Assembly (NCBI RefSeq): GCF_001447785.1
Contig: NW_015164211.1
Span: forward strand, 360,012-423,587
Origin: Gekko japonicus
Taxonomy: Eukaryota
Direction: 5' to 3'
Length of the DNA stretch: 63,576 nt
The notes beneath the pieces were generated by a model, which did not search any database, was not told the origin of the DNA, and saw nothing but the letters and a program-made list of their open reading frames with translations. A program made the translations under genes and the position numbers. Positions 1 through 63,576 of this stretch are shown one piece after another; position 1 is the stretch's first letter; every line of letters starts with the position of its first letter.

Positions 1-522
1 GGCAACACAAAGTCTCTTTCTTTGACGGAGACTCTGCTGTAAATCTGAGGCTCCACCTACAAGCCCTCCATGTCAACATTTGCTTTCTCTTTCCGAGTGC
101 ATCCACCACCGCAGCCTTGCCGCCAGGGATTAGTCAAACCCCGTTTCCTCTTCCTAATTATGCATGATAGCAATTTACATTTACTTCTATCTATAATCGT
201 CGTTCTTACTGGAAAAACCGCTGCTTGCTCCTCGGCCACTTCAATGNNNNNNNNNNNNNNCAATGGGGGGGGGGGGAGAATCGTAGCTCCTCGGGCCTTT
301 TATGCTCGTGGGAGTATCTCGCTTTCATTTTAAGGATCCTTGTCTGGCTGCGAATCAAAAATCTAGCATTCAGCCCCAGCAGACTTGCTTCCGAGTAAGC
401 ATGTTATAAAGGGCAGGCCTGTCAAAAGGCAAGACTTGGCCAGCCTTACCGTCCGAGGGGCTCGTCTCCTCCCCTCAACCACTCGCCANNNNNNNNNNNN
501 NNNNNNNNNNNNNNNNNNNNNN

Positions 523-927
523 GGCTTCGTCCTCGTCGATGCGCAGCGCCGTGGAGATGCACTCGAAGGCGCGCTTGTGACAGGCTCTCACCGTCTCGGG
601 CGCGTCGCCGGCGCCGGTCCTGCTGGCGGTGCCTTTGGCGGCTGCCATGAGCGCCCCGCCGCGAGAGAGGCGTTCGCAGAGCCAGGCGAAGAGCAGCCCG
701 AGCTGGAAGGCCAGGAAGCGAAGCAGCGCGAAGACGGCGAAGAGCGGGTAGGAGAAGTAGTAAAGGTTCCGCTTGTGAGGAGAGGCCACCGCCGCCTGCT
801 GGTGCTGGACGGAGGGAGCCGGCCCGGCTGCGGACGAGGGCGAAGGGGAGGCCCCGGCGGCCCGGGTCGGAGAACTGGAGCCGGCTAAGCCCTTCTTCTT
901 CCCTCTCCCGCCGCCCGGAGAATTCAT
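523..927 (-). CDS. SPAST: Spastin, first coding exon (M1 start; hydrophobic hairpin and start of MIT domain); 3' end and splice donor hidden in N-gap 489-522
   Basis: Translation [13 protein letters not shown]...[45 protein letters not shown]...[19 protein letters not shown] matches the vertebrate spastin N-terminus; CpG-rich; syntenic and divergent to DPY30 as in mammals. Confidence 0.96.
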
Positions 928-1210
928 TCACTGCAGTCGCCATAACCCGCTGCCTGGGACTGACAACAAGCAGCCGCGCGACCCTGCCATAGCAAAGGCT
1001 ACGCCCCTTTCGCTCAGCCCCGCTACTCTCCACTCCTCCAGAATCTACGCAGTCACCCTTCGGGAATAAGGAGCGCCGTAACGATTTCTTCTAGGCTTCG
1101 GGACTATTGTTAACAAGCGCCTGCGCGCAGTAATGAAGCGACAATAGGGGGCGTGGCAGATACGATAGGACGGTTAGAAGCCACGGCCAAGCCGCCCACA
1201 GAGTGGCCTC
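928..1210 (-). promoter_or_regulatory. SPAST: SPAST 5'UTR and CpG-island promoter (NRF1-like GCGCCTGCGC 1117-1126, GC box GGGGCGTGGC 1147-1156)
   Basis: High CpG density directly upstream of the ATG; motifs read from the sequence. Confidence 0.6.
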
Positions 1211-1532
1211 TTAAAGACTGACGACATTTATTTCAGGCATTGTTCGTTTGGTTAGATCCTTACGGAAATCAACTGACAGTCCTTCTTATGGGACAGGAGA
1301 GCAGTTGAGGCAGAGGGTTAATTTCCTCATGGAGTCATGGGTCTTGCAAGTGTATTCACTCGAAGACTACCAATCCCATCACGCCCTGGTTTAGAATGCT
1401 TTGGAAGTGATGCACGCAGGGCAGCGTGGGTGATGAAACACAGTGCGTCATGGGAGTTAGGATCGGCCCTTCCCCCCGGTTGGCTGATGTCCTATCGGGA
1501 TGTCCGGACTGGTAGGGGAGCTGGTTTGGTGG

Positions 1533-1740
1533 TTAGTGCTGCCAACTCTGGGTTGGGAAATGCCCGTAGATACTGGGATTGGAGCCTGGGGATGGGAGTA
1601 TCTCAGCAGGGTACAGTGCCATTGAATTCACCCTCGAACGCAGCCATTTTTTTCCAGGGGAACAGCTCTGCAACCTGGAGATCAGTTGTTGTAATGATGG
1701 GAGATCTCCAGGTCCCACCTGGAGGTTGGCAACCCTCTAA
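1533..1740. mobile_element. Non-autonomous DNA transposon (MITE) of the (TAG)GGTTGCCA...TGGCAACCC family; related copies near 47760-47900, 49316-49590 and 53124-53306
   Basis: Imperfect terminal inverted repeats; internal sequence recurs several times in the window. Confidence 0.6.
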
Positions 1741-1859
1741 TGGTTGCCGAATACAGTACCTTGGTGCTATCTGCCATCACAAATGTAACTAGTCTTGTTT
1801 GTCTTTTTTCTTTTTCTTTAAGTGAACAAGAAACTGGTTCCCTTGCCCTAGAAACAATA

Positions 1860-2286
1860 GGCCCCTGCCACACTGGATCGGCCAAAGTGCGGCTTTTTAG
1901 AGCTGCACCAAAAGAGACATGCGGCAGCGGGATCAGATAGATCCCCTGAGCCACCACGCAGTTCCTCCCCGGCAGGATCAGATGCCGGGGGGAAGCCACT
2001 GAAGGGAGAGCGAGGCAGCCGAACTGCGCATGTGTGCGCATGCGCAGTTCGGCCGGGAGCCTCGATTAGACAGGTGCTCCAGCGATCTCACGGCCACATT
2101 TGCTGCGCCGTTTCCAGTAAGTCGTGCTCTTTTGCAGGTTCTTTGTTGCAGTGGGTTTTCCGGCTGAAGGGATGGATCGGGGACGGGTGCGCACTGCTTT
2201 CCAGATGTTGCAGTTTGATCACACCCGTTTGCCACGCCCCCGATCCGTCCCTCTTCCGGGCCAAAACCTCCCGTGTGACCGGGGCC
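1860..2286. mobile_element. PIF/Harbinger-like MITE
   Basis: TIRs GGCCCCTGCCACAC / GTGTGACCGGGGCC flanked by a 3-bp TSD ATA (1857-1859, 2287-2289); central palindrome 2018-2053. Confidence 0.6.
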
Positions 2287-3889
2287 ATAGTGTTGTTTCT
2301 TGAACAATTAGGTCCTAGAGTAATCCACCTTGAGTCTTAGTGAGAAAGGTAGACTATAAATAACATACATTAAAAAAATTTACTGCCACCACAAGTATAT
2401 AGCAAATAGGTACCACATAGCAAATTTGATTTACACTGATATCTTATGATGGGATTCCCATCTTCTATCATGGAACTCAAGGTGGCATACATAGGCTTCC
2501 CAACAGGTGTGCAGTTCAGGCACTATGCACTCCTAACCTGCCTAGTTTCAGTAAGGTTATGGTATCCTTTATTTTCTAACAGTACACTAGGCTTTCAAGG
2601 TGCAGTCCAAACAGTTGCATGTGCCAGAATCGACCTTGATAGAGGCTAAGCATGCCATGTTGTGTAAGTATGACATGACCAGACATCATCCCCTGCCATC
2701 AAACCTTGCCCCGTGAGTTTCTAGATTAGGGATGCTGGTGATTTCACAACACTTTTGGAGTCAAATGGTAGAGAAGATCACCATCACCTTCCATAAATAA
2801 ATTGTGATAGAACATCCTTTCAAAATGAAAAGTAGGCAAGTATCCTTGCAACTGTAAGATAGCCCAGATATCCCCCCATGCACAATTCTGTACTGTTTGT
2901 CAAGACTGTATCAGGGAATCCCAGTGACTCCATATTGCCTTTTTTTGCTATGATAATACAGTGGCAGATTAATGCTGTATTGGTTTTCCATGCTCCAAGA
3001 TGTATGGGGTGCATTCATTTTAAGGGCACATCAGCCTCTCTTGTGGCACATTAGTGCTACCTAGTACATCATTATGGCATCACTAGTTTTAAGTATGATG
3101 GTTAATTGTCCCATAACCAACAGTATCATGCTTGCTGCTATCCATTCTTCTGTATTAATGTCAGATGGAATTCCTTGTTCATCTGTGCTGTAAATCTCTA
3201 TGTCCTGCATTGTAGCACCCAGCTAAAATGTACACAGTATGGATGAGAAATATGAGGATTCCTATCCAGCTTTCATACCATCCTTTTTCCTCCTATCAGT
3301 TTAATTATGGAACCAAATATATGGATTAAATCATTTTAAAGAAACCTGTTGAAGCATGTGATTCTACTGGCAAGGCTCCCGTGGTCAATCCTGGCTAGAT
3401 TCTGTTTCCTAATTGTAAGACCTTCATAGGAAAATTTACTCCTTGTAGCCTTGATCAGCTTGGTGGTTATGTAAAATAACTGCCTTTCCTAAGGATGCTG
3501 ATGAAGACATCTTTTTCATTCCACTAAGTTTTTAAGCGGTGGTTTTTCTCCAGCTTTTCATCTTTTATGTTTTATTGTTTGTGCATGTTGTTTATTGTAA
3601 CTATAAAGCATCCTGAGAAAGCTGGAGAGTTAAATAGAATGAATAAACAAGCTCAGACTTTGGGAACTGGCTGCAATTACCCCCCCCCCCCAAATGAAAG
3701 CCACTCCTGTAGTATTTTACATGAGGCAGGACGGACTAGAAAAGCATAGTCCTGGGGCTGGGGAGGGAGAGAGAGAGGCACGGAACTGGCACCTACAGGA
3801 GTTCATAAGAGCAGCAGCTGAGATGTACGGGCAGAGCTAAAAAATTCATTTATTTGAATGCATCCACATTCTTACCACCACCCCTACTA

Positions 3890-4099
3890 CTCAGACGGCG
3901 TCGTTCCACTCGCCCTCCCGAGTGTCCTCACTACGCAGGCGTACTATCGCCATTGAAGAACGACATTCTCATTTACGGCACTCGTGTACGACAGCCTGTT
4001 CTGTGCAGTCAGTGTAGACGGTTGTTTTGCTTGTTGCTCCGCGACCGATCCTTGTTCATCGTTTGCGCCTACGGACCAAGATTGCCCGGATAAGAGGAG
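3890..4099 (+). promoter_or_regulatory. DPY30: DPY30 CpG-island promoter and probable non-coding exon 1 (donor GAG|GTGAGG at 4099/4100)
   Basis: CpG-rich patch upstream of the first coding exon, whose ATG is preceded by an acceptor at 5473; exact TSS not determinable. Confidence 0.55.
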
Positions 4100-4305
4100 G
4101 TGAGGGAGGGCCATCTGCGAGACTGAACTTAGCGGAGCGGGATGCTGCACCTCGCGCTCTGAAGCCGGAGGCCGGTGCCTCAGTTGGTGGGGTCCCAGTC
4201 CTCTCGCGCCTTCTGCCCCACTATTCTGTTTCTCCCACGCGTGCAGAAAAGCGTCCGCTGCTGTTGTTTTAGGCCGGGAAGGTTCGTGGTGCGTCTGATC
4301 AAACC

Positions 4306-4461
4306 CGGGGAGGCAGCCAACCGCCCCTCTTCAGACGAGGCAGTTAGGCTTGGGCAAATAGTGAGAGGCTAGTGCGTGGCCGGGGAGGCAGCCAACCGCC
4401 TCTCTTCAGTCGAGGCAGTTGGGCTGATTCTTGGGCAAATAGTGAGAGGCTAGTGCGTGGC
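4306..4461 (+). repeat. Two-copy tandem duplication of about 75-81 bp in DPY30 intron 1
   Basis: CGGGGAGGCAGCCAACCGCC...GGGCAAATAGTGAGAGGCTAGTGCGTGGC occurs twice in tandem (4306-4380, 4381-4461) with few differences. Confidence 0.9.
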
Positions 4462-4647
4462 AAAGCAATTCTGTACTTCAGTGCTCTGCAGACTTAACAG
4501 GGAGTAAGTTCCTTTGAAGTGAATGGGATTTAATTCTCGATAAACATATGTAGGACTGGGCTAGGGGCGATCATACCATCGAAAGCTTCTTTCATCCTGC
4601 TTATGACTTGGATTTACTCTTTGGCCACAGCCGTCAAAGACTAAGGA

Positions 4648-4727
4648 CAGTGCTATCTTAAGTAGAGTTACGCCTCTTCTGAAGTAAATGGGTTTACACT
4701 GATGTAATTCTCTTTAGGATAGCACTG
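4648..4727. mobile_element. Short (~80 bp) palindromic MITE-like element; similar hairpin elements near 12765-12852, 13808-13890, 15005-15090 and 55084-55507 (the last interrupted by a SINE)
   Basis: CAGTGCTATCTTAAG...TTTAGGATAGCACTG inverted ends. Confidence 0.6.
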
Positions 4728-5504
4728 TTAGAAACCGGAATCTTATGGTCTACTGAGCAAACCCAGCGCACAAAATTTATGCTGCTTCTGCAGTGGACCT
4801 GAAAATTTCCATATTTGCAGCAACTTGGGTCTTGAGGCCATGCAACGGTGATGTGACTAGTGTGGTGATAGTAACACCTGTGCTGGGTCGGGTGCAACCT
4901 GGGCAGGAGTGCAGAACATGAAGATGAATAAGTTGAAACTTAATTCAGCCAACACTGATGATGAGGGACTTGGCTGATGGGGAAATACCTGATCTGAATA
5001 GAATTTCATTTTCCCTTAAGGACCAGGTTTACAAGATCAGAATACTTTTGATTTTGGTCTTGTTTCTGGTGTCAGAGATAGTTGCAGCTTAGTGGACCTT
5101 TATCAGTTTTGTTTGATTCTACAGCCAGCTTCACTTGCAGAAGTAAAGTGTGCAACACCTGATTTGTACACATAGTTTTTCTGGTTTCAAACAACAAGGG
5201 TGATTTTTAAAAGTTAAACCACTTGATGTTGTTAAGCAATATTGTCATAACTCAAATTCAAGATTTAACTTGCAGAAGTGTAGCTGAAAAATTCCTCCCA
5301 ACAGGAAAAAAAATGAACCCATACTATAAGATACTTGTGATAGGTGTTTATAATATTTGGACTCAAGTATAACCATAAGTTTATTTGATGACAGCTTAAA
5401 ACTACCAATTATATTTTTCGTATCAGCTTTTTAAATGCATCACAGTGTGATCAGTATTTTTTTTCCTTCCAAGCCTACTTTATATTTGATAACTTCTACA
5501 TATC

Positions 5505-5540
5505 ATGGACACAGAACAGATTATGGAGAGCCAGCCACAG
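5505..5540 (+). CDS. DPY30: DPY30 coding exon 1 (MDTEQIMESQPQ); exon starts at 5474 after acceptor
   Basis: Homologous to human MEPEQMLEGQTQ; donor GTAATA at 5541. Confidence 0.93.
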
Positions 5541-5628
5541 GTAATATTAGAAACTTTGATTCTACTGTTTTGTATTTTTTAAAATAAATTTCATTATTTT
5601 TATTTTATAATTGTGTGATGTTTTATAG

Positions 5629-5676
5629 GTTCCAGAAAATCCTCATGCAGAATATGGTCTTGCAGAAAATGTAGAG
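5629..5676 (+). CDS. DPY30: DPY30 coding exon 2 (VPENPHAEYGLAENVE)
   Basis: AG acceptor at 5627-5628, GTAAGT donor; matches human VAENPHSEYGLTDNVE. Confidence 0.96.
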
Positions 5677-6260
5677 GTAAGTAAGATTTTTCTGGGGTTT
5701 AATTATTTTCAGTTGCAATTAACCTTGAGTTAAGCTAATGAATTCTAGCTTTGAGTGAATGAGGGTACGAAACACATCACGAGTCATAATAGCTTATCTA
5801 GTTTAGTCACAAAATTACTATTTTTTGTAAAAAGAGGCTGAAATAATGGCACTAAGGGGAGGGGGGAGCTTGCTTTGTTGCGACTCAGCCTTACAAAGCT
5901 TGCTGCTCAGTGGATCCTGGTATATGAAATCATTATGAGCTTATATTAACGACAGAATGCTTTGATACCTTTGCATGTTCTTTTAAATTATTTTAATTAA
6001 ATCCCATCAGAAATATTTGCTGTAAGTCAAACCATGAAGTGTTAGTGTGTGGGAACATTTTTATTTTATTTTGGAGTCTGAGGCATAAAAAAAAACCTTT
6101 GAAAACCTGTACTTTCTCTTTTTATAATCAGTCGAGTGAAGACTATAAAGTAAAACATAAGGGTCTTTGATTACTGTTGAGTGTTCTAATTCAGAAATTC
6201 ATGTTTTCAACTAAATTACTGGAGTGCTCTCTTCATGTGGCATGTGTTTAAATTCTCCAG

Positions 6261-6403
6261 CGGATAGCAGAAAATGAGAAGACTAGTGCTGAGAAGACAT
6301 CAAAACAGAAGGTGGATCTACAGTCATTACCTACACGTGCCTATTTGGATCAGACAGTTGTGCCTATCTTATTACAAGGCCTTGCAGTGCTTGCAAAAGA
6401 GAG
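6261..6403 (+). CDS. DPY30: DPY30 coding exon 3 (RIAENEK...[31 protein letters not shown])
   Basis: Dpy-30 motif nearly identical to vertebrate orthologues; canonical splice sites. Confidence 0.98.
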
Positions 6404-8206
6404 GTATGGTGCATATCCATTTTTCAGAGGATACTTTTTCTTTATATAGTTTTCTTCCACAGCAGCTGATGTAGTAAATCTGTATCTGGAATGTATTACT
6501 TCTGTAGGTGTCGCATGTATGACTAAATGCTCCTCTAGTCAAAAAAATTCCCTGTAAAAACTGTTATGTTGGGGATAAGGCAAGGCTACAGTTCTTCTGA
6601 CATGCTGGTTTTCTATATGCAGGTACTTTTTTTAATGGAGTTTTTATTCATATGACCTCCCATGTGGGGCAGGCTTTTATCTTTTGTTTCTGAAAACTAA
6701 ATCAGTGCAAGGGCTTCATTTCTGCTTGGAGCTCTTGTTCTTGTGGTATGCCTTAATTTGATGAGCACCATGGATAGCATGTTGTAAATGCTGATTATCC
6801 AGTTTCACTCTGCATGTTAGTAACGCTGGCATTGAGAACAAAAACCTGAAAAGGAACTATAATAATGGGGATGGAAATCAGACTGACCTGTCATAAACAG
6901 AATGCAATCAGATTTGACATTGATGACATGGAAGATATGTCCACAGCAGTTACTCTCTTTGCTCTGGCTCCTTCTTCCTTTCTTTCACAGAGTGCAATTG
7001 AAAGCTTTGTGGTTTGGGAAGGCTTCAGTCAAGCTACAATTCTCCATGATGCTTTAATGAAAACAGCAGGCCATGTTGGAGTTTATATCCCCCCCCAACG
7101 TCTAGATTCTAAACTGGGATTTAACCATGGTTAGAAATCCAATTTGTGGGGAAATTCCAGTTCACCCAGGGGTTGCAGGGGATTGTTTGACTGAAGTGTT
7201 CCCAAACCCAGAAGCTTTTACTTGAACTCCTCAGAAGGGGAAATGGGATGGGAGATACGTGCATGGAGTTACTTACAGCTGAGTATTCTTATTCTTTTTT
7301 ATTGCTTCTTGTCTACAAACCTGGATAAGTAGAAAGCAGTTTTTCTTTCTTTCCTTCTCTTTCAAAGCAGGAAAGGACAAGGGTGGGCTCAGCATGCCTC
7401 TCAGTAAATCACAGTGCTTTCCTTGTATTTTCCAGGTCTAATGCTAATGCTTTGGTTATAAAATCAGTTTATTCTATGAATTTGAATAATTTGGCTAAAA
7501 GAATGAAGGACTCTTCTCATGAATTTAACATGTTAAAATAGAAGAGCAGATGAAATGAACAATAAAAAAATCCATCATCCTTTGCAGTTTTACAGTGTAG
7601 CCTGAAAAAGATTAAATTAGAAGAAAACACTATTACTACTACTGGTTATATAGCACTAGACAAGCTACTGAAGAACAGGCAGACAAACACATGATATGAG
7701 AAATCAAAATTCTGGCTCATATTTATAAAGCTAATGTTTCTCTGCTTAGCTGCTGGCTGTATTCCTCATATCTTAACTATAAAATTATTAAAATAAGATG
7801 CTTGGTGATCTTGGGTAGTATAAAGCATTTTTTACAAATCTTTAGAATCTACTAGATGCTTAATACTCTTGACACTAAATATTAAAATTGGAAGTGCCCC
7901 CAAAATGCTTCTGAATAGAGAGTCAGGCATATATTACAACCAGCTAAATTAAGTGAATTTGTTGAGCTAAGAGATGGAGGACAAAGAACAGAGGAATTAG
8001 TCAACAAAAGGAGGACAAGTTTTTACTATTGGAAACAAAGGGATGGGACTATTTCTCAGTACTGTAAAAGTATCCAGATTTTTCTTATTTTTTTCGCTTT
8101 ATTTTAAGTTATTGTTTTAGGAATTAAAGTATTTAAATTAAAATAAGTATTCAAGTAATGCCTGTACAAAAAAATAATAATCATTGTTCCTTTTTCCCCC
8201 CTTCAG

Positions 8207-8279
8207 GCCACCAAATCCTATTGAGTTCCTAGCAACGTATCTGTTAAAAAATAAGGCGCAGTTTGAAGACCGAAATTAA
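8207..8279 (+). CDS. DPY30: DPY30 last coding exon ([23 protein letters not shown]); spliced CDS is 300 nt, 99 aa
   Basis: Polypyrimidine tract plus CAG acceptor; TAA at 8277-8279; exon phases consistent. Confidence 0.98.
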
Positions 8280-8414
8280 TTCCATTGAAAGATGACTGCT
8301 TGACTGCTCAGCGTATATGCTTAAATAATCATGAATCATTGTCTGATGTATAAATTCTACAAAACCAAAAATTTCATTCTCATACTATTTCTTCAGCCTT
8401 TTCCCCAATTATTT

Positions 8415-8525
8415 AATAAAGTACCTTACATTTTATTTGTTCACTTGTTTTAAACTAGCTTTTAAGGCTTCAGAATAAAGTCTGGAAACTCCATTTGGGT
8501 GACTACTTTAAATCATTCTAATAAA
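8415..8525 (+). terminator. DPY30: DPY30 polyadenylation signal cluster (AATAAA at 8415, 8474, 8520)
   Basis: Three AATAAA hexamers 135-245 nt after the stop codon. Confidence 0.6.
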
Positions 8526-9606
8526 ACATTTCATGACAGGAGAAACAGACAAGTCTCAAATGACTGAGAAGTCAAGAATCTTGACCTCCCAGTACGATAT
8601 GTACATGGCCAGGTTCTGACAGAAAGGAAATAGACTTTGCCCAAAAACGGTAGCTGAAACTAACTTTTCAGATTATTTTCAAGTACTTTAATTACCACTG
8701 AAATGTCCTGTATGTGGGAGCTAGGAAAAACACATTCAGTGAGTATTTAAAAATATTTCTATGTGATCCTGGCAGTGACCCATAAATTCCATTAAAATGA
8801 AATATGTTGAATTATCATTTATTAAAATATTTTTATCCTGCATTTCTCAATATTCAGAGTGGCTTATATCACAAGCCAAAGTTGGTATACAGACACATTA
8901 AAACCAGTATAATGACTTCACACAAAAACTAACACCAGTAAAAGCTCTAACATCCTCAACAACATAGCTTGCCACCAGCCCCTTAATATCTGTCTAAGGT
9001 TTCCTTATATTAAGACAGCTACTGCTGTCTCAAAGCAGCGTTGGGGGCTTTCCTTGTTTCCTCTGGAAGGCTTTTCCCCAAAAGAAGCAGTCCCTCAACT
9101 AGGCATGTCCCAGGATGCTAAGGCTAATAGAACCATTCTAAATTGGACACACAAGCATATGGGCAACCACGAAAGCTGTTTGAAGATGGGAGTAATACAC
9201 TGCTTGATAGGTAGCAATCCACAGACCATGCAAAATGACTTCACTGCATAAGTTGCAATGGGTTATCCTGTGGTACAATCTTGACAAGCAATATGTCTGC
9301 CAGGCCATACGCTGTTCTGATAACCAAGGTACCTACACTGGATTTGCCCACACCTCTACCTGGGGAAGAAGTCACCAAGTACTGACCTGGGCCCATATCT
9401 GCTCATGGACTTTCACTTTGTGTTTGTGTGACACAGAGCTGCTCCATCAATTGTTCTCGTTGCTCTACCATTAGTTGCAGGAACTGCTGTTGCTCTTGCA
9501 CCTGGGTCTGTTTTTGCATTGCCATCAGGCTACCTCCTGTAGGGGTAGATGGCTGTCATCTCCACTGGGGCAACTCCCTCTACAAATTCCATTTCTAACT
9601 GTCCCC

Positions 9607-9945
9607 AGCCAGTTTGGTGTAGTGGTTAAGTGCGCGGACTCTAATCTGGGAGAACCGGGCTTGATTCCCCACTCCTCCACTTGCACCTGCTGGATGACCT
9701 TGGACAAGCCATAGTACTGGCACAGGTGTTCTTGAAAAAGAGCCGTTTCTGTCAGAGCTCTCTCAGCCCCACCTACCTCACAGGGTGTCCGTTGTGGGGA
9801 GGGGAAGGGAAAGGCGTTTGTAAGCCGCTCTGACACTCCTCTGGGTAGTGAAGGGCGGGGTATAAATCCGATCTCCTCCTTTGGTGTAGTGGTTAAGAGC
9901 GGAGAACTCTAATCTGGAGAACTAAGTTTGATTCCCCACTCCTCT
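9607..9945 (+). mobile_element. tRNA-derived SINE (MIR/Squam-like) plus a second SINE head at ~9879-9945; other copies near 11500-11590(-), 18300-18420(-) and 43128-43245(+)
   Basis: Pol III A box TGGTGTAGTGG and B-box-like GGCTTGATTCCC; body CCCACCTACCTCACAGGGTG; L2-like 3' end GGGCGGGGTATAAAT. Confidence 0.8.
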
Positions 9946-12900
9946 AGCCCTTCCACCTCCCTTGGCCAAGCGTATCCCACCTTGCTTCTTCAGGAGTAAG
10001 TGCACTGGTCTTAAAGGCCCCTCAGTGCCCTCTCCTGACTTGCCTACCAAGGATACAGCCCCTCAGAAGTGGGAAGGTAACCAGCATCCACTGAGTCATT
10101 TAAAAGACTCACTAGTGGCATGGGTATAATAGCCAACATAAGGGGGTTCCCCTTTTGGGGTTTCAGAGTCACCAGCTGGTATGGGGCAACTAGCCTGACC
10201 AAGCTGTCAGAGCAGGAACTGAGTTTGGTCCTTCAGGCAGTATCTACTTTGCTAACTTTGCTCTGTTTAACTAACAGAATTTATTAAAATGTATTACTTA
10301 AAAAAAAAGTTTTGTGTTTCCAGAAAAAAAGGCTATCTACTAGTAAAAATACTTGTTGAGAATCCTTAATTACATTTAATTTTGTATTATTACACCTATT
10401 TTATACCTCATAATATTGAAGGATATACTGTATCTTGCACTAAAACTGTATCCATTATCACTTTGCTTTAGAGCTGTATAACCAGTGCCTTTACCAGAGT
10501 TGGGCTTCTGTGTAATTCCCATTCATTTCACTGTGAGGCTTATCTTGAACACTTTAACTTTCACAATAATATCATGTCAAACTATCTGTCCCAGTGATTC
10601 TCAAACTGTAAATTGGGACCAGAAGTACATAGTGACTCTCTAGCAGGTGGGCCACAAGGCCAGGAAGTAAGAGGCTGCAGGGCCACCGACTAGGGGAACA
10701 AAATTCTAGGGCCCAAGTAAACTGGAGGGGGCGCCCCCCCATGTCAGCATCGTGCTGAATTCAGCTGAATGCCTTTCCAGTGATTTTCCTCTTGATGCAG
10801 TCCTGGCTGTAGCCACTAAGGGCGCAGGGAAGCCTGAGCACAGTAAAAGGCACTCTTATCGGCTGGACTCGCCTTTCTGCAAGACCAAAGCAAATTTAGG
10901 TAACAGATCATGCTAATCCCATCAACCAATCCAGCAAGACAAGAGAGCATGCTGATGGCTGCTACAGTAATTGCCAGCCTGCAGCCTGCTGACAAGGTCA
11001 TTTTCTCCAGTAGTCTAGAAGAAGAAAAGAGTTGGTTTTTATACTCTACTTTTCTCTCCCTTTCCTTGCACCTGGCTCAGCCAGATCTTGCAAAGCAGTA
11101 GTTTGTGTGTTGCAGCAAGAGAAAACAACTTTCCCCTCTCTTTTCCTTAATTTCTGTCCCTCTATTCCGACTTTTGATAATATTATGAGCAAGGTGCATG
11201 AAGGTAATATTTTCCCGTGATATAACGAAGTAGTGAAAGGATGCTTCTCCACTCCTCCACCCTTTACATGCCCGGTTTTAGCGGTTATACATGTGGAACA
11301 GAAGTTAGAACTCCCAGTTCAGATGTGGGTTGTTAGCATTATTATTGTGTTGGAGAAAGATGTAATAGCCCTTTGTGAGGCTAAAGTAAAAGTAAAGGTT
11401 CCATTGCTCGAGCCCTTTGTGAGGCTACTATATGACAAATAATGTAATCTTTTTAATATTAAAATTTCTTTAACAAATGTCATACCCAGCCTTTCTCCCC
11501 AATAGAGGTCCAAAGCTGCATTGTTCTCTTGTCCTCCATTTTATCCTCACAACAACCCTATGATGTAGGTCTGGCTGAGAGTAGCCCAGCAATCATCTAT
11601 GGCGGATCAGGGATCTGTGTATTAAAGACACATGACAGGTTGCTTAAAAGTTGTCTTACTATATGTTGCCTATTGTGAAGATAACCTGGTTTGGGGTGTT
11701 CTAATTCCCTTCATTTTTGCACTGCGACTTCCATGACCATTCTGGGGTTGGTGGCCTGTTTTCAAACATGTAGTGTTATTTTCTGATGAGTTCTACCTGC
11801 CACAAACAGAGACCCTCAGCTTCAATTGCAAATCACCCAGGGGGGCAGCTCACATGTGCCAGGATAATCCCGTGCCTTTCCGTTTTGGTCCTGGATCTCC
11901 CATAATCATTTTAAAGCTGGTGGCCAATTTTGAGTCTCCTAGCTTTATTCCCTGATGAGTTATACTTGCCATAAATGGACAGATGGACAGACAGTCCAAT
12001 TATTTTGTTACTATAGATTCATAGTAACAGGAAGCAAACTGATTTGTTATGATATTTCGTTTGAATCAGGGTCATTTGGGGGGTGTGAAATCTTTGTCTT
12101 GGGAGGCCATGGTGGCTCTCAGCAACTCTGAGAAGCTGCACGGCAAATTTGAGTTTCTCTGCATAGTATACCAAAGGGCCATGAAATACAGCCTTTTATT
12201 CATTAATGCTGCACATTTATAAATACTAAAACAGACAAAACATAAACTTAGTCAGTGTTAACTGATATGAGATTCCTGTGCCTTATGTTAGGCAAGAAGA
12301 AAGAAGTGTGTTGTTACTTTGCAAGTGGGTCCTGGAAAGTAAGAGTCCCACTCCAAAGAAGTCTTGAGAAGTATTGACATTTCAGAGAAGAGGAATACAT
12401 TGTGATGTATCAACTAATTCTGCTTTTCACATGTTTTCCCCATTACTATCCAGCCCTGCAGACTTTTCTAGCACACAGAAATGCCTGTTTCTTTTCACAT
12501 TTTCCTCCAGCAGGTAATTGTTTTTTAATGGCAGCTATTAATTTGTTACATTTTTACAGATAGTGACATAACTAATAATCTAGTTAAATCTCTGGCACTT
12601 CAAGCAAATGAATGACCAGGAGAGGGAACGCTTGGGGAGAGAACGGAGTGACACAGAAACAGCGTTGAAGGGTGTTCTACATATGTCTCTTTTCTATAAT
12701 CTGAATATAAGGCCCACTTACCTACCACAAACATTCATTCTAAGCTTCCAATCCCTATACTAAATTAACATTCATGAACTGCTTACTCAGAAGTAAGTTC
12801 CACATTATTCAATAGGGCTTACTCCTAGGAAGATGTCTTTAGGATTGCAGTCATAAACACTTTTTGAAAACACTCCCATTTCTGAATTCAGTAATTTAAA

Positions 12901-13058
12901 GGGGCATGTATAGCAGTAGGATGGTATTTTCTGGGTTTTTTACTAGGGCTCTCCTCTAAAATTCATAGGACTGCATCTCTAGAATCTTCCACTAAAGAAA
13001 AACAAGTCTCTTGCATAGATTCATTGAGAATAGCCCAGAATATGTATGTGTGTAAAGT

Positions 13059-13232
13059 GCTGTCAAGTTGCAGCCAATTTATGGTGACCACGGGAAGGGG
13101 CTTTCAAGGCAACTGGAAAGCAGAGGTGGTTTTCCATTGCCTTCCTCTGCAGAGCCTTCCTTGATACTCTCACTTCTAAGTACTGATCCTGCTTAGCTTC
13201 CGAGATCTGACAAGACTGGACCATACCATGCT
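13059..13232 (-). mobile_element. 5S rRNA-derived SINE (SINE3-type)
   Basis: Reverse strand reads GTCAGATCTCGGAAGCTAAGCAGG..AGTACTT (5S-like), followed by a non-5S tail shared with other copies. Confidence 0.75.
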
Positions 13233-14054
13233 GGCATCCCTTCCAGCCTGGAACACAGGACAACATTTTTCAGGTATGCTTGTTAAGCTTTGCTATAGCT
13301 CAAATTAAAAACCTGTTAACATCGGGCCGTGACATCTGAGCTTTCCATATCCACAGTCATGGCAAAAATGTCACCCACAACCAACCTTAAGTGAAGATGT
13401 GAAAACATGTAAATGAGTTTCACCAGTGCCTGCATCATAGCACCTAAAGCAGGTGCTACACGTCTGGGATTAAGGGGCTGGCTTCCAAATCAAAAAGGTG
13501 AATTGGGGTTTACATCTAGCATCTGTTTTTCATCCCCAAACTCCAGCCTAGAATATTTGAAGTAATTACAGAAATACTCAAGTGTATTTTAGGGAAGTGT
13601 GCAAAATATTTGTTTAAAATTTTTTTTTTAATTTTCATTATTACACAATTGTTTTATTATATATGCTTTTGTTTCCCTCGGTTTCAGCAGTCCGCCTTTC
13701 TATTTATAACTTTTGTCCCATCCAATTCTCAGGAAATGTACCCCTCATCCAAGAGATCCTCCATGCTAATTACCAAACTTATAGAAAAAAGTCCCCCTCC
13801 ATTTATTATTAAGCAGAATAACACCCTTCTAACCCCCCTGAGATCAATGGATTTACCAAAGTCTGACTCTGGTTTAGGAGGACTGCATTGTAAAACTCTC
13901 AGAATGGGCATAGGTTGGCTTTAAAAATCCCAAGAAAACAGCATGGCAGAGCAGGCACAAGTAAAAAAACATAATAAACATAAGTTTGGTGTGTTCTGGT
14001 TTTGTTCAAAAACAGATTCCCCCACACACCCATTTTCTCTATGTGTGAATAGAT

Positions 14055-14737
14055 CAGGGGTCGTTTCGTAGAAAAAGAGCTAGGGAACTCATTAGCATAA
14101 CTCATTAGCATATGCCACACCCCCTGACATCACCGGAAGTGTGTCATAAGGCCACACCCCCCGCCCCCAACGGTCNNNNNNNNNNNNNNNNNNNNNNNNN
14201 NNNNNNNNNNNNNNNNNNNNNNNNNNNNNNNNNNNNNNNNNNNNNNNNNNNNNNNNNNNNNNNNNNNNNNNNNNNNNNNNNNNNNNNNNNNNNNNNNNNN
14301 NNNNNNNNNNNNNNNNNNNNNNNNNNNNNNNNNNNNNNNNNNNNNNNNNNNNNNNNNNNNNNNNNNNNNNNNNNNNNNNNNNNNNNNNNNNNNNNNNNNN
14401 NNNNNNNNNNNNNNNNNNNNNNNNNNNNNNNNNNNNNNNNNNNGCTGGCCTTGCAGCTCCACTGCCGAGCCCCATGAGGGGCCGGCGGTGGACCTGCAAG
14501 GCCGGCGGGAGTGCGAGGAAGCCCCGCGAAGGCCCTCCCTGGCCCCAGGCAGGCAGGGGTGGGGAGAGGCAGGGAGGAAGCAACTTACCCTCCCTCTTCT
14601 CCTGCCTCCTCCTGGCTGAATGAGGGCCGGAAGCGGGGCGGCCGGAAGCAGGGGGCGGGGCTTCGTCATGTGCCCCGCCCCCTTACCTCACCCGGGGGAA
14701 CTGGGATCCCCCGCGATACCCCCTGAAATGACCTCTG
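14055..14737. mobile_element. hAT-type non-autonomous element (contains N-gap)
   Basis: TIRs CAGGGGTCGTTTC / GAAATGACCTCTG; perfect 8-bp TSD GAATAGAT at 14047-14054 and 14738-14745. Confidence 0.85.
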
Positions 14738-16629
14738 GAATAGATAGATCCCCCTTATCACATCTACTTCTGTTTATATAAATAAAACAGGTTACCTGTC
14801 TTTTTCTTTACAAGGTCTAATAGCTAGAAGTGTGATTCCCACCCCCCGCAAATTTACCTCCAACTGTTTTTAAGGGAAAGTAATGTTGAAAGATTTCAGA
14901 TCCTTGTCACTGATCTCTCACATCTTAATTGGTATGGTCCTAAGTCTGTGAATATCTGTCTTTCTTGTGTTATTGGTTACAGCATTCACACACTGAGGGA
15001 ACACTTCTAAGTACGTCTATACTCAGAAGTAAGTTCCATTTTATACAATTGTGCTTACTTCAAGGAAAGTGTTTTTGGGATTGCAGCCTAAAAACAACAT
15101 GGCAGGTGTTGCCTGCCTGTACGCCAGTACATAAAAGCTATATGCTTTCCTTTGTCCAGAGAGAACAAAGCAAACAGGAGCCAATGCTTATATGAAATCA
15201 AATCAAAGCCCTCTTGCAGTCAGAGAACCAACATTGTGACTGCTCTGAACAACAGAATGGAAAGACAAACACATCAGTGCAATCCTCTGTGGCAGTAGAG
15301 TGTGAAACTCTACTGATGGGGAAACATCAGTCAGTTACATCTCCTCTGAATCACTCTCTCCTTATTTATTTACACCCTTTCTTCACACATAGTGAACTCA
15401 AGGCAGTCTCTCCTCATTCTTGCTCTCCAACTCCCTTGAATTCTAAGCCTGACAAACCAGGTACGAGGATAATGGCCAAATCTGAAGATTTCCAAATATG
15501 ATTGACTATTGTTGATTTTTCAGTCTGGATTAGGTAAGAACTATAATCACAGTTCTGGTAAGGAATTGCAGGGGATCTTCCTCCACTTCCCCTCTTTTAC
15601 ATATTCCATCCCAGGTTGCTATGGCAAGAGGACTTCATAAGGCTTTGAATGCCATTTTGGGTTCCCCTAGCAACCTGACAGATGCTGAGGTACATAGCTC
15701 CTGCTGAGCCATGGGGCCTGTCCACAGAGTACAGCATCCTTGGCAAAGCTTCAGACATCTGCAGCACAACAAGAGACAGCGGCCTCAGCATCTGGCTGGG
15801 GTGATAAGACTTGTAAGACCTCAGGTGCTATTTCAGTTTATTTTGTAATCTTATTCATTCTGCAATGGACCCCAGCTGCATGCACAGATCCCCTATGTGG
15901 GGAAGACTGGTTCAGTTTGGGAGGAAAGGTGAAGCTGTATTTTTCTTGCTTACCTAGGGTTTTCCCTAGACATGCAGAACTCTCTCTCATTCATGCCTAG
16001 CTGAGTGGCACAGATTTCACTGCCCACCGGGGGGGGGGGTGCACTTGGAAATTTAGTATTGGCTTGGATCTCCTAGAGTGATTTCCACTCACAGAGCTTG
16101 ACTTTCTCATCTTCTTCCTCCCACTGTAGCCCAAAGGTCATCTGAAATGCTGCTCCTGGAGCAAAAAGGACCCCCAGGAAGAGAATGATGGGGGAGTCAA
16201 AGATCTGCTGTGGAAGGGACAAAATCAGCAAAAATTGTCCCCATTCTGTCAGCAGAAATGCTTGACAATATCCATCCCATGGCGTCCCAACACCTGTTTT
16301 TCTAGAAATGAAGCAACGAGTCCATATGTATGGCTTCCATCCAGCCCCGGAGTCTCCCACTTAAAACAGGAAGTGTAGACAACAGTACTTCTATGCCATA
16401 TTAAACATTTGTTCTTCTACCCAACCATGAAGACAACATTCCCCTTCAGGCCTAAACGTACTTTATGGCAAAGTTTGCAAATTACTGAAGGGCCAGTCAC
16501 TTCTCAGGCCCCCCTGGTACTTCAAAGTCCACATTTCCTAACCCCCGTACCAGTCTTCAGTCCAGCTACCCACTGCCATCAGCATACCAGTCATTCATCT
16601 GTCTTTCAGGTCAACACTGCTTAGTCAAG

Positions 16630-17604
16630 TCAGGTATCATGCTCCCTGCCTTGGACGGCACACCACTTGTGCTGGCCCAAAAGGTGAGGAGCTCAGAGGT
16701 GATCCTGGATGCCTCATTTTCTATGGAGGTCCAGGTCACTGCTATTGCCAAATCTGCCTTTTATCGTCTTTGGCAGATTAGGCAACTGGTTCTCTACCAC
16801 TCCCCCCAAGACTTCGCTATGGTGACCCATGCAATGGTCTCTTCCAGACTTGATTACTATAACTAGCTTTACATGGGCTTGCCCTTGAGGTTGATCCGGA
16901 AACTCCAGCTAGTGCAAAATGCGGCGGCACACCTGACTGTGTCGCCTATGCGGGCACGCATGGAGCCAGTGCTATGTCAACTGCACTTGCTACCGACTGA
17001 GTACCAGATCTGCTTCAAGATGTTGGTACTGACCTTTAAAGCCCTGTGCAGCCAGGGACAGACATATCTGAGGGACCGCCTCTCCCCACATGTGCCCTGG
17101 AGAACTTTGCACTTAGCAGACCAGCATTTGCTGGTTGTCCCCGGCCTAAAGGACGTCCACTTAGCCTCAACTAGGGCCAGGGCCTTTTCTGCCCTGGCTC
17201 CGACCTGGTAGAAGATTCTCCTGCCTGAGGTCAGGGCCCTGTGGGGCCTATTACCATTCCACGGGGCCTGTAAAACAGAGCTGTTCCACCAGGCTTTTGG
17301 GTGAGGGGTGGGCGTCCATTTATTCCATCTATTGGCCTCCCTTGCTGAAACTTGTTGAAGCTCTCCATCCGATATGGCCCATCTGAGAAGATCTTACAGT
17401 CTGGTTTATGGCCCAGCTGCTCCAGTTCTGAGAACATTGTATTTGTAAATTACAGTGCCATCTGTTCTCAGCTCATATTCTTTTAAAAATTGTTTTAATC
17501 GTTTATTTCCTATATTGTTTTGTTATTTTCTAATTGCTGTTGTAATCTGCCCTGAGCCTGCTGTGGAGAGGGTGGAATATAAATTTGAAAATAAATAAAT
17601 AAAT
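16630..17604 (+). mobile_element. L2 LINE 3' fragment (ORF2 C-terminus, degenerate)
   Basis: ORFs ...AMVSSRLDYYN and GLPLRLIRKLQLVQNAAA..LHLLP..QICFKMLVLTFKAL..RAFSALAPTW are typical of L2 ORF2; (AAAT)n tail. Confidence 0.88.
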
Positions 17605-19204
17605 GAGTACGTGATGTCACCTGCTGTCTAGGAAGGAAGGGATGTGGGGGGGGGGGTTGTCCTTTGTAAAAGGGCTTTTGCTAGGGAAGTCTTTGAACAG
17701 AGGTGGTCTGGGGCCCTGGGCAAAATGTGAGGATGGGGCCTCAGAATCCCTCAAGTAGGAGAAGGGTGATCAGTAGAATGGCAGTAGGGGTCCCCCACCA
17801 CTATAATTGATTACCCAGTCCCCCCTCTGCCCGAGTCTCAGGCAGCATGGGAGCTCAGTGCAGGAGCTTCAGGGCAGCGGGGGCTCCCAGCACGCCCCCT
17901 CCCCCCAGTGCAGGGCCCAGGATGCCTACCTCAGATGCCCCATGGCTAAGACCACAGCTGCTTTTGAAAGAAACTTGAAGGAAGGGTAGAAATTCAACTC
18001 CTGCTGGTTTTGAAAAGAAAAAAGCTGAGCAATCCTAAAAGGGTTGGGGAACATAATACAATATGGAGCACTCACATGCAGTTATACTTCTAGCACTCTA
18101 GTGCATTTACAAATGCTATGATGTAGAAAAAAAACTGTTGCAACACCTAATCAGATCAGTAAAACATTGAGAAAACATGTGTGCACATGGCTGTCTGGGA
18201 CGGAGAGACAGAGGTTGAGCTAGGTTTTGTACTTTATTTATAATCCACTTCTATATCATTACGGAGATGCAAAGTGGATAGCACCATAATTCTCCCTTCT
18301 TCCATGTTATCCTCAGAACCACCCCCCCATGAAGCAAGTTTCCATGCAGAGTGTGGGATCGGAACCTGGTTCTCCCCAGTCATAGTCTGACAATCTAATC
18401 ACCACACCACACTGGCTGTTCCTGGTGCCACTGCAGGGACCCTGGAGGACCCACCTCTGCCACCCTATTGCGCAGCAGCTGACTGCAGCCACTGTCACCT
18501 GCCCTTTCTGGGTGGCAGCTGTGGTCACCATATTGGCCTCCTCCCTCCCTCCCTCCATGCATGCAGTGGGCAGCTCCTCCTCTTCCTCCCCCTGCCAGAT
18601 AGCATAGGGAGAAATGGTAGCATGCAGACTAAAGATGGAGCCCAATCCTGCTGTCATTCCAGTTCATACCCAGAGGTACCTAGAGCATTAAGCAACTGGA
18701 GGATTAATGCCTCTGAATGTGGACGTTGCCCTCAGTCGCCATGGTCAGTAGCCATTGATACATTGATAACAGCAGGAGACATTACATACTCATTTATTTA
18801 TTTATTCATTCAAATGACTCTATCTATAAGAACACAAGAAAAGCTCTTTGAGGAGCATGGGAGAACAAGTGTTTTGCACCCTTTTTAGGCCTGAGCATGA
18901 AAAAGGCTCTAGGGCTTCCAGTGTAGTCGCCCATTTCCTTTGAGAAGGATGCTTGGCATGGCTCTTCTGCAACATTTAGCCTGCCAGTACATTCTGATTT
19001 AAATTGCTGCCTTGTTCTTAGTCAAATCATGCTTGACACCAGTGGTTTAAATCAATTTATGCTTTTTAAAAAAGTAATGGTTTTCAAACTTTAGATTTAG
19101 AATTTTCTTCGTATCCCTTTGTCTTGAAGGAATCCCTCTGTGCTGCAGAGGATTCCAGAGCATGTCCTAGAGTTTGCATTGTGTTCATGTGGCGTATGAG
19201 CCAA

Positions 19205-19392
19205 GGCTAGCATGATCTTGTCAGATATCAGCAGCTAAGCAGGGTCCACCCCAGTTAGTACTTGGATGGGAGATCACCAAGGAAGTCCAGGGTTGTTATG
19301 CAACAGCAGGCAATGGCAAACCACCTCTGAACATCTCTTGCCTTGGAAACTCGGATCATGTCACCATAAGTAGGCTGCTACTTGATGGCACT
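19205..19392 (+). mobile_element. 5S rRNA-derived SINE; further minus-strand copies at ~55562-55752 and ~60519-60722
   Basis: GATCTTGTCAGAT..GCTAAGCAGGGTC..GTTAGTACTTGGATGGGAGA matches 5S rRNA, followed by a GGCAATGGCAAACCACCTCTG tail. Confidence 0.8.
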
Positions 19393-22300
19393 TCCCACCA
19401 CCAAAAAGAGGGCCTAAAGGACAAAATAATAGCATTCTATCCCCTCTTGTGGGGGGGGGGGGATGCGTGTGCCTACATGCAGTGATTCAAATATATGTAT
19501 TGATACACGCAAGTAAGCAAGAAGGGGGTCTCTGGAATTCCTTTTGCTCCCCAAAACATGAAGCCAACATGTCAGGGTTTACAAAGAAATGGAAGTTATG
19601 AGCTGCTCACCCTATGTGAAAAGTGGAGTTCAGGTTTAATAGGAATGGGGGGAAAAGCCAATGGATCTGTGTCTGTCTATAAGTGTATTTCCTTAACAAT
19701 AGTGTCATGGACAAATAGCTCTCAATTCTGTAGAGTTGATTTTTGACCCACAAAGTTCATACCAGTATTCTAGAGTATTTGTGTGTCCCCCCCCCGCGCG
19801 CTTCAGAACTCTGATTCGAGACTGTGTTACTCCATATGGGGGGATTGTTTCCAGGGGACTAAAAGAGGCTGTTTCTCAACCAAATGACACTAAAACTGCA
19901 GGGATCCTAGGCCTGCCTGTCCACTAAAGACTCTATATATTTTAAGCAAATTGGATCAAGGGGTCCAGTTCTATGGGCCCCTGAACAGGGTGACCCAGCC
20001 ACCCTACCTTTCTCCATTGTTTCCTGGGGGGAAATCCCATGCTTTCTCAAAAGCCAAAGAAGCCAATAGCCACACATGCAAGAGCAGGAGACCCAATGTA
20101 GCACCCATGGGCACTGTGGCACCTGCGATTTTCTGGTGCCTGCCAAGTGTTTTCAAAAAGTAGGCGGGGCCAGGTGGGGGTTTTGCCTTGCAGGGCTTCT
20201 GATTGGCCACTAGAGATCTGACTGGTTGTGCAGATGTTTAAAAACATTGTTTTGGCAGCAGCTACCACCACAGCACAAATAAAATGAGGAGGGCCACAAG
20301 GCATGGTATTTTAACAATAAAAGCAGCTTGCAGGAGAAAGGCACCCTTCCTGTTCCTAGGCCTTACCTCTCTGTAATCACGTCTGTCTCTTCCCACTTCC
20401 AAGACCAGAAGTGAGCAAGGAAGGGGAGGGTGATGAATTTAATTTATCAATTGAGGGCCACTAAGGAACAGGGAATACATATGAAAAGAAACGTCTGTCA
20501 TTGTTGCGCCTGGAACTTTTGACAATTTTTTTTTACAATCTTTGAAGCGGCCAAAATATAGTCCTTATGGACTGCCTCCCTCCACGGACTAAAAGTGAAT
20601 CTCAGATAAATTAATTATTTGGTTCTGTTGAAAGGGTAACCAGTTCCATGTCTCATAAGCCCAGTCACAAGGTATTTATATAATGGGCTGCTTCGGGATT
20701 TGAGCCTTCAACAACCATGACAAGCAACACAAGGGGTGGCTAATTAGATTGCAGTGCATATACTTTTAGTAAACACATTGAAAAGGGATTAATCTTTCTT
20801 TGTTATAGTATGATAAAATATTCCAAAATGAACATCAGAGGGATGGTGCAATACTGAGCATGGCTACTAGATGTTCTTATTCAACATATCTAATTCCCAC
20901 TGTCCATACATGCATTGCATGCTAATTAGCTTAAATTTCTGAACACAGTTGTAAATAATGTAGTGTTTTATGCATGTTTACTCTCAACTAAATCCTGGTA
21001 AACTCTCTCAGATTTACGTCCTAACTGGTATGCCCAGCACTGCTGTCCTAACCTTAACATTTCACAGACTATTTTTTCCCCAAGAAGCACACTTGTTGCT
21101 TGTAACACATTAAAAGCCTCAGGGCAAACCATAAAGCTTTCTCTGAATGAACAGATGTCTCCAGTATTTCCTGACTTATGCTGAGTTTAAGCAAACATAG
21201 TGTAGATTATTTCTTTTTAAGGGAAACTTAATCTTGCTTTTTGGCAATACAAAACCTGAATGCATCGTTTCATGTTTACTGCTAATGCTGGAGAAAATGT
21301 TGGCAACTCCTAATCCTCCCAGTTTTCCTGTTCTCCATGAATAACCAATTTAAGTCTATGCCAGTAGTTGCCTTCTTCTAGGATTACATTACAACATAAA
21401 ACAAATCCAAACAAACCCAAGTTTCAAACTTATACAGACCATCTTCTGATATCCCAGTAAAGTTGGTAAAGCCTAACAGTCTAAGCCACTCGTATTTGCT
21501 TTTGCTGTCTTCAATTGTTCAGCTTTCTTTTCTCTCTCCCTCCAATCCAGTGACAATGTTTCCAATTCTTTTGCCTCCACAATTCACTCCTTAGCTATTT
21601 TGGAAAAAGAGGCCTCTGAGGGCTGGCTGTTGGTGTCTCCATGGCAGCAGTCCAATAACATACCAGATGACAAATTAGGTGGGTGAAGAGCTGAAGCAGA
21701 TTAAGTAGCTGCCTTTGCACAGCCCCCCTGTGACCCTGTTGCATCCCCTGAGAGGGATTTAAGGATGTGGCACAGTAAAATAGTGCACATTTGAGTCTTC
21801 AGCCCTTTCACTGGTTGTTGAGCTTTTACAAGTAAGCCCATGTTTATATGACTTGCCAGACTTTATGTTTGGATTTAGTCCTCTACCACACAGTCTCTGA
21901 ACTGAGAACATATTGCGCTGGTACAAATTAATACAACAGACTTGGTTTTACAGTTGCCTCCTGCCTTTGTGCTTTATTTATTTATTTAATTTATATCCCA
22001 CCCTCCCCGCCTGGGCAGGCTCAGGGCGGCTTACATAGTATGTATAAAACAACTAAAACAAGAAATCAAATAAAATCACAATATAATTATAAAAGTATAC
22101 CATAAAGTGCTTTGGATGCAAGATGAAGCTTTATGCTGCGGCCATCCCTTTTCTGTGCTTGCAGCCAATTTGACCTAGGGCCACTCCAATCAGCTACCCA
22201 GTGCAGTGTTCCAGGACTGCAACTACTGTACTACATGTAAGTGCATTATGGTTGACCCCATAAACATTGCCATCAAAGACTGGCATCCTCTAGCTGCTGC

Positions 22301-22397
22301 CAAAGCCACAGGGCCCTAGAAGGCCACTGCCACTTAATGGCAGCTGATGAACAGTAGCAGCCTGCCCTCTCTGCAGGAGTAATGATTGTGCCTTGTG

Positions 22398-23052
22398 AAT
22401 AATTTTTTTAAAGAATATATTTGTATATATAAAATTGTAAATATAAAAGTATATGTATTAGTATGAATTTAAGGTCTGTATATGTATTAGATAGTTGAAC
22501 GGTCATGCAAATTTGGGTTTGTAAAGCTAACCAACTGGAGAAGGAGGGGAAACAGACCTGTTGTATTGGTCTCAGCCTGGTTAGAGAAGAACCAATCAGA
22601 CAGCCAGGAGAATGTAATAATCCTATTGACTCCTCTAGCAAATTTTGATAGGAGCCTATCAAAAGTTAGATTTTTCAGTCTCCTTTCAACATATAAGTAG
22701 ACCTGGCTTAGTCAACCAGAAGCAGCAGAGAACAAGAACTCTGAAGGACTTCAGAAAACAGAGACAGAGCTGAAATGTAGATCGCTGCAGCAGAGAATTC
22801 CCTCAGGAGGTGGAAGACACCTGAGGGCTGAATAGCTGTGGAGAGTTAAGCCTGAAAACAGCCAGCCTCAAGGCAAAGTCCACAAGTTGCTACACTGAAG
22901 TCTTGGGGATAGGAGACCCTCCCCCATCAGAACATTGGGAGGAAAGACCTCGGAAGACTGTAAGTTGAATTAATATAGAATAAGAACAAAGACAGTTCTG
23001 TGCCCAGTTCTGCATGTTTCTATTGTTCTTATCAAGTTGGTGTTAAACATTA
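22398..23052 (+). mobile_element. Possible solo LTR remnant
   Basis: TG...CA bounded, with CCAAT/ATTGG boxes and LTR-like composition; no convincing TSD. Confidence 0.3.
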
Positions 23053-23544
23053 CAACAGTTGGTTTGGATCTGAGGAGAAATGCATTGATCTTTTACTTGG
23101 GAAGCAAGCGCCCAAGGCCTAAGTACACTAACCAACCTGATAGGCCTCCTCATTGTTTGTTATTGCTGTTGCCACTTGCCTACTCAAGCAAGCAAACACT
23201 TAGCTATAAGAACAAAAGAGGCTTTATGGCCATTTTGGCCTGCAAAAGGTAAAACAGATTGTATCGTTTTTCATTTTGGAGATTCACAAACATCTTCAGA
23301 AATAAGGAGCATTGGCATACTGAACCACCAAACCATTTGAAATGCCCTTTGGTATAAACCCATGGTTCTCAAAATCAGTTTTAAAACCAGTACGCACTAA
23401 GCAAATTTTGATGTTTAGATTCTGAGGAACCTCAAAATAAACAAATGTAAACATACTTAATGTTATAAAGGATATCCCAATGTCACTGGATTATTAGAAT
23501 TATTATTTTGACTGAGGATGAAAATCCATTATAATAATACACTG

Positions 23545-23690
23545 AAGGTAAAGGTTTCCCTTGCTCGAAAGCCAGTCGAATCCGACTCTAGGGGGCGGTG
23601 CTCATCTCCATTTACAAGCCGAAGAGCCAGCGCTGTCCGAAGATGTTTCTGTGGTCATGTGGCCAGCATGACTAAATGCTGAGGTGCACT
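23545..23690 (-). mobile_element. Sauria SINE 3' fragment
   Basis: Same sequence as the full copies at 44986 and 55156, with the (ACCTTT)n tail on the minus strand. Confidence 0.8.
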
Positions 23691-23779
23691 GGCTGTCCCA
23701 TAATACCTTTCCCTGTAAAACTGCAGTCCTTTCTATACTGTTGGGCCTGTCACATGCAGCAAAAATAACACTAACACTT

Positions 23780-26700
23780 AGTTTATGATTAAGGAACTGG
23801 CAAAAACTCTTACTTGGCAATGAAAAATGGGTGAATGGCTGCTTGTAGCCTGCTGCAGAGTGGTTTCTGTTTGGTTCTTTTGTCTGGTTTGTTGCTGACT
23901 GAGGAGGGTCTGTTTGTTTGGGAGTGATTGCTGGCCCCGCTCTCTGCTGATGCTGTTGAGGAGCAGGGGCTGTGAGCCTTTGAACTGCTGATAGACAAGA
24001 GCCAAAGGGAGGTTGTCTAGGGGACCCTACAAGTAGCCAAGAGGTTTTTACATTCCTATATGTGTTACAGCTTTTGGCTTTGGAAAATGTTAGGTCAGGT
24101 CTGTAAGTTTCAGGTTACATTAATGCACAAGGGAAACTCTAGGGTGAAGGAATCCACTTGGAAGGTGAGGAAAGCTCAAGACCCATTTCCAGTCACCTGC
24201 AGGGAGTGTGCCATGTTTGTTTTCCTCCCTAGGAAAAAGATGGACCTCACTTGTCAAAAGTCTAAACTGATAGGGCTCTTAGAAGAAAAGGTTCGGAGCC
24301 GGGAGGAAAGGACTGCTACCCTTCATGAGATTAAGGAAGGGGAGGATTTTGTTAACAGAAGCCGTGAAGGCCTACATAGGTATGCGGAAACCAGTCAAAA
24401 GGACAACAGAGTGGATGAATTCCTTAACAAACCTCCTCTGAGTGCTACAGCACAATTTTGAAGACGTCAAACAAGACAGCACTCAGTGCCACTTGAACTC
24501 AGGAATAAATTCCAAGCGTTTTCAGTGGAGACAGAGACGGAAACACTGGGAGAGAAAGAGCCACAAGGACAAGAAAGACAGAGTGAGGAGGGCATGAGGA
24601 TATGAAGAAATAACATTGGAAGGGAGAGAAAAGTGTTGGTCATTGGTGACACTCTGCTGAGGGATATGGAGTATCATGTGCCTAGGCCTGACCTCTTAAC
24701 CTGAGAGCTGTGTTGCTTGCCAGGGGCAAAGATTAAAGAGATTGCTGACCAAATACCAAAACTGATCAAACATACAGATCATTACCCATTTGTGATGGTC
24801 CACATGGGAAGAAATGACACAGCTGTAAACACCATCACAAACATTAAGACTGACTATGAAGCTCTCAGGAGAAAACTAAAGGAAATGGGGGCACAGGTAG
24901 TGTTCTCTTTGAACCTTCTTGTCACAGGAATACGAATGCAACAGGAACAAAAGACAGTAGTGGTCTTGGTGGTGCTGGCAGAAGTGATTTGGATTCTGGG
25001 ACCATGGGCTAGGTTTTCTGGAAGATGGCCTACTTTTGTTGTTCAGTTGCACAGTCGAGTCCGACTCTTCGCGACCCCATGGACCATCTCCCGCCAGGCC
25101 CTCCTGTCTTCTGCCGTCCTCTGAAGTTGGCTCAATTTCATGTTTGTTCCATCGATGACACTGTCTAACCATCTCATCCTTTGCCGTCCCCGTCTTCTTT
25201 GACCTTCAATCTTTCCCAGCATCAGGGTCTTCTCCAGTGAGTGCTCCCTTCTAATTTGGTGGCCAAAGTATTTGAGCTTCAGTTTCATTATCTGTCCTTC
25301 CAGGGAACAGTCAGGGTTGATTTCTTTTAGGATTGACTGATTTGATCTTCTTGCAGTCCAAGGGACTCTCAAGAGTCTTCTCCAGCACCATAGTTCAAAA
25401 GCATCTATTCTTTGGCGCTCGGCCTTCCTTATAGTCCAACTCTCGCAGCCATACATGACTACTGGGAATACCATTGCTTTGACCATGCGGACTTTTGTTG
25501 GCAGGGTGATGTCTCTACTTTTTATCATGCTGTTTAGGTTCGCCATTGCTTTCCTCCCAAGGAGCAGGCATCTTTTAATTTCATGGCTGCAGTCACAGAC
25601 TGCGGTGATCTGGGATCCCAGGAACGTGAAGTCTGTCACTACTTCCACGACTTCCCCTTCTATTTGCCAAGGAGTGATGGGGCCGGATGCCATGATCTTA
25701 GTTTTTTTGATGTTGAGCTTCAAGCCCAATTTTGCGCTCTCCTCTTTTATCCTGAGCAAGAGGCTCTTTAGGTCCTCTTCACTTTCTGCCATTAGAGTGG
25801 TATCGTCTGCATATCTGAGGTTGTTGATCTTTTCCCCAGCAATCTTAATTCCCGGTTGTGATTCATCCAGGCCAGCATTTCGCATGATGTACTCTGCATA
25901 TATATTAAATAAGCAAGGTGACAATATACATCCTTGTCGTACTCCTTTTCCTATGCTAAACCAATCAGTTGTTCCATATCCGGTTCTAACTGTCGCTTCT
26001 TGGCCCTTAGTATGCAATAGATTTAACCTATCAAGGTTGGGGAAGAATGTGTTTGGTAGGAATTGGAGGAGATTCATCAGGGCTTTAAACTGACATCACA
26101 AGGGGAAGGAGACAACCAACATAAGGGTTTCAATGAAGAAGAGCAAACAACAGAGGGCCACCTGGGAAGGCCAGGTCAAATGGAGCTGAAGGTGTGGGCT
26201 TCAGGTGCCTATGTACCAATACCCAAAACTTGCACAATAAGAAGGAAGCGCTTGAGCTTCTAAGGCAGACAGAGGGATATGATTTAGTAGGCATTCCAGA
26301 GACCTGGTGGAATGATCCCCATGACTTGTATGTAGTAGTGGATGGATATGAGTTGTTCAAGAAAAACTGAAAGGGTCGATGAGGAAGCAGAGTGGCGCTG
26401 TATGTGAGGAGAGGGTTTGGTTGTCAGGAAATATTGGAGGTGGTGGGTGACAGCCCAGGGGAAAGTATCTAGGTGAGGATAAGGGAAGGATGGACAAACA
26501 GTATTGTGGTTGAAGTCTGCTACAGACCTCCTGACCAGGGTGAGGAGGTGGATGCTGCCCTCCTTGAGCAGTTTGACAGTATTTCCAAGCAATTTGATCT
26601 TTTAGGTATGGGTGACTTCAGCTTCCCTGACATGTGCTGGGAGACAACTTCTCCTAAGTGTCCAGAGGCAAGCAACCTCCTAACCTGCCTGGCCAACAAG

Positions 26701-28010
26701 TTCCTTTTCCAAATGGTGGAGAAAGCTACAAGCTCAGCCATACTTAGCTTAATATTAACCAACAGGCAACAGTTGGTAGACAGAGTGAAGGTAGTGGGGA
26801 CCTTAAGGGGAAGTGACCATATCCTCCTAGAATTCTTTTTGCTGGGGGGGTGGGGGTGGGAAGAAGCTTGTAGCCAGACATGTAAGATATTAGTAAGGTG
26901 GACTTTAATGAACTCAGAGGCATGGTGAGAGTCATTCCATGGGCCAGAATGCTGAAAAGGAAAGAAGCAAGTGAAGGGCGGGCTCTCTGAAAACAAGAGC
27001 TCTTGCAAACCATCAATATTTCAACAGAGTAAGCCGAAGTTGGCCAAGGAGGCTTGCTACAAGAAGAAAAGCTTCTTCAGCTATGTGAGCAGCAAATGCA
27101 AGGTAAAAGAGGCAATAGGCTCACTCTTGGGTGAAAATGGAGAAACTCTGACAGAGGACAGAGAGAAAGCAGAAAGGCTCAATGCCTATTTTGCCTCAAT
27201 TTTTTCCCTGAAGAAGAGAACAGGCTTATCTAGAGGTGGTATTGGGCAAGGCACGGTGTCCAGGCTGCTGGTTGGCATGGACAAAGAGGTTGTTGAGAGG
27301 TACCTGGCTGAATTGGATGAGTACAAATTCTCTGGGCCAGATGGAGTGCTCCCAAGAGTGCTCAAAGACCTTTCTAGAGAGCTTGCAGAGCCTTTGTCCA
27401 TCATCTTCAAGACCTGTTGGAGGACAGGAGATGTACCACAAGACTGAAGGAGAGCAAATGTTATACCTGTTTTTTTAAAAAGAGGAAGAATGACCCAGGC
27501 CAGCAGATTTTAAAGGGGTCAGTCTGTGAGCATCTGAAAGACAGGTTGGTGATACAGGGAAATCAGCACAGATTTCTCCCCAACAGGTCCTGCCAGACCA
27601 ACCTCATTTCCTTCTTTGATCAAGTGATGAGTGTACTGGATCTTGGATATGTTATTGATGTTGTTTACTGGGTTATCAGTAAAGCTTTTGACACAGTTCC
27701 CTATGACGTTCTGGGTAAACTGGAGGACTGTGGACTAGGCTCTAGGATAGTTAGGTGGATAGGGAACTAGTTGGAGAACTGCACCCAAAGACTAGATGTC
27801 AGTGTCATTTCATCTGATTCAAGAGAGGTATCCAGTGGGGTGCCACAGGGCTAGGTTCTGGGCTTGGTTCTTTTCAATATTTTTATAAATTATCTGGATG
27901 AGGGTGTGGAGGGGCTACTCATTAAATTTGTAGATGACAGCAAATTGGGAGGAGTAGCAAACACACCGGAAGACAGAGACAGAATTAAACAAGATGTGAA
28001 CACATTGGAA
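23780..28010 (+). mobile_element. Long degenerate CR1 LINE (5'UTR, ORF1 zinc-finger plus SGNH esterase, ORF2 APE endonuclease and RT); 3' truncated and interrupted by BovB
   Basis: ORF1: VTCRECAMFVFLP..CQKSKLIGLLEEKV, KVLVIGD, CLPGAKIKEI..VMVHMGRNDT, LSRLGKNVFGRN..RALN; ORF2: VCYRPPDQ..GDFSFPD..LILTN..GSDH, KAERLNAYFASIF, GPDGVLPRVLK, NRSCQTNLISFFD..SKAFDTVP, LFNIFINYLD..KFVDDSKLGG; many stops and frameshifts. Confidence 0.92.
25036..26005 (-). mobile_element. BovB/RTE-clade LINE, 5'-truncated, nested in CR1 ORF1
   Basis: Open frame GQEATVRTGYG..GVRQGCILSPCLFN..NNLRYADDTTL..KLNIKKTKIM..MYGCESWT..RIDAFELWCWRRLLRVPWTARRSNQS..HGVAKSRTRL is characteristic of BovB; (CAA)n tail. Confidence 0.95.
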
Positions 28011-28465
28011 AGATCCAGATCACCTCAGAGCACTAGCTCTGATATGTTGATTTGGCAGTGGGAACCTACAGCCCAGCCGTAGAACTCTGCTTAGCTGAGT
28101 GGCACCAAAGAGATGCTATTAATGCAGTCGTTATACTTCTGGTGCAAAATCAAACTGCTTTTAACTGTATTTTCCAATGCAAAGGTTTTCAGTACAGAGC
28201 CACAGAGATGCTACTCTGCACAGACAATAATAGCCAACCATAGTTTTCAACTGAGTACCAGAGGTTCCAGTTGTGTGTGCCACTGGTCTTCTTCTGTTTC
28301 TACAAGCAGTTCTGAACGTTTTCCAACCACCTACCCAACTCTGTACAACTGAACTCTATATAGAAATAATCATTTATTGCATTTTTCCAGTGTAAACTTG
28401 CTTCCAATCAAGGAATGAGACTGATTAGAACTTGGGTCAAGGCCTTCTCAATTATGGACCTATAG

Positions 28466-28910
28466 CAGGGGTCCCCAATGTAGTGCCCATGGGCACCATG
28501 GCACCTGCTGACATCTTTTCTGACACCCGCCAAGTCTTTTTAGAAAGTGGGAGAGGCCAGGTGGAGCTTTTGTACAGCAGGGCTTCTGAGTGGCCATTGG
28601 AGGTTTGTTTGTTTTTTAAATTATGCTTTGGGAGCAGCTGCTACCACAGCAAAAGCATCTTCATTGTGTGACTGAAAGTAAGCTGTGTGTGCAAGGAAAT
28701 ATTTTTATAGGATTTTCATTTTAAAAGGCATCCTATTAAACAGAGCTCCTGACTGAAATGTTGAAGCGTTACTACTAGTTATAAGTAACCCCACTCCCTA
28801 ACACCACGTGGTTGGCTCCGCCTCCTGTGGCAGCCATTTTGTGGTTGCACCCACCATGCTGTGTCAGAATACCAAAAGTGCCCACAAGCTCAAAAATTTT
28901 GGGAACCCTG
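28466..28910. mobile_element. hAT-type MITE; partial related copy at ~20085-20290
   Basis: TIRs CAGGGGTCCCCAA / TTTGGGAACCCTG, with near-duplicated flanks (CCTATAG). Confidence 0.7.
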
Positions 28911-29529
28911 ACCCTATAGAATCAACTGTCCTGTGAGTTCTGCCATAAGTCTCTTGCAATTTAACAGCATGTTACACACACACAGTGATTTGAGGAGGCA
29001 AGAGGGTGGAGGCTTTCATGAGATATGCATAGTTAGCTACATACACTTTGAAAAGAGGGGATCCAGCCTGTCAGCAGGTGTTACCCAAAGAGGGTAACTG
29101 GGGGAATTATTTAACTGGAGAAATTAGCTTAAGGAGACAGAGCGAGGGGGGGGACTGGAATCCCCACCTATATATATGGGGATCTTTTCCTTAGAGAACT
29201 CTCAAACTCGCGGGGAGAATTCCCCGCTCGCGGGGAAGGGCAGGGTATAAATCAAAATAATAAATATAAATAAATAAAATAAACCCGTCAGATGTTCAAC
29301 TGGAAAAGGTTTTACTGAAATAGGAATAAAAGGGCAAACACACACATAATCACACATAAAACACACAAGCTAGCTAAGAGAAATAAGGGAGGAGATGGGA
29401 GAGAGAGATTTCGGGGAGGTGATAGTTAGCAATCTCGAAGAGCAAGGTCCATAGAGGCAGCAGCGAAATGACCAACATTTCATGGAGAAAAGTAGGTCAG
29501 CCCCAGAGTGGAATGACAGCCCCTAGGAC

Positions 29530-30290
29530 TGGAATTAACACAGATGTAATCATACTATGCCTTGGATGTGCAAGTGAAATGCCTTGTCCCATGTTCGTTA
29601 AATGTGGAACAAAGAGTCACGCAAGATTTACTGACATAAGCAAAATCAGAATTTCTCTTAGACAGAATGTATTTGTTGCCTTGATTGAACCACAAGCCAT
29701 CACTGGCTGTGACACTGTAAGTGCTTTTACAGGCTGAACTAAATTAACTCCCTTGAAACTACTGAGAACAGTCAAGAACTACCAGGACACATTGAGCTAA
29801 CCAGGGAAGACATGGGAAATCTCTACAGAGTTGTTTAAGATACAGCAATTCACCCATCAAATGTATGTTTCAGATAACTGCAATTCTTCTGTAAATGAAC
29901 TACACTACTAACTATTTGTTGTGCCAAGTGTGGAGAGGTGGAGTCCAGCTAGCTTCCAGCATACAAAGATTGCACACACTTAAGGCCAACTTCCAGGCAA
30001 GAATTTGGAGGCACAGTTTGCAAAGTCAGACAAAGGTACCTAGCCCAAACGACTATGGATGGATGGAAAAGATTTTTATCATCAACTGGATTAATGAGCC
30101 ACTCACACCAACTACAGTTTTGGAGATGTTATCATGCAAATCTGCACATTTCTGTCAACTGCCAGACTGCTCATGTCTGTCTTGTGGACTTACTTGGTAT
30201 GTTTAAATTACAGACATGTAGGAACCAGAAGAGGGGGAAAACAGATGTGGACTTTGCAGCTGAATTTGAGGACTTAGAACATGATTTCAC
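29530..30290 (+). pseudogene. Fossil DNA-transposon ORF with an XPG-like (TGCDTVSAF) domain and Cys-rich C-terminal zinc finger, resembling Academ (AcademX) proteins
   Basis: Across frames: TDVIILCLG..AITGCDTVSAFTG, SVNELHY, CAKCGEVESS*LP, LHTLKANFQARIWRHSL..PSPNDYGW..INW..P..VLEMLSCK..C..PDCSCLSCGLT..LQTCRNQ; stops and frameshifts. Confidence 0.65.
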
Positions 30291-30299
30291 TGATGATGT

Positions 30300-30985
30300 G
30301 GTAGTTGTCATCCCAGTCTCAGATCAATTCATTGGGTCCCAGAGAATGTCATGCCACTCTGGGGGCTGTCATTCCAGTTCCAGAACACTTCTGCCACTCT
30401 TAGGGACCATCCATCCAGTCTGGTGGTGGTCATTTCAGTCCCAAAACACTTGTCATTCCTAGAGACCATCACTCCAGTCTGGGGGCTGTCATTCAAGTTC
30501 CAGATCAGTTTATCTTGTCCCTGGGAACATCACTCCACTCTGGAAGCTGTCATTAAAGTCCCAAATCAGTTTATCTGGTCCCCAAGAATATCATTCTACT
30601 TTGGAGGCTATCATTCCAGTTTATCTAGGCCCAAGTGTTGTAAAAAATAGTTAAAAGTGTTTAATACTCAGAGTATCAATGGATCTTGCTCTATTGGAAA
30701 TAAGATTTCTTTGCCTTTAAAAACATTTATTTCTAAGGGTAAAGTTACATGGAAAAACTACAAATAAAGAGAACGCGAACAGCTACATTTTCTAAGCTGT
30801 CTATAGTCAACACTAACACAGAGATAATGGAGAATCTGTCATCAAGGACCATCATTCCACTTTGAGGGCTGTAATTCCAGTCCCAGAACACTTACACTAC
30901 TCCCAGGGGCGATCATTCCACTCTGGAGGCTGTCATTCCAGTTCCAGAGTGACCCAGGGGTCATTATTCCACTCTGAGGAGTGCC
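30300..30985 (+). repeat. Degenerate ~60-bp tandem repeat array (about 8 units, interrupted at ~30635-30845)
   Basis: Unit approximately TCATTCCACTCTGGAGGCTGTCATTCCAGTCCCAGAACACTT...CCCAGG recurs at about 60-bp spacing. Confidence 0.8.
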
Positions 30986-31289
30986 AGGTTTCTCAAAATG
31001 TGTTCCGCATTTTCATTGCAAATATCTGTACTTTAACATATTTTTTCCCAGTGGAACCCATGCAAGTAAATTGGCTTTCCTGACTCCCATTTTACCTAAT
31101 ACGTATATCCCTGTTTTCTCACTAGACATTCTTTTAATTTCATTTACTACACCCCTTCAAAGCACCCTAATACTTACTACACCTTCAGAAAATGTGCAAA
31201 AAAACCCCAATCCCATTTTACAGAAAACGAAATGAGGTTGAAGCAGCTGCTTGTTTTCCTTACTGAACCGAAACTTGTTTCTTCTTCCC

Positions 31290-32016
31290 ACTTGGGTGCG
31301 CACCCCCCGCGGCTTGAACAATTCTCACTCAGACATGCTCCTTCTTTCAAGCCCAACCCCAGGCGGCCGGCAGCTACCACCCTCGCCTGTGAGGTCGTCC
31401 CGCCCCATCCTTTCGCAAGCCAACCTTCCCCTCTAATCTTCCCTTCACCTCAGAGACACAACCCCGCCAATCAGCGAGACCAGAAGCCATCGCCACGGCA
31501 ACTCCACCAGACCAATCCCAATTAATCCCGCCCACATCTTCCACTCATCCAATTGCGAAGACGGTTTTTAGATGACTACCCAATAAGAAGGTCGCGATGG
31601 GGTCCGTCAAACAAATAGGAAAAGCAAAGTCCAATCGCCGATGGGTTTTTGCTTTCTTCTGTCCAATGGCGAGCCACTCTGGTGAAGTCCCGGTGCCACA
31701 GGAGCCGAGTTAGGCCAAACCCGGCGGCTGCTGCCTGTTCTTTTGAGTTTCGCTAAGGGGGTAGTCATTGCTTTGGCCTTTGTCCCCCTCGGGCTCTCCT
31801 TTCCGCCGCCTTCCCTCCTTATCCTCTCCCCCCAAGCCCGGTGGGCCTTCCGGCCGTTTCCGTCTCCATCCTGTGTGCCGTTTCTCTCGCTTGCCGGCTA
31901 GCGGTGCCCCCGGCACCGCCGCCCCCCCTCGGGGGCTCGGGCTCTGCCGGGAGAGGAGGGGGATTAACGCCGCCGCGGCCGGACTCGCCTCCTTCTCCTC
32001 TCCCCCAACACCATAG
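31290..32016 (+). promoter_or_regulatory. MEMO1: MEMO1 CpG-island promoter with 7 CCAAT boxes (31467-31667) and a probable non-coding first exon
   Basis: CCAAT at 31467, 31512, 31518, 31549, 31580, 31631, 31663; GC boxes; CpG island extends to ~32930; acceptor CATAG at 32016. Confidence 0.7.
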
Positions 32017-32033
32017 GCGGCTCAGGCACCAAG

Positions 32034-32094
32034 ATGTCCAACCGAGTGCTCTGCCGGGAGGCCAGCCACGCCGGCAGCTGGTACACGGCCTCAG
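32034..32094 (+). CDS. MEMO1: MEMO1 coding exon 1 ([21 protein letters not shown])
   Basis: Matches human [21 protein letters not shown]; donor GTATGG. Confidence 0.97.
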
Positions 32095-35000
32095 GTATGG
32101 GCAGGGTCACGCAGCGCTGCGGGAGAGTGAGTGAGTGGTGGGGTCTCGGGGGGCCTGCCTCGGGGGTCGGGGGGGTCAGGTAGTGGAGGCGCCCTGGGCA
32201 GCTAAATCGGAGCAGGGCGGAGTAGTGTGGTTGAATGGCCGCCGGCAGGGGAGACACTCGCGAGATTCCTCTCTCGGACTCGGTGTTCATTAATCTGGAG
32301 TAGCTGTCTAACACGCATTCACACATGCCGGTTCCCTACGGGCGATCGCTACGATGGGACACCCCCCCGGCCCCTCTCTCTCCTGTCCCTGAATGCCTTG
32401 AAAATGGAGTGGGGGGCACGCATGAAAACTGCTCCGATTGTTACTGCAAGAGGAGCGATGAAAGGTATTCCTCGGCAAGGAAAGCGTGCCGGGTTCTCGT
32501 AGTGGAGGTGGTGCTGCAAGACTGCCCGAGGTGGCTTAGCGAGAGGATCGGGAGGCGTCCGGGGCCTATGGGGTAGCAGTGATGGAGGCCGACATGGGGC
32601 ACGCAGAGAAAGCTTCTCTCCTTCCGCCCCGGCTGGTAGGGCCCTTGGTTGAAGGTCTCTTTCTCGAGTAGTCTCACGTTTTCAGACTGGGCCGTCTTGT
32701 CCTTTCACGAGGAGCTGCCGAGCCTGCGTTCCCGGCCCGGCTCCAGCGTTCAACAGTGCCCGGAGGAAGGGTGGTCTATACAGTCTGCCGCCGGGGAGGG
32801 CCACAAAAATGTCTCCTAGGTCGCCGCCTCTTAATAGCCTGTTTTTGCGGAAGCCCCGCCTTTGGGAGAAGGTGTCCGGGACAAAAGGCCACGAGATTCC
32901 TCCGGTGGTTTGGTGCGGCGTTAAAAAGCTGACAAAAATCTCAAGTGTGTGAATGAAAAGGGGTCATTTAGGGTAATGCGGGAGGGGAGAGGACGGGGAA
33001 GAAATGGATTGTGGGAAAGCAGCAGTTGTCACTTTGGATCGAGCTAGCAGAGTAGACCTCCTAATTCGGCATCTTGTCGCTGCCAAGACGACAAAGTTTG
33101 TTTAATAATTACGGAGATGAATGAAACCTTAGGAACCGAGGCTTTATGTTACTCCTGTGTAGAGCCTAGAATTCAAAGGCAACATATGCTTCAGAAAATG
33201 ATCCTTGGGATCTTAATATGTGCGTTTTGAAGTCATGCTTCTAGAGATCATGTGCTGATCAATGTCGCTCGTCAACACCGAGAATAAGAACATATATGGT
33301 CGGAGGAGTTGTCAGTCCTTCCCCCCTTTTGTTTCTGCTAGCCCTTTGAGGAAACGCTGCATACAGAGCTGCCCTCTACAGGATGAAAGAGGCACATGCT
33401 TCCCTAAGGATAAGTGTAATTTCTGGTGACTATATAAAGGCGCATGGGGGGGCCTTCTTCTCAATATAGAGGCAAAGAAATTAAATTTTGCATTCTCAGT
33501 CCAGTAGCTGCTTGATTGGAGTTGAGGCTTGGCAACTATGGCAAGTAACTTACCTCTAGATGTTGTATTTTAACTTAAAATTTTTGCCTGTGGTTCACTG
33601 TTGAACCTTCATATCTCTGTTCATCTAAGAAGAGACAGCCTCTTCAAACTATGGTAGGATTGCTTTTCAGATGTTTCATCTCAAGCAGTCTTAGTCTGGC
33701 TAGAGAATTCTATAGGAGCTGGTTGCCCTGGCAGCTGAAGCACACTCAATCATTCCTGACTTGCTTATGCCTTTGGGAGCTGCATTAATAGTGTCGAGGG
33801 AATTTGATACCAGGACAACTGATCACACTCCTGTTTTAACTGTGTCCTTAGCATCCCATTTTCCCTCTAGAAGCCCCAAGCACACCTCAGTGCCCTACAC
33901 CTTTCCAGTCTCTGCACCTTTCTGTAGCCAGATAGCAGTGCTGCCGGACATGATTGGGGCGGCATTTTCTGCTGGCGATAGAACACAGCATGAACTTATC
34001 TGGCTGCGATTTGGGTCTGTAAATGGACTGGGAAGTGTGATGGGGATGGAGCATAAATGGGGAGAATAAATGGTAAAGTGTTCTTTGAAGATGCCAGAGC
34101 CTGAAGCAGAGGTCTTTTGCTTACTTTGAATGTAGCGGGTACCAGGTTCAGTCTCTGATGCCTGTAGATAAAAGGATCTCAGGTAGAAGGCATTGTGAGA
34201 ACTTTCTCTGCTTGACACCCAGAATAGCTGCTGTTGGTCAGAACAGATATCTGAACTAATGGTCTGACAATAGAAAGGCAGCTTCACATAATTAGGGAGG
34301 AGCTCTGTTATATCAGTGTGAAATGTGTCTCCTTCCATTTCAAAATTCTCAGACCATGAATGAGGTATTGGGTCTGTAGCTATTAAGACAAGCAAAACTC
34401 TGGGCTCCTGAACAGACTGATTGCTTAAGTGTGTAGGATATACAAAAGGAATACCTGACTGAAAATCAGAAGACAAATTAGTAAAACTGAGGGGGCTTAA
34501 CATTTCTACAAAGCATACGGAGTACTTCACCTCTTTCATGCTGGCCTTTGAACCCAGCTTGGGGATGGAGCAGGAAGGGCAGTGTGTGGGGGGGGTAAGG
34601 GATGACAGTTGAGGAACTGGGGGAATAGAAGAAGGAAAGTGGTTCTTTCAGCCCTCTTCCTGAAACTGATGGGCTGTTACCTAGATAAAAATAAAAATCC
34701 TAGTGTAGAGGAGGCTGGTTGAAAAGTTGTCTAGCTGGTCACAATCTTAATTTTTAATAGGTGGGGTAATTATAATATGTTTTTAACTAGTTTGGTGTTC
34801 TGTCTTGTACACTGTCCAAATTTGCTGGATGCATTGCAGAACAAACACATTCCTCGCTCTCAGGAGTTGGCAGCAGGACAAAGAGAACTGAACAGGCTGG
34901 CTAGACAGGTTTGCTGGGGTCTGCTGCTTGGGTCTCCTGCTTACTGTACAGAAAAACCTGGTGTGAGCTTAGCAGTTAAAAGAGAGCTTGTATATGCCAG

Positions 35001-37525
35001 CCCATTTTGCTGAGGCAAATACTTATTAACTGCTGAACTGCAAAAAGTGAAGCAGAAACATAAGTTTTGTTCAGTGATTTGCATTTTGAGCAATAATTCG
35101 GGTAATAGCTTGTACAGTGCTTCAGCTGAATGTATTCTTGGACTACAAGGTAACGGAAAATTTGAAAATGCGTCCTGAATTTCTCCTTTCCATTGTCGAT
35201 AACATTGCATGACTGAAATGTTCATACACTGTACTTTCCTCCCCCAAATCAAGATACCAAATGTATAAGGAAATTTTTATTTTCATTTTATCTGAGAAAA
35301 GGAGCATTGACTCACAAAAGCTCATACTGGAATAACTGTTGCTAATCTTTAAGGTGCCAGTAGACTTTTCTTTTGCTACAATAGACAAATACAACTGCCC
35401 CTACCTGGAATTCTCAGAAGTCTAACTTGAAACAAAGTTCTTGAAAGCATGTTGTAACTTCAGCTTTGGGAGGGGGATATGTTGGTATATTTCTGTGTGT
35501 GCGTGCACTATTCTTGCCTTTCCAGTCTTTCACTTGCACAGGCGCTTCTGCGGGGATCTCTAGAATGCAGACAGATATCAAATAATGATCTTGGACATTT
35601 CCCTGATCTCATTCTGTGTTAGATCACTGTCCAGATATGACTTTTCTTTATTTGGCGGATGATTCTGCTTAAGTTTTGTCAGTGCTCTTAAAAGTGACGT
35701 TGAAAGCATATACAAGCAGCTTTGGAAATAAACCCCAACATTACTGTCCTGCTTTTCCACAGTTCTAGTTATTCGTAGAAACCTGCCAGCCTTTTCTTCC
35801 CTTCTCTGCCTACTTGCCTGTAGACAATTATTACCATAGGTATTTACATGTTTGGTAATAGTTCCTTCTGCTATTTGACTTTGGATTGTGGTGTCTCACT
35901 GAGGACATCATTGCATATGTGAGTCATGTAGTAAATTGCATGGATTGTAATTTGAAATACTGTCTTGTAAGAATCTTGCTAATTTTGGCTAGCTGTTAAA
36001 CTTGTAATGTAGTCCAAAACCTAGTCACTGAAGACATAACATTCCCAATCTCTAAAACAGCAGAGCAGGGATGTGCCACAAACTTGGGTGCTTGGTCTTC
36101 TCTCCCACCTGAAATCCCCTCCCCTTTTGTGTGGCTGACTTTTAACTATAATGTACTGTTATGTAATTTTTGACATTAATGGAGCTAGCCAAGTTAACCA
36201 CAGTTCCCTTATAAGCAGGATTCACAAACAGACTTTAAACCTTGGATTCAAACTCTAGCTAGAGTGAATGTGTATTAGTGCTGAAGCATACTGGTGCCAC
36301 ATCATAGTTAAAGTAAACCACGGAAGGAAAGGTGAAGTGGCACACAAGCTTATGGCAATCTAATCTTTTACAACAGTTAGGAGTGTTCTCTTGATTTGGC
36401 AGTTCTTTAATTCCATTGGGATATACCATGGGGCATAAGTACTCCATTGTGCTAATTTAAAAGAACTCTTCCCAGTTTCTCCCGGAAACAACATGAACAG
36501 GGTAACTTCATCAAATTATTTTCCTATATTTAATACCCCCCTACTGCTGCTTCAAATGGGTCTTCGTAATCCATGGGGGGGGGGACGACCCTATTTTGTG
36601 ATTAATATGTAAACCAAGTGTCAGTAGGCAATCTTGAAAAGGAGACTACTTGTGCAATGTAGTAATTGTATCAGAGGTTTGCTTTAGTGGCCTGATTATA
36701 CCTTTTCCAAACCCTGTTATGTCTTAAAATATGGGTCTTTGATTATTATGATTTTTTGTATTGGAGTAAGCAGTAAAATACTTTAGCTTTAATCTTACTT
36801 TGTAGTATGTTTCCAATAAATGTGTATAATGTGTGATGTTGTAAGACATATTTTAATGGTACCTACTGAGATTGAATGACGTGACAGAGGGTGCATTCCA
36901 CTGTTGCTGAGAGAAGATCCTTTTTTACGTGGATGCATTAGTGCCATTGCTGAAAATGAAATACCCAAGCAGTCTTGAAGATGTGGCCTCTTTTACTATC
37001 CCCTTCTAATATGGGTTTGAGGCCGTGAAAATGCTGTTGTGCATTTGATATATCAATGAAAGCGTGTGTGAATTTGAGTAACCTGCTATTTAAAATACAG
37101 TTCACGCTCTTTTGTGGTTCACACACTCATGGTCTATCTGTGTCTGTCTCTAAAATAAGCTCAGAAGTTCTGGATGCCCCTGGCTGTGCTTCATTATCAT
37201 GATGTGGGGTGGGTGGGGGTGACAGAGATGCAGTTGTGTAATAGCTGCCCTCCCATTCTGCTTTATCTCCTAGATGGCCTTGGGTGTAGAGCACCTTCTT
37301 GCATCAGATGGGAGAGGATTGCATGGGAGATGAGTCTCTCTTTTTGCCTTTTACAGCTACTTGGGGGGGGGGGGGACAAACTGCTCACTTATTCTTGGAG
37401 CCAGGATGAAACATTGTGACAGCAGTGGAAAAAGGAAGCTCTGGCTAAGAAATGATTTTCAAAGATACAAAACAACAAATAACTTGGTGTACCTTCTGTT
37501 CGAGAGCTTTCTCTGTATTACCATA

Positions 37526-37745
37526 GAACAAAGTTTGAGTCCGGTGGCACGTTTAAGACCAATAGAGCTTTATTCAAGGTGTGAGCTTTTGTGTGCATGC
37601 ACACGTCTTCAGACATCTGGTGTTTAAGGCACTGTGCATGCGCACCAAAGTTCACACCTTGAATAGAGCTTTGGTCTTAAAGTTGCCACCGGACTCAAAC
37701 TTTGTTCCACTGCTTCAGACCAACACAGCTGCCCACCTGGATCTA
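37526..37745. mobile_element. Penelope-like element terminal sequences arranged as an inverted repeat (arms 37526-37707); other Penelope ends at ~35290-35410(+) and ~57430-57530(-)
   Basis: GAACAAAGTTTGAGTCCGGTGGCA...TGCCACCGGACTCAAACTTTGTTC; GGTCTTAAAG.TGCCAC and GAAAGCTCA motifs typical of reptile Penelope termini. Confidence 0.7.
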
Positions 37746-39746
37746 TCTGTAATACCATATCTGTGTAACTTTTCAAGTGACTGTTAGTCACTTATAGGTC
37801 ATTAAAGCATATAAATTAGAGCTTCTTTACAACACTTCTAATTATCCTTGGAGTACAATTTGCTTAAACAAGTATTTATAGAACTTAAACTAGTATGTTA
37901 ATTAAGCAATCCTCTTCTGAATTAGTTTCTGGCAGCAGTAGCTCTTGGCACCAGCTAGATACACTGAGCACAATGAAAAAGGATGCTTAGATCAAAGAGG
38001 GTGCTACTTGAATGTAAAGTCTCTCTAAACCTCTGATTTTTGTCACAGTGAGCAACTGAACTTGCTCAGCTATAGAGGGATCAGCCAGCAGACAGGCATT
38101 GGTCCTGGTTGCAGTAGAGGAAAAATCATGCTTCTTGTATGCTGTTCTCACATTGGCTGGGCAGCACTGCAACTGCACCTTTCCATTTCTTAAACGTTGT
38201 TAAGAGACTGAGAATGCTCCACAGGTTTGTGTATTCGACTTGCATGACAATGATTCCATCATTTCCCTTTCTGAGCCAACTATGGGTAGCATATCTGCAC
38301 TGCTATGTTTGTTAATCGTGGTTAGCTCCAAAATACAGTTTGTGACTGTGGTCAGATGTGGTTTCAGACTGATCTGGGCTTATCTCAACTGTGGTTATAA
38401 TAATAACCCTGCCTACTGACAGGAAGCAGTGAGTGAATGGTTGGAATATTGGTTTATGTCGTATTTGTATCAGACATTTGTCTGTCGTTCAATGAAAGGG
38501 GACAGCTGTCACATTGTGTCCCGGCTCAGTCAAAATGTGCAGAGGGGAAGAAGTCCAGTGAGAAGTCCAATAATTTGAGAAACATGACACTCTGGCCCCT
38601 AAGTTAGGATTGCTTCCATCTGCCTTAAATAATAATGGATAATAATATTCTCGCCCATTTTATTCCAACACTTTATTCCCCCTCCCTTTTTTTGTATTCT
38701 TCTGCCCTTAACAGATCATGTACTTGAGATGCTTTCTTACTACTTTAAATAGTTCAGGTCCTAATACAAGTGATAAATAAAAATAAGGCAGTACTCAAAC
38801 TAGTAGCAGCTTGTCAATAGCCCTACTACCTTTTTCTTTAACTTTAATGTAGCTTTTCTGTCTTGATTGTGAGAGATTAAACCTGTTTTTGTTAAAATAT
38901 TTGTATTTAAGGTTGCTAGGTCTTCATTAAAACGACATGGAGCAAAGCAGGACCCACAAGAAAGCTGTAGGCAGGGGACATCGCATTCCCCCGCCTTTGC
39001 TTCCTCCTCTCTCCACCACCCTTTCTGTTACTCTTTCTCCCCCCACACCGCCCTTTTCAGTCACTTTCTCTTTCTCCCCTCCCACAGCCCTTCTCTGTTT
39101 CTCTTTCCCCCTGGCCCATGAGACTCCCAGGGACAGGGTTGGCTTGCTGCTTTCCTCCACCCCTCTACTCAGTGGGCCCAGCCAGATCTGGCTTATGTTG
39201 TGGTAATGAGGCAGCAGCAAAGTGGGGACGTGGGAGGTGGAGGATCCCATTTATTCTCCACCACCTTCCAAGGCAGTGGCAGAGGAGGATTTGGGTCCTT
39301 TGCTGCCTGCCAAATGTCCTCTCACCACTGTCCTGGCCACCCAAGTTGTGAATCTGACAGCAGCTGCCATGGTAGCAGGTTGGGGTATGTGGCAGAGGCT
39401 TCCAGTCCTTCTCACCCACCCTCCACCCAAGGCAGCAGTGGAGGTAGGCAAGTCAGTGGTGGTTTTAGGATGGCGGTTGGTCATAAAGGCTCCTGGTTCA
39501 CTTGGCCTGCTCACTTACAGTGTAGGTTTGGAGGCATTTGCCTGCCTAGACAACTGTTTTCTTTTGTTTTAAACTCCTGTTGTGGTTTGGGATTTTCTGC
39601 AAACCTTGGTGGGGCAAGTTTGTTCGATCTCCCTTCTCTCATTGTGCCCCTTATCCACAGATAGAAGTATCTGCAGATGGGGCCATGTTGACTATTAGAT
39701 ATACTGATTATTTGGTGCTGTCATGTTCAGACATCTCTCTTTGTAG

Positions 39747-39828
39747 GACCTCAACTGAGTGCGCAACTAGAAGGTTGGCTTTCTCAAGTACAATCTACAA
39801 AAAGACCTGCTAGAGCCATTATTGCACC
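39747..39828 (+). CDS. MEMO1: MEMO1 coding exon 2 ([27 protein letters not shown])
   Basis: Translation identity; TAG acceptor and GTAAGT donor. Confidence 0.97.
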
Positions 39829-41034
39829 GTAAGTTTCATATTTTTTTTGGAAAAAAATGTTTTTAATGTTTTAAAATGCTGCCCAGGTGTTAATGCTCAG
39901 CCATTTCTGATGTGAAATTGGTGTTTTCAGGGAAGTCCCAAAGTGTTTTTAACCTGTTCACCCACCTTATTTTCTCCTAATCAATTGATGTTCTAATGCC
40001 ATTTTTGAAAATCTGTCTTTTTCTTTTGAGAAGTGATCTCTATATACTGTTAGCAACATGTGGTCTCCATCTGCGGATATCTAAATCTGTAGATTGCATC
40101 CACATGGACACTAAAGAGATTTTTCTACAAACTTGGGGGACCCCCTAAGTTTGCCAAAAAATCTGACTTAAAAAAAAACAGGTGGGGTTTTTTAAATTCC
40201 CCCCCCCCCCAAAAAAAAACCCTTACCTCCAGGGGCATGGTGGCCTGGGAGCAACCACTGGGCCTAAGTTGCGGGCACAGCTGGCCAGGAGCCACGCTCA
40301 GCCTGGTGGAGGCGCAGCAGCCTGGGAGCTGCACCAGACTTGACACTGGGGGGGGGGATATGGAATCCCCCTCCCGCTGACACAGTGGCAGAGGATGCCT
40401 GGCAGCTGTGTCGGACCCAGCAGCGGAAGAGGAGGATGCCGGGCTCAAGAGACATGGCAGAATCCCCCCCCCTCCACAAATCTCCTACCACTGAGCTGCA
40501 AGGCGAATCACCAGTGATCGAGGGAGGGATCCCCCCTCATGAGTATCGGGATTTCCCACCTGCAAGTATCGTGGTTCCCCACTTGTTACCATATGGTATT
40601 GTTGGTGGCTGTTTGGTAGTGTCACTGACAACTTGGACTAAAGACAGAAGTCGTTGTCTGAACCTGTGAATATCTTCATTTCAAGCTTCTCCCCCAGTTG
40701 CCGAAGGGGAAGTGCTTATTATTAGGTTAAAAGTAGTAAGTAAAATAATAGTAAAAAGCAGTTCTTACAAGCCTTTTCTTTGTCTTGCAAATATAACTTG
40801 GGAAAGTTATGAACATGTGGACAGGTAAGGAAGCAAGGTGCTCCTTGATGGTCAGTGAACCGGGTGAACGTGCTGCTTATATCTACATGTGTTTCAAGTA
40901 TCTGTCAGATGTATGATTGTTAGTACTTTCTTAACAGTTCTTCTCTATACAGACCATTAGTATCTTGGTAGTTTTTGTTATACTAAAGATGTAAAAGTTA
41001 ATTTTAAGCAAAGTCCTCTTTTTTTTTTTAATAG

Positions 41035-41103
41035 ACATGCAGGTTACACTTACTGTGGGTCTTGTGCAGCTCATGCTTATAAACAAGTGGATCCTTCAAT
41101 CAC
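41035..41103 (+). CDS. MEMO1: MEMO1 coding exon 3 ([23 protein letters not shown])
   Basis: Translation identity; canonical splice sites; 69-nt symmetric exon. Confidence 0.97.
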
Positions 41104-42736
41104 GTAAGTTAACATTAGAAGATTGTTATACCAAGTAAGATAGAACTTAATTGGTTCTTGGTCCTGCCTCCAAGGTTGCAGGAGATTATTTTAAATACAA
41201 GACAGGCTGGGTTTCTCAGAGGTGTGTCAGATCAGCCGTGGTAAACATAATTGAAATAAGTTGCTGCTTGTCATACAGTCTGTTGGGAGAGGGACAGGTT
41301 TGAATTGCAAATCTGAGGGACAGTCTGTTTTGCAAGAAACACGAGTATAGGTTAATACTTTATGAAGTCTTAATGCCAACTTAAATATTGCTTGATTTTT
41401 ACACACTTGCACATAGTCTGCCAATCTTGCATTGCTGTTGCCAGCAGGGTGCTTCATTGTATGGATACCTGACCATGGGCATCGAAACAAACAGTATGTG
41501 TACAAAACACTTTTTAAGAGGGTGGAGTAATTTTATCACACCAGTGCTGCTCCTTTGCTTGCACTAACATGCTTAGAATTGCAATGCCCTTTGTGGAACC
41601 AGCTTCACACACACACACTCTTTGTGATTCAGCATCTCCTGTGCAATGTTGCTGTAAAGACACCTTGGAAAATAGGAAAGAACAAGAAGAGGGCCCCGCG
41701 ATACTTGCGGGGGGGGGGAGTATTCCCCCTGGCTCCTGGCCTGCAGAAGCAGGAGGAACTCAGGGCTGAGGAGGAAGCGGCCACAGGTAAGCTCCCCCCA
41801 CCCCCAGCTCCAGCGGTGAGGCCTGAGCGGCTTCNNNNNNNNNNNNNNNNNNNNNNNNNNNNNNNNNNNNNNNNNNNNNNNNNNNNNNNNNNNNNNNNNN
41901 NNNNNNNNGTGCCCCCCCCCCCAGCCCCAAGCCTTCCCCCATCCCCCCCCCAGCACTGGGGGTGAAGCCTGAGTGGCTCCCAGCCACTGGGCCTCCCCCC
42001 CCCAACGGCCAGAGTGTTCCCTGCGCATGCGCAGGAAACTCTCTCTGCCCCCCAAGTGCCCATGATGTGCGGATTTAGATATCCACGCGGAGGGGGCAAC
42101 TTGGCTATTAGATATATAGATACATCAAAGGCAGGCCATCCTGATTCTATCTTATTTCTTTACCTATGAATCCTTTTGCTCAAATGTAGCAGTACTTGGA
42201 AACTAAAGTTTACCTATATATGAAAATGTGAACATTCATGAGGTGGAACCATGAACCTCTATATTTATTACCATTAGTTTGCCTTTCTGACTGGGACCCA
42301 AGGCAGATTACAAATATGATTTTACAATTAAATGTATTAGTAAGTGTTTTGCAAGATATGTTAACATTTGAATCTATCAGCAGAGATTCTGAGTAAGAGA
42401 AAAACGTGTAGTTTTGCTAGGATTCTAGAACAGGGAGCATACCCCAAACTATCCATGCAAACATATCTAAGGCAACAGAACAGTTAGTGTAGCTTGCAAC
42501 TATATCTATTATCGTAACCAGACAATCAGTGAAGGGAAGTAGAAATCCCCTCCTAAACTGAACTATTACACCACAGCTCTGTGCCTTCTAAAAGAAAGCC
42601 CGCTTGAACAATTCTGTTTTGTGCATTCTGCAAAACAATAGAAACATGGAAGCTGTCATGGAGAACAGTGAATAGTGGTTTTCTGTGGAGTAGATGGACT
42701 ATCACTAATACTGCATCTCTCCTATTATCGTTATAG

Positions 42737-42849
42737 ACGGAGAATCTTCATTCTTGGGCCTTCCCATCATGTGCCCCTTTCCCGATGTGCACTTTCCAGT
42801 GTGGATATATATAGAACCCCTCTATATGATCTGCGAATTGATCAAAAGG
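42737..42849 (+). CDS. MEMO1: MEMO1 coding exon 4 ([37 protein letters not shown])
   Basis: Translation identity; canonical splice sites. Confidence 0.98.
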
Positions 42850-44372
42850 GTAACTGTTTAATGCCATACACAACTCTTATTGTACAGGGACAATACTAGC
42901 TTTCGAAGATATTAATTATTCTTCTTTGAATGTTAACTTTCATGTGAAAATTATGGTAATCTTAGACTTTCTACTGATTGCTTAAAATAGGATATGTCAC
43001 TGAAGGCACTGCCAAGCTTGATTGTTACTTAAGCAAAATAATTGTTCAGAATTCCTCTAGTAACACTTCTTCTGTCACCCTTCATCCTGTTCAATTGATG
43101 TCTTGCAGAGTATAAGCTTTCCTGCAGAGCCAGTTTGGTGTAGTGCTTAAGAGCGGCGGACTCTAATCTGGAGAACTGGGTTCGATTCCCCACTTCCCCA
43201 CTGGAAGCTAGCTCGGTGACCTTAGGCAAGTCACAGCACTCTCAGCCTGATCATAAGCATAGCTCGCCACTCAGTGGTGTGGAAAAAGAGCTACAGCTTC
43301 AGCAGCCAAACATTCCCTTCCAGGATCTCCTGGCTGTTCTACACATAATGCCATATGATAATTAATTAAGTTTAGCTTTCCTACAAATGTACAGAATTAA
43401 CATGGGGCACTTTTTAAAATGTGATTTATTAAACAGAAGTCAAAATAAACATGTTAAATCTGATGACATTCTATTTAGGGTATCTGAAAACTTTCCAGAA
43501 AGTTTTCTAATTTTATTTTTTCTGGAAAAATCACTCTGATGCCTGGACCTTAATTTTTGACAGAAAGGAATTTTGTGTATGGATTGAATAGACTCTTGAA
43601 GATGGCTGCTTGAGATATAGTTGTAGTAGCATAGGGTGTGCTGTGGGTTAGATGGCACTGCATCATATTCAGTTACTTCCCTAAAGCAACCAATCATTAC
43701 AATCTGTCAGAAAATCCTGTACCACAGATCCCCTTGTGGTAGCCGTAGGTCTGTCTTTATGGCCAGTTACACCAGAATCCTATTCTCCTATCTACTAGAA
43801 GAGCAAGGGCAAAAAGCCTGTTGTAATTTTATGCTTATACAGACTGACTATCTGTGACAAACATGCTGTTCACAAAGAAAATAAAATCTCACTGTTTTGG
43901 GTTGCTAAATAATGACACGAGGCCTTAAATTTTGCTGCTGTTTTTAGGAGGTTTGCTGTTAAATTTTATATTAAAAAAAGACAATTATTTTAATTTCGTG
44001 AGGAGTTTCCAGAATTTTGAGTTTACAGGTGTTTTATTCATGACCAGGATGATAGTAGGAATATTTTGTAAAAGCTAACAGTAAGTTTTATCGATAAGAA
44101 TACTCCTAAATAACCTTATTAATTTTAATGTTACACTGAAGTCATTATGTATTTAAATGCAGAAAGTTGGCATTAATCCAGACAGAGCAGGGCAATTGTT
44201 TTCTCTTAATACAGTCTGTTATGACGCTAGTTTCAGATTTGTCCCGGTTTGTCCTAGTTTCAAATTAGAATGCATCTAACCTAAAGTTTACAGTGTGAGA
44301 GCTTCTAACTTAGTTGTTGCATCTATTTGCTGTTACAGCTTTTTAGTAAAACTAATATGTCCAGCTTTTCAG

Positions 44373-44484
44373 TTTATGCAGATCTATGGAAGACTGGAAT
44401 GTTTGAACGCATGTCTCTGCAAACGGATGAAGACGAACACAGTATTGAAATGCATTTGCCTTATACTGCTAAAGCCATGGAAAG
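44373..44484 (+). CDS. MEMO1: MEMO1 coding exon 5 ([38 protein letters not shown])
   Basis: Translation identity; canonical splice sites. Confidence 0.98.
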
Positions 44485-44985
44485 GTACGCTAACATTGCA
44501 TACCTGATTCTCCTGCTTTTGAGCTGTTAGTACTCTTATATTTATTGTCCTGTATCTCCTGCTTCTTTTTCTATCCAACTTAAAAGGACTGGCAGAAATC
44601 AATGAGGCACAATTTAAGTTTGCATAACTTAATACAGTTGTAGGATTTAGAATCTTTTCATATTTTCTCACTCATATTTACCTGTATGCGAATGAGAACT
44701 ACCAAACAAAGAGCAGTGTGGCTGTATTAAATGGAGATGTTGAGAGAATAAGTGGATCTCAGTCTTCTATGCAAAACATTCTGTTCTTTACCCTAAACGT
44801 AAGGCTGCACTTCTTCAGTGGCTGAAATACCATTAAGTAATTTGTGTGATGGTACACAACACTTTTCTAAAGTATAGTCTTGAAGTTGCCATTCTCGGGG
44901 TATCTGCTTTTGATACTGAGACAAAAAAAAAAAGCATACGTATTGATAGTATGATTTATGGTCTAAAAGTAAGATACTCAGTATA

Positions 44986-45326
44986 GGTAAAGGTTTCCCT
45001 TGCTTGAAAGCCAGTCGAATCCAACTCTAGAGGGCAGTGCTCATCTCCGTTTCCAAGCCGAAGAGCCAGCTCTGTCCGAAGACATTTCTGTGGTCATGTG
45101 GCCGGCATGACTAAACGCCGAGGTGCATGGAACACTGTTACCTTCCCACCGAAGCGGTACCTATTTATCAACTTGCAATTTCTTGCTTTTGAATTGCTAG
45201 GTTGGCAGGAACTGGGGCCAGAGAGAGGAGCTCACTCCATCACACGGCATTAGGGTCTCGAACTGCCGAGCTACAGACCTTCTGGTCAGCAGCTCAGCGT
45301 CTTAACCTCTAAGCCACCACAGCCCC
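44986..45326 (-). mobile_element. Full-length Sauria SINE
   Basis: tRNA-like head, ACCTTT tail; perfect 15-bp TSD AAGATACTCAGTATA (44971-44985, 45327-45341). Confidence 0.88.
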
Positions 45327-46171
45327 AAGATACTCAGTATAAAAGCCAAAACAAACTTACATGGCTTTTAAAACGATAGAAGAACTGTTGCATGCAGAAT
45401 ATCCCAGATTCAACTCCCAGCATCTCCAGTGAAAAAGAATTTCGGTAGTAGGTGATGTGAAATTCTTGACACCCTGGAGAGCTGTTGCCAGTCAAAGTAA
45501 ACAGTACTCACCTTGACTCAGTAGAAGGCAGCCTTATGTTAGGCCAAATGCTCTATTTTACTGCAGATGGCTAACTATAATTTTAACGTGAGTTCTGGCC
45601 AGCATTTACGGAGGTCTTGTTTGAACCTAGGAGTCCAGTAATGGAGACCACACATGTGTTTTTCTTAAACAAATAATCTTTTACTGAAGGATTTCAATAT
45701 CAAGCATACACAAAACATCAGTCTCACTTCACAAGCACACAAGTTTCCTTAAGCGTTACAGAAAGAAATAAAAATAGATTATCAGTTACTTGGTGGGAGA
45801 TAGATGTATTTCGGTTGATACTTGCCTGGTTCCAGATGTCTTGTCTGTTGCAATGGTGATTGGAAGGGAAGGGAAAGGTCCCTGGGGTTAATTGCTCATC
45901 CACAATGCTTAGAACGAGCTAGCTATTGTGGGTGAATGTCTCTGGCTGCGCAGCCCAGAGAGATTCAAACAAAGAGCTTTAACTCAAGGAAAGATGGGGG
46001 GGGGGTAGAATGTGGCCAGCCAGCAGCCCCGAACTGAAAGCGTGCTGAACGTTTTATAGTGAAATCTCCAGGTTGGTGGCATCTTGCCATACTGTGGTCC
46101 CACCTTTCTACAGATCCATCCCATTAACTCTCCTGATTGGTGCATGTGAAAAGGGGCAGGTATACCTATGG

Positions 46172-46451
46172 TATACCCGGGTGCCGCATGATGGAGTGAG
46201 CTCCCGTCTCTAGTTCCAGCTCCTGCCAACCTAGCAGTTCGAATGCAAGAAATTGCAAGTAGATAAATAGGTACCACTTCAGTGGGAAGGTAACAGCGTT
46301 CTGTGCGCCTTGGTGTTTAGTCATGCCGGCCACATGACCACGGAAACGTCTTCGGACAGCGCTGGCTCTTCGGCTTTGAAACGGAGATGAGCACCGCAAC
46401 CCTAGAGTCGGATTCGACTGGCTTTCGAGCAAGGGAACCTTTACCTTTACT
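46172..46451 (+). mobile_element. 5'-truncated Sauria SINE
   Basis: ACCTTTACCTTT tail; 11-bp TSD TATACCTATGG (46161-46171, 46452-46462). Confidence 0.88.
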
Positions 46452-47943
46452 TATACCTATGGGAGGGCCAACATTTGAAATTCTATTCTCTATCTCATGG
46501 AATGGTATTTGGCTAGGTGTTAAGTCTTATCTTCCTGTTGCTCCTTTGAAGTACAGATGAAGCTGGCTCTCCCAGGCACACAGGATGCTGTAAACAGGAT
46601 GCTGCTATACAAATGCAGATTCAGTCCATGCCTCCTGACATCTCATATCTCCAGTAATGGGGGATCTTCTTCTCAAAGTTGTTGTTTCTGATCACAATGG
46701 CAAACCATCTGCTTCTTGCTCCCACAATGCCTTGCTAGCTGAATGTGTGCNNNNNNNNNNNNNNNNNNNNNNNNNNNNNNNNNNNNNNNNNNNNNNNNNN
46801 NNNNNNNNNNNNNNNNNNNNNNNNNNNNNNNNNNNNNNNNNNNNNNNNNNNNNNNNNNNNNNNNNNNNNNNNNNNNNNNNNNNNNNNNNNNNNNNNNNNN
46901 NNNNNNNNNNNNNNNNNNNNNNNNNNNNNNNNNNNNNNNNNNNNNNNNNNNNNNNNNNNNNNNNNNNNNNNNNNNNNNNNNNNNNNNNNNNNNNNNNNNN
47001 NNNNNNNNNNNNNNNNNNNNNNNNNNNNNNNNNNNNNNNNNNNNNNNNNNNNNNNNNNNNNNNNNNNNNNNNNNNNNNNNNNNNNNNNNNNNNNNNNNNN
47101 NNNNNNNNNNNNNNNGAAATCTCTCTCTCTCACTATAGGTGTTGCAAACAGCTTTCTTTGGCTTATGGTATACAAATGAATGTGCACAGTCCATGTGTGT
47201 TGCTTGTGTATCAGATATAAAAACATAAATAAGTCTGTCTCATAACACTTATGTGCAAAATAGAAATAGCAAGAGTTATGGAAATAGGGGGGAAGTATTT
47301 TTATGCTGCTTAGTGCCAAGTAGAAATTCAGTCTGCTGTGTTCTTATAGGTGTAGTCCTTGATATGATATATATAAAAGCCCTGGCATATTGGCACTTTC
47401 CAGATCTCCCATTGGCTATTCTATGCACTCCATCAGCCATTGGTCCATCAACCGCCACTCAAGAGTACTCACATGCCATTGGCTGAGTGCTGGGTCCACT
47501 CCTTTCTCCCACCCATTGGCAGGCTGGCCATAAACTGCCAAAACGGTTCTCTCTCCTAACGAAAACACTTCTCCTGCTTGGCTCCTCCATGGCTAGCTGG
47601 CTACTGAGGTGGGCCAGCGGCTGTCAAACCATTCTCTTCTCCTCCTTGGCTCACTTTTCCCCTTGGCAACCAAGCTTGGTTCTGTCAGTAAAAAGGTGGG
47701 GGAGGAGGCCCTTTTCAGGCCTACTTTGGCCTTTGTGGGAAACTGTGGCCAGTCCTGACTAGGGTTGCCAGCTCCAGATTGGGAAATTCCTGGAGCCAGA
47801 GTTTGGGGAGGGAAGAGGCCTCAGCCGAATAGAGTCCACCCTCCAAAGCAGTTATTTTCTCCAGGGGGAGAGAGAGAAATCTGTTGTCTGGAGTTCAGTT
47901 GTGATACCAAACGATACCACAGCCAGTGTGGTGTAGCAGTTCG

Positions 47944-48528
47944 TATTGAGTGCAGTAAAGAAGAAGCTGGAGACCAACTGGTGATGAAGGTGCATAAAGT
48001 TTACTTAGAGATAATGGTGAATATTTACACAGAGATATACAGACTGTCTTACAGCATAGCGTGCCTTAGTTGGAGAGAACTAAGTCCCCCACCCAGCTTA
48101 TCAAGCTGATAGCTTAAATACTAACCCCAGCCAATCACTAACAGGATAAACTAATTTCCTACTCCAACAATGCTAGAAGAGTAACACCTGGTAGTTTAAC
48201 ACCTGGCTGTAATTGCCTTAACCACTTAGCATGACAGCTAAGACTTACACATAGATCATACTGATCTAGATCCAGTAACCAATGTTCCCTCTAAGCTGAG
48301 TTAGTGTGAGCTAGCTCACAGTTTTCTAGCCTCCAGCTCACACATTTTTGTGTTAGCTCAGGAAGGATGGCTCCAGAGCAAACTAATTTATGCAGCAGCC
48401 AAATCGCTTGCTCACAACTTTAATGCCAGTAGCTCACAAAATAGAATTTTTGCTCACAAGTCTCCAGAGCTTAGAGGGAGCATTGCCAGTAACTGCTTGC
48501 TACCTCAACCTAGACATATATCTCAATA
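47944..48528. mobile_element. Solo-LTR-like element inserted in a SINE
   Basis: Inverted termini TATTGAG...CTCAATA (variant of TGTTGAG...CTCAACA); 5-bp TSD GTTCG; the SINE sequence resumes on the other side. Confidence 0.7.
48280..48485. mobile_element. hAT MITE (206 bp) nested in the LTR-like element; second copy at 51667-51872
   Basis: TIRs CAATGTTCCCTCTAAGCT / AGCTTAGAGGGAGCATTG; perfect 8-bp TSD CCAGTAAC. Confidence 0.9.
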
Positions 48529-48892
48529 GTTCGCACTTCAGAGCAGGGTCTGGCAGACCCAGATTCTTCCTGTGGAAGCTGAATGGGTGATTTTGGACCA
48601 GTCACAGACTTTCAGCCTAACCTACCTCACAGGGTTGTTGTGCAGATTGAAAGGAGAAGAGGAGAATGATGTGAGCTGCTTTGGTCCCCACTGCAGAGAA
48701 AGACTGTACTTTTCCTCCAGGGGAACCATTGTGGCCAATCTCCAGGTGAGGGCTGGAGATCACTCAGAATTACAACTGCTTTTCAGATGGCAGAGATCGG
48801 TTCCCCTGTTTCATTATACCCTGCTGAGGTGGCCACCCTATGACAGCCAGTGTAACGTAGCAGTTAGTGCTTCAAAGCAGGGTCTACCAGAC

Positions 48893-49127
48893 CCAGGTTC
48901 TTGCTGTGGAAACTGAGTGGCTGATTTCGGACCAGTCACCCAAGTTCTTGCTGTGGAAACTGAGTGGCTGATTTCGGACCAGTCACCCAAGTTCTTGCTG
49001 TGGAAACTGAGTGGCTGATTTCGGACCAGTCACCCAAGTTCTTGCTGTGGAAACTGAGTGGCTGATTTCGGACCAGTCACCCAAGTTCTTGCTGTGGAAA
49101 CTGAGTGGGTGATTTCGGACCAGTCAC
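48893..49127 (+). repeat. 47-bp minisatellite, 5 copies, inside a SINE
   Basis: CCAAGTTCTTGCTGTGGAAACTGAGTGGCTGATTTCGGACCAGTCAC at 48893, 48940, 48987, 49034, 49081. Confidence 0.95.
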
Positions 49128-51156
49128 AGACTTTTGGCCTAACCTACCTCACAGGTCAGAAGGGGGAGAGGAGAATGGTGTAAGCTGCTTTGGTCGCCAC
49201 TGCAGAGAAGACTGTACTCTTCTTAGGTAGAGGCTGCAGGGAGGGGGGAGGAGATGGAAAGCTGAAGTCAGAGGGGAAGATAAAGGTAGGTTGATGGTTG
49301 GCTGGGAAGGAGATACGGTTGCCACCTCCAGGTTGGGAAATTCCTGGAGATTTGAGGGGTGGATCCCGGAGAGCGTGAGGTTTGAGGAGGGGTGGGACCT
49401 CAGACAGATACAATGCCATAGACGCCACCCTCCAAACTAGCCATTTCCTCCTGGGGAACCATTGTAGCCAAACTCCAGGTGAGGGCTGGAGATCACTCAG
49501 AATTACAACTGCTCTTCAGGTGGTGGAGATCAGTTCCTCTGGAGAAAATGGTGGTCTCTGGCTCATTATACCCTGATGAAGTTGCCACAGCAAATTGATG
49601 CTGAGTGCCCCCAGGCCGGGGTACCCACCCAGAGCCTCTTTTTAGAGCTCGTTTTTAGTTCCACAACGGGCCTTATTCCTAGTCTCAGGTAATTTCTGAG
49701 ATAGCCTCAGCCCTGTGTCTTCAGGTTACAGAAACTGGAAGTCGTGCTCCAAGAATATCCGTTGTAACTAACCATCAAAGAATTTTGACACTTAGAACGT
49801 TATGATTGATCCTAGTAAAAGGTTGTCCACAGTCAGGCTCAAAGCCATCCCCAGAAGCTCTCTGTATCTTGTCCCAGATGCCACTGAACCAGAAAAGCTG
49901 CACAGCTCCTTCTGGAACCTGGACAACCAGTCCTACCTCAGGTGAAGCCGCCCACACCAGGCAAGACTGGGGGGAGAGCAAAGCCAGCTGAGAATATTGG
50001 AATGGCTAGGGAGAAGGAGAAAATCCCAGGGATGCAGGCGGGTTGAGCAGTCACACTGCAACGGGCTTCCAGGAGGCAGACAGCCCCGCTTGTGACTCCC
50101 ACTGCTGCAAGAGGCTCAGGGAGGGCTGGTTCGGGTTCATGGGGCTTAGAGGACCCTGGGCTAAGGAAACAACCCCAGGACCTGTCAATCCCGGGTGGCT
50201 CCCTCCTGGGAGTGAGGTCTGAGGCTCACCCTGCCTTGGCCTCTCCAAGCAGGTCTCCTTGGGTGGTGGGATGGGTGTGTCAAACGCCAAGGGTGGGATG
50301 GGGAGGTGAAGTTTTAGGTGAGGTCAGGGCCAGTAGGACCAAGTGACAGACATGCCTCCTTGAAGGGCAGTTGTCTGCCCCAGTGACCCCTCGGCGGCAG
50401 CTGCAGACATTCAGCAGAGGGACAGCTTGGTAGGCCAAGAGGGTGGTGGGTTAAAAGGAAGCTCTGATCAGGAAGCCAAGGAAGAAGAAAGCCTTGAGGA
50501 CTCATGGGTGGAGAATGGAGTCACTCAGGCAGGAGGAGGAGGAAAAGGGTGAGCCAAACCCTCTCCCCCCCTCTATTCTGAGGCTTGTGGAGCATCTGGA
50601 GTCAGGACTGGTGGGACAGCGGAAGGTGGTGTACCTCCTGGGAACACATTGCGGGTGTGACAAAGGTATTATTTTTGTGTTTGGTGTTCCTGTAACAAGA
50701 GAGGCGATTGTAGGCGTCTGAGGTGTATTGAAATTGGATTGGCTGAATATGTACTTTTAACCAATAAGAGAAAGCACTAAGGCAGCCAGTCACAAGGAAT
50801 AACAGTGCACAGGAAGATAATTCCAGTCAAGCATTAGTAAATTACCAAAGCATCAGTCTGGGCAGAAGCAACCCATTCACACTTAATGGTAGTCTAGCCG
50901 GAAAAGAAGATCTATTCAGCAAACCTTAACATACATACAGTGAGTTTTGTCAGAAGACCTTCTGGATTGGCACTGAGGATGTCTCATGGAAGTTTCTGGG
51001 CCTCACTTTAATACAGAATTTTGAATAACTTGATTAAACTTAAAATAGCATAACAGTGCAAATGAAACATATTTTTTTACAGATAAAGTTTGCTGCTTGT
51101 GACAACATCATGTCCTGGACCTTTATAAATATAAGTGTTTTGTTTTGTTTTTTAAG

Positions 51157-51299
51157 CCATAAGGATGAGTTTACCATTGTTCCTGTATTAGTCGGAGCAC
51201 TGAGTGAGACGAAAGAACAGGAATTTGGAAAACTCTTCAGCAAATATTTAGCAGATCCTTGTAATCTCTTTGTGGTTTCCTCAGACTTCTGCCATTGGG
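51157..51299 (+). CDS. MEMO1: MEMO1 coding exon 6 ([48 protein letters not shown])
   Basis: Translation identity; AAG acceptor and GTAAGT donor. Confidence 0.98.
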
Positions 51300-52350
51300 G
51301 TAAGTTGTTATTGGCCATAAAGAGCTGGCTGTATGCACGTATTTAAAACAGGCCACTTTAAACTGAAATACGGTTTGACAAACCTACCCTTTCTACAGAA
51401 AGCTAAAATTCAATTTGGCAATTCTAGAAAATTGTCTGAAAGGAGTATTTTCACAGCTTGGTAAAACGTTTCCTTTGCAAACAGAAATAAGAACTTTTTC
51501 CTCTGTTATTTACGGGATGCAAAGGATTGTAGAATTTTCCAAATATTTGCATAGCAAATCTGTATTTATGGTGATTGTTGGTCATATTTGCTGCTCTCTC
51601 CTTAGGTTAGAATTGCAAAGCCAGCAAAGATTCATGCAGATGCCAACCAAGTTTTGGGGGTGGGGGCAGTGTTTCCTCTAAGCTGAGTTAGTGTGAGTTA
51701 GCTCACAGTTTTTAAGCCTCTGACTCACATATTTTTGTCTTAGCTCAGGAAGGATGGCTCCAGAGCAAACTAATTTATGCAGTAGCCAAATCGCTCGCTC
51801 ACAACTTTAATGCTAGTAGCTCACAAAGTAGAATTTTTGCTCACAAGACTCCACAGCTTAGAGGGAACATTAGAGTTTATATTCTAGATTTTACTGTAAA
51901 AATAACTAGTAATACCTTACTATATTTCTATGGAGCTGATAGCAAAGCTGAAGAGCACTGCATTTCTTACAAGCTTTGGTGATTGTGTAGTTAGCCAAGG
52001 AAGAGAGAGACGTGCCCTTCATATTTCTGGTATATTAAGTACTATTTGTACAGTGTCAAGTGTACATGATGATTTTCAGAATAACAACAGGTGACAAATC
52101 TCTGCACCATGAGTTTACTATATTTCTATGGAGCTGATAGCAAATAGTTGCTTGTTTCTCATTTGGAATTACTCAATTACTGTCCAATTACTCCATTACA
52201 GTACTAGCACAGTACAGAATGAAGATTGCTTTAAGAGATTGTTACAGAATTTGTTTTGCCATCTGTTTACCTGCTTTTGTAATTACTTTTTTCATCTTTG
52301 CCTCCAGTTAGAAGTTTCATTATTTATTTGTCACAACTTTTGTCTTTAAG

Positions 52351-52433
52351 GTCAGCGGTTCATAAGTGCTGAAAATGATGAACACCTAGATAAAATGGTA
52401 AGTGCTGAAAATGATGAACACCTAGATAAAATG
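52351..52433 (+). CDS. MEMO1: MEMO1 coding exon 7, aberrant: GQRF-ISAEND-EHLDKM (donor after 52397) or with an extra VSAENDEHLDKM (donor after 52433)
   Basis: Both ends (GQRF, EHLDKM) match orthologues, but the middle [16 protein letters not shown] is absent and replaced by a 36-bp tandem repeat. Confidence 0.8.
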
Positions 52434-55155
52434 GTAAGTGTTGAAAATGATGAAATACAACTCCAGTTAGCTTCTCCTGAAAATTTTGAATGCATCCAGA
52501 ATTTAATTGAAGAGTTCTCATATCCCCTTTCATAAAATAAGTACTCTATTATTTGTCAGCTGTCAAGAAAATTCTACCAGATTTTTTGCTACTTGAATGT
52601 TGGCTAGCCAATGAAGCGGTCAAGGGCACTCACTAGGGCAGTACAGTAATAAGTCTTCCAATCCCCTCTGTACCCTTGTTTGTCTGAGAGATAAAGCCAG
52701 CAACAGCCAATCTGGGCCTGTGGAGCCTTGGAGGGGAAGGAGCAGAGGGGGAAAGAGCTGTTTAACAAGTTTGAGAGGGTTTTAGAGTTTCTTTAGGCAG
52801 GGCAGGGATCTTCCCCTTTCTCCATTCACTTCAGGTAGAAGGGGGCTGTTTAGCATGGTGACCTAGTGTGGTACACACTGGTTTAGGGTTCTCATTTGTA
52901 GTCTTTCAGTGTTACTTGAAAGCTACGGGGCAGGTGGAGTTATGTAGCTTAAAAAGGCTCTAGTGAAGAATTTAAAAGACTGAGAAGCCTATTGGGAAAG
53001 TAATAGCTCTCAAAGGCCAAAGTAATATGGCAGTTATTGGCATTCTCTTCACTGAGAGAGAGGGAGGGGAAGACGCGTGCACACACGTGCACACACAGGT
53101 ATATATTTTTTTTTTAAAAAAATGGTTGCCAGCCTCCTGAAGATCTGGAATTACAACTGATGTACAGATGACACAGATCAGTTCACCTGGAGAACATGGC
53201 TGCTTTGGAGCATGACATTATACCACTCTAAGGTTCCCAAACCCTGCCCTCCCCAAGCTCCACCGCCAAATCTCCAGAAATGTCCCAACCCACAGTTGGC
53301 AACTCTAATACATATCCACGTTATAGATACACATGCGATATGTATACAAAAGGAAAAAACTGTATCGCCAAAGCTCAATTTCTCCCTGTTTGTATAAACT
53401 TGGTCCTGAACCTTCAGTTTGCTTTCCCCTCACAGTGAAAGAAACCATTTTTTCTTGTATTTGATCTCTGTTCTCCTAACTGTTAAGGATGGTCCAGGTA
53501 ACAATTGGGTTCTACCATCCCAGAGAAGAGGGTATCTCAGAAGCTCCATCATAGATTACCTCAGAAGTGGGTAGTGGTAGATAGTGCCGAGTGTTGGCTG
53601 TCCAGTAAATAAACATATCTCTGGCTTCTTAGGTGTGCTTGGTGATATGATGGGGAATTGTGGTTGCTATGGGAAGTAATCCTTAGTCAACCCCCAAATC
53701 ATTGGGATTGTGAAAACAGGTGCACTACACGGGGGGGGGGGGGGTTTACTGGCGTCATGCCACCCCAACTTATCACAATCACCCATTCTTCTGCTAGTAG
53801 AAGTGGTTGATAGGAGAGAGGAGTGTTTTGCCAGATTCCGCCTCCTTCCTTTTGTCCGTGTTCCACATGACATTTTGATTAGGAGGGTACCTGACAGCAG
53901 AGAGTTTCAGGAGGCCACAGGAGACAGCTGGGAGAAGGTGGAGAAGATCTGTCTCCAAGATCCCTGCATTCACAGTCTGTAAGACTGAACCCAGTTGTAT
54001 TCCTCTTAAGTGGCAGACCAGAATGGAGGAGGGGAGAACCATGTATGCCCGCTTGGGAGGAAGGGCAAGATCTTAAAAAGTAAATGTAAAAGCCATACTC
54101 TAAACAACAACGTAAGGATAAATGTGGGGACACCAAAGAGTACTCATGGGAGGGAGTGGAAATACCCCCCCCCCAACATCGTCTCTTGCTTTACCCTCCT
54201 CAACGTTCACATTGTGTGTTTTCCTTCTCCCCTTCCCAACCCTTCCAGTCAGATGTATTCCTCCTCATCCACCCCAAACGAAGCCTTTTTAACTTTATCG
54301 TGTGTCTTTTGCAGTGAATGCATATGTATTGAAAGTTTGTGAAGTAAATCGCATATAGGTAGAAAAAAATACATGTTAATTTTTCAGGTTTTTCTGCCAC
54401 CCAGGGATTAACCCCATATATGCTGAAACATCCTTCCTATTCCTAGATAGCCCCATTGTGCTGATCTTGTTCATGTGCAAAGTGGGGCCATCTTGGGAAT
54501 TGGATACGATATGGTAGGTGATACATAGACTGTATGGCAGTTGTATTGGTGTGTGTGTGTGCATGCTCATCCCTTCTGATTCCTTGACTGATTTCCCCCT
54601 GAATCTTAACCCCTCTCTCTGGGCAGTGCAGGTTTAAATCATCAAATGTCTTTCATATTTCAAAGCAGAAATGCTGCTGCAGGGTATATTTGCTATCCAA
54701 ACATGCACTGGGATCAGTTTCAGGACTTCAAATAAATGACCCAAAACATCTAGGATGCAAGTTGATTTGGGTGTCGTCCAAAGCAGTTTGCTCAACTGCA
54801 GTAATCTTTTCTATACAGTAACATTAAAGAAAGATGCAAGGGACGGGGTCCACAAATCTAAAGTTGCCAGCCATTATTTGTGCTCACTACTGACCCTTCC
54901 CCAAGTCTTCCATTTGTGCCAGACGATCTGTTGGGAAAGAAATGCTCATGTCACACTGGAGCTGAACAGGCAGACGTACAGTGTGTACCTCAGAAATAGT
55001 AAAGGTGCAGAAAAGTGCAACCCAAATGACAGAGTGGCTAGAGATCCCTTCCCTCTGAGAAGGTTAAAGTTTTGTGGCTTTTCAGTGCAATTTTAAGAGA
55101 AGCTACTCTTTTAAAGCCCACTGAATTCAGTGGATTTAGAAGGCCGTAACTGTAA

Positions 55156-55486
55156 GTGGTGGCTCAAGTGGTTAAGACGCTGAACTGCAGGCTGTGGAAG
55201 GTCAGTAGTTCGAGACCCGAGTGCCGCATGACGGAGTGAGCTCCCGTCTCTAGTTCCAGCTCCTGCCAACCTAGCAGTTCGAAAGCAAGAAATTGCAAGT
55301 AGATAAATAGGTAACACTTCGGTGGGAAGGTAACAGCGTTCCGTGCGCCTTGTCATGCGGGCCACATGACCACGGAAACGTCTTCGGACAGCGCTGGCTC
55401 TTTGGCTTTGAAACGGAGATGAGCACCGCAACCCTAGAGTCGGATTCGACTGGCTTTCTAGCAAGGGAACCTTTACCTTCACCTTT
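55156..55486 (+). mobile_element. Near full-length Sauria SINE inserted into a palindromic MITE
   Basis: GTGGCTCAAGTGGTTAAG..GTTCGAGAC head and ACCTTT tail; MITE halves GTGCAATTTTAAG / TTAAGATTGCAC on either side. Confidence 0.85.
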
Positions 55487-56239
55487 AACTCTTATTAAGA
55501 TTGCACTTTAAGTTAGGAGGGAGGCAAACAGGGACAAGATAGAAGAGAGTAAGAGCGTTTTATCAAGTCGTAACTACGTCAGGGCAACCCCATCCATGGG
55601 GCAGTTAAGGCAAAAGAGGAGCAGAGGTGGTTTACCATTGCCTTCCTTTGCTTAGCAACCCCAGTCTTCCTTGGTGGTCTCCCATCCAAGTACTGATGGT
55701 AGTCAGCCTTGCTTAGCTCCTAAATTCTCAGAAGCGCAAGCTAATCTGGGCTGTTTGGGCTGCTGGACAATATAAAGGTTTATAACATTCAGTAGTTGTA
55801 TGGAGAGGTATGAGGGAAATGAGGGGAAATACTAGAAGTTGTGGTTACTTAACGCAACTGATCAACAGTAAGTTCAGAACAGGAAAAATTATTTTTTACA
55901 CAAAAATGTAGAGTTCAGTGATGGCTGGTACCTTTGGCTTTTAAAATAAGGTTTGACAGATGCACTATTGTGTCTGTCACAGCTAATTTCCCAACTGGTA
56001 TAGTCCCTTTCTGTATATGATGTGGCAATGTCAAACCCAGTAAAAGTTTTTCTGGATTCATACTAGACAGTACTACGCTTTTTATCTGATGACACTAGAT
56101 TTTGTTGATAGCTTATCTCCCTACAAGTAAGGCTTTGATTTTTAATATTAGGAAGAGATGAAATAGGTGTGTATTATGGGCAAATGCAGTCCTAAATAAT
56201 AACTTAGAAGATGTAACTGTATTTTGATATTCTTCTTAG

Positions 56240-56344
56240 GGTATGAGCATTATAGAGCAGCTTGATCCTGTGTCCTTTAGCAATTACTTGAAGAAATACC
56301 ATAATACAATATGTGGAAGACATCCCATTGGCGTTTTACTAAAT
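56240..56344 (+). CDS. MEMO1: MEMO1 coding exon 8 ([35 protein letters not shown])
   Basis: Translation identity; canonical splice sites. Confidence 0.98.
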
Positions 56345-57548
56345 GTAAGTGCTGTTGAATGAATTTCTAATGCAGTAGTTCCCCGACCCTAGCGCATCCT
56401 ACCCTCTCTTGTGCAAAATTCTTCTGAGGTCTATACAGGCAGATGGGACCTGTGCGAAGGGTATGCTGCACAGTCTGTGGGCCTGCCAGTGAATTAATTA
56501 GTTGGGATTATTCCTGACAATTGGTGCAATATTACATGTTAGGATAGGAGGGGAGGCACTGCTTCCTTTGCTAGTGCAAGGGCCGGGAAATTTCCATTGG
56601 AGGATGGGCAGGTGGAAAAAGATGGCCAACCCTTTCCCTCGTTCTCTTTTGCAAATGCACCAGCCATCTCAAGTTGTGCTAGAAGCTTCTCCCCACCACC
56701 ACCACCACCACCACTATTCTGAACTGGGCTTCAGAAGCCTACCTGGCAAGTGGGGGGGGGTGTGTTTTGAGGGTGTTCATAGGAAGAGAATTGGAGGCTC
56801 CAGGAGTGATTAGCTGCCCGTTGTCCTTTTTAATGCTGCCTGTGCATCTTCTATTATGTCAATAAATGTCAAATTGAGGAAGTACATTCGTGCAGGAAAT
56901 CTAGTTTGGTTTTTGTGTTAAATTTTTTTAATCAAAAACATAAGGATTTTAGAGCAATATAGAAGATGGTTTAAAATTTTTGTATGAACTGTACAAACTT
57001 AAGCAAGTGTCCGTTTATTTTGCTTAGTTTGCATGGTTCTGTATTTGATTGTCATGTTCAGTCAGCTGTGCAGGGCACTGATGCTCTGTCCCATGACTAC
57101 CAGATATCCTGCTAGTGTTGTCTTTCTCTTTCTTCCTGCCCCCAAAGTTCAGACTCTCCACCGTAGCTCTTAACCTTCATAGCCATGACGAGCCAACGTG
57201 AGCTCTTGTGGCGGCTGCATGCTTGTGCAGAGTTATGGAATGCATCGCACAGCCCTGTCTGTTACCCCCTTCCAAATTATTTTGGAACGTAACATTGATT
57301 TTGGACTCCTGCCTGTGGTTGGCTGTGCAAGAGGAGGTTTCTACAATAAAAGCATTGCTTCATGGAAACCTTTTTGTCTGCTCCTTTGAGCCAGGGGGCT
57401 GGCCCCCTAGCAATCTCTGCCTGTAGATCTGCAGTAGAAAAGAGCAAGAGTCCAGTAGCTCTTTAAAGGACTAACAAAATATGTGGCATGGTATGAGCTT
57501 TCATAAATCACTGCTCACTTCTTCAGATAGATCTGCAGTTCGTTTCAG

Positions 57549-57619
57549 TTGTTGTTGTTCAGTCGCACAGTCGAGTCCGACTCTTCGCGACCCCATGGAC
57601 CAGATCACGCCAGGCCTTC
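57549..57619 (-). mobile_element. BovB/RTE 3'-end fragment
   Basis: Nearly identical to 25036-25100, including the (CAA)n tail. Confidence 0.8.
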
Positions 57620-58312
57620 ATTTCAGTAGAGGTGTATATTGCTCAGGTTGTACTGCTCTTCACAACTAGTCATCTGCTTTCCTCCTACCTCCCATTTATT
57701 CATTTATTATTTTTAGATCCCGTTTTTCTTCTATCATGAGGGCTCAAGCAGGCTGAATTCTGGAAGGTTTCCCTAGCAGGCACTATCCATGCACATACCA
57801 GCTTATCTTTAGCAAGGCTGCTGTATCATGTACCTTCCAACCATACCCTGTTTCAGGGACTGTGGTCACTGGGGAGCAATGTTTTACTACAGGGATAGCT
57901 AAAAGGCTTTACTGGGACATAGGCAGTTCCTCTGACTAAAGAGAACTTAGTATAGGATTTCCTATGAAGGAAGGTGCATTTAAAGACACTCAGGGTAGAA
58001 AGAAAAAATGTTCTGAATTAAAATGTTTGTTTGTTTTTAAGTACCCAAGGGTACACTTTTATTGTTTTCCATTATACACTACAAACATATATAGAAACCA
58101 ACAACATAAAACTACCACTAACAAACATAAAACATATAACAGGAGGCATATTCCATCTTCTATCCTTCAATTATCTAATTATTACATTTCAGATCTCATT
58201 ATCTATTTTGCTAGCTTATCTTTTCTGCAATGAAAATGTTTGTTAAGAGTAGATGATGCAGTGGCACTATAAAACACCTTGTAAAACTGAACTTTTCACT
58301 TTTTCTGTCTAG

Positions 58313-58444
58313 GCTATCACAGAGCTCCAGAAGAACGGAATGAACATGAGCTTCTCGTTTTTGAATTATGCCCAGTCAAGCCAGTGCCGAAACTGGCAAG
58401 ACAGCTCAGTGAGTTATGCAGCAGGAGCACTAATGGTCCACTGA
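58313..58444 (+). CDS. MEMO1: MEMO1 last coding exon (AITELQKNGMNMSFSFLNYAQSSQCRNWQDSSVSYAAGALMVH*)
   Basis: Translation identity; TAG acceptor; TGA at 58442-58444. Confidence 0.98.
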   Translation, partial: AITELQKNGMNMSFSFLNYAQSSQCRNWQDSSVSYAAGALMVH

Positions 58445-58824
58445 ACCTCTGACTACTCAGGGATGACACCTGCACACTATGGGGTCCCAGCCTTGCCCTT
58501 ACAAAGATGCAGTTCCTGGTCTTTGGGTATACTGAAACCTCAAACTAATAGAACTCTTCTTTTTCTAGTAGGTGTAGTCCTTCCTTAGTTACAACTCATT
58601 TTAAAATGCTTTCTTGTTTAGGACAAGGGAAGGAAGGCTGGTGTCAAAATGTTGTGACTTCTAAAAACCAGTGGCTATAAAGGTATGGTGCCAGACGGTC
58701 CTTACAAATACGACATGTAAAGCATTTACCACATCCCAGATTTGCACTCTGCAGACCTGTGCACATGTACTCTGCTTTCAGAATAGTTTTGCAAGTTGTA
58801 AACAGAGAAGGTTGGAAGCTTTTT

Positions 58825-59683
58825 AATAAAAAAAATGCATTTATAAAAGATCCTGTAATAGAATATAATAAAATCCCAGTATAGTCAATTACTACCCGTG
58901 TTGTACAACAGATATCTTCTATTTTAGTTGCTAATAAAGGGCTGCACAAACCAAAATGGTGTGGTTTTAGGTTGTTTTCCATTATTCTCTCTTCCCTTCC
59001 TTTCATGTGGAGCTCCATGCTTCTGAGCGCAGCGTGGCTTAAATAAGCCCCCGAAGCCCTCCCATGCCTTCACTTCAAGAGTCTCAGCATCCACTTCTTT
59101 CTATGTTCCTAGCATACAGCCTGTCCCCCAGCAGGAGTAGCCCAAGAACACAACTCGAAGAACAGCATCATGTGTGGAGGCAGCTGGTGGATGAATATCA
59201 TATAGGAGCCACTCTGCATACTTTTCTCTATGCTCACAGGCTGCAAGGTTGCAGCCTAAACTGTGTAAACTCTTGCTTTGCAGCAAGTCAGCATATAAGG
59301 TAGGCTATACCAGAAACGGTCAAAACATCATCACAGAACATGAACATGCTGGAGGTTTGGGCACACAGATTAAGTCAAATGCTTAAAGTCTGTGCATTAA
59401 GTGTTGTCACAGTTTGTTCAGATACTGATTTTTTGTTGTCGTGTATACAGTATAAATTTGAAAACTTCAAGAATATTTTAGCATCTTCTAATGTAACACT
59501 GGGGTACTTTATGCTGTTACAGTTCAAAAACATTTTTCTGGTTTCAAATAAAAATAAACATCCATATTGTATCCAGTTGGGACAGTTTACTTGCTCATTA
59601 TGATAAAAAATATTTCTTGGAATCGTTTTTTTAAAGTCTGTGTTATGTGGACTTCTTTCCAAGCAAATTTACTTCTTAATAAA
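58825..59683 (+). terminator. MEMO1: MEMO1 3'UTR candidate alternative polyadenylation signals (AATAAA at 58825, 58933, 59547/59553, 59678)
   Basis: Hexamers read directly; GU/U-rich downstream tracts after 58933 and 59678. Confidence 0.55.
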
Positions 59684-61253
59684 TGAAAATTTTGGGAGTG
59701 TTTTTTGTTGCCAGGTATAATGGTAGCAGCCAATATTTAGTTAAATAGTTGGCTGTAGTTTCACCTTTTGCTGAAAAATGCCTTCTACTGGACCCGTATT
59801 TTTCTAACTAAATGTTCACTCCAAGAAAAGGCTTATGAGCAACTTGAAAGATGTTACTAAATAGCTGCTCTTTCAATAGTCACATCTGCCGTTTCTCTGG
59901 TACACTGGTAATCGGTCCTGCCTTATTGTTACGGTACTTTCTGCCTCAGAGCATGAGCTCAGACATCTTCTGTTATGTTGCCATTTAAAATCTCTGCTCA
60001 GCATTTGCATCTCCATCACTTCCTTATTTATTTATTTTTTGCCAAGGGGACCAACATGTCTGGTTGAACTACTCTGTGGTAGTAGGTTTAATTGCTGCCC
60101 CTCCCCTTTCTGCTTTTAATACACATGGACTGAACAAGGGCTTTAATGTCACAGAGATCAGACTAGCCACACTGAAAATAAGTGAAGTTTAATAAGAAAA
60201 TAAAAAGAGCACACAGCATAAGTAAACACTGACTGAGCAAGGATAAAAAGAAATGAGGGAAGAAATGCATATTTTAAACCCTAACTCTGTACATATCTCT
60301 ACAGATGGCAATGAGAGATAGGCAATATGTTTTTTTTAAGTTAGAAGCAATTAAAAATCACCCTTTACCTTAGTTTCAGCATCTAGGGGTCATCCCCTGG
60401 TACATTTAGTACCATGGGCTCATGGCCACTTCTTGATATTACAATGGAGTCCTCCTTCGGGAGGTCAAAATGGCCATAAAAGCTTAAGAGAGTTTAATTA
60501 ATATGTTGTTGTTTTTGGCAATCAAGTCACAGCTGATGTATGGCAACCCCATAGGGTTTTCAAGGCAAGAGACATTCAGAGGTGGTTTGCCACTGTCTGC
60601 TTCCGTGCTGCGACCCCGGTATTCCTTGGTGGTATTGCTTGGTGGTCACCCAACCAAATAGTAGCCAGGGCCAACCCTGCTTAGCTTTCGAGATTTGACA
60701 GGATCAGGCTAGCCTGGGCTATTTAGGTGAGGGTTCATGAATATGCTCACAGGTTTTATCTCTCCTTGCCTCCCCCTTTGCAGATCCCATTTTCCTGTCT
60801 GTAGGAAAGTGTTCTTTACACTTTTCTCCTGCAGCTCTATAGCCAGGGTGTAGAGCACTGGCTGCCTGTTGTCCTTTTCCTGGCTAGTGTCATTTCTGTA
60901 GCACTGAATGGCTCTGCACTTGGGAGTGGAATCATGCCCATTTGTGCTTCTCTTCTCCCACTCCGCTGACCAGCATAAGATACTTTTATAAACTCTGAGC
61001 CTATATAGAATGCAGACCCCATTATCCTTTGGAATGGCACACTTTGGCACAAACCCTGGGTGTAAGGCATTTTGCCACAAATCTGAAGCCATGTTATTTA
61101 AGCCAGGTAGCTCTTTTCAGGGAAGAAAAATCTCTTTTTCTAATAATGCATTGTGTATGCTCCTCCACTTATTTGGCCTTTCTGTTCACCCATCATTATT
61201 AATGTATAAAAATGAACATATATTAATTCCAGTCTATTGTTTATATCCAAAAC

Positions 61254-62152
61254 TAGGGATGGGTATGAACCTAAAAAGGGTGGTTTGGTTTGGGGTTTAG
61301 GGTGGCCCACAAAACCGAAAGGACCCTGCCGAAACCAAATTGGTCCTTTCAGTTCCCCCTTCCACTCCTGAGAAAAAGGGGGTGGGGACCACCCTGGAAG
61401 GGACTTACCTTTGCCCTGGCTGCTGGCTCACCAGGGCCAGGAGAAAAGCAGGGAATCCCCAGGGAAAGGACTGTGGCTGGAAGAAGGGAGGCGGGGATCA
61501 CCTGGGAAGTGTTAAATAGTTGCCAGCAATTTAAACCTAATAGAAGCAGAAAAAACAACCTGGGATCACAGATTCTTTTACAGAAAATACAAACACTGTG
61601 ATATGCTAACACATTTAGTAAAACATTTTACAATCAATATATAGATCATATATCACATTATAGAGAAGTACATCCTTATAATATTACAAAGAAAAGTCCA
61701 TCTTCATGATGTTACTACGAGCACCCAGATGCATGCTAATTATCAGCCTCTTGTTACAATTCAGTGTTTATACTGGGAGCAAGCCAGTACTTAACCTCTT
61801 CTCTAAACAGATGCAAAAGCCTTCTGAATTTGGGTGGCAAAATGCTCAGGAGTATTTTACTTTCTTCAAAATTATCCTAGAATAAACCACGGTTATTGAA
61901 ATGAGAAACAACACAAGGCTGAATGGCACTGAATAATTTTTAACATCATTAAATATTATGAAGAATTTACCTCTTAATGCCCACTTAAGGGGGAAAGGAA
62001 GACCTTTCCCTTCAAGGGGGGAGTAAAACCAAGTGTTAAATGGATTGCAGCCATTTAAATCTAATAGCCCAGTCTGCCTTCCCCGAATATCTCCGAACCG
62101 GCCCAAATTTGTGCCGAATTTTGGTTTGTGAATTGGTTCGTACCCATCCTTG
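61254..62152. mobile_element. hAT-type non-autonomous DNA transposon (~900 bp)
   Basis: TIRs TAGGGATGGGTATGAACC / GGTTCGTACCCATCCTTG; perfect 8-bp TSD TCCAAAAC (61246-61253, 62153-62160). Confidence 0.85.
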
Positions 62153-62717
62153 TCCAAAACCTCTTGTCTTAGGTTCTCTTGTATTCCAGTAAGAGAGAAA
62201 GTGAGATTATATCCACATAAAATCTTCTGGAGAGCAAACTTTTCCTCTCACAACCATTTTGACGCTATAATTTTAGACATTGCACAGTTCCCTTTCTGTT
62301 CAGATACTGACTGAATTCATATGTCCTTCCAAAAGCTAGGACTACACTGGTTGAGGCAAACATCCCAACTAAAAACCTGCATTCCTTTTTTATCTCTAGC
62401 TTAAGTGCACAAAACTGCTAATGGGTCCATGGAAATTCAGTACCTTCTGCTTAATTGAGTAACGGAAATGATTCTTCTAATGTTTTCACAAGTCCATCAA
62501 ATATTTAAAAAATAGCATTCCCAGCATTCTCTCACATTTTCAGCAAACATTTTCTTTAAGCCAGAATTGAATAGCCACCAATTTCACAAAATTTTTATCC
62601 TGATTTTTGAAACCTACCCTCCTTATTCCCTCTGTCCTTAATTCACTAGAAACTGTTTCTTATTATCCCTTTTGTCATCTTGCTTGTAATTATGCTTTAG
62701 ACTGTCAGTGTATTGTT

Positions 62718-63576
62718 TAAGAACATAAGAGACGCCAATGTTGGATCAGGCCAAAGGCCCATCCGGTCCAACACTCTGTGTCACACAGTGGCCAGAAATA
62801 CCAGTGCCATCAGGAGGTCCACCAGTGGGGCCAGGACATTAGAAGCCCTCCCACTGTTGACCCCCCCAAGCATCAAGAAGTCAGAGCATCACTTGCCCCA
62901 GAGCCCCTATCTATACCTTGTGGCTAATAGCCACTGATGGACCTCTGCTCCATATGCTTATCTAATTCCCTTTTGAAGCCGTCCATGCTTGTAGCCATCA
63001 CCACTTCCTGTGGCAGTGAATTCCATATGTTAATCACTCTTTGGGTGAAGAAGTACTTAATTTTATCCGTTCTAACCCAACCACTCAGCAATTTCATTGA
63101 GTGCCCACGAGTTCTTGTATTGTGAGAAAGGGAGAAAAGTACCTCTTTCTCTACCTGCTCTATCCCATGCATAATCTTATAAACCTCAATCATGTCTCCC
63201 CTCAGTCATTGTTTCTCCAAGCTAAAGAGCCCTAAGCGCTTTAACCTTTCCTCATAGGGAAAGTGTTCCAACCCTTTTATCATTCTAGTTGCCCTTTTCT
63301 GCACTTTTTCCAAAGCTATAATATCCTTTTTAAGGTGTGGTGACCAGAACTGCACACAGTATTCCAAATGAGGTCACAACATTGATTTATATAGGGGCAT
63401 TATGATATTGGCTGATCTGTTTTCAATACCCTTCCTAATAATCCCCAGCATAGCATTGGCCTTTTTTATTGCAGTCACACACTGTCTCGACATTTTCAGT
63501 GAGTTATCTACTACAACTCCAAGATCTCTCTCTTGATCAGTCTCTGCCAGTTCAGACCCCATCAATGTGTATTTAT
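62718..63576 (-). mobile_element. CR1 LINE 3' end (ORF2 C-terminus plus 3'UTR), runs off the window
   Basis: ERDLGVVVDNSLKMSRQC..AIKKANAMLGII..PLYKS; EVYKIMHG..RTRGHSMKL..FFTQRVINIWNSLP..FKRELDKHM; TCTTATGTTCTTA-type tail. Confidence 0.93.

What the first reader, a model, noticed from the sequence alone, without database searches (positions are those of the whole stretch)
52351..52454. MEMO1 exon 7 rebuilt by a 36-bp duplication across the splice donor: 16 conserved codons lost, two in-frame donors gained
Seen: after GT CAG CGG TTC (GQRF), the unit TAAGTGCTGAAAATGATGAACACCTAGATAAAATGG occurs at 52363 and 52399, with a partial third copy at 52435. The unit joins intron start sequence to the exon's last codons (EHLDKM). 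There are two perfect ATG|GTAAGT donors, giving a 47-nt exon (protein 287 aa) or an 83-nt exon (299 aa). Known: the orthologous exon is 77 nt and encodes [26 protein letters not shown] in a 297-aa protein that is otherwise almost invariant here. The missing stretch (human residues ~198-213) lies next to the D189/H192/R196 pocket and includes R198, reported to contribute to ErbB2 phosphopeptide binding. Inference: either intron sequence has been exonised to replace part of a very conserved protein while keeping the frame with both donors, or this is a gap-filling or mis-assembly artefact driven by the shared ATGATGAA microhomology. An artefact is at least as likely in this gapped assembly.
Basis: partly seen in the sequence, partly recalled or inferred. 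Interest (0 to 1): 0.8.

Follow-up and report, generated by a model that had tools for sequence, protein, structure and literature searches.

The report
Rebuilt MEMO1 exon, probably misassembled
In this draft gecko-type genome, one exon of the highly conserved, essential gene MEMO1 is written with a 36-base piece repeated in place of 16 conserved codons; this is most likely an assembly fault, not a real change in the protein, but no sequencing reads could be laid to prove it.

Summary
A 36-nt unit stands at 52363-52398 and 52399-52434 (identical), with a 20-nt partial copy at 52435-54 (one C>T). It joins intron-start sequence to the last codons of MEMO1 exon 7. Two ATG|GTAAGT donors keep the frame: a 47-nt exon gives 287 aa, an 83-nt exon 299 aa. 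The canonical exon is 77 nt (297 aa).

The lost stretch, R198-I213, has no insertion or deletion in 24 bilaterian MEMO1 proteins. It is canonical in three other squamates and holds six invariant residues. All other exons here are nearly identical to Anolis, so the gene is under strong constraint.

No protein carrying the rebuilt exon turned up.

My estimates, by inference only:
- About 0.7: a local error of a short-read assembly, probably seeded by a real, harmless 36-nt slippage duplication across the donor.
- About 0.2: a real but rare or heterozygous damaged allele.
- About 0.07: a fixed, working rebuilt exon.

Interest is low unless reads show the rebuilt form. The scan had not noted this feature before on other DNA. 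Earlier notes list other damaged conserved genes in this assembly.

The parts
51157..51299 (+). MEMO1 exon 6 (143 nt), ending ...SSDFCHW plus the first base of the Gly194 codon.
   Evidence: 51188-51298 matches human MEMO1 chain 3bcz_A 153-189 with 35 of 37 residues identical; 100% identical to Anolis P0309 over the exon.
52349..52350 (+). Acceptor AG of exon 7, after a pyrimidine-rich tract
52351..52362 (+). Retained canonical start of exon 7 (GT CAG CGG TTC A: Gly-Gln-Arg-Phe plus the first base of the next codon)
52362..52363 (+). Junction TTCA|TAAG, where the canonical exon breaks off and intron-start sequence begins. The two sides share no bases.
   Evidence: compared with the canonical peptide
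52363..52398 (+). Copy 1 of the 36-nt unit: 20 nt of intron start (TAAGTGCTGAAAATGATGAA), then 15 nt of exon end (CACCTAGATAAAATG) and the G of the donor
52399..52434 (+). Copy 2 of the 36-nt unit, identical to copy 1
52435..52454 (+). Partial copy 3, which is the intron start in its original place (TAAGTGTTGAAAATGATGAA; T instead of C at 52441)
52351..52397 (+). Exon 7, short form (47 nt): G-QRFISAENDEHLDKM; protein of 287 aa
52351..52433 (+). Exon 7, long form (83 nt): G-QRFISAENDEHLDKMVSAENDEHLDKM; protein of 299 aa
52398..52403 (+). Donor 1, GTAAGT
52434..52439 (+). Donor 2, GTAAGT
56240..56344 (+). MEMO1 exon 8 (105 nt), 35 of 35 residues identical to human MEMO1
32034..58444 (+). Whole MEMO1 coding span. 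Exons: 1 at 32034-32094, 2 at 39747-39828, 3 at 41035-41103, 4 at 42737-42849, 5 at 44373-44484, 6 at 51157-51299, 7 as above, 8 at 56240-56344, 9 at 58313-58444 (with stop).
   Evidence: local tblastn with database MEMO1 proteins on the window pieces beside 51148-51187; splice sites read directly

Best explanation
The exon 7 written in this window is not the animal's real exon. It is a local error of a short-read draft assembly.

The most likely course has two steps. First, the real locus keeps the canonical 77-nt exon and also carries a genuine 36-nt slippage duplication of [last 15 nt of the exon + donor + first 20 nt of the intron]. That duplication only places a second, decoy donor 36 nt inside the intron. 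Second, this short repeat made a loop in the assembly graph. The assembler or gap filler went round the loop once too often and joined the result directly to the truncated left flank at TTCA|TAAG, dropping the roughly 50-nt middle of the exon.

On this reading the real protein is the ordinary 297-aa MEMO1.

Shown: the structure as assembled, its exact frame arithmetic, and the conservation of what is missing. Inferred: that reads would not support the TTCA|TAAG junction.
For: - The lost stretch R198-I213 has no insertion or deletion in 24 MEMO1 proteins from annelid to bird. It holds the invariant residues Y199, D203, G207, I209, S212 and I213.
- The stretch is canonical in about 100 fetched MEMO1 proteins. 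These include the squamates Anolis, Crotalus and Ahaetulla, which share the window's own exon-6 residues.
- Every other exon in the window is identical or nearly identical to Anolis, with no sign of decay. The lesion must therefore be very young or not real.
- Mouse MEMO1 knock-outs die as embryos, and R196 and R198 are named among the residues tested for ErbB2 phosphopeptide binding (PMC7694686).
- In an AlphaFold model of the canonical protein (pLDDT 91), residues 198-208 form an ordered loop after the strand that carries D189 and H192, and 209-213 start the long helix 209-225. The change would disrupt a well-ordered, conserved part of the fold.
- The pattern of the copies fits a loop traversed twice. 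Copies 1 and 2 are identical, and only the copy in the original place differs, by one base.
- The junction TTCA|TAAG shares no bases on its two sides, as a forced join would. The junction GATGAA|CACCTAG has the few shared bases typical of slippage.
- The window looks like a short-read scaffold. It has five N runs of uneven length (14-365), flanked by homopolymer or GC-rich sequence.
- Earlier notes of this scan, unchecked, call it the Japanese gecko draft and list other damaged conserved genes: WDR83, STX10, ABHD3, PHKG1, BTK, PSMB5. The published assembly of that species used SOAPdenovo and SSPACE on Illumina reads (PMC4673495).
Against: - No reads were laid, so nothing here is direct evidence.
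- Both novel features keep the reading frame (unit of 36 nt, net change of -30 or +6 nt). An error would do that by chance only about 1 time in 9.
- There is no N run within 5 kb of the lesion.
- I cannot name the exact step of the assembler that would cut the left flank at TTCA.
- The whole array (92 nt) is about one read length, so a careful assembler could have resolved it.
- That the window comes from the published SOAPdenovo assembly is a lead from earlier AI notes, not something I verified.
Confidence: 0.7

Rival explanations
1. A real but rare or heterozygous damaged allele. One complex replication or repair event (template switching of the FoSTeS/MMBIR kind, or polymerase-theta end joining with templated insertion) replaced 50 nt of the exon with copies of the sequence just downstream. 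The assembler happened to write this haplotype. The animal also carries a normal copy.
For: - The repeated junction GATGAA|CACCTAG shares only about 4 bases with the canonical sequence. A k-mer assembler cannot make such a junction without reads that contain it.
- Deletion plus tandem templated copies of nearby sequence is a known repair scar (established knowledge, not tested here).
- A very young lesion is compatible with the perfect conservation of the other exons.
Against: - A given essential gene carrying such an allele in the one sequenced animal is rare a priori.
- The C,C,T pattern of the three copies needs an extra step.
- The first junction has no microhomology.
- In a graph assembly, the simple canonical arm would be the easier path to write if it were present.
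Confidence: 0.2
2. A fixed, working rebuild. In this species MEMO1 really lacks R198-I213 and uses exonised intron sequence (ISAEND, or ISAENDEHLDKMVSAEND), with two alternative in-frame donors.
For: - Both donors are perfect and both keep the frame.
- The one-base difference between copies suggests some age.
- 20 public runs from 9 studies hold the stretch or part of it, but it is not known whether they cover these 100 bases.
Against: - The stretch has no length change in any of the 24 aligned bilaterian sequences. Exon 7 keeps its 26-residue length in all but a few of the roughly 100 fetched proteins; the exceptions are P0233, P0232 and P0236, annotated models with small length changes at an exon 7 boundary.
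- It holds six invariant residues and part of a long helix.
- The rest of the gecko protein is as constrained as in other squamates.
- No protein with ISAEND words was found among 327 fetched, and a word search with the read-through frame found nothing. These absences are weak evidence because of length limits and clustering.
Confidence: 0.07
3. A pure artefact. Neither the duplication nor any novel junction exists in the animal, and the whole 92-nt array is invented fill.
For: - With no real duplication, the assembled tract (92 nt) is close in length to the expected canonical tract (86 nt), as when a gap of known size is filled with wrong sequence (arithmetic).
- Another array in the same gene has the same look, with identical inner copies and edge copies off by one base: 47 nt x 5 at 48891-49127.
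Against: Overlap- or k-mer-based tools need 15-31 shared bases to join sequences. The junction GATGAA|CACCTAG shares about 4 and occurs twice in identical form. This reading is counted inside the 0.7 given to the best explanation; it is about a quarter of it.
Confidence: 0.18

Closest known systems
Canonical vertebrate MEMO1 (PDB 3BCZ, 7KQ8; Pfam PF01875)
   Same: Exons 1-6, 8 and 9 of the window encode it almost residue for residue. Exon 8 is 35/35 identical to human and the exon 6 tail 35/37. They are identical or nearly identical to Anolis.
   Different: Exon 7 as assembled encodes 16 or 28 residues instead of 26 and lacks R198-I213.
Local duplication, deletion and gap-closing errors of short-read draft assemblies (false duplications, wrong repeat copy number)
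   Same: Perfect short tandem copies. A join without any shared bases. Damage confined to one exon of an otherwise intact, strongly constrained gene. A scaffold with uneven N runs.
   Different: No gap remains next to it, and the change keeps the frame. Whether reads disagree with the assembly was not tested.
Microhomology-mediated tandem duplication and template-switch rearrangements (replication slippage, FoSTeS/MMBIR, templated insertions of polymerase-theta end joining)
   Same: A 36-nt unit bounded by a few shared bases (..TGAA|CAC.. and ..TGAA|ATA..). A deletion replaced by copies of the sequence next to it.
   Different: The first junction has no microhomology, and the copies do not all match the supposed template (C,C,T). 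No evidence here that the event happened in DNA.
Exonisation of intron sequence and tandem alternative donors
   Same: Intron-start bases would be read as codons (ISAEND), and two strong donors lie 36 nt apart in frame.
   Different: Known exonisations add sequence or make minor isoforms. They do not replace the invariant core of an essential protein. No transcript evidence here.

Membership tests
MEMO1 (Memo family, PF01875) | Sequence match of the exons to solved MEMO1 structures and to orthologues | tested here: met
   Exon 8 is 35/35 identical and the exon 6 tail 35/37 identical to 3bcz_A, E about 1e-18. All nine exons were found with database MEMO1 proteins.
MEMO1 (Memo family, PF01875) | Conserved stretch GQRF-RY(S/T)[19 protein letters not shown] of fixed length (26 residues) between CHW and GM | tested here: not met
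   The window reads GQRF-ISAEND-EHLDKM or the 28-residue form. phmmer of the 28 residues finds no MEMO1 in the PDB. The 24 aligned orthologues have no gap in this stretch. Whether this failure is real or an assembly fault is the open question.
MEMO1 (Memo family, PF01875) | Metal and peptide pocket residues H49, H81, D189, H192, C244 | tested here: met
   The exons that carry them are intact: HAGYTY in exon 3, GPSHH in exon 4, SSDFCHW in exon 6, TICGRHP in exon 8. R196 is kept and R198 is lost (residue list from PMC7694686).
Assembly artefact (false local duplication or deletion) | Raw reads or independent assemblies of the same animal disagree with the written sequence | not testable with these tools
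Assembly artefact (false local duplication or deletion) | Short-read scaffold context with closed and open gaps | tested here: met
   Five N runs of 14-365 bases, flanked by homopolymer or GC-rich sequence. The species and its SOAPdenovo/SSPACE origin are a lead only.
Real microhomology-mediated tandem duplication | Unit bounded by short direct repeats, head-to-tail copies | tested here: met
   The unit ends ...GATGAA and is followed by CACCTAG. The sequence after the last copy is ATACA. If the canonical exon ends ...ATTGAA|CAC, up to 4 bases are shared.
Functional exonisation with alternative donors | Transcripts that use the new exon form | not tested
   No RNA reads were laid. No protein with ISAEND words among 327 fetched. 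A word search with the read-through frame found nothing, but it could only see proteins of 34-107 aa.

The most novel reading that the evidence does not exclude
This gecko species really makes MEMO1 without R198-I213. A single template-switch event replaced the invariant loop and helix start beside the metal and phosphopeptide pocket with exonised intron sequence. Two in-frame donors give 287-aa and 299-aa forms, and the protein still works. That would make it a natural deletion experiment on a stretch whose length does not change in the 24 aligned bilaterian sequences and changes in almost none of the others fetched.
Probability: 0.07. Interest if true: 0.75.

Novelty: not a real feature. Interest (0 to 1): 0.2.

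Why it matters
If it is an artefact, as I judge most likely, it matters only as a warning. Gene models and evolutionary analyses drawn from this draft assembly would report a false 287-aa or 299-aa MEMO1 and a false loss of conserved residues.

If the rebuilt exon were real and fixed, it would show that an essential protein, conserved across animals, tolerates loss of a 16-residue invariant segment next to its pocket. That would bear on the still disputed function of that pocket (peptide binding versus metal and redox chemistry).

If it were a real heterozygous allele, it would be an ordinary private loss-of-function variant with an instructive repair scar.

Tried and rejected
- **Reads.** The look-up of sequencing runs listed 24 runs: 20 hold the stretch or part of it (9 studies; organism A and a relative, B), and 4 are raw-read runs of 2026 added by species label. 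Local tblastn was run on the two window pieces beside them.
- **The look-up of encoding contigs.** I tried it on two short open frames next to and across the repeat, hoping to fetch read-derived contigs.
- **Word search with the read-through frame 52350-52532 (61 aa).** No candidate. It could only see proteins of 34-107 aa, so the blank says little.
- **Big protein search with exon 8, then a word search with P0002 region 96-160 and cluster listing.** These gave canonical MEMO1 from many animals, including three squamates. They gave no gecko entry and no protein with the rebuilt exon. Clustering at 90% would hide such a protein inside a canonical cluster, and only 120 of 283 hits and 15 members per cluster are shown.
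- **Third word search.** Left unused. Any canonical squamate representative would already have been listed. A gecko RefSeq model would derive from this same assembly.
- **Joined spliced model.** Protein lengths come from exon-length sums only.
- **PDB search with the 28-residue long form.** Only chance hits.
- **A displaced copy of the canonical exon middle in the introns.** None in the window.
- **ATGATGAA microhomology as the cause of a mis-join.** Rejected, because eight bases are too few for the tools concerned.
- **The sigma-70 promoter scan.** Irrelevant to a eukaryotic gene.

Full report
**What is there**

The window's + strand carries a complete MEMO1 gene. Exon 8 (56240-56344) is 35/35 identical to human MEMO1 (PDB 3bcz_A 216-250). 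The exon 6 tail (51188-51298) is 35/37 identical to chain positions 153-189. Local tblastn with database MEMO1 proteins, plus direct reading of the splice sites, places the exons as follows:

| Exon | Coordinates |
|---|---|
| 1 | 32034-32094 |
| 2 | 39747-39828 |
| 3 | 41035-41103 |
| 4 | 42737-42849 |
| 5 | 44373-44484 |
| 6 | 51157-51299 |
| 7 | from 52351 (see below) |
| 8 | 56240-56344 |
| 9 | 58313-58444 (with stop) |

Exon 7 starts at 52351, after a good acceptor. After GT CAG CGG TTC A (52351-52362), the sequence does not continue with the canonical codons. It reads TAAGTGCTGAAAATGATGAA CACCTAGATAAAATGG twice without any difference (52363-52398 and 52399-52434). Then comes TAAGTGTTGAAAATGATGAA (52435-52454), which runs on into unique intron.

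The unit is therefore 20 nt of intron start, from the second intron base, joined to the last 15 nt of the exon and the donor G. In frame it reads QRFISAENDEHLDKM | VSAENDEHLDKM | VSVENDE....

Two perfect donors ATG|GTAAGT follow positions 52397 and 52433. Exon-length sums give 864 nt (287 aa) or 900 nt (299 aa). A 77-nt exon would give 894 nt (297 aa). A 36-nt perfect repeat is far beyond chance (three copies of the 20-mer against 0.01 expected).

**What is missing, and how unusual that is**

The human chain has 26 residues between the end of exon 6 and the start of exon 8. The big protein search with exon 8, the word search and the cluster listing brought in 327 proteins.

- The stretch reads [26 protein letters not shown] in amniotes.
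- It is canonical in Anolis (P0309), Crotalus (P0303) and Ahaetulla (P0180). These share the window's own squamate exon-6 residues, LSETK and ADPCN.
- An alignment of 24 full-length sequences from annelid, crustaceans, tunicate, lamprey, fishes, frog-type, bird and mammal has no gap in the stretch. The invariant residues are G194, R196, F197, Y199, D203, G207, I209, S212, I213 and D217.
- The assembled exon loses R198-I213, which includes six of these invariant residues.

In an AlphaFold model of a canonical 297-aa protein (pLDDT 91, pTM 0.91), residues 198-208 are an ordered loop just after the strand that carries D189 and H192. Residues 209-225 are a long helix, whose first five residues would be replaced.

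A review lists R196 and R198 among the residues examined for ErbB2 phosphopeptide binding. It also reports embryonic lethality of mouse knock-outs (PMC7694686).

Outside exon 7 the gecko protein is identical or nearly identical to Anolis. The gene is clearly under normal constraint. No displaced copy of the lost stretch lies elsewhere in the window.

**What could not be done**

- The look-up of sequencing runs listed 24 runs. Twenty hold the stretch or part of it (9 studies; organism A and a relative, B), and four are raw-read runs of 2026 added by species label: one DNA and three RNA.
- My one read-laying run covered 51000-56500, so as to include exons 6-8. I did not call again.
- A word search with the read-through frame found nothing, but it could only see short proteins.
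- No fetched protein carries ISAEND-type words. This absence is weak evidence: clustering at 90% would hide such a protein, and the lists are truncated.

The decisive evidence is therefore missing, and what follows is inference.

**Anatomy as evidence**

Write pre = 52351-52362, A = the 20-nt intron start, B = the 16-nt exon end plus G, and X = the missing ~50-nt middle of the exon. The assembly reads pre-A-B-A-B-A'. The canonical locus would read pre-X-B-A'.

Two kinds of new junction occur:

- **A|B (GATGAA|CACCTAG).** It occurs twice in identical form and shares only about four bases with the canonical ..ATTGAA|CACCTAG. No k-mer or overlap tool can make it from canonical reads. It probably exists in real DNA, as an ordinary slippage duplication of the 36-nt segment B-A.
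- **pre|A (TTCA|TAAG).** The two sides share nothing, as a forced join would.

Copies 1 and 2 are identical, and only the copy in the original place differs (C,C,T). This is what one expects if one real copy was traversed twice. A wholly real history would need a duplication, a substitution, a second duplication and a 66-nt deletion, or else a three-switch replication accident plus a further change.

The simplest account is therefore a hybrid. The real locus is pre-X-B-A-B-A', with an intact exon and a decoy donor 36 nt into the intron. On top of it sits an assembly error that replaced X-B by an extra A-B.

Another array in the same gene has the same look: 47 nt x 5 at 48891-49127, with identical inner copies and edge copies off by one base.

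The scaffold has the marks of a short-read assembly: uneven N runs flanked by homopolymers. Earlier notes of this scan, unchecked, name it the Japanese gecko draft and list several other damaged conserved genes. The paper on that genome reports SOAPdenovo and SSPACE on Illumina reads (PMC4673495). I could not verify that the window comes from that assembly.

**Against the artefact reading**

- Both the 36-nt unit and the net change keep the frame, which an error does by chance only about once in nine.
- No N run lies within 5 kb.
- The array is only about one read long.
- I cannot name the exact assembler step that cut the left flank at TTCA.

These points keep a real allele at about 0.2 and a fixed, working rebuild at about 0.07.

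**Comparison with what is known**

As a gene this is plain MEMO1. The only defining feature it fails is the fixed-length conserved stretch of exon 7. That failure is exactly what is in doubt.

As an event it resembles two known things: local errors of short-read drafts, and microhomology-mediated duplication or template switching. It is no new kind of biological system.

**Verdict**

Its open question (exonisation or artefact) is not resolved by direct evidence.
- Indirect evidence favours an assembly fault, probably on top of a real small duplication.
- Interest is low (0.2) unless reads show the rebuilt exon.
- If the rebuilt exon were real and fixed (about 0.07), it would be a striking natural deletion in an essential, nearly invariant protein.

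Noticed in passing
window 48891-49127 (MEMO1 intron 5): A 47-nt unit repeated five times at 98% identity. The three inner copies are identical, and the first and last copies each differ by one base. It is either a young minisatellite or a repeat whose copy number the short-read assembler could not know. The pattern matches the exon 7 array.
   Followed up: partly
window 32006-32098: The N-terminal extension of the 361-aa Anolis UniProt MEMO1 model (P0309) matches the window at 90% in a frame that overlaps exon 1 and its 5' flank. This probably reflects nucleotide conservation around the start codon and an over-extended Anolis model, not a real coding extension.
   Followed up: no
window 247-260, 489-522, 14176-14443, 41835-41908, 46751-47115: Five N runs of uneven length, several flanked by poly-G/poly-C or GC-rich sequence. 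This is typical of drop-outs in a short-read scaffold. One lies in MEMO1 intron 3 and one in intron 5. The N runs were not filled or looked up.
   Followed up: no
(runs X1-X8): Several small runs guessed to be RNA hold 57-68% of the sampled words of a stretch that is about 94% intron. They are either DNA or RNA libraries rich in unspliced transcripts. They would be good material for checking the exon 7 region.
   Followed up: no
database proteins P0278 (Anatidae, 287 aa) and P0267/P0268 (turtles, 299 aa): Annotated MEMO1 isoforms of 287 and 299 aa exist in other animals, but their exon 7 is canonical. Their lengths come from other ends of the protein, so the length match with the gecko forms is a coincidence.
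   Followed up: partly
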